From Deltaproteobacteria bacterium (GTDB lineage: Bacteria > Myxococcota_A > Polyangia > Fen-1088), in NCBI GenBank assembly GCA_033763315.1, contig JANRKS010000011.1, positions 32,001-96,000 of the forward strand: DNA of 64,000 bases, read 5' to 3'. This document shows positions 1 through 64,000 of this stretch, piece after piece. The notes below the pieces were generated by a model that saw nothing but the letters and a program-made list of their open reading frames with translations, did not search any database and was not told where the DNA came from. Position numbers and translations under genes: made by a program. How positions within the stretch are numbered: the stretch's first letter is position 1; every line of letters begins with the position of its first letter.

Positions 1-1
1 C

Positions 2-79
2 CTTGGCGTGGTCAAGAAGCTGCGCCGCACCCCAGTGGCCGCGATCAGCAGGGCCCGCCTGCGCGCTGCCACGGCCTAG
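2..79 (+). CDS. 3' end of a CDS entering the window
   Basis: Open frame LGVVKKLRRTPVAAISRARLRAATA ending in TAG at 77-79. Confidence 0.4.
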   Translation, partial: LGVVKKLRRTPVAAISRARLRAATA

Positions 80-221
80 CCCCGCATTTAGGCAATTCTA
101 AGCAGAAGCCCACAACCCCACGCGAACGTGCGGCGGCGTCGGTCACGGGCCGGTGTGGATCAAGTGGTTGTGTGCGCCGCTTGTCCACTCGCCGTGAAGC
201 CAATGCCGCCGCGGGCTTGGC

Positions 222-320
222 CTATTTCTTCGCCAGCTTCTCGGCCTTCTTCGCCTGCTTCTCTTTTGTGCTCAGCTTCGGTTTGTTGTTCGTTGCCTGC
301 TTTGCTTGCCCCTTAGCCAT
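222..320 (-). CDS. Small Lys-rich protein (32 aa)
   Basis: MAKGQAKQATNNKPKLSTKEKQAKKAEKLAKK with AGGGG SD-like sequence upstream of the ATG at 320. Confidence 0.65.
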   Translation of the reverse strand: MAKGQAKQATNNKPKLSTKEKQAKKAEKLAKK

Positions 321-590
321 CTGAGTACCCCTGTTTTTGCTTTGTTTGCGGACGAAACGCCCGTACAGCCAGCATAAAGCATGGGCGGCGGAAGCGAGAA
401 CTTTCTGTGACTCGTTCGAGACGGCTCTGCAGACGCGGGAAGCCCTCAAGACAGGACCGATTGTCACCTTTGCCCAGGCAAAGCCGCTGTCCACCCGAAA
501 TTGAGCCGCGGTTGCACCGAAGATGTTCGGGTGTGGGCGGCGCGGGCTTTGGCGAACACTTGAGGCTCACGAGTCAACCGGAGCAGTACG

Positions 591-1562
591 ATGAGACGAC
601 TTGCAGTTCTGTGTGTCATCGCGTGGGCAGGGTGTAGCGGCGTTCTTTCACAAGGTGAGGCAGACGAAGATTCAGCCCCTGGGGGCGAGGGCGGCCTAGG
701 TGACGAGGGTGGCGCGGGCGTTGGCGGAGCTTCGTTTCCCTCTGAGGGCGGCCGTGGGGCCGCGGAAAATCACGCGGGCGCTCCGGGGCAAGATGCGTCG
801 GTGGGTGTGGCTGGCACGGCGGGCATGCCAACCGTCCGCGACGGTGGCGTGGCCGACGCCGAGCCAACGATCGTTGCTGATGAGCCGCCCCAAGGGTGGG
901 TGCCTGCAATCGTGGGCGTGGGATACGCGGGGATCCGTGCGCTGTCGAAAGATCTCGGCAAAACGTGGCCCATCCACCCCGCGCTGGCAGCGGGCCCGGG
1001 CAACGATGATGGCGATCTCTTGCGAGGCGTGACGTATGGCAAAGGCCTGTGGTTGGCGGGAGGTTGGAAGCATTTAATCTCAACCGATGGCGTAAATTGG
1101 AAGCCATCGCCCTTACCCAAAGGCTGCGGCTTGATGGAAAGCGTGGCCTATGGCAACGGCATGTTCATGGCCGCGTGCGGAGACGGCGATACGTTCATTT
1201 CCATTGATGGCCGGACGTGGCGCAATGGCAAGCAAGGCATTGGCACAGGTCGCCACATGAGCGTGGTGTTTGGTTTGTCGGCCGGCCTGGGCAAGTTCGC
1301 GGTCAGCGGCGACACAGGTGCTTCGTTCGCATCCACTGATGGTTCAACATGGACGGCCCTGCAGGGCATCAACCGCGTGCGCTACTGCCGCGGCGACTTT
1401 CATAGCTCCACAAGCTGCCCCGGCTTCGAAGGTCACGGCGTGTGGCTGCGTACGGGAGATCGATCCACGGTTGAACGGTCGCCCGATGGCAAAACGTGGT
1501 CCACCGTCGCGACGTTTCCCAGCTTCATCGGTTGGTACGCGTTCGGCTACGCGCCGCCGTGA
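591..1562 (+). CDS. Lipoprotein with Gly-rich linker and BNR/Asp-box-like beta-propeller
   Basis: Lipobox WAGC; repeated S-x-D-G-x-x-W motifs (SKDLGKTW, STDGVNW, SIDGRTW, STDGSTW, SPDGKTW). Confidence 0.8.
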   Translation: MRRLAVLCVIAWAGCSGVLSQGEADEDSAPGGEGGLGDEGGAGVGGASFPSEGGRGAAENHAGAPGQDASVGVAGTAGMPTVRDGGVADAEPTIVADEPPQGWVPAIVGVGYAGIRALSKDLGKTWPIHPALAAGPGNDDGDLLRGVTYGKGLWLAGGWKHLISTDGVNWKPSPLPKGCGLMESVAYGNGMFMAACGDGDTFISIDGRTWRNGKQGIGTGRHMSVVFGLSAGLGKFAVSGDTGASFASTDGSTWTALQGINRVRYCRGDFHSSTSCPGFEGHGVWLRTGDRSTVERSPDGKTWSTVATFPSFIGWYAFGYAPP

Positions 1563-1568
1563 GCCCGC

Positions 1569-2666
1569 CTATCGCCGTTTGTTGTACGTCAGATCCACAA
1601 GTTCAAACTCGCCATAGGCGTAATCGCCGTCGGGTGCATGCCACCGTGCCTCACCGTGTGAGGCGAGAAGCACGGGACCAAACTTGCGATAGTCGCGCAC
1701 GGGCGTGCTGAAGCGCAGCTTTTCTGCTGATTTGCCATCCGCAGAAAGGCGGGACCGATCGTCGGAGATGAAATCGCGAAGCAGCCCATTGTCACCGAAA
1801 ATGAGAGTGGCCGTGATCGTGTTCTGTCCAAGCGAAAAATGTGCCTTGGCCGTGTGCGCGTCCACGGGTTCCCAGTCAATGTGTGGGCCCAACAACGAAG
1901 CCGGCGCCAAGATGCACATATCGTTAAATAACGTCACCGTTTCAGAGCGATCCATCACGGCGCCACGTGCGTCAACCATGCTGATCGCGCCAAGCAGCTT
2001 CACGTGCATGGTGGCCTCCCCACCAACGAAACGGTGATACACGGCCACGGGCAGGCCTGCTTTCGTGGCGTGCATCCAGAACAGACGCGTGGGCGGATTC
2101 GTGAAGCTGACCTGCTCGGCGCGAAACGGCATCCACTTGTCGTGTGAAGTGGCTCGAATGCGGCCATAAAAACGGAGTGAATAGCTTTGCACGCGCGGCT
2201 GCCCCACCACCCCCACGCGCCGCAGATAGGTTGCCACTGGTGCGGGCAAACGGGCGAGATCGTTTTCCGTGACCGTCACCGGCTCTGCGGCACGCAGCGC
2301 GGATGAGTCACGCAGCAATTGCTCGTGCAAGCTCAGGGGGCCAAACATCAAGAAGCCGGCGATGGTGGGAACCAAGATCACCGCGTTGGCAAGCGTGCCG
2401 AACTTTGCGTCTGGCCACGCGCTGACAATCATCAGCTGGGAGAAGATCACGGCCAGCAAAGCCAGCGCCCAGAAGCCACGGGGCCACAGCCACAAGGCGG
2501 TGAGCGCCGCGAACATCAGCACCGCCGCGAGCAGCCAAACCGCACCCATGGCCAGCGAGATCGGTTTGGAAAGCTGTGGCAGTGGCGCGAGGCCCAACGC
2601 CTTGACAGGCCCCATCAAGTGAATCAGCCCATGAACCAGCAAGATCGCAGTGAGAAACCAGCGCAT
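1569..2666 (-). CDS. Membrane-anchored DUF6544-like protein
   Basis: N-terminal TM helices (HGLIHLMG); LPAPVATYLRRVGVVG, ETVTLFNDMC and YGEFEL motifs. Confidence 0.75.
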   Translation of the reverse strand: MRWFLTAILLVHGLIHLMGPVKALGLAPLPQLSKPISLAMGAVWLLAAVLMFAALTALWLWPRGFWALALLAVIFSQLMIVSAWPDAKFGTLANAVILVPTIAGFLMFGPLSLHEQLLRDSSALRAAEPVTVTENDLARLPAPVATYLRRVGVVGQPRVQSYSLRFYGRIRATSHDKWMPFRAEQVSFTNPPTRLFWMHATKAGLPVAVYHRFVGGEATMHVKLLGAISMVDARGAVMDRSETVTLFNDMCILAPASLLGPHIDWEPVDAHTAKAHFSLGQNTITATLIFGDNGLLRDFISDDRSRLSADGKSAEKLRFSTPVRDYRKFGPVLLASHGEARWHAPDGDYAYGEFELVDLTYNKRR

Positions 2667-2768
2667 CGTGCGCCTCCCGTTTAGTCAGAAGGAGCTTACC
2701 GCCTCTTTCGGCGATGTCGCCCACGGCGTGGAGGGCTGTGTGGGACTGCACCGGGCAGCGCGCAAAAA

Positions 2769-3572
2769 CTAGCTTGCCGTCAGCGCGAAAAACGCTTGAG
2801 CCGTGGCCGTAGTTGTGGCGGCCAAAGCTTCGGGCGTTTCGTGGCGTGCCTGGGCCACCGTGCTTAAAACCATCGGCAAGAACGCGGGCTCATTGCGCCG
2901 GCTCTTGGGCGCCGCGGGCAGGTTCTTTGGCAGTAGATAGGGCGCATCTGTTTCCAGCATCAACCGGTTGGCCGGTATACGCGGCATCAGTGCACGCAGG
3001 TGGCCACCGCGCCGCTCGTCGCAGATCCATCCGGTGATGCCGATGTGCAGATCCAAATCAAGGTAAGCGTCCAATTCGGCTGAGGTGCCCGTGAAACAAT
3101 GCACCACGGCGTTGCTCAGCGTGTCTCTGTGGCGTCTGACAATCGCCAAAAAGTCATCGTGCGCCGCGCGTTCATGCAGAAACACGGGCTTGTTTGTGTG
3201 GGCGGCCAACACAAGCTGTTCCTCGAAGCACGCGCGCTGCACATCGCGTGGCGAAAAGTCGCGGTCATAATCCAAGCCACATTCGCCCACGGCCACCACG
3301 GAAGGCTGTTGCAACAAGGCCCGCAAATCTTCGCTAAAGCCAGGCGTTGTGTCCTTCGCATGATGTGGATGCACACCCGCTGTGGCGTAGTGGCCGTGCG
3401 ATTGCGCCAGGGCCGCCGCCGCCGTGCTTTCGGGCAAACTCGTTCCTGTGATGACGATCGTGGTCACGCCAACCTTGCGGGCGCGGGCCAGGACCTGGGG
3501 CAGATCTGCGTGGAACGCCTTGTTCGTGAGGTTGGCGCCGATGTCGATGAGGCGAGGGTGAGGCGTGTTCAT
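2769..3572 (-). CDS. tatD: TatD family deoxyribonuclease
   Basis: DIGANLT, GVHPH, VGECGLDY, LHER, VVHCFTG, LETDAPY, RNEP. Confidence 0.95.
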   Translation of the reverse strand: MNTPHPRLIDIGANLTNKAFHADLPQVLARARKVGVTTIVITGTSLPESTAAAALAQSHGHYATAGVHPHHAKDTTPGFSEDLRALLQQPSVVAVGECGLDYDRDFSPRDVQRACFEEQLVLAAHTNKPVFLHERAAHDDFLAIVRRHRDTLSNAVVHCFTGTSAELDAYLDLDLHIGITGWICDERRGGHLRALMPRIPANRLMLETDAPYLLPKNLPAAPKSRRNEPAFLPMVLSTVAQARHETPEALAATTTATAQAFFALTAS

Positions 3573-3600
3573 GTTTGGCTCTTGTTCCGCAAAGACTCAT

Positions 3601-4395
3601 TTAGCGAAGGCGCGCCCTGACCTTCAGACGCACGTAATCAGCCGTCCATCGACCCGCGCGGTCTTGCAAAGCGGGGGCGAGCAGAGCGGTCACTTCATCT
3701 AAGACCGCTTCGCGCTCGGCGCCAAACTGGTTCAAGAACGGCTGGCGAAACGTCTGCAGCCACCCATGCATGCCCGTGGGCAACGGCGTCGGTCGCGGCA
3801 CCAGTGCGATGCGCTCAACCTCGAAACCATTTTCTTCAAGCAGCGCGCGGTACTCATCCGGGGTGGGGTAAAACCAAGGCGCGGCCAACGTGGGATCCGC
3901 CTTGCGGTAATGTGCCACGGCCCGCAAAGCCGTAACCACAGCCGCCACGTTTCCGTGGCCACCGAACTCCGCCACGAAGCGCCCTTGAGGTCGCAGCGCC
4001 GCGCGCACCCCGCGCACCACGTCTTCGGCGCGTGTCATCCAATGCAAAGCCGCGTTTGAGAACACAGCATCGAACTCGTTGGAAAATCGCAACGCTTGCC
4101 CATCACCCAGCTGCGCGTCGACGCCGATTTCTTGCGCTTGGGCAACCAACGAGGCGCTGGCGTCAACACCCAGCACGGACGCTCCGGCATTGGCGATCTT
4201 CAGTGTCAACGCGCCATCGCCGCAGCCCAGATCCAGGATCCGCTCGCCCGCGCGAGGATCAAGCCAACCCAAAATGTCGGCGCCCAGATCGGACACGAAC
4301 CGCGCGTTGTGATCGTAGCTTTGGGCGTCCCAGGTTTGCGCAGAAGCCAGGCCTGGCGGGGGCGGGGAACGCACGTCATCTGGAAGTTTGGGCAT
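3601..4395 (-). CDS. Class I SAM-dependent methyltransferase
   Basis: ILDLGCGDG, FDAVFSNAALHW, ADYVRL. Confidence 0.9.
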   Translation of the reverse strand: MPKLPDDVRSPPPPGLASAQTWDAQSYDHNARFVSDLGADILGWLDPRAGERILDLGCGDGALTLKIANAGASVLGVDASASLVAQAQEIGVDAQLGDGQALRFSNEFDAVFSNAALHWMTRAEDVVRGVRAALRPQGRFVAEFGGHGNVAAVVTALRAVAHYRKADPTLAAPWFYPTPDEYRALLEENGFEVERIALVPRPTPLPTGMHGWLQTFRQPFLNQFGAEREAVLDEVTALLAPALQDRAGRWTADYVRLKVRARLR

Positions 4396-4425
4396 CCCGC
4401 AAGACTACAAAAAATCGGAGCGCGG

Positions 4426-4473
4426 TGTTTGTGGAGCAGCAGTCCGCGCACAACTTTTGCTGCTCTGGCAACA
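4426..4473. promoter_or_regulatory. Tandem palindromic activator sites (putative SfnR-like enhancer pair)
   Basis: TGTTTGTGGAGCAGCA (4426-4441) and TGCTGCTCTGGCAACA (4458-4473), 32 bp apart. Confidence 0.7.
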
Positions 4474-4513
4474 CAGCGCGACCGTTTTGCGCCCTGGTCT
4501 GGCGCAGAACGAC

Positions 4514-4529
4514 TGGCACCGATCGTGCT
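4514..4529 (+). promoter_or_regulatory. Sigma-54 -24/-12 promoter of ribB-like/ssuE
   Basis: TGGCAC-CGATC-GTGCT (GG-N10-GC). Confidence 0.75.
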
Positions 4530-4541
4530 GCCACCCCACCC

Positions 4542-5225
4542 ATGCTTTTCGAGCACGAACGAACGCAAGCCAGCTTCAGCACCACCTTGGCCGTCGCACA
4601 ACTGCGCGCAGGCAAGCCGGTTATTCTCGTGGACGACACCACGGGTTTATCTGATCTCGTCGCCACCGCTGAGACCATCAGCGGCGACACAATCAATTTC
4701 ATGGCCAAGCATGCCAAAGGTCTGTTGGCTTTGGCACTGGCGCCCGAACGCGTGGAGCAGCTCCGCCTCAAGCCCATGGCGTTGCGGTGGGGCGATCTTC
4801 AAAAGCCGTTCACGGTGAGCATCGAAGCCAAAGAGGGCGTGAGCACCGGCATCAGTGCACCTGAGCGGGCCCACACCGTGCGTACGGCCGCCGCTCGTCA
4901 CGCGCAGCCCGCTGACCTAATTTCGCCCGGCCACGTATTTCCTTTGCGCGCTCGTGCGGGCGGTTTGTTGGCGGGCGGTGGTCGCGCCGAAGCTGCGTTG
5001 GACTTGGCGGTTTTGGCCAGTTCCCCGGGCGGTGCCGTGCTGATGGAGATCTTGGGGGACGACGGCGATCTGGCCGAGCCCTCTTACATCCTTGAGCTCG
5101 CGCGTAGGTTCGACCTGTGTGTCGTCACCATTGCGCAGGTTGCGCGTCATCTACGCACTAGCAACGTGACCGCTCGCACCGTGGTGCCATCGACCCCGGT
5201 CGCGTTTTTCGCGGAGGGGCTTTGA
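4542..5225 (+). CDS. ribB: RibB-fold protein (DHBP synthase homolog) with degenerate active site
   Basis: FTVSIEAKEGVSTGISA and PGHVFPLRA motifs present; acidic loop and RxGHTE motif altered; likely start is the ATG at 4542. Confidence 0.8.
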   Translation: MLFEHERTQASFSTTLAVAQLRAGKPVILVDDTTGLSDLVATAETISGDTINFMAKHAKGLLALALAPERVEQLRLKPMALRWGDLQKPFTVSIEAKEGVSTGISAPERAHTVRTAAARHAQPADLISPGHVFPLRARAGGLLAGGGRAEAALDLAVLASSPGGAVLMEILGDDGDLAEPSYILELARRFDLCVVTIAQVARHLRTSNVTARTVVPSTPVAFFAEGL

Positions 5226-5791
5226 TGCCTTCGATCGTCACAATTGCAGGCAGCCCCTCGGCACATTCACGCACCCTCGGCGTGGCCCACTATGCAGCGC
5301 AGTGGTTGCGTGCGCGTGGCTTCGAGGTGCATTCGATTAATGTGCGCGACCTGCCCGCAGAGGATCTGTTGACCGCGAAAACAACGGGCGCGATCGGCGA
5401 CGCTGTGGCGTTGCTTGAAGGCGCCAGTGGCGTGGTGGTGGCCACACCCGTGTACAAAGCCGCGTACGCGGGCGCATTGAAAGTGTTCCTCGATCTGCTG
5501 TCGCAATCGGCTTTGGCCGGTAAAGTGGTTCTGCCTTTGGCGACGGGCGGAACGGTGGCGCATCTGCTAGCGATCGATTATGCGCTGCGGCCCGTGCTCA
5601 ATGCGCTTGGCGCGCAGCACATTCTTAACGGGTTATTCATCACAGACAAACAGGTTCAAAAGACGGATGCCGGTGGCTTCGTGATCGACGACGTGATGCT
5701 TGAACGCTTGCACGGATCACTCACGGATCTGGCGGTGTGCCTTAGCGCGGTTGCCACACCACCCATGACCCCGACGCCCATGCGTCGTTAG
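5225..5791 (+). CDS. ssuE: NADPH-dependent FMN reductase
   Basis: IAGSPSAHSRT, ATPVYKAAYAGALKVFLDLL, LATGGTVAHLLAIDYALRPVL; TGATG overlap with upstream gene. Confidence 0.92.
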   Translation: MPSIVTIAGSPSAHSRTLGVAHYAAQWLRARGFEVHSINVRDLPAEDLLTAKTTGAIGDAVALLEGASGVVVATPVYKAAYAGALKVFLDLLSQSALAGKVVLPLATGGTVAHLLAIDYALRPVLNALGAQHILNGLFITDKQVQKTDAGGFVIDDVMLERLHGSLTDLAVCLSAVATPPMTPTPMRR

Positions 5792-7238
5792 CGTCACGAA
5801 ACGCCCCCATGAAAGCCGCGGTTGGATCAAAGAAGCCATCCGAGGGCGGACTCTCGGCGCCCTCGCCGAGCGCGGCATTGGGGCCAAGGCGCAAGGCACT
5901 GCGGTTGAAGCAATCAAGCCCGGGATCTTGCGCGCTGATCTTTCGCATCGGTTGCGACAAGTAGGCGATTTCATCAAAGCCCACGTCGTCGTCCTTCTGC
6001 GCCTCATTGTCCGTGCCGTTTTCTTCGTAGGCGAGGTTCTTGGTGCCATTGCCGAAAAACACTGAGCTTGCAACGTCAACGACCGTGTTTGCATCGCGTA
6101 CATCAAAGCCGGCTTCAAAGCCGTAAACGATCAAATTGCGAAAGCGCCCTCGGGTTGTGCGGCGCAACAGCAATCCGTATTGTTGTTTGTCCACGTCGCG
6201 TCCTTTCCCGCACAAAGTGGCATTGAAAATGGTGGGCTCGCTTAGCGGCGTCTTCGTCGATCCTGTGGCGTCGTTGTCGCCTTCAAACCCGTTGGTTTCG
6301 TCCACCACGTCAGGATCTTGCTGCAGCGCCAAGAATTGCAGCTTTCCGCGGTATCCGAGATCCCAATCGAATCCGTCATCACCGTTGCCTTGACACAGCA
6401 AATGCTTGGCATTGACCGTGCCACCGAAGAACTCGAAACAATCATCTGTCGTGATGCGGACTTGAATGTAGTCAAGCAGCGTGCCGGCGCCCACGCCGCC
6501 CAGCGTGAGGCCGTTGATCTCGTTGTTGGGGCCGATTTTTGTGCCGCTGTATTCGATGCGCACATACTTGAGCGTGCCGCTGCTGTCAGCCGGATCGGTG
6601 CCCCCATACTCGCCGCCCTCAAGCAACCCTTCGATGCTGGCCTTGGCTTCGTTCACCGGCGCCTTGCCGAGCAATATCACACCGCCCCAATCGCCGGCTT
6701 GGCGGTTGGCAACGTCGACGCCGCTCGTAAAGACAATCGGCAGATCGCGCGTGCCTTCGGCCATCAAGCGGGCCCCGGGTTGCACGATCAACGTGCCTTT
6801 GGTTTCTTTGTCGCCGCGGATGGTGGTGCCGGCTTCAATGGTCAGCGTCGCGCCGGCCTTGACGAAAACGTTGCCCACCAATCGATAATCTTTGTCACAC
6901 GAAAGCATATCGCTGGTCGCGATGTCACCTTGAAGCGTCACTGTGGGCTTGTTGGGGCGCGTGCAACGAACCAGTGCGCTCGCATCGTTTTCAGCAGTGG
7001 CATCGCGGGGGGCCACCGAGGCGTCGGGCGCCGCCAGACCGCCGCCTGATCCACCCTTGCCACCGCCACCGGGGGCGGCCACGCACACGTCGAATTTGCG
7101 ATCGCACACGGCACCCGCGAAGCGCGCGCAGTCGCCATCAGAGCGGCATTGTGCGCCGTCGGTGTCTAGCAAGAATGAACAGCTCGTGACGGCCACGAGG
7201 ATGGGCAAAATGGCCAGCCAACGCCTGTTGATGTTCAT
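5742..7238 (-). CDS. Lipoprotein with Cys-rich N-terminal module and parallel beta-helix-like domain
   Basis: Lipobox VTSC; GDWGGVILLGKAP, SGTLKYVRIEYSG, NEINGLTLGGVG, DDGFDWD; start 7238 overlaps upstream stop (TGATG). Confidence 0.8.
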   Translation of the reverse strand: MNINRRWLAILPILVAVTSCSFLLDTDGAQCRSDGDCARFAGAVCDRKFDVCVAAPGGGGKGGSGGGLAAPDASVAPRDATAENDASALVRCTRPNKPTVTLQGDIATSDMLSCDKDYRLVGNVFVKAGATLTIEAGTTIRGDKETKGTLIVQPGARLMAEGTRDLPIVFTSGVDVANRQAGDWGGVILLGKAPVNEAKASIEGLLEGGEYGGTDPADSSGTLKYVRIEYSGTKIGPNNEINGLTLGGVGAGTLLDYIQVRITTDDCFEFFGGTVNAKHLLCQGNGDDGFDWDLGYRGKLQFLALQQDPDVVDETNGFEGDNDATGSTKTPLSEPTIFNATLCGKGRDVDKQQYGLLLRRTTRGRFRNLIVYGFEAGFDVRDANTVVDVASSVFFGNGTKNLAYEENGTDNEAQKDDDVGFDEIAYLSQPMRKISAQDPGLDCFNRSALRLGPNAALGEGAESPPSDGFFDPTAAFMGAFRDANDAWASGSWVVWQPR

Positions 7239-8218
7239 CAGAAATGTCCCGCCACAAAGATGTTGGATGGCGCGAGGCCAACCGACAGGCGTGATGTTTT
7301 TGCTGTTCCTGCACTTGGCGCCGATGTCAGCGTCATCACCAGTGCGACTGTGGCGAGCAAGGCTGACGTGGCCCACAGTCCATCCGCCGTGAAGGCCAGG
7401 CGCCTGACGTCTTGCCGCTTGTCTCGCAAGGCGCTTGTATCGGTCAATGGATACGTCTCGCGCATCTGCTCCAATTCGCGTGATCGTCGCAACGCAAACG
7501 CGCTGCATATGGCGGCCCCTGCGCCCACCGTCGCTGCCAGCACCCATGGCACCGTGGCGCCCGAGGATTCGTGACGAACGGTTGGTGCCGCAGGTGCAGC
7601 ATTACGGCTCAATGCCGGCCGCAAGGGCACCGGAGCGCGCAATGACACGTTCACCACCGATTGTTCGCCCGCGGCCACTTCCACCACACGCAACTCGGAG
7701 CGGCCGTCGGCGGTGGTCACGGTCACGCGGCGGCGCCCTATGTTTACCAGCTGGGGTTTAATAGGGGTTTGACCCACGACCGTGTCGTCCACAAGCACCG
7801 TGGCGCCGTTGACGTTGGTCATCACACGCAGCTCGCCAACGCGCTCGCGGAGCTTGGCGATTTCGTCTTTGACGCTTTTGCTGCGGTCGTCGGAAACCTG
7901 GTTGCCTCCGTCATGCAGGTATTGCTCGAACAGCGAGATGGCCAGCGCGTAGTCATGAAGCTCGAATGCGACTTGCGCCATGTTGTAAAGAATCTGAAAG
8001 CGCGGTGCGAGTTGATACGCGCGACGGAACTCCACCATCGCCCCATCGGCGTTGCCCTCGTTGAACAAGTCAACGCCCCGGCGAAAGTGCGCTTCAGCGC
8101 TCTTGACGTCGCTTTGGCTTGGCGCCGTCTGGGCCAGCGCTTGTGGTGTGTGAATTCCCGGAACCGAGACCGCGAGCCACAGGCAGCAAAGTCGAACTCT
8201 AAAATGGGCTTTCAACAT
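7238..8218 (-). CDS. TPR + PEGA domain secreted/membrane protein
   Basis: Signal peptide; TPR-like AEAHFRRGVDLF..FRRAYQLAP; PEGA GATVLVDDTVVGQTP; C-terminal TM segments. Confidence 0.85.
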   Translation of the reverse strand: MLKAHFRVRLCCLWLAVSVPGIHTPQALAQTAPSQSDVKSAEAHFRRGVDLFNEGNADGAMVEFRRAYQLAPRFQILYNMAQVAFELHDYALAISLFEQYLHDGGNQVSDDRSKSVKDEIAKLRERVGELRVMTNVNGATVLVDDTVVGQTPIKPQLVNIGRRRVTVTTADGRSELRVVEVAAGEQSVVNVSLRAPVPLRPALSRNAAPAAPTVRHESSGATVPWVLAATVGAGAAICSAFALRRSRELEQMRETYPLTDTSALRDKRQDVRRLAFTADGLWATSALLATVALVMTLTSAPSAGTAKTSRLSVGLAPSNIFVAGHF

Positions 8219-9719
8219 CGAGGGCGCGTGTGGGTTTGTTAGCGGGTTTGCGATGCAAGGTCACGTCGAACGGGTCGACGGTTGGCGTCTTCGCTGCAAC
8301 AGCGCCTGCGTTGGCTTCGGGTGCTGGCGCGTCGGACCGTGTCCGCGCCAACACGGCGCGCCTTCGGAGGCGCCTGGCAAGCGAAGCTCGGTGCTTGACT
8401 CCGTCACGGCGCGTTTCGGGAGCCATTTCAGGGGCGGCAGGTGGCGGGTTGGGGGCCGATGCAACTTTAACTTGCGGTGGCGGCGGCGCGCTCGACGCCA
8501 TCTGCTGTAGGGCGGGGCTATGGTTCGCGGTGGCCGCAGGCTGTAAGTGGCTGGTTCGCCATGCTAGACCCAGCGCCACGCAAGCCGCCAAGCCGGTGGC
8601 GATCGTTCTTCCGCGTTTGTTGTTTGGTTGCACGGGCAAAGCCTTGTGTGCAACGGTTGGAATCTCATCTTGCAGGGCGGTGCTGCGTGGCAGGCTCATG
8701 GCCGACAAAGGCGTGAAGCGTTCAAAAGTTTCATCAATGGGTAAGCCCCGCAGGCCTCGATCGATGAGTTGCCGCATGCGATCGCGCTCCTGACGGAATG
8801 TGTAGGTCACAACCGCCGCCAGTTGCCGATCGTAAGAATCGCTGTTGCCGGCAATCAATCGATCCAGATCGATTTGCAGTTCAGCGGCGGTGCGATAGCG
8901 ACCCTCGCGGTGCACTGAAAGCGCGCGGCGGCAGATTTGATCAAGCCCCGCAGGTGTGTTTGGCGGCAGCGGCGGAATCTCCAAGGGCTGCGCCGACACA
9001 AGCTTGCGAATGATCGAGGTTTCAGTTTCGCCTTGCCAAAAGCGCCTGTTGGCCGCCGCCTCCCACAACATCACGCCAACGGAGAAGATGTCCGCGCGGC
9101 GATCGACGGCTTCGCCCCGCACTTGCTCAGGTGCCATATAGGCCGCGCGGCCCTTCATGACACCAGGCCGCGTGTGGTGGCCCGCGGCAAGTGACTTCGC
9201 GATCCCGAAATCCAGCACCTTTACCGCGCCATCGTACGTTACAAAGATGTTTTGTGGGCACACATCGCGGTGGACCACGTTCAACGGCACGCCGTCGTAG
9301 CCCGTCAGCTCGTGAGCGTAGTGCAGACCCGCCAACACGTTGCTCAATACCTTGAGACGCAGGGGCAACGCGAATAGATCGGGATCCCGCAGGCGGCTGA
9401 GCAGGGCGTAAAGCGGCTGCCCCTCCAAGAATTCCATGGCCATGAACAGCCGGCCATCCATCTGGCCCACATCGAACGTTTGCACCACATTCGGATGGTT
9501 GAGCCGCACAGCCAGGCGCGCCTCGTCCATGAACATGGCCGCGAAGTCCGCTTCGTGCGCAAGCTCAGGCCACACTCTTTTGACAGCGACGATCTTGGTG
9601 TAGTCGTCGCTGCCTTGTGTGGCGGCCAGGTATAATTCCGCCATGCCACCGCGGGCGATGGGCGCCAGCAGCCGGTAGCGGCTTGGGGCGGAATCCGTTG
9701 AAGCCAAGGACATGCTCAT
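8199..9719 (-). CDS. Ser/Thr protein kinase with TM segment
   Basis: ARGGMA, VAVKR, HRDVCPQN, DFG, YMAPE, DIFSVG. Confidence 0.95.
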   Translation of the reverse strand: MSMSLASTDSAPSRYRLLAPIARGGMAELYLAATQGSDDYTKIVAVKRVWPELAHEADFAAMFMDEARLAVRLNHPNVVQTFDVGQMDGRLFMAMEFLEGQPLYALLSRLRDPDLFALPLRLKVLSNVLAGLHYAHELTGYDGVPLNVVHRDVCPQNIFVTYDGAVKVLDFGIAKSLAAGHHTRPGVMKGRAAYMAPEQVRGEAVDRRADIFSVGVMLWEAAANRRFWQGETETSIIRKLVSAQPLEIPPLPPNTPAGLDQICRRALSVHREGRYRTAAELQIDLDRLIAGNSDSYDRQLAAVVTYTFRQERDRMRQLIDRGLRGLPIDETFERFTPLSAMSLPRSTALQDEIPTVAHKALPVQPNNKRGRTIATGLAACVALGLAWRTSHLQPAATANHSPALQQMASSAPPPPQVKVASAPNPPPAAPEMAPETRRDGVKHRASLARRLRRRAVLARTRSDAPAPEANAGAVAAKTPTVDPFDVTLHRKPANKPTRALDVESPF

Positions 9720-10073
9720 CGTCTCTCGAGCGCAGTCTAGCCACGCGCCCCGACCTCAACGTGAGCTTCGTGTGACAGATCTTGAGCACGCCGTTGCGCT
9801 TGAAACAGAAGTGTTGCGATTGGATCAGCTCTGCGGGCGCTGTGGCGCCTTCACGTCAGTCGGTCGCAGGCTTTGTGGTGGGCCATTCGGCGCCCCGCCA
9901 TCCTTGCATCCCCACTTGATATAGCGGAAGTTGCTCACCACGTGTCGCCTTGTGGGCGAGTTCGCGTGTAAGGTACGCTACCAGAAGTAGAGGCCCGACG
10001 GCAGTGTGGGCGGCGCAACACGCGCATGGCTCGTGCCGATCTCGGTTCTTGTGGGGCGGGGATGGGGGGGTGC

Positions 10074-10862
10074 ATGATGCCGCGCATGAAACCGAACCGA
10101 CTTCATGGCCTTGTGCGTTTGGGTGCTTCTGTTGTTGTGCTTTGTTTGGTGGCGAATCAAGCCGCTGCGGCTCCGCCCAAAGCGCCGTCGGCGAGCAAGT
10201 TGGTTTTTTCGTCGCAAGACAAACTTGTGATCATCGGCGACTCGGTGACGGACGCCGGCCGCAAACCCGCGGGCGAAGGGTTGTTCGACGCGCTTGGAAA
10301 GGGATGGGTGGCGTTGGTGGATGGCCTGCTCAGCAATCTTTACCCGCAGCTAGCGGTGCGCGTGGTGAACAAGGGCACAAGTGGAAACACCACGCGTGAC
10401 CTATTGAAGCGCTGGCAAGATGACGTGATCGCCGGCAAACCCCAGTGGGTGGCGGTGTTCATCGGCATCAACGATGTCTGGCGCCAATTCGATGTGCCTC
10501 GCATCCCGGAGGACGCTGTTCCCATCGACGAGTACGAGCGCAATTTGGAATCCATGATCACCGCCACGCTGCCCAACGTGAAGGGGATGATATTGATGAC
10601 TCCGTTCTATATGGAGCCCAACAAAGCCGACAAAATGCGCATCGCCATGGATCGCTACGGCGCTGTGGTGAGAAAGCTCGCCACCAAATACAAAACGCGC
10701 TTCGTCGATACGCAGGCCGCCTTCGACGAACTCATGCTTCATCACTACCCCGCCACGATCGCCTGGGATCGCATTCATCCCAACCACATCGGCACCATGG
10801 CGTTGGCGCGCGCGTTCCTTAACGCTGTGGGCTTTGATTGGTCGCTGGCGGCGGCGCGATGA
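10074..10862 (+). CDS. Secreted SGNH/GDSL hydrolase
   Basis: GDSVT, GTSGN, GIND, DRIHP blocks; start uncertain (10074-10086). Confidence 0.9.
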   Translation: MMPRMKPNRLHGLVRLGASVVVLCLVANQAAAAPPKAPSASKLVFSSQDKLVIIGDSVTDAGRKPAGEGLFDALGKGWVALVDGLLSNLYPQLAVRVVNKGTSGNTTRDLLKRWQDDVIAGKPQWVAVFIGINDVWRQFDVPRIPEDAVPIDEYERNLESMITATLPNVKGMILMTPFYMEPNKADKMRIAMDRYGAVVRKLATKYKTRFVDTQAAFDELMLHHYPATIAWDRIHPNHIGTMALARAFLNAVGFDWSLAAAR

Positions 10863-10882
10863 TGGCTCTGCGTCGTTGACCG

Positions 10883-12916
10883 TTACGACGCGCTGCTGGG
10901 GAAGCTGATGGGTTTGAACGAATCCGGCAGCTGTGGGTCATCGATCAACCCTTGCTGAATTAACGACCCATTGGCTTTCGTTGTCATTTCGGTTTCAAGT
11001 GCGGCCCGTGTGGGCAGCAGATCCCATGCGAGGCCAGCGCCACTGGCGCCTTCGCTTGTGGTCGCAGCGATGCGCTTGACCCACTCGATGCGCTTCGCGG
11101 GCGGCGGGTGGCTATCGAAGGGCGAGCCTGCGTCGGCCAGCGCTTCTGCCAAGGCGACGTCGATGGATGGTTCGGCTGGATCGGTGGCGGCCGCGGCGCG
11201 CGCGGCAGGGACGTACAGATTCGCGATGGGCTGACGGCTGGTTTCGGCCGTTTTCACCAACACGTCAACGTCGCGCGAGAACTCAATCGACCGACGAATG
11301 GCATGCACCAGACCTTGTGAGAAGGCTTCGGCCCCGAACGCAAGCGCGGCAAATTGATCCGCCATCACTTCTTGCAAGCGGCTGGCGCCGTGGGTGATGC
11401 GCAGGTACATGCCGTGAAAGCCCCTGATGAAAAGCCACGCGGGGTTGATCCAACTGGCTCCGCCCCCCTGGGCGATGCCAATGGCCGACTTGAACAGCGA
11501 AGCCTGCACAACCAACGCAAGATCGCCGCGCGCGGTGTCACGGTTTGAGAAGTGACCGTACTCGTGGGCTAGGATCGCTGACAGTTGGCTTACTGTCATT
11601 TCAGGCAACACCCCAAGCCCCAAGATCAAAGACCGCTGCCCTTGATCGCGCATGCGCTTCATCATGCTGCCCATTTCAACAACGGCGATGTCTGTGCCCG
11701 CGGTCAAATACACAGCATCCACGGGCCGCGTTTTGACCCGTGCCGCAATGTCTCGCAACAGGCGCCACAACGCCGGCGCTTCTGCCTCTGTGAGGGCGCG
11801 GCCCAACGAAGGCTCAGGCCCGCGCTTGATGAACAGTGACTTGAGCATCGACCAAACCGAAATGATCGCGCCTATCGCCAACAGAACACAAAGCTTCACG
11901 GGGATCCTGCCAAGCGCCACGAAGGCCATGATCACGCCGCCCGCCAACAAAAGGACCACGGCGATCACGATAGGAATTGAGATGTAAAAGTACGCGGCGC
12001 CGGCGCCGATGAGCCAACCGTAGACGCGGCGAAAGCTGCGGGTGCTGCGATCCAGTGCCTCAGCGTTGCCAGCGGCGCTTTCCACAGCGCGAACGACCTT
12101 GTGGCTCAACCACATGCCGGCCAAGAAGAGGATTCCCAGACCCAGGAGCCACACAGCCAATGTGGCGATGCCCCATTTGGCGTAGCGCCAGCGTCGTACG
12201 TGCTCGGTGACGCCGCTGCGGTCCGCAAAGTCGTTGGCTGCCGTCTGGGGGAATCCAAGCTCAACCGCCTTTTCCAGCGCCACCTGCGCCTCGTTCAAGC
12301 GATCGCTGTTCACCAACCAAAGCGCCTTGTAAAAATAGGTTCCGGGACTGGAGGCGGCTTGCGTTTCAAGCAGCGAGACGTGGTAGCCAAGCTCATCAAG
12401 ATCGTTGCGAGCCAACGCGAGTGTGATCGCCGCGATTGTGACGCTAGGCCCGGGGTGCTGCGTCTTTAGTGCGTCCAGGAGATCAAACGCCTCGCGGAGA
12501 TCTTGCGGCTGGGTTGGCTCCATCAACAATGCTTCCGCCAGCGTCAATTGGGCTTGCCACACCGTCTGTGCCTCCACGGCCTGGCGGGCGTAGCGTAGCG
12601 CCTCTGGTTTGTGGGCTTCCTCCCGTTCAAGGGACGAGAGGCGCCATAGTGTTGGAGCGTGGTTCGGTGCCTTAGCGAGAACACCCAAGAATGCTTGCTT
12701 CGCTGCAGCCACGTGGCCGTCGTCCATCTGCTGCGTGGCGGCGGCAAAATCGGCGGCAAGGTCTGGTGAAATCTCCCTGAGCGGGGCCGCGAACCCGGCT
12801 TCCTTCGCGGGGTCGCGGGGCTGCCGCGCGGGGGCGGCGGAAGCGCGTGCCGGGCAAGCCAACGCCAGAATGAACGTGATTGCAATGAGGCTGAACCGCG
12901 ACCTTGTGTGGGCCAT
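10883..12916 (-). CDS. TPR-containing M48 (HtpX-like) zinc metalloprotease
   Basis: Signal peptide, TPR-like helices, TM segments, AHEYGH, QEVMAD, SHPP. Confidence 0.88.
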   Translation of the reverse strand: MAHTRSRFSLIAITFILALACPARASAAPARQPRDPAKEAGFAAPLREISPDLAADFAAATQQMDDGHVAAAKQAFLGVLAKAPNHAPTLWRLSSLEREEAHKPEALRYARQAVEAQTVWQAQLTLAEALLMEPTQPQDLREAFDLLDALKTQHPGPSVTIAAITLALARNDLDELGYHVSLLETQAASSPGTYFYKALWLVNSDRLNEAQVALEKAVELGFPQTAANDFADRSGVTEHVRRWRYAKWGIATLAVWLLGLGILFLAGMWLSHKVVRAVESAAGNAEALDRSTRSFRRVYGWLIGAGAAYFYISIPIVIAVVLLLAGGVIMAFVALGRIPVKLCVLLAIGAIISVWSMLKSLFIKRGPEPSLGRALTEAEAPALWRLLRDIAARVKTRPVDAVYLTAGTDIAVVEMGSMMKRMRDQGQRSLILGLGVLPEMTVSQLSAILAHEYGHFSNRDTARGDLALVVQASLFKSAIGIAQGGGASWINPAWLFIRGFHGMYLRITHGASRLQEVMADQFAALAFGAEAFSQGLVHAIRRSIEFSRDVDVLVKTAETSRQPIANLYVPAARAAAATDPAEPSIDVALAEALADAGSPFDSHPPPAKRIEWVKRIAATTSEGASGAGLAWDLLPTRAALETEMTTKANGSLIQQGLIDDPQLPDSFKPISFPSSAS

Positions 12917-13055
12917 GCAGCTTTATCGGCAAGGCACGTCCAAAGGTTGCTGCAAAAGCGTCGACGCCGGCGTGCCAGCAATGAATTAACGATCGATTCG
13001 CCATACCCGCGGCTTTTATCGTCAGCCAACGTACACAAGCGGTTAACATGGCGCC

Positions 13056-14390
13056 GTGAAACCGGTGGCTTGGCTTTACGTGTTCCTGCTCGCCAGTGGC
13101 GGCTCGTGCAGTTCTCGCGCGCAAGTTGCAGCAGGCGATGGAGGCAGTGGGGGAGGGCAAGACTTCGGGGGGCGCGGTGGTGAGGCGGGTGCGTCCGCCT
13201 CGGGCGGCCAGAGAACTGGAGGCCAAGGAGGCGTTGGCGGCAGTGTCGCCCAGCCCGCTGGTGGCCAAGGTGCCATGGCAAACAATTCCGGCGGCGTCGG
13301 AGGATCTATGATGCAAGCAAAAGCAAAAACCTGGGTGTTCGTCGGCGGCTACGGAACAAACATCGAGACCTTCAGCTTCGATCCCGACACGGGTGCCCTG
13401 ACGTCGTCCGGCCTCACGGAGGGGGTGCCCGAGGCGCCCACGTTCTTGGCCCTGGACGAACCGCGCAAACTGTTGTTTGCGATCAGTGAGAAGGGTGGGC
13501 CCGATGCCCCGCAACCAGGCCGGGCGACTTCGTTTCGCATCGACGTTAGCACTGGCAAACTCGCGCGCATGAGTGAAGTCTCAGCGGGTGGCAGCAACAC
13601 AGTGTTTGTGGTGCCAAGCCGCGCGGGCAAGAATCTGCTGACCGCCAGTTCCAGCACCGCCGCGGGCACCATTGCGGTGATACCGATGACGGAGGACGGC
13701 ACTCTGCGTGCGCCAAGCGATTCGGTAGTCGCAGGCAAGAACGCGCACGGTCTTGTGCAATCTCCCGATGGCCAGTGGATCTGGGCTGTTTGCCGTGGCG
13801 ACGATTTGATCGCACAGTACAGGCTCGACGAAACACAGGGCAAACTGACGCCGCTTGGCACAGCCTTGGTGACCATTGTCGATAAGCCGGCCGGGCCGCG
13901 GCACATCGCCGTTCATCCCACGCTCAAGGTCGTTTACGTTCTGCTCGATTGGGGCGGCAAGATTGTGACCTACAGTTACGGTGCCGACGGGCTGTTGTCG
14001 AACCCACGCGCGGTGTCCGTTTTTCCGCAAGGCAAGCAACCAACCGCGGCGGCGGGAACGCAAACGGCTGCGGAACTCGCGGTGTCGGCGGACGGCAAAC
14101 ACGTGTATGCCACCACGCGCGCGGCAAACTTCCAGAGCATCGCGATTTTGAACGTTGCAAATGATGGTCAACTGGCTTTGGCAGCCAACGAACAAGCGGA
14201 CGGCATGATCAAAGGGCCGCGCCACTTCTCACTCACCTCTGACAACCAGCATCTTGTGCTGGCGAACCAGGATAATGACACTTTGCTTGTGTTCAAAGTT
14301 GATGTTGGGACGGGCAAGCTTGCGCGACTGGGGGCGCCGATCGCCACGAAAGTGAAAATGCCCAACGCCGTGGCGATCGGGCGGTTCTAA
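13056..14390 (+). CDS. Lactonase-family (6-phosphogluconolactonase-like) beta-propeller, probable lipoprotein
   Basis: FVGGY, AHG, GPRHIAVHP, GPRHF, LANQDND; Gly-rich linker. Confidence 0.88.
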   Translation: MKPVAWLYVFLLASGGSCSSRAQVAAGDGGSGGGQDFGGRGGEAGASASGGQRTGGQGGVGGSVAQPAGGQGAMANNSGGVGGSMMQAKAKTWVFVGGYGTNIETFSFDPDTGALTSSGLTEGVPEAPTFLALDEPRKLLFAISEKGGPDAPQPGRATSFRIDVSTGKLARMSEVSAGGSNTVFVVPSRAGKNLLTASSSTAAGTIAVIPMTEDGTLRAPSDSVVAGKNAHGLVQSPDGQWIWAVCRGDDLIAQYRLDETQGKLTPLGTALVTIVDKPAGPRHIAVHPTLKVVYVLLDWGGKIVTYSYGADGLLSNPRAVSVFPQGKQPTAAAGTQTAAELAVSADGKHVYATTRAANFQSIAILNVANDGQLALAANEQADGMIKGPRHFSLTSDNQHLVLANQDNDTLLVFKVDVGTGKLARLGAPIATKVKMPNAVAIGRF

Positions 14391-14393
14391 TGC

Positions 14394-14819
14394 TCACGGC
14401 GCGCAGGTTGCTTTGCCACCCACCACATTACAAGCGCCAGCGCACGCCATCTCAACCCGCCACACACCGATGTCGCCCGAGACGTTTTGGTGAGGCTGTT
14501 CGCTGACCCACACGCAGCGGACCAGCTGGTTGGCGGCGGTGCACGACTTTGTGTTTTTGGCATGGCAGGGACTTTCAACAATGGGCTTGCGGCAGCTTGA
14601 ATCCGTCAGGCCACCGCACACGAGCCCTTCGGCCACGCAGTCTTTGTCCACCAGGTTGCCACCATCGCCTTGCGGCTCCTTCACACACGTCTGCAGCGTG
14701 TTGCCTTCACAATTGGTAAAGCCCGGTGGATTACACGGCCGCTCGCTGCTGCCGCACCCCGCGAGGGCGCCAAGCAGCAGTACTACCAACAAAGAAGCTT
14801 TCACAGGCCATCTGGTCAT
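14394..14819 (-). CDS. Small Cys-rich lipoprotein
   Basis: Lipobox LAGC; many Cys in two repeated modules. Confidence 0.7.
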   Translation of the reverse strand: MTRWPVKASLLVVLLLGALAGCGSSERPCNPPGFTNCEGNTLQTCVKEPQGDGGNLVDKDCVAEGLVCGGLTDSSCRKPIVESPCHAKNTKSCTAANQLVRCVWVSEQPHQNVSGDIGVWRVEMACAGACNVVGGKATCAP

Positions 14820-14981
14820 CGCGGGCCCCCATCGGCAGAAACGTCGAGGGGTTGAGCGCGTGGGGCTGCGACCAAAGCCGGGTGGCCACGGTACCCGGTG
14901 TAGACAACAGCCCGGTCAGTAGAAAACTTTTTCGATTTCCTTTGCTAAAGCGGGGGACCCCGGGTGCTTTAGGGACATCAC

Positions 14982-15491
14982 ATGGAGGCTGAGACGAAGC
15001 GACAGCGACTCGGACGGACATACGACCGATTCGGCGGATTGGTGTTCCGCCGCGCCATGAAGCTGTTGCAGGATGAGGCGGGGGCACGGGATACGTGCCA
15101 CGAGGTGTTCGCAGCTCTGCTGCGCGACGATGGGCCGCTCAACCGGCCGGATGACGAGCTTCTGGCTTGGTTGTACCGCGCCACCACGAACCATTGCCTA
15201 AATGATCTGCGCAACCGCCGCAGGCGGACGGCACTGTTGGCTGCGGGAGAGGCCCCGGCGCTTATGGCCGCAACGGGCCTACCCCTGGGGCTTCTGCTGC
15301 GCGGGATGCCGGAGGATCTGCAGCCCTACGCGATCTTTTATTACATCGACGAAATGACCCAACAGGAGATCGCGGAGGTCATGAGTGTTTCTCAACGAAC
15401 GGTCTGCGGCCGTCTCCAGGAGTTGCGGGCATTTCTTGACGCCAATTTTTCGGAGACAAAAGCAGCAGTGAAGGAAGGCAAACTCGGATGA
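14982..15491 (+). CDS. ECF-type RNA polymerase sigma factor
   Basis: DTCHEVF, WLYRATTNHCLNDLR (region 2), MTQQEIAEVMSVSQRTV (region 4). Confidence 0.9.
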   Translation: MEAETKRQRLGRTYDRFGGLVFRRAMKLLQDEAGARDTCHEVFAALLRDDGPLNRPDDELLAWLYRATTNHCLNDLRNRRRRTALLAAGEAPALMAATGLPLGLLLRGMPEDLQPYAIFYYIDEMTQQEIAEVMSVSQRTVCGRLQELRAFLDANFSETKAAVKEGKLG

Positions 15492-16234
15492 ATCACGAAA
15501 CCAAGCAAGGCATGCCAACGCAGCGCTGTCCGAGCGATTACGCGATCGACTGCCACGTATTTTTGTCGGGTGTGAAGGATCAACCGGAAGTCGCCGCTCA
15601 CCTCCGCACGTGCGTTCTGTGTCATCGACGACTCAAGATCGCGCTTGAGACAATGGCACCGTCTGGCGTGAATGACTGGCAGACGCCCAAACCGTTGTCT
15701 GCGCGTCGGCGATATTGGGTAACGGCATCTGTACTGGTAGCGGCGGCAAGCTGCGCGCTCCTCGTCAGGCCCCAGCGTCCACAATCGTCCAGCGAGCGGA
15801 CCAAAGGTGGCGATGTCCATCTAAACGTCATTGGACGCAGCCCCGAAGGTCGCGTACGCCGTCTATTGTCCGGGGAAGCCGTGCAGCCATCTGAACGCCT
15901 GCGTTTCGAGGTTGTGGGTGGCCCCGGATACGCCGCTGTGATCTCAATCGATTCCGCAGGCGTGGTTACGCCGTTTCTCCCCGCGGCTGGTGCAGCGGCA
16001 CCATTAACGGCAGGCTCGACGCTTCTGCGGGGCGCCGTGGCGCTGGACGAAGTACTGGGGACTGAACGCATGCTGCTTGCTGTGTGCTCGCATGCGTTCG
16101 ACGTGGCCGCGATGGTTCATTCGGCAAACGTTCGCCTGGATGCGGTTGCGGGCCAGGCAAACGACATCACGAAGCTGACCCTGCCGGGCGACTGCCGCTT
16201 TGATGCTTTCAATCTAAAAAAGGCGAACCCATGA
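15488..16234 (+). CDS. Putative anti-sigma factor (zinc-finger, TM, DUF4384-like periplasmic domain)
   Basis: HLRTCVLC (HxxxCxxC), single TM, RTKGG, ALDEVLGTE; ATGA overlap with sigma gene. Confidence 0.75.
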   Translation: MNHETKQGMPTQRCPSDYAIDCHVFLSGVKDQPEVAAHLRTCVLCHRRLKIALETMAPSGVNDWQTPKPLSARRRYWVTASVLVAAASCALLVRPQRPQSSSERTKGGDVHLNVIGRSPEGRVRRLLSGEAVQPSERLRFEVVGGPGYAAVISIDSAGVVTPFLPAAGAAAPLTAGSTLLRGAVALDEVLGTERMLLAVCSHAFDVAAMVHSANVRLDAVAGQANDITKLTLPGDCRFDAFNLKKANP

Positions 16235-17847
16235 CAACGACACTTTCGAAAGTCACCGTTGCGCTGGCGGTGTGCCTCTGTCTGCTGCCAGTCACCACGG
16301 CCCACGCAAAGCGCACCCATCGATACGCGCTCCTCATCGGTGCAAACCTCGGCGGTCGCGGCGTCACGCCGCTGCGGTACGCAGAATCGGATGCGCAGCG
16401 CTTGGCGGAAACACTTCGATCGCTTGGTGGTTTCCCAGCCGATCAAGTTGTTGTGATGAATGGAGTGAACGCATCTGATGTTCGAGACGCTCTCATCAAT
16501 TTGAACGCACGTCTGCGCAACGTCGCCGACGAGGCGGTGCTGCTGGTGTACTACTCTGGCCACGCCACAGGTGACAGCCTGCAGTTGTCGGACTCGCGCC
16601 TTGATGTCCATGAACTCAGCTCGCTCCTGCAAGGCTCGGCAGCGGCCACGCGGTTGCTTATCTTGGACGCATGCCGGTCGGGCGAGGCCACGCGCGTGAA
16701 AGGCGGCCGCCCGGCGCCCGAGTTCGAGGTTCTGTTCGGTGAGCCTTTGCCGAAAGGGGTGGCCATCCTAACATCGAGCGCAGCCACCGAGGATTCCCAA
16801 GAGTCGGAGACCCTGCGGGGGTCGTTCTTTTCTCACTTCTTCAACTCAGCGCTCATGGGAGCGGCTGACACCAACACCGACGGCACGGTGTCTGTATCAG
16901 AAGCTTTTGGGTTCGCCTCGCGTGAGACCAGTGCCGCGACCTTATACACGCAAGCGGGCCCCCAGCACCCGACCTTCAAGATTGATTGGGGTGGTCGCGA
17001 AGATCTCGTTCTCACTAGGCCGCGGACGCTTTCCCCTCAATCAGGTGCGCTGCAGTTTATGGATGCGGGCCGCTATGTGGTGAGCGCCAAAGACGCGCGT
17101 TCGGGTGTGGACTTGCCGGTGGCGGAAGTGGCCGCGCGCACGGGCGGCACGATGTTGGCGCTGCAACCAGGGACCTACCGGATCGTACGCCGCGGCTCCG
17201 ACCACGTGCTCGAGGGGCAGGCCGATGTGCACGGCGGAGATGTGGTGCGTCTGTCTTCGGAAGACATGAAACGCCACAGCTACGCCCGCGGTGTCCGCAA
17301 GGGTGGCAGCATGGGCGTCAGCCACAGCGTGGTGGTTGCTGGCGGCCTGGGTTGGAATCCGCTTGTGGAGAACATTGGCCCGATTGGGCTTTTGACTTAT
17401 CGGCAAGACCGCCGGGTGTTCTCCGGAGAAGTTCGGCTTGCGGGCGAGATGAGCAACCGTCTCCATCACGATCTGCGGCTTTACAGCAAGTCAGTGAGCC
17501 TCACCGCCGCAGCGATTTTGCCGAAAGACTTTGATTGGATCACGTTGGCGGCTGGTGTGGGGTTCGGCCTCGCCGCCATTCATCAGACGGCTGACGTCAG
17601 TTATAACGAATTCGGTCCCGGCCTCCAGGCTCCGCGCTTACCAGAGCAGTTGCCGTCGACGTTGTCTTGGGCTGCGACCGCGGTTCCCCTGCTGCAGGCA
17701 GAGCTGCCGCTCAAGGCGCGAGGCTATCTGCGATTGGAGGCGGCCTTGCCGCTTGAGTGGATGCGCACGCAGGAAGACGCTCTGCACTCTCAGCGGCGTT
17801 TGTTCTTGAGCGCGCGGTTGCTCCTGGGTTTTGGCTTTTATCTTTAA
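16231..17847 (+). CDS. Secreted caspase-family (peptidase C14) protein
   Basis: Signal peptide; RYALLIGAN, LRYAESDA, YYSGHA (His), LDACRSG (Cys), QHP. Confidence 0.9.
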   Translation: MTTTLSKVTVALAVCLCLLPVTTAHAKRTHRYALLIGANLGGRGVTPLRYAESDAQRLAETLRSLGGFPADQVVVMNGVNASDVRDALINLNARLRNVADEAVLLVYYSGHATGDSLQLSDSRLDVHELSSLLQGSAAATRLLILDACRSGEATRVKGGRPAPEFEVLFGEPLPKGVAILTSSAATEDSQESETLRGSFFSHFFNSALMGAADTNTDGTVSVSEAFGFASRETSAATLYTQAGPQHPTFKIDWGGREDLVLTRPRTLSPQSGALQFMDAGRYVVSAKDARSGVDLPVAEVAARTGGTMLALQPGTYRIVRRGSDHVLEGQADVHGGDVVRLSSEDMKRHSYARGVRKGGSMGVSHSVVVAGGLGWNPLVENIGPIGLLTYRQDRRVFSGEVRLAGEMSNRLHHDLRLYSKSVSLTAAAILPKDFDWITLAAGVGFGLAAIHQTADVSYNEFGPGLQAPRLPEQLPSTLSWAATAVPLLQAELPLKARGYLRLEAALPLEWMRTQEDALHSQRRLFLSARLLLGFGFYL

Positions 17848-17858
17848 GGAGAGTTCAG

Positions 17859-19571
17859 ATGCACAACGGCTGGTTTGGAATGAGCTGCACTTTCCGTCTT
17901 GCTTCGACTGTCGTGTGGACGATGTCCCTGGGATGTGGGGATCCTGCGCGAACGCACCCCTATTACGGGGAGCCGGCGGCCATCTTGACGATCGACGCAA
18001 ACGCTGCCACCACGACGCCCCTCGATGGTTACATATCGAGTTACTTCGTCGGACTCGAAGGGAGGCTAGGTGCGCCTGGCTACAAAGGAGCCACAACGGC
18101 CTACGGCGCGGGCGAGGGGCAATTGCTGCAAGGGCGCACTGAGCTTCCTTTCTACACAATTCTGAATTCATATGAGGCATCACCCTTCATCCATTTAGCG
18201 GGCCACTTCAGCCCCCGGAGCGGGCCAAACGTGATGTGGGATGAATCGAAGGTGCGGCGTTTGATCCCGAGACGCCATGTGGTGGCCTTTCGCGATTGGG
18301 ACGAAACGGCACTGCCTTTTGGTCCCAGTGGTGCTTCGCTCATCATTCCGCGCGGCGTGAGCATTTTCGAGCGTATCTGCAAACTCGATCATCAGGAACT
18401 GGTGCGCGTTCCCCTCAACACCCCGATCGAATTGATCGAAGTGGCGGCAGGCCCTGGATCAATCACACCGGAACAGACGGAACAAGAAGCGCTGCGCGCC
18501 TGCAATATCTCACTGCCTCCGGATGAAGTTGGTGAAAAGGTAGCCACTGGTGGCGCGCTCGATATGGCCTGGACATCGGACGGCAAGGCCTTGCTGTTCT
18601 TACCGCATGTGCCCGAAGCAGAACGTTCAGTCTTCGTCTCACCCCCAACGCCACCCATGGTCCGACATTCGCCCGCCATTCATCGCCTCACGATGGACAC
18701 ACGCATCACCCAGGTGTTGGCGGCCGGCGAGTTTCGTGGGCCGCTCCAGGTGTCGCCGCTTGGCCTGGCCTATGTCACCGTGACAACCGGAACCTCGCCG
18801 CGGGGCAACACTTATGAACTGCGACTTCCTGCCGAAGGAGGTGGCTTGCTCCGAGGCCTAGGCATTCCCGGAGGGGCGTGGTTGTCACCGGATGGTTCGC
18901 ACCTTGCCGCTCTCAGCACGGAGATCGGGGCCTACCGGCCGGCGGTGCGGCTCTTTAACGCCGCTACAGGTCAAAGCGTTGCCTCCGCGGAGGGCATGCC
19001 CGTACAATGGCTGGCAGACGGGCAGGGCTTTCTGTTGGTGTCATACGATGCCCGAGCGCTCACGAAATGGTCCGCCTTGCGTTTGGACGTAACTGGCGCG
19101 CTGTCTACCGTTGGCGAGGGAATTACCAGGGGCCCCGACGGCCTTCCGCCCCCGGCTCCTTATCGAGGTGGGAATGATGCCCGTTTGCTAGGCGCGCTTT
19201 TTTCACCAGCCGCCACAGTCATCATGCGAACGGCCATCGACCTTGCCTTATGGAGCTCGCCTATTCAAGATCCCGGCTTGCACCAATTGGTCATGGGCGC
19301 ATCTGCCGGGCGACTGCAACCGGACCTTGCGCGTGCCACAAACGCTGGACTCTTCATCTGGGCACGTAAGTGCCTTGGTCTCAACGAGACACAATGCTTC
19401 CACGAACTTCATCAGGTCACCGCGCAAGGAGTAGACACCGTCATCGCGCGAGCCCAGCATCCCGGTCCTGTGGCGCTGCATCCACAAGGCAATTCATTGG
19501 CCATTTCAACCCGTGACGACATCTTCCTGTTGCCGTTGAACGAACCCAAGCTCGCGGCGCGGAGACAATAA
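17859..19571 (+). CDS. Hypothetical lipoprotein with TolB-like propeller repeats
   Basis: AAGGAG SD; lipobox-like SLGC; WTSDG, LSPDG, WLADG, LHPQG blade motifs. Confidence 0.65.
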   Translation: MHNGWFGMSCTFRLASTVVWTMSLGCGDPARTHPYYGEPAAILTIDANAATTTPLDGYISSYFVGLEGRLGAPGYKGATTAYGAGEGQLLQGRTELPFYTILNSYEASPFIHLAGHFSPRSGPNVMWDESKVRRLIPRRHVVAFRDWDETALPFGPSGASLIIPRGVSIFERICKLDHQELVRVPLNTPIELIEVAAGPGSITPEQTEQEALRACNISLPPDEVGEKVATGGALDMAWTSDGKALLFLPHVPEAERSVFVSPPTPPMVRHSPAIHRLTMDTRITQVLAAGEFRGPLQVSPLGLAYVTVTTGTSPRGNTYELRLPAEGGGLLRGLGIPGGAWLSPDGSHLAALSTEIGAYRPAVRLFNAATGQSVASAEGMPVQWLADGQGFLLVSYDARALTKWSALRLDVTGALSTVGEGITRGPDGLPPPAPYRGGNDARLLGALFSPAATVIMRTAIDLALWSSPIQDPGLHQLVMGASAGRLQPDLARATNAGLFIWARKCLGLNETQCFHELHQVTAQGVDTVIARAQHPGPVALHPQGNSLAISTRDDIFLLPLNEPKLAARRQ

Positions 19572-19656
19572 GAACGTCATTACCGGCAGCTTCGCGCAAA
19601 GCTTGGCCAGGGACTGGCAACAATGCGCCTGGCAACGACATGAACGCGTTTATTGG

Positions 19657-20850
19657 TCATCTGGGCGTTGGATCGAGAGCTTGTTGTATGTCGGCAATGA
19701 TCTCTTCGGTGTCCTCGATGCCCACCGCGTACCGAACAATGGTTTCGTGAAGGCCGAGCGCCGCCCGCTGCTCGGGGGCCATGTCGAAGTAGCTCATGAG
19801 CGCCGGTTGTTCGATGAGCGATTCGACGCCACCCAGGCTGGGAGCGATGCGCGGGATCAAACAGCGATCAACAAAACGACTTGTTCCTGCCGGATCACCA
19901 TCGAGCTCGAAGGTGACCACGCCACCGAATCCGTCCATCAAACGGCGCGCCAACGCGTGGTCACGATGTGATGGATGGCCTGGGTACCACACGTTCTTGA
20001 TTCGCGGGTGTTCCGCCAGTGTTGCCGCCAGCCGCGCAGCCGTTCGGTTCTGCTGCGCGACCCGCAGAGCCAGTGTCTTCATGCCTCGCAAAACAAGATA
20101 CGCCGCGTGCGGATCAAGCACGCCACCGAAGTCGTTGCGAACGTCGCGAATCAGCGAAATCGCGGACTCGCTGCCAGCCACGGCTCCGCACAGCACGTCG
20201 TTGTGACCCGATAGGTACTTCGTGGCCGAGTGAAGGACAAGATCGATGCCATGCTCCATAGGCCGAAGGTTCACGGGTGTCGCGAAGGTGCTGTCGATGA
20301 GCGTCGTGATTCCGCGTGCCCGCGCCACCGCACTGAGCGCGTCCAGGTCGAGGATCCACTGGAAGGGATTGGTTGGAACCTCCGCAATGATAAGACGGGT
20401 CTTTGGGGTGATCGCGCGCTCCACGGCGTCGATGTCGCCCGCCGGCACCACGGTGTGCTCGACGCCAAAGCGGGCGAGGAACTTGCTAACGAAGCCGCGC
20501 GTGCGCCGGTAGCAGTCGCTGAAGATGATGACGTGGGCTCCAGCGCGGGTGTACGTCATGCAAGTGGTCACAATGGCTGCCATGCCGCTTGCAAAGGCGA
20601 TGGTATCCTCGGCGCCCTCTAGTTCGGCAATTTTCTTCTCAACGACGCGCACTGTGGGGTTGCCATACCGACCGTAGTCGATGCGGTTCACTGAACCCTC
20701 CATAAAGTTCACGACCTCAGCGGTGTCTTCAAAGACGTAAGTGGCGGTTTGAAAAATCGGTGTCGCGAGTGCACTCGCAGGTCGGGTCCGGCTCTCGCCG
20801 GCGTGCACCACTTGCGTGGCCAGCGTGCGCTTTGGGGTAGGGTCGCTCAT
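19657..20850 (-). CDS. metB: Cystathionine gamma-synthase / trans-sulfuration PLP enzyme
   Basis: PIFQTATY, YGRYGNPT, ASGMAA, DSTFATP, HSATKYLSGHND, SLGGVESL. Confidence 0.85.
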   Translation of the reverse strand: MSDPTPKRTLATQVVHAGESRTRPASALATPIFQTATYVFEDTAEVVNFMEGSVNRIDYGRYGNPTVRVVEKKIAELEGAEDTIAFASGMAAIVTTCMTYTRAGAHVIIFSDCYRRTRGFVSKFLARFGVEHTVVPAGDIDAVERAITPKTRLIIAEVPTNPFQWILDLDALSAVARARGITTLIDSTFATPVNLRPMEHGIDLVLHSATKYLSGHNDVLCGAVAGSESAISLIRDVRNDFGGVLDPHAAYLVLRGMKTLALRVAQQNRTAARLAATLAEHPRIKNVWYPGHPSHRDHALARRLMDGFGGVVTFELDGDPAGTSRFVDRCLIPRIAPSLGGVESLIEQPALMSYFDMAPEQRAALGLHETIVRYAVGIEDTEEIIADIQQALDPTPR

Positions 20851-20903
20851 TGCAGCGAAAATATCAGATTTCGCGGTCGCCAAGCGCAGACATTCCGGAA
20901 CCT

Positions 20904-21137
20904 TCACATGAATGAAGCCGCGCCGCCGCCCCCGACACCCCCTAAGGAAGCCCGTGGACTACGGTCATAGATGAAATCCTCTCTTTTTCGCCCGGGCTTG
21001 GCCTGCAGTTTGATGCTCTCGAGCACCGGCAGCGGCTTGCCTTCGATGCCGCACGACTTGGACACATTGACAATGTCCAGGGTGCCGACCTGCACCGTTT
21101 GGGCCGAGGCGGGCGTGAGGTCAGTTGTCATGGTCAT
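20904..21137 (-). pseudogene. N-terminal remnant of an SsuB/TauB-like ABC ATPase
   Basis: LDIVNVSKSCGIEGKPLPVLESIKLQAKPG matches the start of ABC ATPases but breaks off just before Walker A. Confidence 0.6.
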
Positions 21138-21144
21138 TCTGTCG

Positions 21145-23034
21145 TTAAGCTGCCCCTTCAAGCGACGGCACCGTGGCGCCGGTTTGGCCTTCTTCGTAGG
21201 CGCGGAAGAGTTGCGCGTAAAGGCCCTGGTTCTTGACGAGGGTGTCGTGCGGGCCAACCTCAACCAGCTCCCCTTGTTGGATGACGGCAATCTTATCCGC
21301 GTCGCGGATGGTGCTTAACCGATGGGCAATGACGATGGCGGTGCGACCCTCACACAGGCGTTTAAGCGCGTGCTATATGCGGCGTTCTGTTTGCAGATCC
21401 ACGGCCGACGTCGCTTCGTCGAGCACCAATACGGCCGGTGCAGAAAGATAGGCACGGACCAAGCACACCAATTGTCGTTGGCCGTGGCTTAGGTTGTTGC
21501 CAAGCGGCCCGACCTCCGTTTGCCACGCCAGCGGCAGGCGTTCGAGGATGTCGTCCACGCCCAACGCCCGGGCCGCGCCAATCAGCTGCTCATCGGTGAC
21601 CTCGGGTGCGGCAAGCCTCAGATTCTCAAGGATGGTGCCGCTGAAAAGCACATTGTCCTGCAACACAACGCCTACATGCTGCCGCAACGACCGCTGTGTG
21701 AGATCGCGGATGTCATGTCCGTCGATGCGAATGCGTCCTTCCTGTGGTTCGTAAAAGCGCGTGAGCAATTGCACCAGCGTGCTTTTGCCGTGGCCCGTAG
21801 GGCCCACGATGGCCACGCGCTCGCCGGCCGCCACATTCAGCGAAAGGTTGCGAATCACTTGATGGCGTTTGCGTGGGTCGTAGGAGAACTGCACATTCTC
21901 GAATTCAACGTGACCGGTCACGTGGGCGAGCGCCGTCGCCGTGGGCGAATCGACGATTTCAGGTTCGGTATCCAACAACAGGAACACGCGCTGCGCAGCG
22001 GCGGTGCCAACGGCGTACTTTTCAAACAAATCGCCGAGCTCCTGCAGCGGCCCCAAAAACAGCTGCACGTAGAACAAGCAGGCGGCGATTTGACCAAGCG
22101 AGATCTCGCCCTTGACCACGCCTTGGGCACCCAGAATCAACACGGCAACCATGCCTATGGTCGAGAGCAACGCGGTGAACGGCAAGAACCAGCTGGCTTT
22201 CACGTTGCCTCGCACCAGCGTGCGCGTGAAGTCGTCAACCAGGAAGTTGTAACGCTGCAAGCTGGCGGCCTCACCGCCGTTTTGTTGCAGCACACGCACG
22301 CCGCTGACGGCTTCCACCAAATGTGCGGTAAAGCGGCTGCGGCACTCGGCCACCTTGGACCAGTTGCTATGCGAAATGCGGTTGAAAACATAAAGCGCTG
22401 GAACGAGCAGGGGGATGACCAGCGTGAGCGCAAAGAACAAACGCGGCGAGACGCCGTATAGAAGCACGCCCGACAGCACGCAGCGAAGGGTGGTTGAAAG
22501 CAGCTCTGGGGGCGCTTGGATAAGCAACGGCTCCAGTGAATCCACGTCCCGGTCCGCGCGCGAAACGATGCGGCCCGACTTGGTGCGGTCGAAATAGCGC
22601 ACACTTAACTTTTGCACGTGCGTGAAGACTTGCCGGCGAATTTCATTGACCACACGAATGGCGGCACGGCCCGAGATCCATTGCGACAAACCGGCAAGAC
22701 CGAAGCGCACCACCCACAACAGCGCCAGACCTGCCAGCATCCAGCCGAGGCGCGTGACGTTCAACGCCGCACCCTTCGCCGCGGGGGCCAGAGAATCATC
22801 GATGATCTTGCTGATGAACCAAGGCCGCAGAAACACCGAGATGGCCAACACCAGCTCAACGCCGGCGGCGGCCAAGATGGCGTTCTTCACCGGACGAATG
22901 AGGCCGGGCAACCGGCGTAGCACGTTCCGGCGGAGATCTTTTTGGGCAAGCTCCTGCTCAATGGCAAGCTCGCCGTGTTTGGCTTGCTCCTGCGCGTTGG
23001 CTTCGCGTCGTTCGCGGTCGTTAGCTGGGGGCAT
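21145..23034 (-). pseudogene. ABC transporter TMD-NBD subunit interrupted by in-frame TAG at 21373-21375
   Basis: GPTGHGKST, LSHGQRQ, LDEATS; after TERRI* the frame continues [30 protein letters not shown] to TAA at 21145. Confidence 0.85.
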
Positions 23035-24802
23035 GTGAAATTCCAAGCAAGTCGCGGTAGGCGGGGCATGAATGCACAAGCGCGTGGGCCGGCCCTTCAC
23101 TGGCGACGGTGCCATGGGCAAGCACCACCACGCGGTCCGCGAAGGCCACGGTGGCCGGCTTGCTGGTCACGATCAGCATCGTGATCCCCGAGCCTTTGCC
23201 AAACGCGCTCCGAATGTTGTTGAGAATGCGGCCCTCGGTCAGTGCATCCAGCGCGCTCGTGGAATCGTCCAGAACAAGCACCGAAGGGTTGGCCAACAAG
23301 GCCCGGGCCAAAGCGATGCGCTGGCGTTGGCCGCCCGAAAGCGTCACGCCGCGATCGCCAAGCGTGGTGGCCAGGCCGTCGGGGAGTTGCGCCACGATCT
23401 CATCTGCGGCCGCCAGGCGAAGCGCAACCGCAATGTCATCGTCTGTGGCCGCGGGGTTGCCCTGCAGAAGGTTGGCGCGAAGGGAGTCGGAGAACAAGAA
23501 GCAGTCCTGTGACACCACCTGCACGCGTTGGCGCAGGTCCGAAAGATCCAGCGTTTTGACGTTGTGCCAGCCATGCGTCCGGTTGCCCACAAGCACCTGG
23601 CCGCGGTCGGCGTCCACCAAACGTGGCAGCAGTGCCGCAAGCGTTGATTTTCCCGCGCCTGTGGCCCCGAGCGCCGCCACAACCTCCCCGGGCTCCACCG
23701 CCAACGAACAATTGGAGATGATCTCTTTGCCGTTGGCTGCCAACACGGAGACGTCTTTGACTTGAAACCCGAGGGCGCCCGTGGGCAACTTCCCGTTCGA
23801 TGAAACGATCTTCGATTCTGCGTCAAGCAACTCCATGATGCGCGCCGCTGATGAGCGCGCGTCCGCAAATATCTGAATGATGCGGCCGATGCCCTCGAAG
23901 CGGAAGATGACGGTGTTCATGGCCAGCGTGGCGGCGACCAATTCGCCCAAATTCAGCTTGCCCTGCGATACCAGTACGGCCCCGGCCCCCACAACCCACA
24001 CTTGCCCCAGCGCCACCACAATCTGTGGCACGGGAACGTGAGAGGCCGCGTACTTCAACGCCGCCGTGGCGTGGGTGATAAATTGTGCGACGCTGCCGTT
24101 AAAGCGGGCGATGCGGTTCGCTTCCAAACCAAACGCTTTGATGACGCGAATGCCATTGACGCCTTCCACAAGATCTTGCCCCACGGCGTCGTACGCGTCG
24201 CCCACCCGACGGTCCAACGCCACAAGCGCGTTCGCCTGCCGCACGAACACCACGATGCCCACCACGACCAGCGCCGCGGGTGCCACCGCAAGCCAAGGGT
24301 TGTACCACCACAGAAAGCCCACCGAGGCGGCGATGACCAAACCCGTTTCAACCACGTTGCGCCAAAAGTTGATCAGCGCGTCGCGAACCTTGTCGGCGTC
24401 GCGGGTGGTGCGCGACACCATCTCGCCCACGCCGTGTTGCAGGTGATAGCCAAGGTCCAACAGCAACACGTGGCGGAGGATGGAGGCGCGCAAAATGCCG
24501 AGCAGCTCTTGCCCTGTGATCAGCGCGACGATGCCAGCCACGTACTGGATGATGCCGCGGGCGGCGGCGACGCCAATCAGAATCACGGCCCATCGAAGGG
24601 CGACGCTATAGTCAAGGGCGCCACTCGCCGTGCGCACCACGGCGGCGCCACGCTCCACGTCGTGGATAGCGCGCCCCAAGAGATATTGGTAGCCGGTGAG
24701 GCCCAGGTTGAGCAGCAGAAGCAAGCCAAAGGCGGCCATAAACTTGCCCGGGATCTGCCGGTAAATCGCCAAACAACGCAGCAGGGGATAGCGTGTCTTC
24801 AT
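23021..24802 (-). CDS. ABC transporter TMD-NBD subunit (degenerate-site half of a heterodimer)
   Basis: TM domain, GATGAGKST, LSGGQRQR, LDDSTS, H-loop replaced by IVTSK. Confidence 0.9.
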   Translation of the reverse strand: MKTRYPLLRCLAIYRQIPGKFMAAFGLLLLLNLGLTGYQYLLGRAIHDVERGAAVVRTASGALDYSVALRWAVILIGVAAARGIIQYVAGIVALITGQELLGILRASILRHVLLLDLGYHLQHGVGEMVSRTTRDADKVRDALINFWRNVVETGLVIAASVGFLWWYNPWLAVAPAALVVVGIVVFVRQANALVALDRRVGDAYDAVGQDLVEGVNGIRVIKAFGLEANRIARFNGSVAQFITHATAALKYAASHVPVPQIVVALGQVWVVGAGAVLVSQGKLNLGELVAATLAMNTVIFRFEGIGRIIQIFADARSSAARIMELLDAESKIVSSNGKLPTGALGFQVKDVSVLAANGKEIISNCSLAVEPGEVVAALGATGAGKSTLAALLPRLVDADRGQVLVGNRTHGWHNVKTLDLSDLRQRVQVVSQDCFLFSDSLRANLLQGNPAATDDDIAVALRLAAADEIVAQLPDGLATTLGDRGVTLSGGQRQRIALARALLANPSVLVLDDSTSALDALTEGRILNNIRSAFGKGSGITMLIVTSKPATVAFADRVVVLAHGTVASEGPAHALVHSCPAYRDLLGISHAPS

Positions 24803-24875
24803 ACGGAAACCTCGCCAACATCGCGCCACGGCGTAAGACATGTGCCGACGCCGGTGATGCCGTGATTCAAGGGCG

Positions 24876-25283
24876 TCACTCTTGTTCGGTCAAGACCGAT
24901 AGCTTGGTGATTCCAGCCCGATCGACGGACGACATCACTTTGGCAACCAGGCCATAGTTGACGCCCTCATCAGCATTCAAATTGATGAGAATGTCGGGTT
25001 GGTCTTGCCTACGCCGCTTGAGCTCGATCTCAAGGTTAGCCAACGCGAACTCCTGTTTGTCCACGTAGATCTTGCCGGCCTTATCGACGCTGATGTATGT
25101 CGACTTTTTGGGTTCAGTCGGGGCGGTGACGGCGGTTTGCGGCAAGGCGACTTTCACTGCCATCGTCATCATTGGCGCCGTGATGATGAACACCACCAGC
25201 AGCACCAACATCACGTCTACAAGAGGCGTGACGTTGATCTCGCTGACCACGTCGTCGGCGTCGCCGCTGATTTGCATGGCCAT
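24876..25283 (-). CDS. exbD: ExbD/TolR biopolymer transport protein
   Basis: EINVTPLVDVMLVLLVVFIITAP; NAD..YGLVAKVM. Confidence 0.95.
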   Translation of the reverse strand: MAMQISGDADDVVSEINVTPLVDVMLVLLVVFIITAPMMTMAVKVALPQTAVTAPTEPKKSTYISVDKAGKIYVDKQEFALANLEIELKRRRQDQPDILINLNADEGVNYGLVAKVMSSVDRAGITKLSVLTEQE

Positions 25284-25972
25284 TAGACGCGTGCCTCACG
25301 CGTGAAGGGCACTTCGCGCTCAACGCTGCGCAAGCTCCGCTTGTGGTCCTTGAGACCCAGGTTGAAAAGCGTTGTTGCCAAGCTTTCCCAAACCGCGGAT
25401 TGGCTCTTGGTTCGACGGACAAAGAAGTTATAAGCCAACAGCGCAGGCACAGCGACCGCGATGCCGATGCCGGTGGCTATCAACGCTTCGCCGATGGGCC
25501 CGGCCACGACCTCAATGCTGGCAGAGCCCGCACCGCCGATGGTCTTAAGCGCGTCGATGATGCCGAATACGGTGCCGAACAAACCAACGAACGGCGCTGT
25601 GGTGCCAATGCTCGCAAGCACAGCCAAGCCGCCTTCAAGCCCACGTCGCTCGGTTTGCAGTTGCTGGCGCACGGCGTTCTCGATGAACAGATGCTTGTCC
25701 TCGGAACGGGGGCCGTCGCTGGCCTCGCTTTCCGACAGCGCAGACAAGCTGGCTTTGGCCACGCGTGCGGCAGGCCCCGAGAAGGCCGCCAAGTCGCTGG
25801 TGGCAGGGAGCTTGGCTGGCTTGCCGAGGGCTCGAAAGAACTTACGGTTTGCGGTCGCCAGTCTAACGTATTGAACAACCTTCAGAAGCACCACGGTCCA
25901 CGTGATGACGGAGAAGGCGACAAGAAGAACCAATGTGCCTCGAACGAGGGCGTTTGTGAGTGAGTGCGACAT
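25283..25972 (-). CDS. exbB: ExbB/TolQ proton channel
   Basis: APFVGLFGTVFGI, GPIGEALIATGIGIAVAVPA. Confidence 0.95.
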   Translation of the reverse strand: MSHSLTNALVRGTLVLLVAFSVITWTVVLLKVVQYVRLATANRKFFRALGKPAKLPATSDLAAFSGPAARVAKASLSALSESEASDGPRSEDKHLFIENAVRQQLQTERRGLEGGLAVLASIGTTAPFVGLFGTVFGIIDALKTIGGAGSASIEVVAGPIGEALIATGIGIAVAVPALLAYNFFVRRTKSQSAVWESLATTLFNLGLKDHKRSLRSVEREVPFTREARV

Positions 25973-25999
25973 GACGGGGCTGCTCTTTCCAGATCTCTG

Positions 26000-26833
26000 T
26001 TAACGAATTTGAAAAACGATGGGCACCACGACCCAGCCAGCGACGGCCGTGTCGCCCTGTTTTGCGGGAACAAACGACCAACCGCGAACCGCGTTGATGG
26101 CGGCGTTGTCCAGCATGTCGCGCCCGCTGGTTTGCGCGATGACGATGTTCAAAGGGCGGCCCTGGGGGCCCACATAAACTTTGAGTTGGACGCGGCCTTC
26201 CCAACCGCGTGACAATGCCAACGGCGGATACGCGGGGCGTGGGTTCTTAAGATAGTTTGCGCCTTCATGTGCGGCCTTAATAGGCGCCGGCGCGGGTGGT
26301 GCCGGTGGCGTAGGCGCGGTGCCGGCTCCGGTACCCAGCCCCAAAGGCGCCGCTTCCGTGGCGACGGTCGTTCCATCGGGACCGGCAGGGGCGGCGGCTT
26401 CCGGTTCAGCTTCAGGCACCGGCGCCTCGGGTGGAGGTGGCGGCGTCTCTTTCGCTGCCGGTGGAGGTTCTTTCGCCTTCGGTTTTGGTTTCGGGGGTTC
26501 GGGTTTGAGCTCCTGCGGCGGCACAACCGGTGGCTTGTACGGCCGCGTGAACTGAATTTCGACTTTGGATGGTGGGTGTACGACCGCTTCTTGGCCGCGT
26601 GGAATCGCACGGGCGATCCCCACGTGCAGACCCAAAATGCCTACCGCGACGGCCGCCGCCTCCCACCAGCGCACCGTGCGTGCGTGGTGAAAGTGGTCAA
26701 CCGTAGGTTCGGCTCGTGCGGGCAACGCAGGCTCGGGAGCAAGAACAATCGCTAGCGCACCCGCATCCAGAAAAACGCCATCAGCTGCTGTGGCGTGGCG
26801 TGCTTCGATCTTGTTCGCTCTTGCAGTGGACAT
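26000..26833 (-). CDS. tonB: Energy transducer TonB
   Basis: TM with His, Pro/Lys-rich linker, PAYP..GWEGRV..LDNAAINAVRGWSFVPA. Confidence 0.9.
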   Translation of the reverse strand: MSTARANKIEARHATAADGVFLDAGALAIVLAPEPALPARAEPTVDHFHHARTVRWWEAAAVAVGILGLHVGIARAIPRGQEAVVHPPSKVEIQFTRPYKPPVVPPQELKPEPPKPKPKAKEPPPAAKETPPPPPEAPVPEAEPEAAAPAGPDGTTVATEAAPLGLGTGAGTAPTPPAPPAPAPIKAAHEGANYLKNPRPAYPPLALSRGWEGRVQLKVYVGPQGRPLNIVIAQTSGRDMLDNAAINAVRGWSFVPAKQGDTAVAGWVVVPIVFQIR

Positions 26834-26862
26834 GTCGAGTTCCTTTTTGCGCTTGCCCCTTG

Positions 26863-26878
26863 TGCAGGGACCGTGCCA
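26863..26878 (-). promoter_or_regulatory. Sigma-54 promoter of the tonB-exbBD-ABC operon
   Basis: Minus strand TGGCAC-GGTCC-CTGCA. Confidence 0.75.
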
Positions 26879-26930
26879 CGCGACGCTCAAGGGTTTGCCG
26901 TCCTTCAAGTCGTTCGGACGAAGGCCGCAG

Positions 26931-26977
26931 CGCTGCGTGGCAGACATTCTTGTTGATGGGGTGCTGCACGAGCAGCA
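26931..26977. promoter_or_regulatory. Tandem palindromic activator sites
   Basis: CGCTGCGTGGCAGACA (26931-26946) and TGCTGCACGAGCAGCA (26962-26977), 31 bp apart. Confidence 0.7.
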
Positions 26978-27095
26978 ACGCGTATGCACATTCGCGGCCC
27001 TGTTCGGCGTGGATCCGCCCAAAGCCGGGACCGCTGTCACGGGGCCGTGTCCTTGCGTTGAGGCCCACAATCACAAGCTCCCGATCCCTCCGGGT

Positions 27096-27128
27096 GCATA
27101 AAGATGACATGGGTCCGCATCTTTGTGC
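27096..27128. promoter_or_regulatory. Inverted repeat, likely vapBC autoregulatory operator
   Basis: GCATAAAGATG-N11-CATCTTTGTGC just upstream of the antitoxin ATG. Confidence 0.6.
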
Positions 27129-27140
27129 TAAACCATTCAT

Positions 27141-27386
27141 ATGCGGACCACAGTAGACCTTCCGGAGGCTTTGTTGCGGCAGGCAAAGCAGCATGCCGCG
27201 AAGGCGGGCGTCACGTTGGCCGCGCTTATAGAAGATGCCTTGATGGAAAAGCTCCATCGACGTTCAGTCAGCAAAACGGACGCGGCGTTTGTGTTCCCCG
27301 TGTACCGCGGACCCGCAGGCGCCAAAACCGGCGTCGATTTGCGCAGCAACCGTGAGGTACTGGATCTGCTGGACGCGGACGAATGA
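27141..27386 (+). CDS. vapB: RHH-type antitoxin
   Basis: MRTTVDLPEALLRQAKQHAAKAGVTLAALIEDAL; ATGA overlap with PIN gene. Confidence 0.85.
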   Translation: MRTTVDLPEALLRQAKQHAAKAGVTLAALIEDALMEKLHRRSVSKTDAAFVFPVYRGPAGAKTGVDLRSNREVLDLLDADE

Positions 27387-27805
27387 TTGGCCTCGACATC
27401 AACGTCTTAGTGGCAGCCCATCGCCCGGAACACGTCGATCACAGCCGCGCCAAAGCGTGGCTTGAAAGAACTTTGGGCTCCGGCCAAACCGTCGTGGTGT
27501 TTGATTTGGTGGCAAGTGGATTTCTGCGGGTTGTGACAAGCGCGCGGGTTTTCAACTCGCCAACCAGCCTCGCCGAGGCGCTCTCTGCTCTGGCGCAGTT
27601 GCGTGCCCAGCCGGCCGTGTTGTCGCTATCGGCGGGGCCGCGGCATCCGGAAATCTTCGAGGCTTGCTGTGTGGAGGCTGACGCGCGTGGAAACTTGGTC
27701 ACCGATGCACATTTGGCATCGCTCGCGATCGAGCACAACTGCGCGTGGGCCAGCTTCGACCGCGACTTTGCGCGCTTCAAATCCCTGCGTTGGATCCTCC
27801 CGTAG
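27383..27805 (+). CDS. vapC: PIN-domain ribonuclease toxin
   Basis: LDINVLVAA, GNLVTDAHLASLAIEH, SFDRDFARF. Confidence 0.92.
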   Translation: MIGLDINVLVAAHRPEHVDHSRAKAWLERTLGSGQTVVVFDLVASGFLRVVTSARVFNSPTSLAEALSALAQLRAQPAVLSLSAGPRHPEIFEACCVEADARGNLVTDAHLASLAIEHNCAWASFDRDFARFKSLRWILP

Positions 27806-27925
27806 GGCGCTGACGAAACGCGCCGAGGTCATCTTGCACAGACCGTTCGGACTCTGAATCCTAACGCCAATAAGCGATCGCGCCACGTTGTGTTTCACGC
27901 AGCCTTCATGCAAAGATTCTAGGCA

Positions 27926-28792
27926 ATGCCATCCGTCGACCCGCGCATCATCGATCTTTACAACGAGTATGTTCACTCGTCGCTGCCGCGCAGAGACTTC
28001 ATCACTCGCCTCGCCGAATTAGCTGGTGGCGCTGCGGCCGCAGCCGCGGTTTTGCCTCTCATCGAGCCCAATTACGCCTACGGCAGGCAAGTCGACGAAA
28101 AAGACAAGCGCATCACAACGAGCTACGTCGAATACGCGGCACCCTCAGGCAAAGTTAAAGCTTACCTGGCGAAGCCAAAGCGCAAGGGCAAGTTTGCGGC
28201 CGTGCTTGTCATTCACGAAAACCGCGGCCTCAACGCTCACATTGAAGACGTGGCCCGCCGGGTTGCGCTTCAAGGCTACCTGGCATTGGCTCCGGATGGC
28301 TTGAGCTTGGCCGGCGGCGCGCCGGTTGATCAAGAAGCCGCGCGTGACCTCTTCGCTAAAAACGATCGCGAGCGAATCACGGCCGACGTTGTGGCGGGTC
28401 TACCTTTCCTCGCAAGCCACCCTGATGGTGACGGCAAGATTGGCACCGTAGGCTTTTGCTACGGCGGCGGCGTGGCGGTGCGGGCGGCGGTTGATGCCCC
28501 CTCGGTGCTTGCCGCGGTTTCGTTCTACGGATCGGCGTTGCCGTCGGAGGAGGTTCCGAAGTTGAAGGCGCCGGTGTTGGCCCACTATGCCGGCACCGAT
28601 GAACGCATCAACGCGGCGGTGCCAGAGTTTCGCAAAGCGCTTGAGGCCAACCAAGTCGCTTACAGCTTGAACTGGTACCCAGGAACCCAGCACGGCTTTC
28701 ACAACGATGCCAGTGAAGGCCGCTACAATGAAGCTGCTGCGAAATTGGCCTGGACGCGCACCGTTGCGTTTTTTAAAGCCTACCTGACGTAA
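27926..28792 (+). CDS. Dienelactone hydrolase family protein (YghX-like)
   Basis: RRDFI twin-Arg-like N-terminus, IHENRGLNAHIEDVARR, GFCYGG, QHGFHND. Confidence 0.9.
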   Translation: MPSVDPRIIDLYNEYVHSSLPRRDFITRLAELAGGAAAAAAVLPLIEPNYAYGRQVDEKDKRITTSYVEYAAPSGKVKAYLAKPKRKGKFAAVLVIHENRGLNAHIEDVARRVALQGYLALAPDGLSLAGGAPVDQEAARDLFAKNDRERITADVVAGLPFLASHPDGDGKIGTVGFCYGGGVAVRAAVDAPSVLAAVSFYGSALPSEEVPKLKAPVLAHYAGTDERINAAVPEFRKALEANQVAYSLNWYPGTQHGFHNDASEGRYNEAAAKLAWTRTVAFFKAYLT

Positions 28793-28857
28793 GCCATCGC
28801 GTTGACACAGAGCGAGCGTTAGACCCTCTCTGTGCCAGCACGATGCCAAAATTGTTC

Positions 28858-31320
28858 CTACCACCAACGCGTCGTCAATGACACGCCCACCGTCAACGGA
28901 TCGCCATAGAACGTCACGGCGCCGGTGGCGTTGCGCGCGCCCGGCAGACTGTGGTTGCGGTACTTTTCATCAAGCAGGTTGTTTGCGTAGAACGTGAGCG
29001 TCACTTTCTCGTCGGCACTCACCAGCGATACACGCGCGTTCACGAGTGAGTAGGCGCCCTGGCCAAGCAGCGGGTTGTCTTGGTTCGTGGTGAAGTGGTA
29101 CTGCTTCGTTTGAAAGCGCCAGTCGCCCGCCAGCACCAGTGCTTGACGCGCGATGGGAATGCGGTAGTCGGCGCGAAAAAGCGTTGACCAGCGCGGGGCG
29201 CGCACGAATTCGCTCTTGTTTGAATAGTCTTGATCAGAATTGAAGACCTTAAAATCTGTGAACTTCGTGTTGAGGTAACCCACGCTGCCGCCAAAGTGAA
29301 AGTTCGTGAACGGCACGCCTTCGAGCTCTAGCTCGGCGCCATCGGAACGGCCACGTTTGACGTTCTGAAGGTAGGACACGGCCACGTTCGTGGGTGGCAA
29401 AGGGCCCACCACGTTCACTTGGATGTCGCGGTAGTCGTAGTGGAACGCCGATGCGTTCGCTGTGAGGCGGTTGTCAAACCAGCTTGTCTTCGCGCCGGCC
29501 TCGTAGGCATTCAGTTTCTCGGGTTCAACCACGTTCAACGCCGCCAGCGTCGTGGCCGCTGTATTGAAACCACCAGACTTCACGCCGCGGGCATAACGTA
29601 GATAGACGCGCGCGTTCTTGTTGATGTCGAACGTCGGGGTGACGTCGCCCGTAAAGTTGTTCCACGTCTTCGACAGGTTTTGGTCGTAATTGGTTTCGGA
29701 ATTAAGGGGACTGCTGACCGATCTGCGAAGCCACCACTGCCCGACGTCGAAGAACGTTGCGGGTGAACTGTTGGCCACCCTGTTGATGTCCAAATCGCGG
29801 GTTTCCGTTGTCCACCGCAGCCCCGCCGTCAAACTCAGTTGTTGGGTGAAGTTATAGGTTCCGCTACCGAACGCCGCCAGACTCTTGGCGGTATGGTCAA
29901 ACAGAGTGTTGCTGTAATTTGTGGGCCCCGGGCCTGCCGCTGCGCCGGGCAGCTTGGCCGTGGATGCCGAGCGGTTGATGTCTTCATAGAAGCCGAACAA
30001 GCCACCCACCCAGTTGAAGCGATCGGCGCGCGGCGATGCCAACCGAAGCTCTTGCGTGAACTGCGTCGAGCGGGCGCGCGACCAGCCGCGGCTGATTTCA
30101 AGCGGTGTGTAATCGCTGTCGGTGAGCGCCACGTCCCGGAATTGTTCGTATGCGGAGATGGAAGTCAACGTCAGCTGGCGCAGTTGCCACTTCACATTGA
30201 CCACCGAGCCTTCTTGTAAAGTGTTTCCCGTGTTGGGTGCGTTTGTATTGACCTTGTTGCTATCGGCACTGGGCACGTATCCCGCAAGATAGCCTCCGTC
30301 CGCGGCGTTGCTGGTCACCGTGGCAAGCGAACCCGCCGTGGTGTAATCCCTGAAGTGAACGTTGGCGTTGACTTCAAGGTTGTCGGTGATGCGGCCAAGC
30401 AGCTGCAACCGCACGGCCCCATCCTGAAATTCGCCGTCCTTGCGGTTGTCACGGTAGATGTTCTCAAAACGACCGTCGCGCTTTTCGTAGCTGAAGGACG
30501 CCCGCGCGGCCAAGCGGTTTTCCCAAATCGTTCCGCCCGACGCGCCTTGCACGAGGCGGTTGTTGAACGAGCCGTAATCGATTTTAAGGTAGCCATCGTT
30601 GGCGAACGTTGGCCTGCGGCTGACCACGCCTATGGCGCCGCCGGTTGTGTTCTTGCCCCACAAAGTGCCCTGTGGTCCACGCAAAACCTCCACGCGCTCG
30701 AGATCAAACAGCGGGAAACCCGTGGCGCTCGCATTGCTTATGTAGACTTCGTCCAAGTAGAAGCCGATGGGGTTCGAGAAATCCAGCTGCTGCTGGCCCG
30801 TGCCTACGCCACGGATCCACCAGCGCGGCCGGCCGTGCTGTTGCGTGGCCGCGGATGCGTTCGGGACGTAGTTTAGAACGTCCGCTGAGGTCCGACCGAT
30901 CCCCGTATCAATGAGGTCGTCGCCTGACAGCGCCGTGATGGCCGTCGATACCTTCTGCAAAGATGCTTCTCGGCGTTCAGCCGTAACCACCAACTCTTTG
31001 AGTTGTGAGGCGACGCCGGCTTTCACATCCGGTGGCGGGCCTTCAACTAGCGCGTCGCTGCCGCTTGAGGCGGGGGGCGCAGCGGGGGCAGGCGCGGGGG
31101 CAGAGGCCTCGACCGGCGAAGTGGTTGGCTGCGCCGCGGGCGTCGACGGCGCACCGGCGGCCTCGCTGGGTGGATCGCTGCCTGGCGTTTGTGCGAAGCA
31201 CGGCGTGGAAACCGTTGAAGCAAGGAACGCAAGTGTGCCTCCGCATAGCGCGCTTACAATTTTGCTGCGTACAATTGGGGGGCTGGGATGATGAGTGATG
31301 TTGTGCGTTTCCTGGCTCAC
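28858..31320 (-). CDS. TonB-dependent receptor, organosulfur uptake candidate
   Basis: TonB box ELVVTAERRE, DLERVEVLRGPQGTLWGKNTTGGAI, NNLLDEKY, C-terminal W; GTG start at 31320 with AAGGAG SD. Confidence 0.92.
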   Translation of the reverse strand: MSQETHNITHHPSPPIVRSKIVSALCGGTLAFLASTVSTPCFAQTPGSDPPSEAAGAPSTPAAQPTTSPVEASAPAPAPAAPPASSGSDALVEGPPPDVKAGVASQLKELVVTAERREASLQKVSTAITALSGDDLIDTGIGRTSADVLNYVPNASAATQQHGRPRWWIRGVGTGQQQLDFSNPIGFYLDEVYISNASATGFPLFDLERVEVLRGPQGTLWGKNTTGGAIGVVSRRPTFANDGYLKIDYGSFNNRLVQGASGGTIWENRLAARASFSYEKRDGRFENIYRDNRKDGEFQDGAVRLQLLGRITDNLEVNANVHFRDYTTAGSLATVTSNAADGGYLAGYVPSADSNKVNTNAPNTGNTLQEGSVVNVKWQLRQLTLTSISAYEQFRDVALTDSDYTPLEISRGWSRARSTQFTQELRLASPRADRFNWVGGLFGFYEDINRSASTAKLPGAAAGPGPTNYSNTLFDHTAKSLAAFGSGTYNFTQQLSLTAGLRWTTETRDLDINRVANSSPATFFDVGQWWLRRSVSSPLNSETNYDQNLSKTWNNFTGDVTPTFDINKNARVYLRYARGVKSGGFNTAATTLAALNVVEPEKLNAYEAGAKTSWFDNRLTANASAFHYDYRDIQVNVVGPLPPTNVAVSYLQNVKRGRSDGAELELEGVPFTNFHFGGSVGYLNTKFTDFKVFNSDQDYSNKSEFVRAPRWSTLFRADYRIPIARQALVLAGDWRFQTKQYHFTTNQDNPLLGQGAYSLVNARVSLVSADEKVTLTFYANNLLDEKYRNHSLPGARNATGAVTFYGDPLTVGVSLTTRWW

Positions 31321-31378
31321 AGAAGACTCCTTCAGGTCGGTTGCTTTTCCCCGCAAAGGCGAGGGGTCGTGGCCGGAC

Positions 31379-31394
31379 TGCACGTGTAGTGCCA
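31379..31394 (-). promoter_or_regulatory. Sigma-54 promoter of the TonB-dependent receptor
   Basis: Minus strand TGGCAC-TACAC-GTGCA. Confidence 0.75.
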
Positions 31395-31445
31395 AGTCGT
31401 CGATGATTCGTGACTCGGCTTTACAACCGCGGAGCGAGGGCGTGC

Positions 31446-31492
31446 TGTTCGCAGAGCAGCAGGGTCGCTGTTTAAGTGCTGTTCGCGAAGCA
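31446..31492. promoter_or_regulatory. Tandem activator sites shared by divergent sigma-54 promoters
   Basis: TGTTCGCAGAGCAGCA (31446-31461) and TGCTGTTCGCGAAGCA (31477-31492), 31 bp apart. Confidence 0.7.
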
Positions 31493-31542
31493 GGTCATGT
31501 TCACCAAGCACCTTTAGGCTGTGTCGGCCATGATCATTTCGT

Positions 31543-31558
31543 GGGCACAGGCGTTGCA
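31543..31558 (+). promoter_or_regulatory. Sigma-54 promoter of the DszB-like/MFS operon
   Basis: GGGCAC-AGGCG-TTGCA. Confidence 0.65.
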
Positions 31559-31621
31559 ACGCGAAGACCTAGGTAGCGGCAGCAAGTTGAGGCACTTATG
31601 TCGCGCGTTGGGTGGGCGGGA

Positions 31622-31657
31622 AAACGGGAGCGTGCTGTTGGTGGCACGCTCCCGTTT
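31622..31657 (+). promoter_or_regulatory. Perfect 14-bp stem hairpin in a long 5' leader
   Basis: AAACGGGAGCGTGC-N8-GCACGCTCCCGTTT followed by a T-rich tract. Confidence 0.6.
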
Positions 31658-31755
31658 GGTCTTTTGTGGTTTATGCCCTGGCAAAGGCGCGGCCACTTTT
31701 CCGTATGCGCCTTGGTCTCGTTCCTGCAGTGCCAGCGGCCAAGGAGATTTCACCC

Positions 31756-32793
31756 ATGAGCAAGATCGATACGTTGTGGTTTACACGTTGCCCTGTGCCC
31801 ACTGCCACCGGGCTCGCGTACAAACTTGGCTGGTTCGACGAAGAGTTCGCGGCTGACGGCATCAAGGTTAAAACCCTGCAGGACAACCGTGAGCTTGGTC
31901 GCCACCACTACGACCATGAGCTCAGTACGCTTATCCGTGAAGGTGGCAATCTGTTTGCGATTCCGGCTCACGGGCAGGGCGCGTCCACAAAACTTGTGGG
32001 GCTTACATGGATTGACGAATGGCAAACGATCCTTGTGCGCCCGGATTCGGGCATTCGGTCACCCGCAGAGCTTGAGGGCAAACGTTTGGCGCTGCCCGCT
32101 TATAAGCGGGCCGACTTGATCGAAAACAAGCGCGGCCGTAGCATCGCCCGCGGCATGAGCTTGGCCGGTTACAAGGGCGCACTCGCGTCAGTGGGCTTGA
32201 GCCTCGATGCCGTCAAGCTCGTGGAGGTTCCGAACGATGAGGGTGCAAGGGCCGAAGATGTTGGCCGGCTGTGGCAAGGCATCGAATGGCTGGCCGCTGG
32301 GAAGCTCGACGCGGTGTACGTGAAGGGCGCCGCGGCCGTCGACGCCGCACGCCGCTTTGGCGTGGTCCCCGGCATCGAACTCGACAAGCTCCCAGAGAAG
32401 CGCTTCCGCATCAACAACGGCACGCCGCGGCCCATCACGGTTCACGACAATCTCATCAACAACCACTTCGACTTGTTGGTGCGCTTCTTGGCGCAAACCC
32501 TCCGCGCCGCCGACTGGGCGAAAAGCAACTTGCAAGGCGTCCACAACATCTTGAAGTCTGAAACGCGTGCGGGCAGCGAAGGGGTTGAAGAAGCCTACAA
32601 AGATGGCTTCCATTTGCATTTGGCGCCCGATCTTTCCGACGAGCGCGTAGAGCTTTTCCGTCAACAGAAAGACTTCCAGTTGACGTACGGATTCCTCGAC
32701 CAGGACTTCGATTACGACGCCTGGATCGATCGTCGTCCCTTGGAAGAGGCGCGCAAGCGGCTCGATGCCGCCAGTGCCAAAGCCGCCGCGTGA
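31756..32793 (+). CDS. DszB-like (arylsulfinate desulfinase-like) protein, SBP fold, no signal peptide
   Basis: WFTRCPVPTA, HHYDH, IREGGN, RINNGTPRPITV; AAGGAG SD. Confidence 0.8.
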   Translation: MSKIDTLWFTRCPVPTATGLAYKLGWFDEEFAADGIKVKTLQDNRELGRHHYDHELSTLIREGGNLFAIPAHGQGASTKLVGLTWIDEWQTILVRPDSGIRSPAELEGKRLALPAYKRADLIENKRGRSIARGMSLAGYKGALASVGLSLDAVKLVEVPNDEGARAEDVGRLWQGIEWLAAGKLDAVYVKGAAAVDAARRFGVVPGIELDKLPEKRFRINNGTPRPITVHDNLINNHFDLLVRFLAQTLRAADWAKSNLQGVHNILKSETRAGSEGVEEAYKDGFHLHLAPDLSDERVELFRQQKDFQLTYGFLDQDFDYDAWIDRRPLEEARKRLDAASAKAAA

Positions 32794-32901
32794 GCCAGTG
32801 CAGCGTGGGCACCACGCTCAAAGCACCTGTGCTCCGGTTTTCAGCAAAGGGCCGCGCGACGATCATCTACGGCAAACCGGTTGCTAGACTCGGCGCCCTT
32901 C

Positions 32902-34149
32902 ATGTCGCCCTCGTCACTCATTGCGCGCTTTGCCGTCGGTCGGTTGTTCTCTGTTGTGGGCATGCAGATGGCCTTCATCACGGTGAGCTGGGACGTTTAC
33001 GATCGAACCAGGGATCCGTTTGTGCTGGGCCTCGTGGGCCTGGTGCAGTTGGTCCCGGTTCTCCTCTTCACTTTGCCCGCGGGCAACATCGCCGATCGGT
33101 ATCCGCGTCGCTATGTCGGGATCGCGGCACACACCTTGATGGCGTTGGCGCTTGTGGGGCTGGCCGTTGCCTCGCGGGCATCGGCGCCCATGTATGTGGT
33201 TTACACGCTGTTGTTTGCGGTCGGGCTTGCGCGGGCGTTTGCGTCTCCGTCGACGAACACGATTTTGCCGCAACTCATCCCCGCGGCCACGCTGAGCGGC
33301 GCGAACGCCTGGCTGTCTTCGTCATTCGAGCTTGGCGTCATCACCGGTCCCGCGTTGGGCGGCGCCTTGCTCGCGGCCACGCACCAACCCTTGGTTCCTT
33401 TCGCGTGCGGCGCGGTTGGTCAACTTGTGTTCATCGGTGTGTTGGCATCGATGCCGCCGCCACCGTCGGGCGTCCACGCGACGCAGGGGAAAAACGCCCG
33501 CGACGTGCTTGCAGGCCTGCGGTTCATTCGCAACACGCCCGTGTTCTTGGGCGCCATCACGCTTGATTTGTTCGCCGTTCTGTTCGGTGGCGCCGTGGCC
33601 CTTCTGCCCGTCTTCGCCCGCGACGTTCTGCACGTGGGCCCGTCAGCGTTAGGGTGGATGCGTGCCGCGCCCTCGGTGGGTGCGATGCTGATGTCGTTGC
33701 TTGCCACGCAGCTGTCACCGTGGCGTCGCCCGGGCCTCGTTCTTCTGCTTGTGGTGGCGGGCTTTGGCCTGGCGTCACTGGGTTTTGGTCTGTCGCGAAG
33801 CCTCGCACCCGCGCTGTTCTTCTTGTTCCTCACCGGGGTGTGCGATTCGATCAGCGTCGTGATCCGGCAAACGTTGGAGCAGGTGATGACGCCCGATGTT
33901 TTGCGCGGCCGTGTATCCGCCGTGCGTTTTGTGTTTATCGGTTTCTCCAACGAGCTCGGGGCCTTTGAAAGTGGCGTGACCGCCGCCGCCTTTGGCCCCG
34001 TGGGATCAGTGGTGTTCGGTGGCGTCGGCGCCCTGCTGGTGGTGTTCAGCGTCGCGAAGCTGTGGCCGCAACTTTTGGCTCTGGGGCCGCTGACGCACGC
34101 CGCGCCCCCACCCCAAGCTCCCCCAGAAGCTGCCCGCGGTATTCGCTGA
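32902..34149 (+). CDS. MFS transporter
   Basis: About 12 TM; AGNIADRYPRR, LDLFAVLFGGAVALLPVFA, SNELGAFESG. Confidence 0.92.
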   Translation: MSPSSLIARFAVGRLFSVVGMQMAFITVSWDVYDRTRDPFVLGLVGLVQLVPVLLFTLPAGNIADRYPRRYVGIAAHTLMALALVGLAVASRASAPMYVVYTLLFAVGLARAFASPSTNTILPQLIPAATLSGANAWLSSSFELGVITGPALGGALLAATHQPLVPFACGAVGQLVFIGVLASMPPPPSGVHATQGKNARDVLAGLRFIRNTPVFLGAITLDLFAVLFGGAVALLPVFARDVLHVGPSALGWMRAAPSVGAMLMSLLATQLSPWRRPGLVLLLVVAGFGLASLGFGLSRSLAPALFFLFLTGVCDSISVVIRQTLEQVMTPDVLRGRVSAVRFVFIGFSNELGAFESGVTAAAFGPVGSVVFGGVGALLVVFSVAKLWPQLLALGPLTHAAPPPQAPPEAARGIR

Positions 34150-34873
34150 ACTTGGGGTCATTCCGATCGCGTCCCGCCGACGCGCCGATGTCGTCGATGT
34201 TCAAATCCAAAGCGAAGCGGCCTTGCCGCAGCAGCAAGATCCGATCCGCCAAGCGAATGGCTTCATCCACGTCGTGGGTTACCAGAAAAACGGCGGGGCG
34301 ATGCAAGCGCCGCAGATCTTCCACCATGTCCTGCATCTGCAAGCGTGTCAGAGCGTCGAGCGCCGCGAAGGGCTCGTCGAGCAGCAGCAGCTCCGGCTCA
34401 CGCACCAAGGCGCGCGCGAGGGCCACCCGTTGCGCCTCGCCTCCGGAGAGGGTCGCGGGCCACGCGCGCTCATGGGAGGCCAAGCCCACCTCAGCCAGAG
34501 CTTTTCGGGCCGCGGCCACATTCGCGGCGCTGCTCGCTTGCCCGATCATCACGTTTGCGAGCACACGCAGCGAGGGCACGAGGCGCGGCTCCTGGTAGAC
34601 AATCGTCCGGCGCTTTGGCACCAGCGCTTCGCCTGCGTTTTTGCGCTCAAGCCCACCCAGGATGCGCAGAAGCGTTGTTTTGCCGGTGCCGCTGGCACCC
34701 AGCAACGCCACGAAACTGCCCTGAGCGATCGTGAGATCAACGCCGTCGAGAACCACCTTGCTTCCGAACGCTTTGCGCAGGTTCCGTATGTGAACGGCGG
34801 CGGGTGGCGCTGGCAAGGACGCGGGCGTGACGTGAGGATCGAGAATCTGCGAACGGGCTGCGTTTTGAGTCAT
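34046..34873 (-). CDS. ssuB: Sulfonate ABC transporter ATPase
   Basis: GASGTGKTT, LSGGEAQRVALARALVREP, LDEPFAALDALTR, VTHDVDEA. Confidence 0.88.
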   Translation of the reverse strand: MTQNAARSQILDPHVTPASLPAPPAAVHIRNLRKAFGSKVVLDGVDLTIAQGSFVALLGASGTGKTTLLRILGGLERKNAGEALVPKRRTIVYQEPRLVPSLRVLANVMIGQASSAANVAAARKALAEVGLASHERAWPATLSGGEAQRVALARALVREPELLLLDEPFAALDALTRLQMQDMVEDLRRLHRPAVFLVTHDVDEAIRLADRILLLRQGRFALDLNIDDIGASAGRDRNDPKFSEYRGQLLGELGVGARRASAAPEPKVAATASRR

Positions 34874-35715
34874 CGGATGGTTATGTGGCGACGCCATGGC
34901 ATCGTTGTGCGTTCAAGGACACGAATGAAGGCATCGAAGGCCAAGCCCACGACGGCGTAAAGCACCACACACAGCAGCATGTAGTCCTGTCGATAATACT
35001 GTTTGGCAAGCAACACCAAGTAGCCAATGCCTTTCGTTGTGCCCACCTGCTCCGCAGCGATGAGGCCCACCACGCTGATGGCCAGGCAAATGCGCAGGGC
35101 CATCAGCAAGCTTGGCAGCGCGCCCGGCAGAATCACCTTCCACAAAAGGCCGGGGCCACGCAGTCCGAACCCGCGGGCGGCTTCTACCACTTTGCGGTCC
35201 ACGTTTCGCACGCCCAGATAGGAGTAGGCGTACATGGGAAAGGCGGATGCGGCAGCGATCAGAAAAATCTTGAACTGCTCATCAATGCCGAACCACGAGA
35301 TGAAAAGAGGAATCAAAGCCAAGAACGGCACCGCGCGCAGCATCTGCATCGTTGGGTCGATCAGCTCTTCACCCAGCGCTGTGAGGCCTGCGCTCACACC
35401 CAAGGTCAAGCCCAACGAAACGCCAATGGCCACCCCCGCACCGGCGCGCAGCAACGACGCGCTGATAAACTGGCGCAACTCACCCGTGCCGTAAAGCTCA
35501 ACAAGTGCGCGCCACACATCCGCGGGTGAAGCGAGCACCTCTGGCGAAATCACTTTCGTGGCCGTGCCTGCCCACCAAGCCACAAGCAGCAGCGAAGGGA
35601 CCAAAGCGCGAACCGCGATCGAAAGCGTGCGTTTGCGCGTGGTGATGCCCAAGAACTGCGGCGTTTCAAGGCCCACCGGCGCATCGTCCGGCGCTGTCGC
35701 AATCGCTATCGTCAT
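34870..35715 (-). CDS. ssuC: Sulfonate ABC transporter permease
   Basis: QMLRAVPFLALIPLFISWFGIDE, EAARGFG, ILPGALPS. Confidence 0.88.
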   Translation of the reverse strand: MTIAIATAPDDAPVGLETPQFLGITTRKRTLSIAVRALVPSLLLVAWWAGTATKVISPEVLASPADVWRALVELYGTGELRQFISASLLRAGAGVAIGVSLGLTLGVSAGLTALGEELIDPTMQMLRAVPFLALIPLFISWFGIDEQFKIFLIAAASAFPMYAYSYLGVRNVDRKVVEAARGFGLRGPGLLWKVILPGALPSLLMALRICLAISVVGLIAAEQVGTTKGIGYLVLLAKQYYRQDYMLLCVVLYAVVGLAFDAFIRVLERTTMPWRRHITIR

Positions 35716-36752
35716 AGCGAGGCCCTCGCGCCGCCCGCAGGCGCGTTCAGATCAAAAACAATGTCGTCCACCGTAATGTTGCGGTCGATTGACTTGTTCT
35801 CGAAGAACAGCTTCGCCACGTTTGCCACGCGCTGTTTGTCAGCTTCCGTGGGGATCCGTGGAGGCGTCAGCGCACGCGTGTCTTCGATGGCCAGACGTAG
35901 ATTGTCACCGGAGACGGCTGTGGGTCCCGTGTCGGTGAACACGTTCTGAAATTTTTCTGGCTCGCGCCGGGCAAGCTCTGTGAGGTCCTGCAATACCGAT
36001 AAGAAAACTTTCCAGGCGGCGGGGTTTTGAGCCAAACTTTCAGCGTTCGCGCTGTTCACACCGATGTCGTCTGATCCAATGTCTGCTTCAGCGGCTAACA
36101 CGTGGGCGCCATTCTTAACGGCGGTGTTGTAGAAAACACCAAACGTTGACCACGCGTCGATCTTGCCGGTCGCAAAAGCCGCGGCGGCCTCCGGAGGTTG
36201 AATCGGAACGCGGATCACTTGCTCGGCAGGAACGCCCGCATCTGCCAACGCTTTGAGCAGCATGTAATCACCGTGTGCCGCCAAGTTCACCGCCACGCGC
36301 TTTCCCACCAAGTCTTTGATTGTGCGTATATCGCTGCCGGCCGGGGCCAGAATGCCTGCTTGCCGCCCGAGGCCCGATCGGTCTGACACCGCGAAGATTC
36401 TGAACTTCAAGTTGTGCGCAAGCGCTCCGATAATCGGGCTGATGGCGGCAGAAGAGGCATTGATGGCCCCCGCATTCATGGCTTCAAAGTTCGCGCTGAA
36501 CGCCCCCGCCGCGGGCACCCATTCGATCTTGGCGTTCACTTTCGCTAAGGGCGCGTCCAACAATCCGTATCGTTTTGCATACGCCAGCGGGCCCGCGTTA
36601 CCGGGATCGGAGAAACGGATTACCAAGGGTGGTTGAGCGCCGTTTGTCACGGGGGCTGTCTTGCGCGTTCCCTTGCACGACGCCAGGCAGACGAGGAAGG
36701 AGAGGGCGGCAAACGAAGTGATGGTGAGAGTCTTGGGGCGATTGAAAGACAT
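35712..36752 (-). CDS. ssuA: Sulfonate-family ABC substrate-binding lipoprotein
   Basis: Lipobox LASC; DLVGKRVAV, GKIDAWS; first gene of the ssuACB-like operon. Confidence 0.78.
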   Translation of the reverse strand: MSFNRPKTLTITSFAALSFLVCLASCKGTRKTAPVTNGAQPPLVIRFSDPGNAGPLAYAKRYGLLDAPLAKVNAKIEWVPAAGAFSANFEAMNAGAINASSAAISPIIGALAHNLKFRIFAVSDRSGLGRQAGILAPAGSDIRTIKDLVGKRVAVNLAAHGDYMLLKALADAGVPAEQVIRVPIQPPEAAAAFATGKIDAWSTFGVFYNTAVKNGAHVLAAEADIGSDDIGVNSANAESLAQNPAAWKVFLSVLQDLTELARREPEKFQNVFTDTGPTAVSGDNLRLAIEDTRALTPPRIPTEADKQRVANVAKLFFENKSIDRNITVDDIVFDLNAPAGGARASL

Positions 36753-36768
36753 TTGGTTCCGCCCCTAA

Positions 36769-36784
36769 AGCAACTTCCGTGCAC
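36769..36784 (-). promoter_or_regulatory. Possible variant sigma-54 promoter of the ssuA operon
   Basis: Minus strand GTGCAC-GGAAG-TTGCT (TG instead of GG), 41 bp from the activator sites. Confidence 0.4.
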
Positions 36785-36824
36785 ACCCGTTCCGCCATCG
36801 TGGCCGCCACTGCTGGCTGGCAAG

Positions 36825-36872
36825 TGTTGAAGCCGCAGCAGTGCGACAGCAACTTGTGCTGGTCAAGCAGCA
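36825..36872. promoter_or_regulatory. Tandem palindromic activator sites
   Basis: TGTTGAAGCCGCAGCA (36825-36840) and TGCTGGTCAAGCAGCA (36857-36872), 32 bp apart. Confidence 0.72.
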
Positions 36873-36902
36873 GCGGCCTCCGCAAAGCCTTGCCGTTGTG
36901 CG

Positions 36903-36918
36903 TGGCACGGCCGATGCA
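36903..36918 (+). promoter_or_regulatory. Sigma-54 promoter of the DszB-like/aldolase/LLM operon
   Basis: TGGCAC-GGCCG-ATGCA. Confidence 0.78.
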
Positions 36919-36932
36919 CAAGGCGCCGGGCC

Positions 36933-38018
36933 ATGAGTCAAATCGACACCCTCTGGTATACCCGTTGCCCCGTTCCCACGCCGCTTGGCATTGCTGCCCA
37001 GCTCGGTTGGATCGAGGCGGAATTCGCTGCCGATGGCATCACTGTTCGCACCCTTCAAGACGAAGTGGATCCAAAGCTGCGCGAATCGCACTTTGATCAC
37101 AAGCTCGACAATTCCTTTCGTCAGGGTGGGAACATCCCGGCGATCTGGGCCCGCTCGCAAGGCAGGCAAACACGCGTCGTCGGCCTGACGTGGACCGATG
37201 AAGCGCAAGTCATCCTGGTGCTACCAGGGTCCAACATCAAGTCGGTTAAAGATCTCAAGGGCCGCCGCTTGGGCGTCGCCACGCGCCCGGCAGACATCAT
37301 CGATTTTTGGAAGGCCACCACCATCCGCGCTTATGTGGCGGCGTTGAAGCTCGAGGGCTTAAGCGAAGCGGACGTTGAGTTTGTGGAATTGCCCCGTGCT
37401 GAAGTCAGTTCCATTGCGGGCCCACGGCAAGCCGAGCCGGCCGGCACGTTCATAGAACAAAGCCTCGAAGCACAAGCGCTCTTGCGCGGTGAAGTCGACG
37501 CGATCTTCCACAAAGGCTCACGCGGCTTGGAGCTGGCTGACGCCTTAGGCGCGCGCATCGTGTACGACGTGGGCAAGCATCCCGATCCAAGTGTGCGCGT
37601 GAACAACGGCTCGCCCCGCACCCTCACCGTCGATGCGGGCCTCTTGCGAACGAACTTGCCGCTGGTGGTGCGGCTTGTAAAGCAGGTGCTGCTGGCGGGC
37701 CAGTGGGCGGAACAGCACCCGAAGGAGGCCGTGGCCTACGTGGCGCAAGAGACACGTTCTTCGCAAGACGCCGTGCTGCGCGCCTATGGCAAAGACGTGA
37801 ACCATCACTTGAAAACGGACGTACGTGAATCGTCCATCTCCGCGCTCTCGGACTTCAAAGACTTCCTGTTGAAGTGGAAGTTCATTCCCCATGATTTCGA
37901 CGTGGCGAGCTGGGTCGATCCCACGCCGTTCCGTTTGGCCCAACAGGAGCTCTTAGATGCTCGCGGCCGCACCCATCGTACGGCGCTCGAACCGCAGTGG
38001 TCGCCCTGGGTTGGGTAA
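36933..38018 (+). CDS. Second DszB-like protein, no signal peptide
   Basis: WYTRCPVPTP, SHFDH, FRQGGNIP, RVNNGSPRTLTV. Confidence 0.8.
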   Translation: MSQIDTLWYTRCPVPTPLGIAAQLGWIEAEFAADGITVRTLQDEVDPKLRESHFDHKLDNSFRQGGNIPAIWARSQGRQTRVVGLTWTDEAQVILVLPGSNIKSVKDLKGRRLGVATRPADIIDFWKATTIRAYVAALKLEGLSEADVEFVELPRAEVSSIAGPRQAEPAGTFIEQSLEAQALLRGEVDAIFHKGSRGLELADALGARIVYDVGKHPDPSVRVNNGSPRTLTVDAGLLRTNLPLVVRLVKQVLLAGQWAEQHPKEAVAYVAQETRSSQDAVLRAYGKDVNHHLKTDVRESSISALSDFKDFLLKWKFIPHDFDVASWVDPTPFRLAQQELLDARGRTHRTALEPQWSPWVG

Positions 38019-38067
38019 CCAGCGGGGACCGCTTCATAACAGCCACTCAATCGAAAAGGACAATCGC

Positions 38068-38799
38068 ATGTCATCAAACAACGGTGAAACCAAGAATCCA
38101 AGCCAAGCGCTGCTGCGCTTCGTTGAACAAGTGAAGAAGGACGTGGCCAAGGCCACCAAAATCCTGTGGGAAACGCGCACGCTCTCTGCGAGCCAAACGT
38201 TTCAAGCCTACCAGCGCGTGCCCGGTGAAGACATCTACGTCGCCGTCGGGTTTCCGAACGTGTGGGAGGACGGCGAAATCAAGGCGTCGGTGGCGGGGTT
38301 CGATGGCAGCACCTACTTGGGCAAGCCCCAGGGTGGGGCGGGGCGCTACACGAAGATCTTTGCAGCGTTTCCCCACGTCACCACCGTGATCCACGCGCAC
38401 ACGCCCGCGCTTGGCGCGTTTGCCAGTTCGCACACGCCGCTCACGATCAGGTACGTGCCGGTCACGCGCGAAACGGTGGCCAAGGAATTTCCGGTTTACG
38501 TCGATCGCCGCCAACCTGAGCAAGACTTCATCGTCGAACGTCTTCACGAAAATCCGCATCTTGAAGCTGTGGTGGAGGCGAACGGTGGCAGCACGTTCTG
38601 GGGCGACGGCGTTTTGCACGTGTCGCGCCGAATTGTGCTCATTGAAGAAGGCGCTCAATTTCAACTGCAAGCGCAGGCTTTCGGGGGCTCAAAGCCCTAC
38701 GGTGCGGGTGTGCTTGAGCAGCAGTGGAAGATGGGCCTTGTGCCGCGCGAATTGGCTGAGGCCGCGTTGGCCGCTGCCCGTTCATCGAACCCCTCGTGA
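38068..38799 (+). CDS. Class II aldolase/adducin-fold protein
   Basis: FPHVTTVIHAHTP, EEGA; AAGGA SD. Confidence 0.75.
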   Translation: MSSNNGETKNPSQALLRFVEQVKKDVAKATKILWETRTLSASQTFQAYQRVPGEDIYVAVGFPNVWEDGEIKASVAGFDGSTYLGKPQGGAGRYTKIFAAFPHVTTVIHAHTPALGAFASSHTPLTIRYVPVTRETVAKEFPVYVDRRQPEQDFIVERLHENPHLEAVVEANGGSTFWGDGVLHVSRRIVLIEEGAQFQLQAQAFGGSKPYGAGVLEQQWKMGLVPRELAEAALAAARSSNPS

Positions 38800-38816
38800 C
38801 GGATCCAGGACGAATC

Positions 38817-39902
38817 ATGCCACTTCAATTTCATTGGCAGATCCCCACGCGGGGCGACGGACGGTACGGCAACGCTCAACCGGTTCGTCGCGGCGAGCGT
38901 ACGCCGGGGCAGGGCTCTCCCTATTCCCCCGGCGTCACAGATCCACGCGGTGACCGCTTTAACTTCTTCGATCACGTCCACCAAGTGGCGCGTGCCACGG
39001 AGCTTTCGGGTTTCGATGCCGCGGTGGTAAGGCACGATGTGGCCGGCGACGAATCGTGGATTGTGGCCGGTTACGTGGCGCGGGGCACGCGGCGGTTAAA
39101 GCTCATCACCGAGTTCGAGGCTTCCTGGGGATCCTCGGTGTATGCCGCGAAAAACGCGGTCAGTTTCTCGCGCTTTACCGGTGGGCGCTTCGGCTGGCAG
39201 CTTGTGCCGGGAGCGGGTGCGGCCACGCGTTTGTTGTGGGGTGATCCGCTGGAGGAGGGCGACGTGCTGCCACGCATTGCCGAGTTTTTAACTGTCTCGC
39301 GTGGCGTGATTGCGGGTTCGCCGTTCTCTTTCAAGGGCCGCTTTTTCGAGGTCAAAGATGGTGGCTTCACCGGGAGCTTGGGCGACCATGCAGCGCCCAC
39401 AGTCTTTTTAGTGGGCGAGTCGGAAGCCGCTCTTTCTCTTTCGGCTGAGCACGCGGATGTGCACGTATTCGAGGCGTCTTCGTTGTCTGCACTTCGCGGA
39501 CATATTCATAGCTTGCGCGTATTGGCAAAGCGGCATGGTCGTGAAGTGAAAGCGGCGGTGCGCGTAGACGTGCTCGGTCGAGAGACCGAGAGCGAGGCTT
39601 TGTTCGACGCCAACCGCTACGCCGCCCAAAGCGGCAACCAAAATGCTCCCCGGACGACCGCGGGTTTGTGGACGGGGCTGGGCACCGACGTCACGGGCGC
39701 GGCGGCCACGCTGGTGGGCAGCTACACCCAAGTGGCGCAGCGGCTCAGTGAATACGTTGAGGCCGGTGTGGAGGTGTTTCAACTGGCCGGCGTGCCGCAC
39801 TTGGAAGAAGCGTTTCGCGTCGGCGCACACATACTGCCGCTTGTCCGCGAGCGCGCAAAATCATCCGTTTCACAACCCGCAAGCCCAAGGACGTTGTCAT
39901 GA
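38817..39902 (+). CDS. Luciferase-like flavin monooxygenase (divergent SsuD-like)
   Basis: FHWQIPTRGDGR, QVARATELSGFD, LVGSYTQVAQRL, PHLEEAFRVG. Confidence 0.85.
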   Translation: MPLQFHWQIPTRGDGRYGNAQPVRRGERTPGQGSPYSPGVTDPRGDRFNFFDHVHQVARATELSGFDAAVVRHDVAGDESWIVAGYVARGTRRLKLITEFEASWGSSVYAAKNAVSFSRFTGGRFGWQLVPGAGAATRLLWGDPLEEGDVLPRIAEFLTVSRGVIAGSPFSFKGRFFEVKDGGFTGSLGDHAAPTVFLVGESEAALSLSAEHADVHVFEASSLSALRGHIHSLRVLAKRHGREVKAAVRVDVLGRETESEALFDANRYAAQSGNQNAPRTTAGLWTGLGTDVTGAAATLVGSYTQVAQRLSEYVEAGVEVFQLAGVPHLEEAFRVGAHILPLVRERAKSSVSQPASPRTLS

Positions 39903-41026
39903 GCATTGATGTATTCTGGCGCTTGCCCACGCACGGCGAACCCGCCGAAGTGCGCAGCGCGGTTCCTTATCGCGGCGATGAATTTCCCGGCCTAGAGGCC
40001 CACTGGTATAGCTATATCGATTACCTGGCTGAGATCGCTCACGCGGCTGAAATCTCGGGCTTTCAAGGCGGTTTGATTCCGTCGTTTCCGATGACCGACG
40101 AGCCGTGGGTGATCTCATCCGTCTTGGCACGCGAAACAAAAACCTTTCGCTTCATGATTCCGTTTCAACCTGGGTTCTTGAACCCCGTGACGGCAGCGCG
40201 CATGACGGCAAGCTTGCAGCGGGCCACACGAGGCCGCGCGCTTTACAACGTCATCACCGGCGGCGGCGGGCCTTCGCAGCTGTGGTGGGGCGATGCTACG
40301 GGCCACGACGACCGCTACGGACGCACCACTGAATTTTTGGATGTGGTGCGCGGCGTATGGAAGGGGGGACCTTTCACATACGAGGGCAAGTTCTACAAAA
40401 CCAAGGACGCAGGGTTGCCTCACCCGCTATCTGAAGAAGAGTTTCCCGAGATCTACTTCTCTGGCTCCTCCGATGCCGCGCTGACTTCAGCGTCAAAGCA
40501 CGCTGATTTTTACCTTACATGGCTTGAGCCCTTCGCGGCCCTACTCGAAAAATTTGGCCGCGTACGCGAGAAAACCGCCGCTGCGGGCCGTCAGATTCGC
40601 TGCGCCGTTCGCGTCGACATCATCGCGCGCCCCACAGAAGAAGAAGCGTGGCGCGAGATCGAACGGGGCTTCAACGGCGTTGAGAAAAGCGCCCTTGAAC
40701 GTTTCCTAAAAGCGCCGCAACCGGGGGATAGCGTGGGGGCCAACCGCCAGCGTGCGGGGCGTCCGCAAGTTGTGAACGGCTACAAGGATCTCATCATCGA
40801 ACCCAACGTGTGGTCAGGTTTCAACCTGCTGCGGGGCGGGCAAACGCAAGGGATCGTGGGCAGCTACGAAAACGTCGCCGAGCGCTTGGACGATTTGGTG
40901 AAGCTCGGTGCAGACGCATTCATCCTCGCAAGCACGCCTCATCTTGAAGAGGCCTACCGGGTCGGCGAGGAAGTGTTGCCGCTTGTGCGCGGGCACGAGG
41001 CATCCACGCTCAAGGCCGTGGGCTGA
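39899..41026 (+). CDS. Luciferase-like flavin monooxygenase (SsuD-like)
   Basis: VFWRLPTHG, DYLAEIAHAAE, YFSGSSDAA, YLTWLEP, PHLEEAYRVGE. Confidence 0.88.
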   Translation: MSIDVFWRLPTHGEPAEVRSAVPYRGDEFPGLEAHWYSYIDYLAEIAHAAEISGFQGGLIPSFPMTDEPWVISSVLARETKTFRFMIPFQPGFLNPVTAARMTASLQRATRGRALYNVITGGGGPSQLWWGDATGHDDRYGRTTEFLDVVRGVWKGGPFTYEGKFYKTKDAGLPHPLSEEEFPEIYFSGSSDAALTSASKHADFYLTWLEPFAALLEKFGRVREKTAAAGRQIRCAVRVDIIARPTEEEAWREIERGFNGVEKSALERFLKAPQPGDSVGANRQRAGRPQVVNGYKDLIIEPNVWSGFNLLRGGQTQGIVGSYENVAERLDDLVKLGADAFILASTPHLEEAYRVGEEVLPLVRGHEASTLKAVG

Positions 41027-41044
41027 CCAACAAATCCACTGTGA

Positions 41045-41076
41045 GAAAGGCGGCGCCACCACCAGCGTCGCCTTTC
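41045..41076. terminator. Hairpin between convergent genes
   Basis: GAAAGGCGGCGC-N8-GCGTCGCCTTTC. Confidence 0.6.
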
Positions 41077-41097
41077 GTCGTTCGGCCTGACGCCAGG

Positions 41098-41418
41098 TCA
41101 GGCGGCCGCCAGGGCTGTCTTGGATTCAAGACGACGACTGAGAAGATCCTTTAATTTGGAGACCCCCAGCTTCCGCAGCAGCACCACAGGCCTGCCGGCT
41201 TCCTTGGCCAGCTTCCGTGTCTGAATCACGGCGAAATGGCTGTTGACGTCGGTGACGATGACCAGCACATCGGACCGTTCAACCAGGTTTTTCAGCCGGT
41301 GGTACGCGGGCCCGCTGGCCACGCCTGCATGTACTTCCAGCTCGTGCCCAGCATCATGCGCCACGTGGCGCAGCCGCTCCTCTAATCGATCCAATCCTCC
41401 AACGATACCGATATGCAT
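41098..41418 (-). CDS. DUF2325-like protein
   Basis: MHIGIVGG..SDVLVIVTDVNSH..AKEAGRPVV. Confidence 0.8.
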   Translation of the reverse strand: MHIGIVGGLDRLEERLRHVAHDAGHELEVHAGVASGPAYHRLKNLVERSDVLVIVTDVNSHFAVIQTRKLAKEAGRPVVLLRKLGVSKLKDLLSRRLESKTALAAA

Positions 41419-41452
41419 TGTCTCTTCTGCCTTTCCGTCCAAACTTTCCGTC

Positions 41453-41468
41453 AGCAAGTGCAATGCCA
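41453..41468 (-). promoter_or_regulatory. Sigma-54 promoter of the DUF2325-like gene
   Basis: Minus strand TGGCAT-TGCAC-TTGCT, near consensus. Confidence 0.75.
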
Positions 41469-41491
41469 ATTGCGTCGCGGCGGAAATTGCG

Positions 41492-41519
41492 CTAGACACA
41501 ATGTCTAGTTTAGCAGACA
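41492..41519. promoter_or_regulatory. Overlapping palindromes upstream of sfnR (candidate XRE-cupin operator)
   Basis: CTAGACA-N3-TGTCTAG (41492-41508) and TGTCT-N8-AGACA (41502-41519). Confidence 0.5.
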
Positions 41520-41530
41520 AGTGCAGCGCC

Positions 41531-42610
41531 ATGACAATTTTAACTCTCCCCAACGCCGAAGGCCGCTCGCTGACGGTACGCGCCAAGGCGCTGGTATTCG
41601 AAGACGAGCGCTCCCGCGCTTTGTTGCGCCGCCTTGAGCAGGTGGCGCCGAGCCACGCCACTGTCCTCGTGATCGGCGAGACCGGCACGGGTAAAGAAAT
41701 TGTGGCTCGCCACATCCACGAGTTGTCACCACGCGCCAGGGGGCCGTTTGTTGCCGTCAATTGCGGCGCTTTCAGCGAAACGCTGGTCGAAAGCGAGTTG
41801 TTCGGCCATGAAAAAGGCTCCTTCACGGGCGCCGTCAACACCAAGCAGGGCTGGTTTGAGGCCGCGGATGGGGGCACGCTGTTCCTCGATGAGATCGGCG
41901 ATCTTCCCGCCGCCGTGCAAGTGAAGCTGCTGCGCGTGTTGCAAGAGCGGGAGGTGGTGCGCGTGGGATCGCGCCAACCCATTCCGATCAACGTGCGTCT
42001 CGTTGCGGCCACCAACGTCAAGCTTGAACAGGCCGTCGCCGAGGGGCGTTTCCGCGAAGACTTGTATTACCGCTTGCGCGTTGCTGTCCTCGAGTTGCCC
42101 TCCCTGCGGGAACGGCCTGGCGACATCTTGCCGCTCGCTCGTTTTTTTCTAGAGCAGTACCGTCACCGTTTGGGCATCGCCGAGGTGAAAGTAACGCGCG
42201 AGGGTGAACGTCGGCTGTTGGCGCATAGCTGGCCTGGCAACATTCGCGAACTTGAAAACGTGATCCATTCCGCGCTTCTCGTGTGCCACGAAGGCTTGCT
42301 CGACGCGAAGGATCTGAACATCGGCACGGCCATCAGCCGTGAGGTCCCTACCGTTGGCAAAGAAACCAACCCCATCGAAAAGTTGGAAGCGGCGCTCTTG
42401 GCTTTGTTTGATGAAAACCCGCCCGAGCTGCACGCGAAGATTGAAGAGACGGTGATGCGCGTCGCGTTCGATTACTGCCACCGCAACCAACTGCAGACGG
42501 CACGGCTGCTTGGCATAAGCCGCAACATCGTGCGCGCGCGCTTGATCCAAATCGGCGAGCTGGCCGGCGTGTTGCGAGGCAGTGGTTCTGTGGAAGTGGC
42601 GGAGGACTGA
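41531..42610 (+). CDS. sfnR: Sigma-54 enhancer-binding protein lacking an N-terminal sensor domain (SfnR-like)
   Basis: ILTLP..VFEDERSRALL N-terminus, GETGTGKE, ESELFGHEKGSFTGA, WPGNIRELEN, C-terminal CHRNQLQTARLLGISRN. Confidence 0.8.
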   Translation: MTILTLPNAEGRSLTVRAKALVFEDERSRALLRRLEQVAPSHATVLVIGETGTGKEIVARHIHELSPRARGPFVAVNCGAFSETLVESELFGHEKGSFTGAVNTKQGWFEAADGGTLFLDEIGDLPAAVQVKLLRVLQEREVVRVGSRQPIPINVRLVAATNVKLEQAVAEGRFREDLYYRLRVAVLELPSLRERPGDILPLARFFLEQYRHRLGIAEVKVTREGERRLLAHSWPGNIRELENVIHSALLVCHEGLLDAKDLNIGTAISREVPTVGKETNPIEKLEAALLALFDENPPELHAKIEETVMRVAFDYCHRNQLQTARLLGISRNIVRARLIQIGELAGVLRGSGSVEVAED

Positions 42611-42647
42611 AGCGCAAAGGGAGGGGCTTCGTCCAAAGACGGTAAGG

Positions 42648-43352
42648 TTAGCCTGCGTCTTCGTTGTATGAGATCACGAGGTAGACGAGTGCCGGAAGCA
42701 AGCCCGGATTGCGGAATCGATGTGTCTCGTCTGAGTGAAACAAAAGCGCGTCCCCTTCGCCCAGCGTGAATGTTGCGGCACCAACATCAACATCAAGCGT
42801 GCCACGCACCACGATCAAGTTGTTGGTGGTTCCGAGCGGATGCGACAGCGGTTGGTCCTGGGCCTTGGGCGCCAGTTCCATCTCGTGAAACTCAACTTTG
42901 CGTGGCTCATCCGTCGGAAAGAGGGGGCGGGACACGAAGCTGCCATCCGCGTTTGTAAGGCGTTTGGCTTGCGAGGCGCGCAACACCACGGGGCCCGTAC
43001 GCTCCTGCGTGCTGACGAGCGTGGAGAAACTGATGTCGAGCGCGCGCGCCACTTTCCACAGCAGTGAGATCGTGGGCGTGCTTTGGCCGAGCTCAATCTG
43101 CGAAAGCATCGCGCGGCTCACGCCAGAGCGTTGCGCCAGGCGCTCAAGCGAAAGCCCCCGTCGCAGGCGCAGGCGGCGCAGGTTCACGCCAACAGCGATC
43201 GTGAGTTCTCGCCCCTCTTCGGCCAGCGCGACCCTGGCGTCGGGGCGCTGGCGGCCTCTGGGAGACGATCCGCTGCGGGCGCGTGGGTCCGAAGACAGTG
43301 CATCGCGGTTCACAGACGGGTCATCGCTGGCTTGGGATTTGGAAGAAATCAC
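42648..43352 (-). CDS. XRE-HTH + cupin transcriptional regulator (SutR/PuuR-like)
   Basis: LSLERLAQRSGVSRAMLSQIELGQSTPTISLLWKVARAL; C-terminal cupin. Confidence 0.9.
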   Translation of the reverse strand: MISSKSQASDDPSVNRDALSSDPRARSGSSPRGRQRPDARVALAEEGRELTIAVGVNLRRLRLRRGLSLERLAQRSGVSRAMLSQIELGQSTPTISLLWKVARALDISFSTLVSTQERTGPVVLRASQAKRLTNADGSFVSRPLFPTDEPRKVEFHEMELAPKAQDQPLSHPLGTTNNLIVVRGTLDVDVGAATFTLGEGDALLFHSDETHRFRNPGLLPALVYLVISYNEDAG

Positions 43353-43474
43353 TGCGTACGTCTCTTCTCTCTAATAACAGAAGTTTGTCTTTTTTAAATC
43401 AAAAGCGCCAGGGCGCCGCGGCTCGGGTCGTCGCGAAAACACGGCTTGGCGTTACGGTACGCCTGAAAGCCAAT

Positions 43475-43521
43475 TGCTGCTCCAGCAGCAGCCGAGAAGC
43501 AATGGTGCTGCCTTGGCAGCA
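43475..43521. promoter_or_regulatory. Tandem perfect palindromic activator sites
   Basis: TGCTGCTCCAGCAGCA (43475-43490) and TGCTGCCTTGGCAGCA (43506-43521), 31 bp apart. Confidence 0.78.
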
Positions 43522-43568
43522 GCGTACGCCGGCGCTAGCACCAGCAACCACGGCACTCATTAGATGTA

Positions 43569-43602
43569 TGGCGAATATCGTGCCGATGGCGTGCTTCCTG
43601 CA
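43569..43602 (+). promoter_or_regulatory. Two candidate sigma-54 -24/-12 elements
   Basis: TGGCGA-ATATC-GTGCC (43569-43584) and TGGCGT-GCTTC-CTGCA (43587-43602). Confidence 0.55.
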
Positions 43603-43688
43603 TTCGGCTGGTCGTGGGCGCATGTATGTCAACGTCTGCCCCTTGGGTGCGCACCCTGGAAAAATGTTTCAGCGACAACGATTCGGTC

Positions 43689-43722
43689 TTGAAAGAAGGA
43701 ATAATGTCTACTATAACGAACA
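43689..43722 (+). promoter_or_regulatory. Sigma-70-type promoter overlapped by a candidate operator
   Basis: TTGAAA-N17-TATAAC; imperfect palindrome TGTCTACTATAACGAACA (43705-43722) covers the -10. Confidence 0.55.
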
Positions 43723-44900
43723 ATATGAAAGGTCGCCACAGCGCGCGGGGCCCAAGCCTCCGGAATCGAATGATGGCCAAGTTAGGCGCCGTTGGTGCCG
43801 CGTCGGTTCTTTCGTTGGGTATCTCGGCTCAAGCAGGAGCCGTTGAGTGCAACGCCGTTGAGCCGGCTTTGGTGAACCCGATCTACGGCTTGGGTGGCAG
43901 CGCCACGCGGCCCTACATCAAAGAGCTGGCCACAGTGCTGGCGAACCAAACGCCTGCCGTCACCGTGCTCTACAACGACTCGGGTGGCGCTTGCACAGGG
44001 CCTTACGCTCTGATTCAAGGCGACAAAGCCTCGGGCTCTTTCCGCTACTGGGACAAGACGGGCAAAGAGTCCACGTGCACCTGGACCGCTGGCAGCGCCT
44101 CAGCGCCACCCGTTGCGTTCGCCAACATGGGTAACTCGATCGGTTTGTGCAAGACCAACGGGCAGGCCACTGTGCTCCCCCAGACGATTGCCGACGTGGA
44201 AGGTCCTGTGGTGGGCGTGAGCGTGATCGTGCCCAAAGCGAGCTCGGAGAACAGCATCAGCACCGAGGCTGCTTACTTTGTCTTTGGGTTTGGCAAAGCG
44301 GGGCAGGTCTCTCCGTGGCTCGATGACAATCTTATCATCCGCCGGAATGAGAATTCATTCGTGCAACTGTTCTTGGCCAAGGCAACAGGCGTTCCAGAGA
44401 CGAAGTTTAAAGGCATCGACGCGAAGACAAACCAGGCGTCGATTCAGTTGGTCAAGGACGCCGCCACCCCCAACGCAGCGATTGGCTTTGCCAGCTCCGA
44501 TGTTGCCGACGACAACCGCGCCTCCGTTAAGACGCTGGCCTACCAACACATAGGTCAAAGCTGCGGTTATCTGCCGGATTCGTCTAACACAGCGTTTGAT
44601 CGCAAGAACATCCGCGATGGCCACTACTACTTGTGGACCGCCCAACACTACTTCGCTTTCAAAGGCGCCACCGCGGGCACCTACGCTGATCCCAACGTTG
44701 AGAAGTTTTTGGGCCTGGCCACCGGCAAGGCCGTTCCACAGGGGGTTGATTGGATCAACCTCGTAAAGAAGTCGGGCGAAGTTCCTCGGTGCGCGATGAA
44801 AGTGTGGCGCGATGGCGACTTGGGCGAGCTTTACTCGTACCAAGATCCAAGCCCCTGCAGCGCTGCCTATGACGCGGCCCCAGGCAAAGTGGTGCAGTAA
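43704..44900 (+). CDS. Secreted PstS-like substrate-binding-fold protein with probable disulfides
   Basis: Signal peptide ending near AQA; GGSAT, SGGACTG, IIRRNENS, AIGF, IRDGHYYLW; start 43704 or 43725. Confidence 0.7.
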   Translation: MSTITNNMKGRHSARGPSLRNRMMAKLGAVGAASVLSLGISAQAGAVECNAVEPALVNPIYGLGGSATRPYIKELATVLANQTPAVTVLYNDSGGACTGPYALIQGDKASGSFRYWDKTGKESTCTWTAGSASAPPVAFANMGNSIGLCKTNGQATVLPQTIADVEGPVVGVSVIVPKASSENSISTEAAYFVFGFGKAGQVSPWLDDNLIIRRNENSFVQLFLAKATGVPETKFKGIDAKTNQASIQLVKDAATPNAAIGFASSDVADDNRASVKTLAYQHIGQSCGYLPDSSNTAFDRKNIRDGHYYLWTAQHYFAFKGATAGTYADPNVEKFLGLATGKAVPQGVDWINLVKKSGEVPRCAMKVWRDGDLGELYSYQDPSPCSAAYDAAPGKVVQ

Positions 44901-44930
44901 GCGCCGTTCATCAACTGGAAGAACACGACG

Positions 44931-45308
44931 ATGAAAACGAATCTTTCTGCATTAAAAATTGTTGGCTTTTTGGCCGTGACATCTGCTCTTGGGGGCCTGG
45001 CCCTGGTGGCCTGCTCCGATAGCGACAACCCCACACCAACGGATGGCGGCACGATAGACGGTGGCATCATTGTCATCGACACGGGCACGCCGAAAGACGC
45101 GCCTCCCGCCGCTGACACCTTGGTGCCAGACGCCTCGGGGGACACAAGCGGCGACACCAGTGGCGGTTTCGTGAATGGCTGCTGGGTAGGTCCGGCAACG
45201 AATAGCAACCAAGCCTTAAACGCTTGCACCGACGGCACCTGCACACCCTTCAACAACGTGCAGCGCTTGCCGCTTTACAACAACGGAAACCTCCCCGCCG
45301 TGCCCTAA
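44931..45308 (+). CDS. Small lipoprotein with C-terminal three-Cys domain
   Basis: Lipobox LVAC; Asp/Gly linker; LNACTD..C.PFNN..RLP. Confidence 0.75.
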   Translation: MKTNLSALKIVGFLAVTSALGGLALVACSDSDNPTPTDGGTIDGGIIVIDTGTPKDAPPAADTLVPDASGDTSGDTSGGFVNGCWVGPATNSNQALNACTDGTCTPFNNVQRLPLYNNGNLPAVP

Positions 45309-45329
45309 CAAAAAACGCTAGCCAAGTGC

Positions 45330-45370
45330 AAAGCCCTTGGCGACATACGCCAAGGGCTTTTTGTTTTCTT
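45330..45370 (+). terminator. Intrinsic terminator / stabilising hairpin inside the operon
   Basis: AAAGCCCTTGGCG-ACATA-CGCCAAGGGCTTT followed by TTGTTTTCTT. Confidence 0.8.
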
Positions 45371-45389
45371 ATTTTTCTCACCCCGCTCA

Positions 45390-46997
45390 TTGAGGCATCG
45401 CTTGTTCAAGGTAAATAAATTTGCCGCCACCGCATTGTTGGCGATCTTGCCCCACAGTGTGGCGTTGGCCCAAGCCAAAGGCGCGCGTCCGGCGGCGCCC
45501 GCGAAAGCGGCCAAGGCCGACGCGGCCAGCGACGAACTCGAGGTGCCGGCGGGCGCGGCGCCCTCGTTGGACGCGCAACTCGCGGAGGAGAAGCGCAGCC
45601 GCGAAGCCGCGGTGGCGGATGTGGCCGCGCAGCTCGCCGCGCAGAAGCAGGCGCTTGAAAGCCGCTTGGCCGAAGCGCAAGCCAAAGCGGCGGCGAATGA
45701 GGCAAAGCTGCAAGCCTTATCGGATGCGATGCAAGCTGAACGCGCGCAGCGCGCGGCCACACCCGCCCCACCGCCCCCCGTATGGCAAGGCGGACCCATC
45801 AGCGATGTCGAGGGCTACTTGCCCCTGCCCCAAGCGGAGGGCTTGGTTGTGCGCGGCTTTTTGCAGGCGCAGTACGAACACTTCGCGGGGTCTGAAGATC
45901 AATTGCAGCAAGGCGGGCGTTATCTAAACGAAGATCGTTTCACCGTTCGCCGGGCCCGCGTGCGCTTGGATCGCCGCTGGCAGTATTCGGCCATCAGCGT
46001 TGAGTTGGATGGCAACACCACGCGACGTTTGTCGTTCGGTTTGCGGCGCGCCGAAGGCAGTTTGTTTTGGGAAGGGAAGGGCGCCTCAAGGCCGCTGCTG
46101 GCGCTCAGCGCCGGTTTGATCGATGTGCCGTTCGGGTTTGAATTGCCGCAATCCGCGCGGCAACGTTTGTTCGCTGAACGGTCGGTGGTTTCGGAGGCGT
46201 TCTTTCCTGGACAGCCCGACCTCGGCGCACGCCTGACAGGCCGCTGGCGCGTGTTCAACCTTGCGGTTGCTGTCGTCAACGGCGAGCCTGTGGACGAACG
46301 CGAAAGCGCGCCCTTCCGCGGCGATCCCAACCAGGCCAAAGACGTCGTAGGCCGCGTGTCGGTGGATGCGCCTGTGTCGCCCGCCTTCACGATTGCCGGT
46401 GGCGCTTCGTTCCTCAGTGGCAAGGGCTTTCACCCGGGCACCGACGCGACGAAGTCCGGGACGCAATGGAACGACGTCAATCAAAATAGCTTGATCGATC
46501 TCGGCGAAATCACACCCGTGGCCGGCACCTCGGCTGTGCCCTCCGAAAACTTCAAACGTTGGGCGTTGGGGGCCGATCTGCACAGCTCGCTGCGCACAGG
46601 ATACGGTTACACGCGCCTGTTTGCCGAAGCCGTGGTGGGCAGCAACATGGATCGCGGCTTGTTTGTGGCGGATCCCATCGCCAACAGCTTCGATGTGCGT
46701 GAGTTCGGCTACGCGGTGTCGCTTACGCAGGATTTGAAGAACCTCGGCATCTTGGGTGTGCGGCTGGACAGCTACAACCCCAACGCTGATTTCTTTGACA
46801 GCCGCAGTGGCAAATTGGTGCCCACGAGGCAAACCATCACAACGGTGTCGCCGGTGGTGGGCGTCAATGTTGGCGCGCACGCTCGGTTGAGTGCGCAATA
46901 CGATTTCATTCGTGACAAGTACGCGCGCGACGATCGCGGTGTGCCCACGGATTTCTCAAACAACCGCTTCACGCTTCGTTTGCAGGTGGATCTATGA
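45390..46997 (+). CDS. Outer membrane porin (OprO/OprP-like) with N-terminal coiled coil
   Basis: Signal peptide, Ala/Glu/Gln coiled coil, FTVRRARVRL, GLIDVPFGFE, ERS, KDVVGRV, C-terminal LRLQVDL. Confidence 0.75.
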   Translation: MRHRLFKVNKFAATALLAILPHSVALAQAKGARPAAPAKAAKADAASDELEVPAGAAPSLDAQLAEEKRSREAAVADVAAQLAAQKQALESRLAEAQAKAAANEAKLQALSDAMQAERAQRAATPAPPPPVWQGGPISDVEGYLPLPQAEGLVVRGFLQAQYEHFAGSEDQLQQGGRYLNEDRFTVRRARVRLDRRWQYSAISVELDGNTTRRLSFGLRRAEGSLFWEGKGASRPLLALSAGLIDVPFGFELPQSARQRLFAERSVVSEAFFPGQPDLGARLTGRWRVFNLAVAVVNGEPVDERESAPFRGDPNQAKDVVGRVSVDAPVSPAFTIAGGASFLSGKGFHPGTDATKSGTQWNDVNQNSLIDLGEITPVAGTSAVPSENFKRWALGADLHSSLRTGYGYTRLFAEAVVGSNMDRGLFVADPIANSFDVREFGYAVSLTQDLKNLGILGVRLDSYNPNADFFDSRSGKLVPTRQTITTVSPVVGVNVGAHARLSAQYDFIRDKYARDDRGVPTDFSNNRFTLRLQVDL

Positions 46998-47968
46998 AAC
47001 GGTCACTCTTCGTTGTGACGGTGCTCGGCTTTGCCGCGTGCGGTGGCGTGGAATCGGGCTCAGGCCTCGATCAGCCGCTCGTATTGCACCCGGCAAGTCC
47101 CAAGTTGCCAGTGCCTGTCTTCAAAGAAGGCCCGCTGCCAGGCACACCGCCGAAGGCGGTGGTCAGCGACGCTGAACCGCTGCGCATCACCGGGTTCGAA
47201 GATACGTCGGGCCTGGGCTTCGTCGGCGAATCGGGCCGCTCGCTCGCAGGGCGGGCCAGCCCCGATGCGGTCGCGGTGGCGTTGACGCTGGCCAATCAAG
47301 GCACGGGGTATTGGTTGTTGCCCGTCGCCGGTCCCGATCCCACCAGCAACAATGAACTGACGTGGAAGGTGTTGTTGGATGTCACCGATGTGGCCATCGC
47401 TGGTCCCGGTAAGATTCGCGTCGTCGCGATCGGTGCCGATGGCAGCGCCGGCACGCAGACGGATGCGTCGTTCTGCGTAGGCAGTGCCGTGCCCGACAAC
47501 TTGAACTCGTGCAACCCAAGCGTGGCGCCGCCCGCCGCGGTTATCTCTTTGAATTGGGACACGGCTGCCGACTTGGATCTGGTGGTGATCACGCCCACGG
47601 GCCAAGTGGTGAGCCCCAAATCGCCCAACACAGCCGGCAAAGGTGCCAGCGCCGAACAGATCGCCGCGGGAGGCGTGTTGGATTTGGACGCGCAAGCCGG
47701 GTGCCGCTTCTTCGGTCGCCGCCGCGAGAACCTCGTGTTTCAAAAGCCACCGCAACCAGGCCTTTACAACTTCTACGTCAATGTCTTTGACGGCTGCCGG
47801 GCCAGCCAAGCGCACTACGGCTTGGGTGTGTACACCCCGCAAGCCACAGGCCCGGGCACAAGCCGCGTGGTGGAACAGCAAATCATCCGCGGCCAAGTGC
47901 TTACGGCCACGGCCAATGGCGGCGCAGGCAAAGCGCCCGGACTCTTTGTCGGCTCGTTCGTTTTCTAG
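46994..47968 (+). CDS. Lipoprotein with YfaP-like C-terminal motif
   Basis: Lipobox FAAC; SLNWDTAADLDLVVITPTG, LDLD, RENL. Confidence 0.75.
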   Translation: MKRSLFVVTVLGFAACGGVESGSGLDQPLVLHPASPKLPVPVFKEGPLPGTPPKAVVSDAEPLRITGFEDTSGLGFVGESGRSLAGRASPDAVAVALTLANQGTGYWLLPVAGPDPTSNNELTWKVLLDVTDVAIAGPGKIRVVAIGADGSAGTQTDASFCVGSAVPDNLNSCNPSVAPPAAVISLNWDTAADLDLVVITPTGQVVSPKSPNTAGKGASAEQIAAGGVLDLDAQAGCRFFGRRRENLVFQKPPQPGLYNFYVNVFDGCRASQAHYGLGVYTPQATGPGTSRVVEQQIIRGQVLTATANGGAGKAPGLFVGSFVF

Positions 47969-47986
47969 GTTGGAAGGAACATCGTC

Positions 47987-48718
47987 ATGATCGATAAACT
48001 CTTACAAATTGCACTGCTCGGCAGCACGTGGGTGCTGTACCTCCTCTTGTTCTTGTCGGTGGTTTCGATCGCCGCGATGGTCGAGCGCTGGTGGTTCTTC
48101 CGCGTTCACAGCGACGACGGCGAAGCGTTGCGTGGACGCATTTCCAAAGCGCTTCTGGCAGGCAAGTGGAGCGAAGCCGAAGCCGCTTTTGCCGCCAGTC
48201 GTGGTTTGCCTGCGAAGATCATCTCGCCCGCGCTCGCCTGGCGCGACGGCGGCGCGGAAGCCGTCACCGACGCCGTCGACAGCGAGCTGGGGCGCGTGCG
48301 CAAGCAGCTTGAGCGCGGCGCCTCGCTGTTAGGCACGCTCGGCAACAACGCGCCGTTTATCGGTCTCTTCGGAACCGTCTTAGGTGTTATCGAAGCGTTC
48401 CATCATCTTGGCGAAGGCGCTTCTAAATCAGCGATGAGCAACGTCATGAGCGGCATCGCTGAAGCGTTGGTGGCCACGGGCGTGGGCATCTTCGTGGCTT
48501 TGCCCGCCGTTGTGGCGTTCAACTTGATTCAAAAGCGCATCGGCGAGGTGGAAGCCGAGACAACGTCGCTGTCGAAGTTGGTGACCGCCTACCTCAAGAA
48601 GGCGCAGCGTGAAGGCGTGGTGATCCCCGCGTCGCACGCGGTCGCCGTTGAGCCGAACGCGCAGGCCGCGGCTGAAACCAACAACCCCGGCAACGCGCGC
48701 GTTGCTTTGGCTGATTAG
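47987..48718 (+). CDS. exbB: ExbB/TolQ proton channel
   Basis: NNAPFIGLFGTVLGVI, GIAEALVATGVG. Confidence 0.92.
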   Translation: MIDKLLQIALLGSTWVLYLLLFLSVVSIAAMVERWWFFRVHSDDGEALRGRISKALLAGKWSEAEAAFAASRGLPAKIISPALAWRDGGAEAVTDAVDSELGRVRKQLERGASLLGTLGNNAPFIGLFGTVLGVIEAFHHLGEGASKSAMSNVMSGIAEALVATGVGIFVALPAVVAFNLIQKRIGEVEAETTSLSKLVTAYLKKAQREGVVIPASHAVAVEPNAQAAAETNNPGNARVALAD

Positions 48719-48726
48719 GACGTCAC

Positions 48727-49128
48727 ATGGCTGGTACAAACGCAGGCCGCGGCCCGATCGTTGGCATCAACGTCACCCCTATGGTTGACGTCGTGTTGGT
48801 GTTGTTGGTCATCATGATGGTGTCGGCCACATACATTGTGGCGCAGAGCCTCAAGGTGGAATTGCCGAAGTCGTCCACGTCGGACGAATCCACGCCCACG
48901 CTGGCGGTTGTGACCATCACCAAAGAGAAGACGCTGCTGTTCAACGAGCAGCCTGTCACCGAGAACGATCTCAAACAAAAGCTGGAAGGCGTATACGCCA
49001 AAGACAACGATGTGAGTTTGGTGGTCAGCGCCGATCAAGAGGCGTATCACGGCAACGTCGTGCACGTGATCGATTTGGCCAAGCTGATTGGCATCACCAA
49101 GTTCGCGATCAACGTGGAACGCAACTAG
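48727..49128 (+). CDS. exbD: ExbD/TolR protein
   Basis: INVTPMVDVVLVLLVIMMV, SAD..HGNVVHVIDL. Confidence 0.92.
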   Translation: MAGTNAGRGPIVGINVTPMVDVVLVLLVIMMVSATYIVAQSLKVELPKSSTSDESTPTLAVVTITKEKTLLFNEQPVTENDLKQKLEGVYAKDNDVSLVVSADQEAYHGNVVHVIDLAKLIGITKFAINVERN

Positions 49129-49142
49129 CGGCCGGTTCATTC

Positions 49143-49826
49143 GTGCGTATCTCGATCATCATCTACGGCGTGAGCCTGGGGCTGCACGCGGCGCTCGCGG
49201 CCTCGGTCGTGTCGCTCAAGCCTGCGGTCAAAAAGCGGCCGCCCACGGCGATCGCGATACGCGAGGTCAAGCGCAAGCCCGCCACGCCGCCGCCCGAGCC
49301 ACCGCCGCCTGAGGCACCCAAAGCCGAGCCACCGCCGCGCAAGGCGCCTCCTGTGGCCCGCGCCGCGACGCCCCCCCCGGCCGCCGCGCCCGCCGCTGCG
49401 CCTGTGGCGGCCGTTCCTGATTTTGGTTTGGCGCTGGGCGGAGGCGTGGGCGCGGGCCTCGCGGTGCCACCCCCACGCGAGGGGACAACTCACGAGCCCA
49501 CACAAGCCAAGCCCAAAGTGCTGGAAGCCGCGCCGGCACAAGGCGGGTGCAACGAAGATCCTGTGAAACCCAAGCCCGTGAACATCGTTCAACCTTCGTA
49601 TGCCAGCGAAGAAGCGCGCGCCGCGGGTATCGAAGGCAAAGTTCGCATTGAAATCACCGTGGGCGTGGACGGCACGGTCAAGAACGCCAAGTTGATCTCG
49701 GGCCTCGGGTACGGCCTGGACGAAGCCGCGCTTGAAGCCGCACGCGCTTCCACGTTCGAGCCGGGCACGCGGTGCGGGCAGCCGTCTGAGACCACGTTCA
49801 CCATGGGCATCCGCTTTTCGCTTTAA
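49143..49826 (+). CDS. tonB: Energy transducer TonB
   Basis: SLGLH TM motif, Pro-rich linker, ARAAGIEGKV..GLDEAALEAA. Confidence 0.9.
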   Translation: MRISIIIYGVSLGLHAALAASVVSLKPAVKKRPPTAIAIREVKRKPATPPPEPPPPEAPKAEPPPRKAPPVARAATPPPAAAPAAAPVAAVPDFGLALGGGVGAGLAVPPPREGTTHEPTQAKPKVLEAAPAQGGCNEDPVKPKPVNIVQPSYASEEARAAGIEGKVRIEITVGVDGTVKNAKLISGLGYGLDEAALEAARASTFEPGTRCGQPSETTFTMGIRFSL

Positions 49827-49833
49827 CCAGTCA

Positions 49834-52572
49834 ATGAAATTTTCCCACCGCCTACAGTCACTTGTGTGGCTGCTGATCTTCTCTTCGGGTGCGTCTGTTG
49901 TGGCGCCACAACGCGCGCGCGCCGCCGATGAGGCACCAGCCCCGCCGGCGCCGAAGCTGACCAAGCCTCCGGCTTTGCTCACGTTTGTTGAAGCCGTTTA
50001 TCCCGAGGAAGAAAAAGCCGCGAACCGCAGCGCTTCGGTTGTGTTGCAAGTGGTGATCGGCGCCGATGGCAAAGTCACGGAAGCCACAGTCTCGCAATCG
50101 GCTGGGGCGGCCTTTGACGCTGCGGCGCTGGCTGCCGTGAAAGCGTTCGTGTTCAGTCCGGCGGAGATCGATGGCGTGCCGTCGCCCATCCGCATTCTTT
50201 ATAAGTACGACTTCGTGCTCAAGGCCGCCGTCAAAACCACGGCTGATCTTTCGGGCATCGTTCGCAACCGCAAAACCAAGAAGCCCTTGCCCAATGTGGC
50301 TGTCACGGTGGGACAGGCCAAGACCACCACAGGGCCCGATGGGCGTTTCGAGGTGTTGGATGTGCCGCCCGGAAAAGTGGCGGTCGCGTTTGCGGGGCCC
50401 GGAATCACGGCGTCACGGACGGAAGAAACGCTTGAAGCCGGTAAGAAGACGGACGTCATCTATGACGTGTCACCAGAAGAGGTGGTGGATCCCGCCGACA
50501 AAGACGATCTGGAAATCGTCGTCATCGCGCCGCCCTTGCAAAAGGCCGTGGCGTCGATCCAAATCGCGGCCGATCAAGGGCGCAAACTTCCGGGCACACA
50601 AGGCGACGTGTTGAAGGTCGTTGAAAGTTTGCCGGGCGTGGCGCGCTCGTCGGCGGGCTCGGGCCAACTGGTGGTGTGGGGTGCCTCGCCGCAAGACACG
50701 CGCGTTTACATCGATGGCGTCCGCATCCCCGCCCTTTACCACACAAGCGGTTTGCGTTCGGTGGTGGCCGGCGAATTGGTGAAGAACATCGAACTTGTGC
50801 CGGGCGGCTATGGCGCTTCCTATGGCCGCGGCTTGGGTGGCATCGTGCTTGTGGAAAGCGCTGCTCTAGAGGGCAATGGAACACACGGCGCGGCCACCGT
50901 TGATTTGCTGGACGCCGCGGCCACCGTGCGCACGCCCTTGTCTTCAAAGTGGCGCCTCGCGCTTTCGGGCCGCTGGAGCTACCTCGACCGCGTGCTTGAA
51001 ACCGTCAGCGATGAAGACGTGGGTGCGTTTTATCCGATCCCGCGTTACCGCGATGGGCAAGTGCGTTTGGCGTATGTGCCGTCAAAGCGCGAGCAGATTG
51101 AATTTGTGAGCTTGGGCTCCAGTGACAAAGTCACGCGCACCGTGCAAAGCCCTGACCCGGCACTCACCAAGCGCGATGATCGCGACACGAACTTTTACCG
51201 TTTCTACATGCGGTATAGCCGCGATCTCGACGATGGCGCCCGCGTCTCGGTTGTGCCGTTCTTTGGCCAAGATCGCACGCGTCTGCAAAACCAGTACGGC
51301 GGACCCGTGGCGACACTGGACACCACGTCCACCATCTATGGCTTTCGCGGCAATTGGCGCGCACGTGTGGCGCAACTGCTAACCGTTACGTTGGGCTTGG
51401 ACGCCGAAGTTGTGCAGGCGGCGGTGTCACGTACGGGATCACCCACCTTGCCGCCGCGCGAAGGTGATTTGCGCGTGTTCGGCCAATTGGCTCCAAACGA
51501 GCTCAATTCCGATACGTGGAACGCTTTTGTGGCCAGCGCCGCGCCTTACGCCGAGCTTGACATCACGCCGCTTGGCGACCGTCTGCATATTATCCCCGGC
51601 ATTCGTGTGGAACCTTATGTGGTCGGCGCCAGCCGGCAAACCCCGCGCGTGGGCGATACACCATCGATTGGTTTGCTCACGCAAGACACCACGGTGCAAC
51701 CGCGTCTGACCGCGCGTTTCGATGCGACGAAGTGGATTACCTTTTCAGCCTCTTACGGCCAGTATCGACAGGCTCCCCAGGCCGAAGATCTTTCGGCCGT
51801 GTTTGGCAACCCACGCCTTACCCTTTCGGAAGCCCGCCACCTGGTGTTTGGCGCAAACATCCGCTTGGGCGAAAAGCTTTCCGCAGAACTGACAGCGTTT
51901 CGCTCCGACAGCCACAACCTAGCCGTGCGCAGCCCGCGCGAACAGCCCTTCTCAGGTGAGGCGTTGTTGCCGCTTGGCAAAGGCAAGACGGTTGGTGGCC
52001 AAGTGCTGCTCAAACAAACGTTCTCCAAAAGCTTGTTTGGCTGGGTCAGTTACAGCCTGTTGCGTTCACAGCGCATCGATCCGGTGGCCAGCGATCAGTG
52101 CAGCGATCCCGCACTGCCCTTGGCCGACTGCCGCTTTCCCAACAGCACGGTGTTCAGCTATACGGTCAACCGCACCCGCTTGTTTGACTACGATCAAACG
52201 CATCTGCTTACCGCCTTGGCGTCATGGGACATCGGCCGCGGTTTCAACTTGGGCGCGCGCTTTCGCTATGCCACGGGGTACCCACGAACGCCGGTTGTCG
52301 GATCGTTTTATGACGCGCGCCGCGACGCTGTGCAGCCGCTGTTTGGCGCACAAAACAGCATTCGCATCCCGGCCTTCTTGCAGGCCGACGTGCGGCTCGC
52401 GAAAACGCTGACGCTTGCGAAGGGCAGTGATTTGGAGCTGTACCTCGATGTGCAAAACATCACGAACCGGCAGAACGCCGAGGAAATTGCATACAGCCCT
52501 GATTACGCGCGCAAAGCTCGCATCACAGGGTTACCCCTTTTGCCCGTGGTTGGCGCGAGGCTCACATGGTGA
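49834..52572 (+). CDS. TonB-dependent receptor with N-terminal TonB C-terminal-like and Ig-like domains
   Basis: YPEEEK..FDAAALAAVKAFVFSPA; TGPDGRFEVLDVPPG; plug PGTQGDVLKVVESLPGVAR; FDYDQTH; C-terminal W. Confidence 0.9.
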   Translation: MKFSHRLQSLVWLLIFSSGASVVAPQRARAADEAPAPPAPKLTKPPALLTFVEAVYPEEEKAANRSASVVLQVVIGADGKVTEATVSQSAGAAFDAAALAAVKAFVFSPAEIDGVPSPIRILYKYDFVLKAAVKTTADLSGIVRNRKTKKPLPNVAVTVGQAKTTTGPDGRFEVLDVPPGKVAVAFAGPGITASRTEETLEAGKKTDVIYDVSPEEVVDPADKDDLEIVVIAPPLQKAVASIQIAADQGRKLPGTQGDVLKVVESLPGVARSSAGSGQLVVWGASPQDTRVYIDGVRIPALYHTSGLRSVVAGELVKNIELVPGGYGASYGRGLGGIVLVESAALEGNGTHGAATVDLLDAAATVRTPLSSKWRLALSGRWSYLDRVLETVSDEDVGAFYPIPRYRDGQVRLAYVPSKREQIEFVSLGSSDKVTRTVQSPDPALTKRDDRDTNFYRFYMRYSRDLDDGARVSVVPFFGQDRTRLQNQYGGPVATLDTTSTIYGFRGNWRARVAQLLTVTLGLDAEVVQAAVSRTGSPTLPPREGDLRVFGQLAPNELNSDTWNAFVASAAPYAELDITPLGDRLHIIPGIRVEPYVVGASRQTPRVGDTPSIGLLTQDTTVQPRLTARFDATKWITFSASYGQYRQAPQAEDLSAVFGNPRLTLSEARHLVFGANIRLGEKLSAELTAFRSDSHNLAVRSPREQPFSGEALLPLGKGKTVGGQVLLKQTFSKSLFGWVSYSLLRSQRIDPVASDQCSDPALPLADCRFPNSTVFSYTVNRTRLFDYDQTHLLTALASWDIGRGFNLGARFRYATGYPRTPVVGSFYDARRDAVQPLFGAQNSIRIPAFLQADVRLAKTLTLAKGSDLELYLDVQNITNRQNAEEIAYSPDYARKARITGLPLLPVVGARLTW

Positions 52573-53615
52573 AACGTATCGGCTTGGCTTTGCTTTTGGT
52601 GTCCGCGTGCGTGCCTGATCTCGAGGATACGTCGGCGTTGGTGTCGGGCCCGCGCTTGTTGGCCGTGGCGATGGATCCACCGGAGGCACCCGCGGGGGCG
52701 CAGGTCACGTGGCGTGCGCTTGACGTTACCCCCGAAGGCCCGGCGGCGCGACCGATTGATTGGGCGCTTTGCCAGGTGCGCAAGCCCGTCAGTGAAGCGG
52801 GCCCCATCAACCCCACGTGCTTGGTCGCCCTCGGGTCCGCGACGTTGTCTCCTCTGGGCACGGGGCCTGTGGTTACAGGCCGCTTGCCCAGCAACGCGTG
52901 CCAAGTGTTTGGTCCCGAAACGCCGTCGCCAAAGCCCGGCGAGCCACAAGCGCGTGAAGTGGATCCCGATAGCACGGGGGGCTTTTATCAGCCGTTGCGC
53001 CTTCGCTTGGGTGACACCGAAAGCTACGGTACGTACGACGCGCGTGTGCGTTGCGCCTTGAACAATGTGAACCCGCAACAAGCCAACGAGCTGCAATCGC
53101 GCAGCCATCCCAACACCAATCCCATTCTCACCAACTTCGCCGTTGTGAACGAAGATGGTTCGGCGATCACGCTCGTGCCCACCGAAGTGGCTGACGAGGC
53201 GAGGGCATTGATCCCCGCAGGCCAGCCGCTTCGCTTTCGCGCCACCTGGGGCGCGTGCCCGGCCGTGGACGCGTGCGGTGATGGCTTTTGCGGCATCAGC
53301 GAAACGGTTGGTAAGTGCGCTGCTGATTGCCAGAACCCCAAGCCGTGCGGCGGTGCCGAGCCTTACCTGTGGTTCAACCCAGCCACGCGCGAACTTGTGC
53401 AACGCAAAGAGGTGATGCGCGCTTCGTGGTTCGCGAACGCCGGCACATTCGCAACGGGACGCACAGGTCGTAGCGAGGATGAGGCCGCCCTCACGAACAC
53501 GGAAAACACATGGACCCCACCTGCGGCACCCGGCACGGTGGCGCGGTTGTGGATCGTCTTGCGTGACGACCGCGGTGGGGCCACATGGCAGTCTTTCGTG
53601 TTCGAGTTACGTTAA
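52566..53615 (+). CDS. Cys-rich lipoprotein associated with the TonB-dependent receptor
   Basis: Lipobox VSAC; PRLLAV..PPEA, NTNP, CGDGFC..ET...C..DC, LRDDRGG. Confidence 0.8.
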   Translation: MVKRIGLALLLVSACVPDLEDTSALVSGPRLLAVAMDPPEAPAGAQVTWRALDVTPEGPAARPIDWALCQVRKPVSEAGPINPTCLVALGSATLSPLGTGPVVTGRLPSNACQVFGPETPSPKPGEPQAREVDPDSTGGFYQPLRLRLGDTESYGTYDARVRCALNNVNPQQANELQSRSHPNTNPILTNFAVVNEDGSAITLVPTEVADEARALIPAGQPLRFRATWGACPAVDACGDGFCGISETVGKCAADCQNPKPCGGAEPYLWFNPATRELVQRKEVMRASWFANAGTFATGRTGRSEDEAALTNTENTWTPPAAPGTVARLWIVLRDDRGGATWQSFVFELR

Positions 53616-53624
53616 CCGCACAAA

Positions 53625-54038
53625 TTAGGATGCGGCGGTCCACTCACCCTTCAGGGCCGTACACTGCTTTTGCGCGGTTGTGGCCGTGGCCGTGGCGTCT
53701 TTGCCGTAATACAGGTTGTTGACTTCCTTGTCGGTGCCTTTGCCGATCACGCACGTGCCAACCCAATCCGCCTTTGGACACGCATTGGCGCTGAATGTGG
53801 TTTCGCCCAGCGTCTTGCACATCGGTTCCACTGTGGCGGCAGTGAAACTTGCACCTATGAACTCCTTGCAGAAGCCGCCCTTTGAATTGTCGCAGCTGCC
53901 TATGACCTTGGCCGCGCCACTGGCGCCACCGCCGCCGGTGCCCCCGGTGCCATCGCTGTTGCTGTCGCTGCCACCGCAAGCTGCCGCCGCGCCCACGGCC
54001 AAAGTGATACAAAATACTAAGCCAATACGTTCAAACAT
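53625..54038 (-). CDS. Small Cys-rich lipoprotein
   Basis: GGAGG SD; lipobox AAAC; Gly linker; six further Cys. Confidence 0.75.
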   Translation of the reverse strand: MFERIGLVFCITLAVGAAAACGGSDSNSDGTGGTGGGGASGAAKVIGSCDNSKGGFCKEFIGASFTAATVEPMCKTLGETTFSANACPKADWVGTCVIGKGTDKEVNNLYYGKDATATATTAQKQCTALKGEWTAAS

Positions 54039-54201
54039 CACTGCCTCCTGGCGAAGAGTAAAACGCCACCTTAGCACTAACCTTGGCGGGTTCTGTCAAA
54101 AACAACACACTCAACGTGACTGGTTTTACGCCAACCCGTTGATCTTCGTCGGCCGCTCGTCTAGGAGTAGGGCAGTCAATCTTCAGTGAGGAGCGGGGTA
54201 T

Positions 54202-55125
54202 ATGCGCATCGTACGTTTTCGCAAGCAATCTGGTGACACCACAAGCCGCATGGGCGTGCTGTCGGTGCAAGGTGATCAAATTCTCGACGTGAGTGCGATC
54301 GCAGCCGCACAAGGCAAGCATGTAACCGCTGAAGATCTGGCATGGTGGGATGTGGCCTCGCCCTTGGGCCGCCTCATGGATGCCGCGATCGAAGAGTGGC
54401 GCCGTGACGAGCGGGGCAAGGCAGCCTTGGCACAACATGGGGATCTGTTGCCGGCGTCGGCTGTGAAATTTTTGGCGCCGATCGCTCGCCCAGGCAAGGT
54501 GCTTTGCATTGGTCTCAACTACCGCGATCACGCCGCTGAATCGGGCATGGATGTGCCCACAAGCCCCATTTTGTTCTCAAAGTTCGGCACGTCGATTGTG
54601 GGACCTGACGACGCGGTTTTGATTCCCAAGGGATGCACGCAACCTGACTACGAGGCCGAAATGGCGGTGGTGATTGGTCGGCACGCCAAGCATGTGAGCA
54701 AAGAAGACGCCTATCAGTACGTGGCCGGCTACTGCTGCTTGAACGACGTCAGCGCACGGGATTTTCAGTTCGCCGATAAGCAGTGGGTGCGTGGCAAAGC
54801 GGCCGATACGTTTGCGCCCATCGGGCCGTTTGTGGCCACGAAGGATCTGATTCCCAACCCACACAAGCTGCAGATTCAGTTCCGCCTCAATGGCGAAACG
54901 TTGCAAAACTCAAACACCGAGCAATTGGTGTTTGGCGTTCCTGAACTCGTATCGTTCCTTTCGCAAAGCATGACGCTTGAGCCGGGCGACATCATCGCCA
55001 CGGGAACGCCGCCAGGTGTAGGTTTTGCGCGCAAGCCGCCCGTCTACATCAAGCCAGGCGATCGCATGGAAGTGGAAGTTGAAGGCCTGGGTGTGTTGGT
55101 GAACCCCGTGGCGGCAGCGCAATAA
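54202..55125 (+). CDS. Fumarylacetoacetate hydrolase family protein
   Basis: CIGLNYRDHAAE, DYEAE, NDVSARD, GKAADTF, TGTPPGVG. Confidence 0.95.
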   Translation: MRIVRFRKQSGDTTSRMGVLSVQGDQILDVSAIAAAQGKHVTAEDLAWWDVASPLGRLMDAAIEEWRRDERGKAALAQHGDLLPASAVKFLAPIARPGKVLCIGLNYRDHAAESGMDVPTSPILFSKFGTSIVGPDDAVLIPKGCTQPDYEAEMAVVIGRHAKHVSKEDAYQYVAGYCCLNDVSARDFQFADKQWVRGKAADTFAPIGPFVATKDLIPNPHKLQIQFRLNGETLQNSNTEQLVFGVPELVSFLSQSMTLEPGDIIATGTPPGVGFARKPPVYIKPGDRMEVEVEGLGVLVNPVAAAQ

Positions 55126-55215
55126 CATCGAGCGCGTCGAACCTCTCCCGCGGCAAAGCCAGCTTCATCTCAGGCAGGGCAGTCTAACTCTCGAACTGCG
55201 AGTGGATGTGCAGGA

Positions 55216-55647
55216 TCAACGAGCGCCGGGTCCATCGACGACACCCGCGAGCTTAAACACCGAATGCGCCAGCACACGAACAAAGACTTGCTCTGCATCC
55301 ACATACTCTAAAAGCAGCGCCGCATGCACCAGCTCGAAAGGCGCTCCGGGAAGCTCGACGGTAAGGACGTCGCCACACACCCAGTGAACTGCATTCGCGA
55401 TATGGGTCGACCTCTGCCGGGCCGCCTCGATGTATGCCGGGTTCAGGTCGACGCCGACTGCCAGTTCAGTGACGTCGGGTTGAATCACGGCGAAATCACC
55501 GCCGGCTGTGCATCCTAGGATAGCCACCCGTCGGGGCTTCACACGAGCGTATGTGCTCACGAAGCTCTCGCGTAGGGCCGCGGCTTGGCCCACGGCCTTC
55601 ATATGGCCCTCGTAGTCTTCGAGCGGAATACTCAGCCAAGGATTCAT
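55216..55647 (-). CDS. Class I SAM methyltransferase, possibly C-terminally truncated
   Basis: YEGHM, ILGCTAG, GVDLNPAYI, LVHAALLLEYVD; only 143 aa. Confidence 0.6.
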   Translation of the reverse strand: MNPWLSIPLEDYEGHMKAVGQAAALRESFVSTYARVKPRRVAILGCTAGGDFAVIQPDVTELAVGVDLNPAYIEAARQRSTHIANAVHWVCGDVLTVELPGAPFELVHAALLLEYVDAEQVFVRVLAHSVFKLAGVVDGPGAR

Positions 55648-55665
55648 GGCGGCGGGCCCAACAAC

Positions 55666-56151
55666 TTAGGACTCCATGGCTGTGGTTGGCAACAGCCACC
55701 TGAAGGTAGGGATCTTTCTTCCCGGGATGCTCGAGTCGATCTCTCCTGTGAACTCGCCTCCCAAAGCACGATAGAAGCCCGCCGCGTGAGGATCACTCCG
55801 CACGATCAAGACGAGCGCGCCACATCCTGCAGCCGCCGAACACGCGTGGCGAAATAGGGCGCGGCCAATGCCTTCCCCAAGAAACGCTGGCTCCACAAAG
55901 ATGTGCTCGAGTTCGGTGCACCGGTCATCAACCTGGGAAAGGGTGTAGAAGCCCAGCAGGCGGCCGGCTTCCTCAATGACGTGGGCGTTGCTTCGCATCA
56001 AGTGCTCGGGAGAAAGCACGAGCTCAAGGCGAAACACAGCCATTTGCTCATCCGAGTACGGCCAGTGCGCTTTCGACCTCAATGCCAGCGCCGATATCGC
56101 TTCGGCATCCTCCGGTCGCGCTGGGCGAAGTGTTCTCATCGTCTCGTCCAC
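55666..56151 (-). CDS. GNAT N-acetyltransferase
   Basis: RSKAHWPY, FVEPAFLGEGIGRALF, SDPHAAGFY. Confidence 0.9.
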   Translation of the reverse strand: MDETMRTLRPARPEDAEAISALALRSKAHWPYSDEQMAVFRLELVLSPEHLMRSNAHVIEEAGRLLGFYTLSQVDDRCTELEHIFVEPAFLGEGIGRALFRHACSAAAGCGALVLIVRSDPHAAGFYRALGGEFTGEIDSSIPGRKIPTFRWLLPTTAMES

Positions 56152-56281
56152 GTCATCGCGACGTTCAGAGTCTGCGGCGCTGTTCGCCTTGAAGTCCGGG
56201 TAGCAGCTTTCATGACTCGATCACGGCGTGTTCTCGCAGGAAATCCGCAAGCGCATCGGCCTCAGCCCGAACAGACGACGC

Positions 56282-58009
56282 CTACCGCAACGACATCGAC
56301 CAACTAGCCACCGTTTTGCTGCCGTCGAACTTGGGGAAGCCGAAGCTTTTCATGCGGCTTAACACGCAGCTTGGCAAGGCCCCGTTGCGCTCGCCGTTGA
56401 CCTTCACGGCCGAGACTTCACCTGAGCCGCGGATCACGAATTCAAGATCGATCGCGGACACGCCCTTGGCGCTCATGATGCACGGAACCAGCTTGCGGTA
56501 GTTGCCCATCATCACGCGTTGGATGACGTCGTCGTTCAACACGGCGTCGCCACCGCCTTTGCTGACGTCGCCGATGACCATATCGGTGTTGAATTCATCG
56601 CCGCCTTTGGCGCTGCCGCCGCCGCCACCACGCCGCGCCGCGCGCGGTTTCTTGTTCTGGTTAAATTCGATCTTTACGTTCTTCAAGAACGCGTCGATGT
56701 CGGCTTCTTCAGCGCGGCTTGCCAGCGCGCCTTGTTGCTGGTTCTGCCTGTTGATGAAATAGAACACAGCGCCCGCCACCACCACGGCGCCCGCAGCCCC
56801 GATGATCAAAGCCGTGAAGCGCGATTTCTTGCGCTCCGTGCTCTCCATCGATTGGTTGGCTTGCGCCCGTCGCGCTTGTTCCAACGAACGCGCCGCTTGC
56901 TTCGAAAAATCCGCCAACTGCGGGTGCTCTTTGATCGGCACCTGCTCACCGTTTTCAGTGTCAGTCAGCAAATCGTTGGGCCCAAACGTGCCTTTCGCGA
57001 TCTCCGCCTTCAGCTGGTTCATCGTGAAAGGGCCGAAATCAAGCCGGCCCTTTTGCACAAGCCAACGTTCACTGTCCACATCCATGCCCGCGGCCTCGGC
57101 CACGTTGAACGTGCGGCCCGTAACCCGCGGCACGCTTAACCCACCCGTTGAACGCGCAGCGCCCATCGCTCCCGACGCGGCAGCATCCGAGAAACCCATC
57201 GCCGCACCGAATTCGTTCACCAGCATTTGTGGCGAACCTTGCCTGCCAAGCGGCGACGCGGCCAACGCCTTCATCACAACAGCGTCAACCATTGATGAAA
57301 GGCCAGGCACCGTTTGCGAAGGCGGCTTCCATTGCCCCGCGGGTGGTGCGCCCGTGAGCATCTCGTAAAGCATCGCGCCCATCGAATACACGTCCGCCGC
57401 CGCCGTGGGCAGCCCGCCGCGAGCCAACTCAGGAGCAACGTAGGGGCTCGTCGCTTCGGCGGAAAGCCCGCGCCAGGCGATTTCGGCCAACGCGTGAAAC
57501 AATCCCAAGTGTTCGATCACCACGCGGCCATCGCGCCCCACCACGATGTTTTCAGGCGAGAGCGCCCCATGCGCCATCGCTGCGTATGCTGCCGACAAGC
57601 CCTGCGCCACATGCCCGAGCAGTGTGAATGCGGTTTGTGCACCCACTGTTTGCCCCTGTTGCAAGCGAGCGGCGATCGCGCGGCGAAGAGTGTGGCCATC
57701 CGCGTGTTCGCTGACGGTGTAAAGGAAGCCGCTTTCTTCGCCCACGGCAAACAAACGCGCGAGGTTCTTGTGTTGAACGCGCGCCACGCGACCCAAATCG
57801 CTTTGCAGCGTGGTTTTGTGCGCGCCCAAGCGTTGCAGCGGTGCCAGCAGCACCGTGCATGGAGCATTGCTTTGCGTGTCGCGGGCGAGGTAAACGCTCA
57901 CGCTGGCGGCGCCAGGCAATGGTTCCTCCAAAGCAAACCGCCCTGCCACCAGGGTTCCTTGAGGTAGGGGCGCTTGCGAGCCCGATCCAGCGTCGGCCAT
58001 CGAGGTCAT
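56282..58009 (-). CDS. Pseudokinase + GYF-like + TM + AgmX/PglI-type C-terminal domain protein
   Basis: Kinase fold keeps YVAPE and DVYSMG but has HGALSPEN and EHLG in place of HRD and DFG; DFGPFT; TM; CVLSRMKSFGFP. Confidence 0.75.
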   Translation of the reverse strand: MTSMADAGSGSQAPLPQGTLVAGRFALEEPLPGAASVSVYLARDTQSNAPCTVLLAPLQRLGAHKTTLQSDLGRVARVQHKNLARLFAVGEESGFLYTVSEHADGHTLRRAIAARLQQGQTVGAQTAFTLLGHVAQGLSAAYAAMAHGALSPENIVVGRDGRVVIEHLGLFHALAEIAWRGLSAEATSPYVAPELARGGLPTAAADVYSMGAMLYEMLTGAPPAGQWKPPSQTVPGLSSMVDAVVMKALAASPLGRQGSPQMLVNEFGAAMGFSDAAASGAMGAARSTGGLSVPRVTGRTFNVAEAAGMDVDSERWLVQKGRLDFGPFTMNQLKAEIAKGTFGPNDLLTDTENGEQVPIKEHPQLADFSKQAARSLEQARRAQANQSMESTERKKSRFTALIIGAAGAVVVAGAVFYFINRQNQQQGALASRAEEADIDAFLKNVKIEFNQNKKPRAARRGGGGGSAKGGDEFNTDMVIGDVSKGGGDAVLNDDVIQRVMMGNYRKLVPCIMSAKGVSAIDLEFVIRGSGEVSAVKVNGERNGALPSCVLSRMKSFGFPKFDGSKTVASWSMSLR

Positions 58010-58164
58010 TTCGGCTGCATATTATCGGATCTCTTGGCGATCTCTTGCGTTCGTTCGCACCTTCTGGGGGCATAATGTGCTTTTTTCACCCACATGCTGC
58101 CCGTGCGGGCCGCCCAAAGCTGGGCCCCGGCGCGAGAAAACCCGTCAGCTGATAGACTGAGGCC

Positions 58165-59655
58165 ATGGTTGTGCGTGTGGCTCCGGGGCAGGTGCGGTTC
58201 GTGCTGCCCGCCCTCAGCGTTGACGCCCGTGGTGTGGCGCAGGGCCGCGACCTGGCGTTGCGCTTTTCCACGATGGAGCGGCTGGTGACGTTCCTGCGCT
58301 TCGTGAGTGCAGACGTGGGGCTGGACGAGCTGGGTGCGAGCCTCCGACTCCGCTTTGCGCGCGCGGCACATGGCACCCGCGAGTTGTTGCTGTTGATCGA
58401 ACAAGTGTCGCCGCACGTGGTGGATGTTGTGGTCCAATCGGCACGCGCGGCACAGGGCCAGGGTTATACGGGTACGGGACGCCACTTCGTGTCGATGCGG
58501 GACGCACAATCCCCTTTGGGTTACGACGTGGAAACCGTATCAAGCCAGCCCGGCGATCTTGTGCTTTACGGTGGCGATCAACCCACGGCTTATACCTTCG
58601 ATGGCGAGCTCACGTTGCAGCAGCTTTTGCTGCGGCTTGAACTGCAGCGTTTGCAGGCCGGACCCGAGAGTTTGAGCCCGCGCAAAATGCCGCCGCTCTT
58701 GTACGTCACCGTCCGGCAAGGGTTGGGGCCTGCGCTGGTGCAAGCGCTTGCCCACGCTGGCGTGCGCGCATGGGCCGCATTGATCGAGCCTCCGGCTTCC
58801 ACCAGTGGGGCCCTGACCGAGCCGCGTTTATGGTTGCTTCGCATCGAACAAGCCCCGGCGCGGTTGTGGGGCTTGTTCGCCCATACGCCTGGTGTCACCA
58901 CCTTCGTGCCCGTGAGTGACAACGTGCTCGTGGCCACGGGCTTTCGTCATCCGGTGCACCTTGATTCATGTCGAGGCGTCTTCGCCGATGATCGTTTGGT
59001 GTTGTTTGCGCCGCCGCCCCAAGCCCCGCGTGTGATCATGCCCGCGCCCAAGTTGCTGCCGATCGACGATCTGGTGCGTCTGCCGATGGCGCTGACGCAG
59101 GCGACGCGCCCTTTACCCACGCCAGCGTCTTCAACGCATATCGAATTGCATACAGAACTGCGCTTGGTGCGCGTGCCCCCTCGCGCCGAAGGCCCGGCCG
59201 CGAGCCTCGTGCCATGGTCGCAAACCGCGTGGATCAAACGCATCGCCGCCGGGCTGCCGCAGCCAGCGTTGGCGAATTATCGCATCGCCGCTTTGCCACA
59301 AGGTTTGCTGGTCGTGGGCAGCTTGCAATGGTTTCCCTTCGGCACGCTGCTCACAGCGGCAGCGCGTGGCGTGTTGGTGCCCGTGGGCTTCGCGTTGCGA
59401 CCGGCCGTTTCGCAAAGCTTGCTCGAAGAGCGCCTTGGCACGTCCGACGGCAGCCTGGTGGTTTTTCGATCGCCTGATGAAGCACCGTTTCGTGTGGCCG
59501 GTGGCGATCTGGTGCCGCTTCAATCACATGTGCTCGGCGTGACAACGGTGGTGCGCCAAGAGCCGCTGCTTGATCTGCAAGCTGACGATGAACGAGCGGC
59601 GCCGGAGATCCGTTATGAAAATTCGTTCGCGATGCCTTTGTGGGGGCGGCGGTAA
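58165..59655 (+). CDS. Conserved hypothetical protein (tentatively FtsH/MoxR ternary-system X7-like)
   Basis: Long ORF, first of a three-gene operon ending in MoxR; YTGTGRHFV..RD..SPLGYD, GFRHPVHL; family call from memory. Confidence 0.55.
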   Translation: MVVRVAPGQVRFVLPALSVDARGVAQGRDLALRFSTMERLVTFLRFVSADVGLDELGASLRLRFARAAHGTRELLLLIEQVSPHVVDVVVQSARAAQGQGYTGTGRHFVSMRDAQSPLGYDVETVSSQPGDLVLYGGDQPTAYTFDGELTLQQLLLRLELQRLQAGPESLSPRKMPPLLYVTVRQGLGPALVQALAHAGVRAWAALIEPPASTSGALTEPRLWLLRIEQAPARLWGLFAHTPGVTTFVPVSDNVLVATGFRHPVHLDSCRGVFADDRLVLFAPPPQAPRVIMPAPKLLPIDDLVRLPMALTQATRPLPTPASSTHIELHTELRLVRVPPRAEGPAASLVPWSQTAWIKRIAAGLPQPALANYRIAALPQGLLVVGSLQWFPFGTLLTAAARGVLVPVGFALRPAVSQSLLEERLGTSDGSLVVFRSPDEAPFRVAGGDLVPLQSHVLGVTTVVRQEPLLDLQADDERAAPEIRYENSFAMPLWGRR

Positions 59656-59657
59656 GC

Positions 59658-60836
59658 GTGCGGCCCTTCCTGGGTCATTTTGTGCTTCCCTTGGTGGCAG
59701 GCGGCCCGATGGATGTGGCGCGACCCGTGTGGCCCAAAGCGTTCAGCGCATTGGCGTTGGATTTGCCGAATGCGGCGCCTGGCTTGGTGCTGCGTGGGCA
59801 AGGCAACCCTCGGCTTGAGGCACAGGCGCAGGCGGCGGCCACCTTGCAGACCCACCGTTGGCAAATCGGGCGGCGGGTCTGGCCGGCCTTCTCGCCACCA
59901 CCTTTTGATGAAGCTTCCTTGCGGCTTGTTGTGGCTGTACACAATCTGTTCGCGCTTGGCCACCCTTCGATGCTGAACGCCTCGGCGCGCACGCGCGATG
60001 TGGTGATCGGGTTCGCCGTGGATCTCGCGCGCTTGGGCCCACCCCCCGCGGTTGCGGCTGCGGTTGAGCGCTACACCTTGTTCAGCCGCTTTGGCGACAT
60101 TGAACGCAACGAATACCAAGTGCGAAATTGGCTGGGGGTCCGGCATTTCGTCGGGCGCGCGCCGCCGCCGCGGCTTTCACAGTGGGCAAAGTTGCGCAAG
60201 GTGCAGGTGTCGCACCAGAAGCGCAATTGGTTGCGTGACGTGGGCGTGCCCAACGACGCCCGCCGCTTGTGGGAAACGTTGGCAGAAGCCAACCCGTTGA
60301 TGGAAGCCATGTCGCCCGCGCGCTTAGATCCTCCGGTTTCATGGGATCATTTGTTCGGCGTGTTGCGCTTCACGCCCCTGGCGCGCGCGGTGGCGGCGCA
60401 GCTGGTGGGGCAGGGGCTTGCGATGGCTGTTGAACCTCTGGCCACGGCTTTGTTTCTTCACTGCACGGCCAAAGAGGGCACCAAACCCGCGGCGACGCCT
60501 GAGGCGGCCGTCTTTGGTGTGACGTTCTTGGCGCATGTCTATTGGTTGCATCTGCTCACGCGTGCGGCGGGCGATGCGGGACCGGCGTTAACGGCCTTGC
60601 TCGCGGCTGCGGCGGAAGAGCCACGTTTGGTTGTGCCGTCGGATGTGGCCGCGACGGCGCATGCACAGCCCTTGGTCGACTTGTTTCAAGTCCGCTTGGG
60701 CGCGCTTCGGCAGCGGGCGCGCGGGTCAGCGGCGTTTGCGCAAGAAGCGCAGGCCACGGTGGCCATGGCGAAACGAGGCTTGCCGGCGGAACCGCGGCCG
60801 CAGGGATCGATGTCAATCCAAGCAACTGCTGTATAG
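59658..60836 (+). CDS. Conserved hypothetical protein (tentatively ternary-system X6-like)
   Basis: FVLPLVAGG, HNLFALGHP, F.GRAPPPRL; start uncertain (59640/59658). Confidence 0.55.
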   Translation: MRPFLGHFVLPLVAGGPMDVARPVWPKAFSALALDLPNAAPGLVLRGQGNPRLEAQAQAAATLQTHRWQIGRRVWPAFSPPPFDEASLRLVVAVHNLFALGHPSMLNASARTRDVVIGFAVDLARLGPPPAVAAAVERYTLFSRFGDIERNEYQVRNWLGVRHFVGRAPPPRLSQWAKLRKVQVSHQKRNWLRDVGVPNDARRLWETLAEANPLMEAMSPARLDPPVSWDHLFGVLRFTPLARAVAAQLVGQGLAMAVEPLATALFLHCTAKEGTKPAATPEAAVFGVTFLAHVYWLHLLTRAAGDAGPALTALLAAAAEEPRLVVPSDVAATAHAQPLVDLFQVRLGALRQRARGSAAFAQEAQATVAMAKRGLPAEPRPQGSMSIQATAV

Positions 60837-60849
60837 TCTGAATTCACTG

Positions 60850-62061
60850 ATGAGCGCTTCTGCCTTGCCTCCTGATCCCGCGTCCCCCACCGGCGAAGGC
60901 GTTCGCTTGGGTGGCAAGCTGCGCGAAGTGGCGCGGGCGTTGGACGATCGCTTTTTGGGCCGCGGTGAGGTGGTGCGGCTGCTGTTGGTGTGTTTGGTGG
61001 CCGGCGAACATATGCTGATCGTGGGCCCGCCGGGCACAGCGAAATCCGCACTGCTTCGGCATCTGTCACGCTTGGTGGACGCGCGCTTCTTTGAGTATTT
61101 GCTCACACGCTTTTCGGAGCCCAGCGAGATCTTCGGCCCGGTGGACATCAAGGCCTTTCGCGATGGCACATACGTGCGCCGGACGGAATCGATGCTGCCT
61201 GAAGCCGAGATCGTGTTTCTCGACGAGATCTTCAAAGCCAACTCGGCCATCCTGAACTCACTGTTATCGATCCTGAACGAGCGGCGCTTCTTCGTGGGCA
61301 GCGAACGTCGCAAGGTGCCGCTGTGTTCATTGTTTGGCGCCACCAACGAAGTGCCCAACGACGACGCGTTGGGAGCCCTCTTTGATCGCTTCTTGATCCG
61401 AGCGGTGGCCGACAACCTCGACAGTTATCACTTCGCCGGTCTCATCGAACGCGGCATTCGCAACGAGATCGCGGAAACCTCGGGCAGCGACGCGCGGCTT
61501 GTGCCGTTGCTGCGCCTGCAAGACATTCGCACCGTGCAGTCGCACCTTGAGCAGATGCTGCGCTTTCCCGATGATTTTCTTGTACGCTACAAGGCTCTGG
61601 TTTCGCAGATCCGCGCCGAGGGCGTCACGCTTTCCGATCGCCGCGTGGTCAAGCTTCTGAAGCTGTTCGTCGCCAACGCTTTGATGGATGGGCGGACGCA
61701 GGTGGATGAAAGTGATTTCTTCATTCTGAAGCACGTGTGGAACAGCGTGGATCAGGTGCCGCTGCTAGGTGAAATCGTTGATCCGGTCTTGGAGCGCCAC
61801 TACCGCGAACATCCGGAGGCGCGGCGCCTGGACGTTGGCGTGGCCGATCTCGACACGCTGCTCTCAGAGCTGTCGGCGATTCGGGGGCTCTTGTTGGGCG
61901 GAGATCAGCTTTCAGACGTCATGCTGTTTTCGCAGCTGCGCAACCTTCAGGACATCAGGGCCGCCTTGCAGGCCATTGACACAGACCCCGCCCGCCGTAT
62001 GGTCAGCGAAGTGGATAACTTGCTTGAAGGCGTATTCGAGTCCTCACGATGGAACGGATAA
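60850..62061 (+). CDS. MoxR/RavA-family AAA+ ATPase
   Basis: GPPGTAKS, EYLLTRFSEPSEIFGP, FLDEIFKANSAILNSLL, ALFDRF, LSDRR. Confidence 0.92.
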   Translation: MSASALPPDPASPTGEGVRLGGKLREVARALDDRFLGRGEVVRLLLVCLVAGEHMLIVGPPGTAKSALLRHLSRLVDARFFEYLLTRFSEPSEIFGPVDIKAFRDGTYVRRTESMLPEAEIVFLDEIFKANSAILNSLLSILNERRFFVGSERRKVPLCSLFGATNEVPNDDALGALFDRFLIRAVADNLDSYHFAGLIERGIRNEIAETSGSDARLVPLLRLQDIRTVQSHLEQMLRFPDDFLVRYKALVSQIRAEGVTLSDRRVVKLLKLFVANALMDGRTQVDESDFFILKHVWNSVDQVPLLGEIVDPVLERHYREHPEARRLDVGVADLDTLLSELSAIRGLLLGGDQLSDVMLFSQLRNLQDIRAALQAIDTDPARRMVSEVDNLLEGVFESSRWNG

Positions 62062-62075
62062 CGTCCCGCCCGCCC
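61972..62075 (+). repeat. Direct repeat copy 1 (3' end of MoxR gene)
   Basis: 61972-62061 matches 62819-62908 at 88/90 nt, with short flanking similarity. Confidence 0.95.
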
Positions 62076-62084
62076 GCGCTTGCC

Positions 62085-62462
62085 TCAGGGACGAAACGGC
62101 CGCAGGTCCAGTTCCTTGATAACTTTGAAATGCTTGACGTTTGAGGTCGACAGGGGCTTGCCAAATTCCACGGCGGTGGCTGCGATGATGGCATCACCAG
62201 CGCGCATGGACGCTGCTAAACCATATTCCTCCACGTACACAAGGGCTCGGTGGCCGATGTCTTCCGATAGCGGCAGCACGGTGAATTCGAGCTCGAACAA
62301 GAACTTTCGGATCACGCGCAATTCAGTCTTGTCTTTCGCCCCCTGCATTAGCTCCATGAGGGACTGGACTGAAATAAATCGCTCTTTGGCGTCGTCGATG
62401 GTTCGCGCGGCCTTGACCGATCCTCGTTGGGCGAAGATCAAAACATCGGTATCAAAGATCAC
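62085..62462 (-). CDS. vapC: PIN-domain toxin
   Basis: IFDTDVLI, ELMQGA, DAIIAATA, TSNVKHF. Confidence 0.92.
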   Translation of the reverse strand: MIFDTDVLIFAQRGSVKAARTIDDAKERFISVQSLMELMQGAKDKTELRVIRKFLFELEFTVLPLSEDIGHRALVYVEEYGLAASMRAGDAIIAATAVEFGKPLSTSNVKHFKVIKELDLRPFRP

Positions 62463-62691
62463 GGTGTCGTCCGCCGCGCAGGTCGTTCATGATGGCTTCA
62501 ACGCTTGCCTTTGCCTTGGCGTGCATCCCGAAAAATTCTGTGTCCTTGACCTTGCTGGTCGCCAAAGGGGCTGCAGGCACGATGCGCCCTTTAATCTTGC
62601 CGCGATGATGAACCGCAACCGTCTCACGTCTTTCAAGGGCCTCGAGAACCTTTTTCGTTTTGTAGCGAAGGTCTAGAATCGTTGCGTTCAT
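62452..62691 (-). CDS. Phd/YefM-type antitoxin
   Basis: ATILDLRYKTKKVLEALERRETVAVHHRGK; overlaps the vapC start. Confidence 0.85.
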   Translation of the reverse strand: MNATILDLRYKTKKVLEALERRETVAVHHRGKIKGRIVPAAPLATSKVKDTEFFGMHAKAKASVEAIMNDLRGGRHRDL

Positions 62692-62705
62692 TGTGCACCC
62701 CTAAA

Positions 62706-62724
62706 TGTCTACTTACTATAGACA
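62706..62724. promoter_or_regulatory. Inverted repeat operator over the -10 of the TA operon
   Basis: TGTCTA-N7-TAGACA containing minus-strand TATAGT. Confidence 0.6.
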
Positions 62725-62818
62725 CTACCGCAGGGTCCAACAACCCACACCTTGGCTCGCTGCCGGAGCCGCAAATGACGCGCATCGCAACCCGCTGGTG
62801 ATCCGGACCGCTTCACAA

Positions 62819-62924
62819 GCCATTGACACAGACCCGGCCCGCCGTATGGTCAGCGAAGTGGATCACTTGCTTGAAGGCGTATTCGAGTCCTCACGATGGA
62901 ACGGATAAAACGTCCTGCCCGCCC
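62819..62924 (+). repeat. Direct repeat copy 2 (duplicated MoxR 3' end carrying the next gene's start)
   Basis: Encodes AIDTDPARRMVSEVDHLLEGVFESSRWNG*, nearly identical to the MoxR C-terminus. Confidence 0.95.
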
Positions 62925-64000
62925 ACCAAGGGCACGAACCGACGATAAAGGTCCACCTCAAGCAGCTCAAGGTCGACCGCCCTCGCGTGGCCGTGACGAC
63001 AATGGTCCGCTTGGCCGCCCCGATCGGCCCGCTTACAGCGGCCGCGATGATCGCGGTGGACCGCCTCGTGGGCGTCCGGATCGCCCGGCGTTTGTGGGCC
63101 GAGATGATCGAGGCCCTCCCCGTGATCGGCCTGCCTATGGTGGTCGCGATGACCGTGCTGGGCGCCCGGATCGCCCGGCTTTTGCTGGACGTGACGAGCG
63201 TGGACCTCGGTCTGGGTATGGTGGCCGCGATGACCGTGGCGGGCCTCCACGTGGGCGCCCGGATCGACCCTCGTACGGTGGCCGTGATGATCGTGGCGCT
63301 CCCCGAGATCGGGCCGACCGCCAAGTGGTGCATGGTCCGGCGCCTTTTCGCGGCCGTGACGAGATGCCGCAGGGCAGCCGTGGCCCCGCTTCACGTTTTC
63401 CCGCTGATATGCCCCGCCGGGGCTTCGTGCAAGGGCCTCGCGGGCCCCGTCACCGCAGCTTCGATTCTAATCCTGATCTGGTGATGCAGGATGAGGACTC
63501 TTATGACGACGCGCCCTCAGCGCCTGAACGACGTGCGTTTTCCACCTGGGAAGGCCCCGTCACCACGGGCGGTGATCGCGCGCTGGCCGCGCCCTTGCGT
63601 TCGTTGTTCGCGCTTGATCCCGAGCAAAACCGATCGCTGACGCACGGGTTTCATCCCTACGCGGCGCGCATGCCGCCCTCGTTGGCCAACCAAGCGATTG
63701 CACTTTGGTCGAAGCCTGGCGAGACGGTCGTGGACCCATTCATGGGCAGCGGCACGGTGTTGGTCGAAGCGTTTGCTCAAGGCCGCAAAGCGGTGGGCAA
63801 CGACGCAAGCCCGCTGGCGGTGATGATCGCCACCACGCGCACAACACTGCTTTCACGTGAAGAGGCCGCAGCCTTGGTGATCGCTGGGCAGGCCATCGCC
63901 ACTGAAGCCGAGGATCGCGCGCGCCGCCGGCAAAAGTTGCCAAGCATTGCGCCGTGGGCGCGTTTGCAACACGCGAACTTTCATCCACACGTTTTCCTGG
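62896..64000 (+). CDS. Amino-methyltransferase (DNA N4/N6 or Trm11-like) with long R/G/D/P-rich N-terminus; runs off the window
   Basis: Hand translation from ATG 62896 is open to the window end; THGFHPYAARMPP, VVDPFMGSGTVLVEA, GNDASPLA; absent from the ORF track. Confidence 0.88.
   Translation, partial: MERIKRPARPPRARTDDKGPPQAAQGRPPSRGRDDNGPLGRPDRPAYSGRDDRGGPPRGRPDRPAFVGRDDRGPPRDRPAYGGRDDRAGRPDRPAFAGRDERGPRSGYGGRDDRGGPPRGRPDRPSYGGRDDRGAPRDRADRQVVHGPAPFRGRDEMPQGSRGPASRFPADMPRRGFVQGPRGPRHRSFDSNPDLVMQDEDSYDDAPSAPERRAFSTWEGPVTTGGDRALAAPLRSLFALDPEQNRSLTHGFHPYAARMPPSLANQAIALWSKPGETVVDPFMGSGTVLVEAFAQGRKAVGNDASPLAVMIATTRTTLLSREEAAALVIAGQAIATEAEDRARRRQKLPSIAPWARLQHANFHPHVFL
62985..63315 (+). repeat. 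Imperfect coding tandem repeats (GRDDRG / RPDRPAY-like)
   Basis: About seven GRD(D/E) units interleaved with RPDRP(A/S)(Y/F). Confidence 0.8.

Follow-up and report, generated by a model that had tools for sequence, protein, structure and literature searches.

A conserved, unstudied cell-envelope operon of myxobacteria tied to sulfur scavenging by its genome context

What does an envelope gene cluster handle when the fold labels of its proteins suggest phosphate or iron and its surroundings suggest sulfur? The question is raised by nine genes (g1 to g9), all on the plus strand and close-packed at positions 43704-53615 of the window, which is the whole 64-kb stretch of DNA that was analysed. 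Their intergenic distances from g1 to g9 are 30, 81, -4, 18, 8, 14, 7 and -7 bp. An earlier note, made from the letters alone, had described a co-oriented, tightly spaced set encoding a PstS-like binding protein, a small lipoprotein, an OprO/P-like porin with a coiled coil, a YfaP-like lipoprotein, ExbB, ExbD, TonB, a TonB-dependent receptor and a Cys-rich lipoprotein, had pointed out that an inner-membrane ABC permease was missing and had proposed a role in sulfur scavenging. The gene set, which is a conserved and unstudied group of myxobacterial cell-envelope genes, was found to be laid out as described:

43704..44900, + strand: g1, secreted PstS-fold binding protein of 398 aa, signal peptide ending in ISAQA, no lipobox
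44931..45308, + strand: g2, small lipoprotein, lipobox LVAC
45390..46997, + strand: g3, putative OprO/P-family porin of 535 aa, barrel of ~385 aa
46994..47968, + strand: g4, lipoprotein, lipobox FAAC, start overlapping the g3 stop
47987..48718, + strand: g5, ExbB/TolQ-family proton channel (PF01618, 104.8 bits)
48727..49128, + strand: g6, ExbD/TolR (PF02472, 98.5 bits)
49143..49826, + strand: g7, TonB with N-terminal anchor, Pro-rich linker and TonB_C (PF03544, 62.1 bits)
49834..52572, + strand: g8, Oar-class TonB-dependent transporter of 912 aa with an additional TonB_C-like N-terminal domain
52566..53615, + strand: g9, lipoprotein, lipobox VSAC, 11 Cys, start overlapping the g8 stop

Pfam and NCBIfam models identified ExbB, ExbD and TonB_C in g5, g6 and g7, and four Pfam domains were obtained for g8 (TonB_C 57.6, CarboxypepD_reg 38.3, Plug 36.7 and barrel 69.8 bits), which also carries the TonB-box-like stretch DDLEIVVIAPP. 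For none of the nine proteins did these collections give a hit to ABC permeases or ATPases, and g1, g2, g4 and g9 matched no family at all at E<=0.01. The fold labels of the operon proteins stand only via structure or homologues. The OprO/P label of g3 came through homologues only: PF07396 was carried by 15 of the 120 homologues listed, one of them named 'phosphate-selective porin O and P [Minicystis rosea]', while g3 itself gave only a sub-threshold match to DUF4407 (16.9 bits, cut-off 31.3). g3 is a divergent member of the OprO/P porin family; its Ala-rich N-terminal region matched nothing other than coiled coils, as had been described. The YfaP/DUF2135-like label of g4 amounts to a weak structural lead (TM 0.42), and g2 is poorly conserved, with tblastn matches in 9 of 80 loci.

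The structure prediction that the earlier note had proposed for g1 returned a PstS fold (AF2, pLDDT 89.4), matching 4lat in Foldseek (E 1.2e-12) and 4ecf in VIA (Z 26.9, rmsd 2.2 across 252 residues). The 38 best VIA matches were all phosphate-binding (Z 16.7-26.9), whereas sulfate-binding proteins reached only Z 15.5 and 14.9, and hhalign linked g1 to the PstS proteins of the host genome (89.7%, E 1.9e-6). The PstS-like label is therefore correct: g1 is a PstS relative by descent and much closer to PstS than to sulfate-binding proteins.

At the other end of the operon, g9, with its 11 Cys, was modelled as three Ig-like beta-sandwich domains (AF2, pLDDT 89.9) and showed only generic Ig-like matches, neither to SusD nor to any other Pfam family. 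A complex of g8 and g9 was predicted with ipSAE 0.85 (best control 0.01), a mark that 116 of 157 solved complexes attained, as did 2 of 215 mismatched pairs. The model runs agreed in at least 79% of contacts, with partner pLDDT of at least 81, and placed g9 over the long loops of the g8 barrel through about 160 contacts. By this prediction g9 would cap the barrel; it may be exposed at the cell surface.

The region upstream of g1 and the gap between g2 and g3 hold the following elements:

43475..43490, no strand: distal palindrome TGCTGCTCCAGCAGCA, perfect, enhancer-like site
43506..43521, no strand: proximal palindrome TGCTGCCTTGGCAGCA, perfect, 31 bp from the distal copy
43587..43602, + strand: sigma-54-type -24/-12 element TGGCGTGCTTCCTGCA, pattern match to TGGC-N8-TGCW
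45330..45370, + strand: intrinsic-terminator-like hairpin (45330-45360) with U-rich tail, 13-bp stem with 8 G-C pairs

The perfect palindrome pair reported earlier and a nearby sigma-54 element were thus recovered. Of the sigma-54 candidates upstream of g1, 43587-43602 is the better one; it starts 81 and 112 bp from the palindromes, start to start, lies 66 bp past the end of the proximal copy and is probably the candidate given at that distance in the earlier account. TGCTGC-N4-GCAGCA at up to two mismatches occurs 19 times in the window (8.2 expected; 0 of 100 shuffles reached 19), and 3 of the 8 perfect copies in the 7.63-Mb genome that was searched fall within it. Pairings of a palindrome (up to one mismatch) with TGGC-N8-TGCW at 30-160 bp number five genome-wide, all inside the window, and precede a RibB-like gene, a second tonB/exbB unit (tonB2/exbB2), an ssu-like operon and g1. 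At a fifth promoter, that of the second TonB-dependent receptor, a palindrome with two mismatches lies 98 bp off. The caveat about helical phase, which had been attached to the g1 candidates, applies, as the g1 promoter is ~3 bp (0.3 turn) off the phase of the other four. The host genome carries rpoN. The hairpin, absent from the earlier description, folds at -25.5 kcal/mol (z -3.9; 0 of 200 shuffles as stable) and is a strong terminator dividing g1-g2 from g3-g9.

Two regulator genes precede the operon:

41243..42610, + strand: sigma-54 enhancer-binding activator (Pfam Sigma54_activat, 239 bits)
42648..43352, - strand: HTH_3 + Cupin_2 regulator (Pfam), divergent from g1

The activator had been called SfnR-like. 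Its class is clear from Pfam, but in NCBIfam only generic NtrC/NifA-type matches, all below cut-off, and no SfnR-specific model were obtained; the AAA+ domain begins at about residue 118, and the ~117 aa ahead of it have no family match. It is presumed to read the palindromes. Orthologues in three other genera (52-66% identity) are flanked by luciferase-like monooxygenase, SsuA-like and ABC genes, and the 79.8 kb around them contain three perfect palindromes, at three loci in two genera; next to each, at 56-122 bp, stands a sigma-54-like element. The window itself encodes SsuA-family, SsuC and SsuB proteins as well as two alkanesulfonate-monooxygenase-like ones. A paralogue of the HTH-cupin regulator is divergent from the cysPTWA genes of the host (importer at C32), adjoining a sulfate-binding protein of 341 aa that has no Met and a single Cys, and Rhodanese-HTH-cupin or HTH-cupin relatives lie near the operon in loci L030 and L011.

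Related operons preserve this wiring in part. The palindrome (up to one mismatch, within 500 bp 5' of g1) was found at 0 of 80 other loci, which counts against the sulfur reading; loci with a dedicated activator bear other repeats. Dependence on sigma-54, in contrast, is conserved and counts for it: TGGC-N8-TGCW stands just 5' of g1 in 8 of 10 loci where such an activator is divergent. In the g1 tree, two well-supported clades (A and B) were resolved. The flanks of 21 clade-A loci were scanned, and clear sulfur-assimilation genes beside the operon were found in 4 of them, a count resting, like the genome-wide statistics, on crude, GC3-based gene calls and on related loci that are not independent. 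In L042, cysPTWA adjoins the operon divergently (TIGR00971 162 > 155.5; TIGR00969 243.6 > 240); L030 has CysA, Rhodanese-HTH-cupin, SrpI encapsulin and cysteine synthase, L034 has SrpI, cysteine desulfurase, CDO and Sulf_transp, and L028 has CysA and Rrf2. Together with the weaker L011 and L038 and the window, these four loci represent at least five subclades of the g1 tree. The proposed synteny with sulfur genes therefore holds for 4 of the 21 loci, but not for 14, which have no sulfur-related gene nearby; L011, L038 and L053 give weak hints only.

Scarcity of Met had been the second argument for sulfur. The counts themselves are accurate (1 internal Met in the 912 aa of g8, 2 Met and 0 Cys in g3, no internal Met in g4), and 8 of the 35 proteins of at least 200 aa in the lowest 1.5% of Met+Cys genome-wide are encoded within 25-53 kb of the window. 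The second receptor has no internal Met and the host's other three TonB-dependent receptors have 7-10. As a sulfur signal, scarcity stands for g1 and g4, where clade A and the non-sulfur clade B differ (g1 0.55 vs 1.93%, p 9e-5; g4 0.30 vs 1.38%, p 6e-5), but not for g8 (0.47 vs 0.59%) and g3 (0.77 vs 0.98%), which are Met-poor in every clade without significant difference. Among 18 low-Met+Cys proteins tested elsewhere in the genome none is a sulfur-assimilation gene product, most being ordinary envelope proteins, and g1 (7 Cys in the mature protein) and g9 are rich in Cys, contrary to sulfur sparing.

Taken together, the sulfur interpretation retains its regulatory part (motif pairings, activator orthologues and clade-A neighbours) and loses half of its Met argument. 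We regard it as somewhat better than an even bet that the unit serves a sulfur-scavenging programme as its sigma-54-dependent front end in the outer membrane and periplasm, a link drawn from genome context. Under sulfur limitation, the presumed inducing condition, the activator would bind both palindromes and open the promoter at 43587; g1 and g2 would be produced in excess, and the terminator behind g2 would pass part of transcription into g3-g9. Transport, if directed inward, could take two routes: anionic sulfur compounds might cross the outer membrane passively via g3, perhaps with g4, and actively via g8, with g9 as its cap and the ExbB-ExbD-TonB set of the same operon as its energy source. 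In the periplasm, g1 would capture a tetrahedral oxyanion-type ligand, and transporters from other loci (CysPTWA, SsuABC) would carry out the inner-membrane step. As to the substrate under this view, inorganic sulfate or thiosulfate is a tentative first candidate, followed closely by the similarly tentative sulfonates or sulfate esters.

The family could instead be a general oxyanion platform with paralogues tuned to sulfur, phosphorus or molybdenum/tungsten, the window copy serving sulfur by regulation only and accepting any tetrahedral oxyanion. This is fairly unlikely, although the division of g1 into two clades, with up to 6 g1-family matches per genome, would suit it. The architecture HTH_17 + PBP_like is that of tungstate- and molybdate-responsive regulators, and two clade-B operons (L086, L081) stand directly behind such genes, while a third (L055) adjoins a response regulator whose best NCBIfam match is PhoB (245 bits, below the cut-off of 296). 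In the clade-B paralogue of the host (C2:186.5-195.5 kb), Met content is ordinary, and neither a sigma-54 element nor a palindrome lies upstream. The proposal draws on these three clade-B loci and their regulator labels, and overlaps with sulfur scavenging rather than excluding it.

Scavenging of phosphate, pyrophosphate or organophosphate, with the sulfur neighbourhood as coincidence or cross-regulation, is unlikely. It has the descent of g1 in its favour, the best structural matches all being PstS or DING proteins, as well as PF07396 among the g3 homologues, the PhoB-like neighbour in L055 and the fact that a PstS-type binder and an OprO/P-type porin form the classic Pho pair. The ligand positions of PstS, which we take to be Thr10, Ser38, Asp56, Arg135, Ser139 and Thr141 in E. 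coli numbering, are divided: T67, the invariant R214 and S218 correspond to Thr10, Arg135 and Ser139, but in a low-confidence alignment Ser38 is replaced by Ala and Thr141 by Val, and an Asp56 equivalent is not evident. Against phosphate, g1 does not match PF12849 and three canonical PstS genes lie elsewhere in the genome; the 21 clade-A flanks contain no Pst, PhoU or Pho genes, sulfur genes recur beside the operon across several subclades, and the g1 promoter architecture is common only to the ssu-like, RibB-like and tonB2/exbB2 promoters of the window.

Export or envelope remodelling, with g8 releasing g1 or another protein under starvation, is improbable. Oar is the founding member of the transporter class of g8, which shares its CarboxypepD_reg N-terminal extension. 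Without Oar, the protease PopC is not secreted (PMC6434023). The operon, however, contains no protease or obvious cargo gene, its porin, binding protein and cysPTWA/ssu context suit uptake, and g9 is predicted to cover the long g8 barrel loops as importer lids do. Iron or siderophore uptake, the usual role of TonB-dependent receptors, is hardly credible. In its favour are the likeness of the g8 N-terminus to the myxochelin receptor MxcH (83 bits, cut-off 925) and FepA as the only solved-structure sequence match (E 1.7e-4), but the MxcH likeness is confined to the TonB_C-like N-terminal domain, and siderophore biosynthesis, Fur and iron ABC genes are absent from all scanned flanks.

For the favoured sulfur-scavenging front end, the earlier statement that no characterised equivalent is known has to be qualified, as a sulfur-linked TonB receptor, SftP, with regulation of the LysR/CysB type, exists. 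Encoded in the ats-sft locus of Pseudomonas putida S-313, it serves sulfate esters and resembles, by description, the dedicated outer-membrane sulfur receptor proposed for g8 (PMC7711191). The locus combines a single receptor with sulfatase and ABC genes, is not known to depend on sigma-54 and lacks the PstS-fold binder, OprO/P porin, lipoprotein lid and own Ton genes that are combined here. With Oar of Myxococcus xanthus, g8 shares the CarboxypepD_reg extension, a Plug with TonB box, a 22-strand-type barrel and a dedicated Ton system nearby (PMC6434023); g8 differs in its TonB_C-like domain ahead of the extension, its downstream lipoprotein partner and a context suggesting uptake instead of protein secretion.

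The g1/g3 pair, a class II oxyanion-binding protein and a putative OprO/P-family anion porin, recalls Pseudomonas PstS and OprP/OprO. There oprP and pstS are under Pho regulation; here PstCAB and PhoU are missing, several of the phosphate-ligand positions are altered, and the pair is coupled to a TonB-dependent transporter in a sulfur instead of a Pho context. SusCD, RagAB, BtuB-BtuG and TbpAB are transporter-lipoprotein lid pairs, which g8 and g9 resemble in adjacent genes and predicted placement, the three Ig-like sandwiches of g9 distinguishing it from SusD. SfnR-type sigma-54 activators control sulfone/sulfonate genes in Pseudomonas; the activator of the window likewise lies in a group of FMNH2-monooxygenase-type sulfonate genes, and the -24/-12 promoters there have enhancer-like sites upstream, but its N-terminal region has no family match. 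Finally, g1 lies outside the Sbp family (SBP_bac_11), being closer to PstS than to Sbp and SubI, and an Sbp/CysP-CysTWA importer, such as the one adjoining the operon in L042, probably provides the inner-membrane step downstream of it.

The nine-gene envelope uptake set proposed for this region in an earlier note was confirmed: nine plus-strand open reading frames (g1 to g9) follow one another with intergenic gaps of -7 to 81 bp, and the downstream neighbour (53625-54077) is convergent to g9. Pfam family names were obtained for four of the nine proteins only (g5, g6, g7 and g8), and g1, g2, g4 and g9 matched no Pfam or NCBIfam family (E<=0.01). ABC permease or ATPase families were not matched by any of the nine proteins in Pfam or NCBIfam, which agrees with the proposed lack of an inner-membrane ABC permease.

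Genes of the envelope set
43704-44900, plus strand: g1, open reading frame; signal peptide ending in ISAQA, without lipobox
44931-45308, plus strand: g2, open reading frame; lipobox LVAC
45390-46997, plus strand: g3, open reading frame
46994-47968, plus strand: g4, open reading frame; lipobox FAAC
47987-48718, plus strand: g5, Pfam MotA_ExbB PF01618, 104.8 bits
48727-49128, plus strand: g6, Pfam ExbD PF02472, 98.5 bits
49143-49826, plus strand: g7, Pfam TonB_C PF03544, 62.1 bits
49834-52572, plus strand: g8, TonB_C 57.6, CarboxypepD_reg 38.3, Plug 36.7 and barrel 69.8 bits
52566-53615, plus strand: g9, open reading frame; lipobox VSAC

With three profiles above cut-off and adjacent genes, g5 to g7 constitute an ExbB-ExbD-TonB energiser; Tol and Exb were inseparable by NCBIfam, as the equivalog scores were all below cut-off. 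A hairpin resembling an intrinsic terminator, with a U-rich tail, is located between g2 and g3 (45330-45370; 13-bp stem, -25.5 kcal/mol, z -3.9), about 20 bp before the start of g3. Because this strong terminator separates the two genes, g3 to g9 are probably expressed by read-through, with g1 and g2 in excess, and the terminator probably determines how much binding protein is made relative to the membrane components. 'One promoter with an attenuating terminator' describes the set more aptly than 'nine-gene operon'.

Upstream of g1, the pair of perfect palindromes (TGCTGC-N4-GCAGCA) described previously was recovered, together with a sigma-54-type element.

Elements upstream of g1
43475: distal perfect palindrome
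43506: proximal perfect palindrome
43587-43602, plus strand: sigma-54-type element TGGCGTGCTTCCTGCA, GG-N10-GC spacing, downstream of both palindromes

Palindrome matches with at most two mismatches number 19 in the window (8.2 expected; 0 of 100 shuffles reach 19), and three of the eight perfect copies in the 7.63-Mb genome lie within it. A palindrome with at most one mismatch, followed at 30-160 bp by TGGC-N8-TGCW, was obtained five times genome-wide, each time in the window.

Palindrome/sigma-54 pairings
4514: before the RibB-like gene
26878, minus strand: before tonB2/exbB2
36903: before the SsuA-like/monooxygenase operon
Before g1: two sites

The gene for a second TonB-dependent receptor (28858-31395) further has a two-mismatch palindrome 98 bp from its own sigma-54 element. 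Start-to-start distances from palindrome to element are 56, 99, 98, 46/78 and 81/112 bp, so that the g1 promoter deviates from the helical phase of the others by about 0.3 turn, as had been cautioned. The parts of a sigma-54 regulon are thus all found as pattern-level matches: a GG-N10-GC element, upstream sites, an activator gene, and rpoN, which is present in the genome. We infer that the sole sigma-54 activator in the window (41243-42610) binds the palindrome. Its orthologues in other genera (52-66% identity) adjoin lux-like monooxygenase, SsuA-like and ABC genes, and the 79.8 kb of orthologue loci contain three perfect palindromes (L126:7094, L127:8014 and L128:6955), each with a sigma-54-like element at 56-122 bp. 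The palindrome, the activator and sulfonate-type genes thus occur together.

The exact palindrome was found upstream of g1 in none of the 80 loci from other genera, and de novo inspection of 11 promoter regions gave no shared palindrome; other repeats occur there, ATAACGG-type in L014, L015 and L017. In ten loci of clade A, the branch of the g1 tree that holds the window, a short activator of their own is encoded divergently from g1 (58-68% mutual identity). Since TGGC-N8-TGCW lies directly upstream of g1 in eight of these ten, sigma-54 dependence appears to be a family trait, with an enhancer sequence unlike that of the window. A literature search found nothing linking SfnR, sigma-54, sulfur starvation and TonB-dependent receptors. 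The palindrome and sigma-54 regulon is well defined and stays a useful regulatory finding even if the sulfur role fails.

The RibB-like gene (3,4-dihydroxy-2-butanone-4-phosphate synthase, 4458-5225) is located behind a one-mismatch palindrome at 4458 and a sigma-54-like element at 4514; it may supply flavin to FMNH2-dependent monooxygenases of the same regulon. The second Ton system (25283-31395) has a TonB and an ExbB with 0 Met and 0 Cys, with palindrome and sigma-54 element at 26962/26878, and the second receptor, a siderophore-type TonB-dependent protein of 845 aa with 0 internal Met, has them at 31477/31394. A YghX-type dienelactone hydrolase (27926-28792) contains 0 Met and 1 Cys, and the sulfur gene cluster also contains a VapC/PIN-family toxin gene (27383-27805; TIGR00028, 151 bits). 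The stretch directly before the second Ton system, 19657-24841, encodes a PLP enzyme of Cys/Met metabolism (cystathionine gamma-synthase or methionine gamma-lyase type) and has two fused genes for ABC exporters.

The label 'PstS-like' given to g1 is borne out by structure comparison and hhalign, but not by the PF12849 profile, which found three canonical PstS proteins in the genome and neither g1 nor its paralogue. The top Foldseek matches of the g1 AF2 model (pLDDT 89.4, 37-sequence alignment) are PstS proteins (4lat, E 1.2e-12, TMt 0.80), and comparison with 4ecf by VIA gave a Z of 26.9 and an rmsd of 2.2 Å over 252 residues. The top 38 VIA rows are all phosphate-binding proteins, and the scores outside PstS are 16.6 for ModA, 15.5 for SubI and 14.9 for Sbp. 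By both methods g1 has a class II periplasmic binding fold nearest to PstS, and hhalign against the three canonical PstS proteins gave 89.7% probability (E 1.9e-6). A sequence search against solved structures returned nothing at E<=10, and the g1 profile reached PstS only at E ~1. The homologues of g1 are Myxococcota proteins, a few of which carry the JGI label phosphate-ABC substrate-binding. We take the phosphate ligands of E. coli PstS to be Thr10, Ser38, Asp56, Arg135, Ser139 and Thr141. In the hhalign alignment, T67 (GS-x-T motif), S218 and R214, which does not vary among 37 sequences, are retained at ligand positions, but the equivalent of Ser38 (GGGSGTG) is Ala and that of Thr141 (SGT) is Val; the Asp56 region is poorly aligned. 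For this reason g1 appears to be related to PstS but divergent from it, with changes in the pocket. Genes for a PstCAB permease or ATPase were found neither in the operon nor in 21 clade-A and 5 clade-B flanks.

The 'OprO/P-like' label of g3 draws support from its homologues: among the 120 listed, with a barrel identity of about 50%, 15 contain PF07396 and two are named phosphate-selective porin. g3 itself had no PF07396 match at E<=0.01 and a sub-threshold DUF4407 as its only Pfam result. Coiled coils are the sole matches of its N-terminal 150 residues, and they alone were matched when g3 was searched against solved structures. Similarly, the 'YfaP-like' label of g4 is reflected in a weak structural resemblance to DUF2135 clusters in the Atlas (TM 0.42/0.51 over 170 residues), but the Pfam profile for YfaP/DUF2135 was not matched.

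The transporter g8 scored above the Pfam cut-offs for PF07715 (36.7 > 23.9), PF00593 (69.8 > 27) and PF13620 (38.3 > 32.3), and 27 orthologues share its TonB box stretch, DDLEIVV(I/x)AP. With a Plug, a 22-strand barrel, a CarboxypepD_reg N-terminal extension and a TonB box, it belongs to the Oar subclass of TonB-dependent transporters, following the class definition in PMC6434023. Residues 54-129 (49990-50220) form a TonB_C-like domain of its own before CarboxypepD_reg, which is kept in 27/27 aligned orthologues and to which the resemblance of g8 to MxcH is confined. A sequence search against solved structures matched FepA alone (1.7e-4).

The lipoprotein g9 falls into a Myxococcota-only cluster of 940 members, and its model (pLDDT 89.9) consists of three Ig-like sandwiches that had only generic Ig-like matches in Foldseek and VIA (TM about 0.2, Z <= 8.8). 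No Pfam or NCBIfam match to a SusD-like or other lid-lipoprotein family was obtained. When g8 (240-912) and g9 (25-349) were supplied as alignments, a complex was predicted with an ipSAE of 0.85 versus 0.01 for the best control; among 157 solved complexes 116 attain that ipSAE mark, as do 2 of 215 mismatched pairs. At least 79% of contacts are shared between runs, and partner pLDDT is at least 81. On g8 the predicted interface comprises periodic, partly long segments (439-444, 532-561, 604-608, 699-710 and 825-837) and no plug residues. As these segments read as extracellular loops, we infer that g9 would form a lid. Being predicted to bind g8, g9 may therefore work in a lid-like manner outside known families.

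A scan of one genome per species yielded 201 g1 relatives, of which 80 loci with flanks of up to 10 kb were kept. In 46 of these 80, g3 comes after g1, and 26 loci carry g1, g3, g4, g5, g6, g7, g8 and g9 in order, including those of Labilithrix luteola, Chondromyces apiculatus, Minicystis rosea (two copies) and a Sandaracinus MAG. A short form without Ton genes, g1-g3-g4-g8(-g9), was found at seven loci. A literature search found no relevant paper joining TonB-dependent transport, phosphate-selective porin and myxobacteria. Two clades, both with an SH-aLRT of 100%, make up the g1 tree, a quick IQ-TREE run on 82 rows: clade A (51 rows) contains the window and most operons, and clade B (31 rows) contains stand-alone g1 genes of Sorangium/Polyangium, a few operons and a paralogue from the same genome as the window. 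The long branch of the window (0.96) leaves its precise position within clade A uncertain. The clade-B paralogue belongs to a second full copy (C2:186522-195473, L108) with an ordinary Met content (8-9 Met in the transporter, 5-6 in g4'), and neither a palindrome nor a sigma-54 pairing was found upstream of it; a canonical pstS is located about 16 kb away at C2:169373. No ABC partner was found for the stand-alone Sorangium/Polyangium g1 paralogues. Those of Sorangium and Polyangiaceae at L063, L065, L067, L084 and L085 adjoin Ser/Thr protein kinases, not transporters, an arrangement suggestive of a function in sensing for this subfamily.

A Pfam scan of the flanks of 21 clade-A loci revealed clear sulfur-assimilation genes in four.

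Clade-A loci with sulfur-assimilation genes
L042: sulfate-binding protein (TIGR00971, 162 > 155.5), two sulfate permease subunits (TIGR00969, 243.6 > 240, and 237) and a CysA-type ATPase; divergent from g1
L030: CysA with C-terminal regulatory domain, Rhodanese-HTH_3-Cupin regulator, family 2A encapsulin shell (465.8 > 380) and cysteine-synthase-like gene
L034: family 2A encapsulin, cysteine-desulfurase cargo (793.5; cut-off 800), CDO_I protein and Sulf_transp protein
L028: CysA and Rrf2 regulator

Weaker hints came from L038 (cysteine-synthase-like, by tblastn), L011 (HTH-cupin regulator) and L053 (marginal HTS match), and 14 of the 21 flanks had no sulfur-related genes. The sulfur-linked loci are spread over at least five subclades of clade A in the g1 tree. 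SrpI-type family 2A encapsulins are upregulated in sulfur-starved Synechococcus (PMC8049743). In the window's own genome, the canonical cysPTWA (C32:561000-567000, L104), accompanied by a CysQ-like gene, is divergent from an HTH_3+Cupin paralogue of the g1-neighbour regulator, and its binding protein (341 aa) has 0 Met and 1 Cys. The 100 bp between them contain an inverted repeat of 20 bp, GTCTTGTATTACAACAAGAC (7-bp arms, 6-bp spacer), which may be the operator of this regulator.

Met scarcity had been put forward as a second, independent sulfur signal. In a crude GC3-based gene set of 4521 ORFs, the genome means are 1.9% Met and 1.2% Cys. Of the 35 proteins of at least 200 aa in the lowest 1.5% of Met+Cys, eight lie at 25-53 kb of the window, and they include cytoplasmic enzymes such as a monooxygenase that has a single Met and no Cys. 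The counts were right: g8 has 1 internal Met and the second receptor 0, versus 7-10 in the genome's three other TonB-dependent receptors, and the Met content of g8 (0.11%) is the family minimum. Met is depleted in clade A in g1 (0.55 vs 1.93% in clade B, p 9e-5) and g4 (0.30 vs 1.38%, p 6e-5), although these p-values overstate the difference because the rows are related. However, clades A and B do not differ significantly in g8 (0.47 vs 0.59%) or g3 (0.77 vs 0.98%), and the Cys content of both g1 and g9 is high (medians 3.3%). The window g1 lacks the Cys-rich C-terminal tail of about 40 residues that most homologues carry, which lowers its Cys content to 1.98% versus a clade median of 3.31%. 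As a stand-alone marker low Met+Cys failed, since 0 of 18 scanned low-Met+Cys proteins outside the window was a sulfur-assimilation protein; those identifiable included HlyD (twice), LolA-like, MreC and DegP-like envelope proteins. With Met-poor barrels in both clades, Cys-rich g1 and g9 and a non-diagnostic marker, the signal is logically weaker than had been stated.

Taken together, we favour with moderate confidence a sigma-54-controlled front end for anionic-sulfur uptake that is linked to sulfur limitation. Anionic sulfur sources would enter by two outer-membrane routes, and the periplasmic PstS-derived binder g1 would pass them on to CysPTWA or SsuABC. The main rivals include a nutrient-agnostic oxyanion platform, which we regard as unlikely. 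Three clade-B loci hint that the module is re-used for different oxyanions: HTH_17 (excisionase-type)+PBP_like regulators (L086:9048-9935 and L081:1639-2532), an architecture that we take to be that of tungstate- and molybdate-responsive regulators, are encoded directly upstream of g1 in short operons, and L055 has an OmpR-type regulator whose best match is PhoB (245 bits, below cut-off). Sulfur genes were absent from the flanks of five clade-B operons. Phosphate scavenging, the other of these rivals, would suit the fold of g1 and the porin names, but no Pst or PhoU genes were found in the 21 clade-A flanks, and it seems quite unlikely. Among the minor readings, a secretion role is improbable and iron uptake highly so, the same 21 flanks being free of siderophore genes.

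The sulfur front end may also be placed in a wider frame, which is conceivable but doubtful: a modular family of oxyanion scavengers in Polyangia would have this operon as its sulfur representative, in which g1 switched from phosphate to a sulfur oxyanion (sulfate, thiosulfate), g8 and its g9 lid pump it actively across the outer membrane beside an anion porin, and sister paralogues serve phosphate or molybdate/tungstate under their own regulators. If true, this family would be previously unrecognised, and the first case of TonB-energised uptake of a simple inorganic oxyanion. To our knowledge, the outer-membrane passage of scarce sulfur oxyanions in Gram-negatives has hardly been studied. The module is conserved, joins two outer-membrane routes to a PstS-fold binder missed by all family profiles, and in several lineages lies beside core sulfate-assimilation genes; a true sulfur role would make it a new sulfur-assimilation front end in soil myxobacteria and a natural example of a change in PstS specificity. 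The g8-g9 pair moreover offers a tractable transporter-lipoprotein system outside Bacteroidota.

Known cargoes of TonB-dependent transport are iron chelates, B12, glycans, some metals and sulfate esters. PMC2996968 deals with iron receptors in cells stressed by chromate, and a sulfur-linked TonB receptor, SftP, has already been described (PMC7711191). Every part of the operon is of a known kind; what is new is their combination, together with the pairing of transporter and lid and the families of g1, g4 and g9, all three unrecognised.
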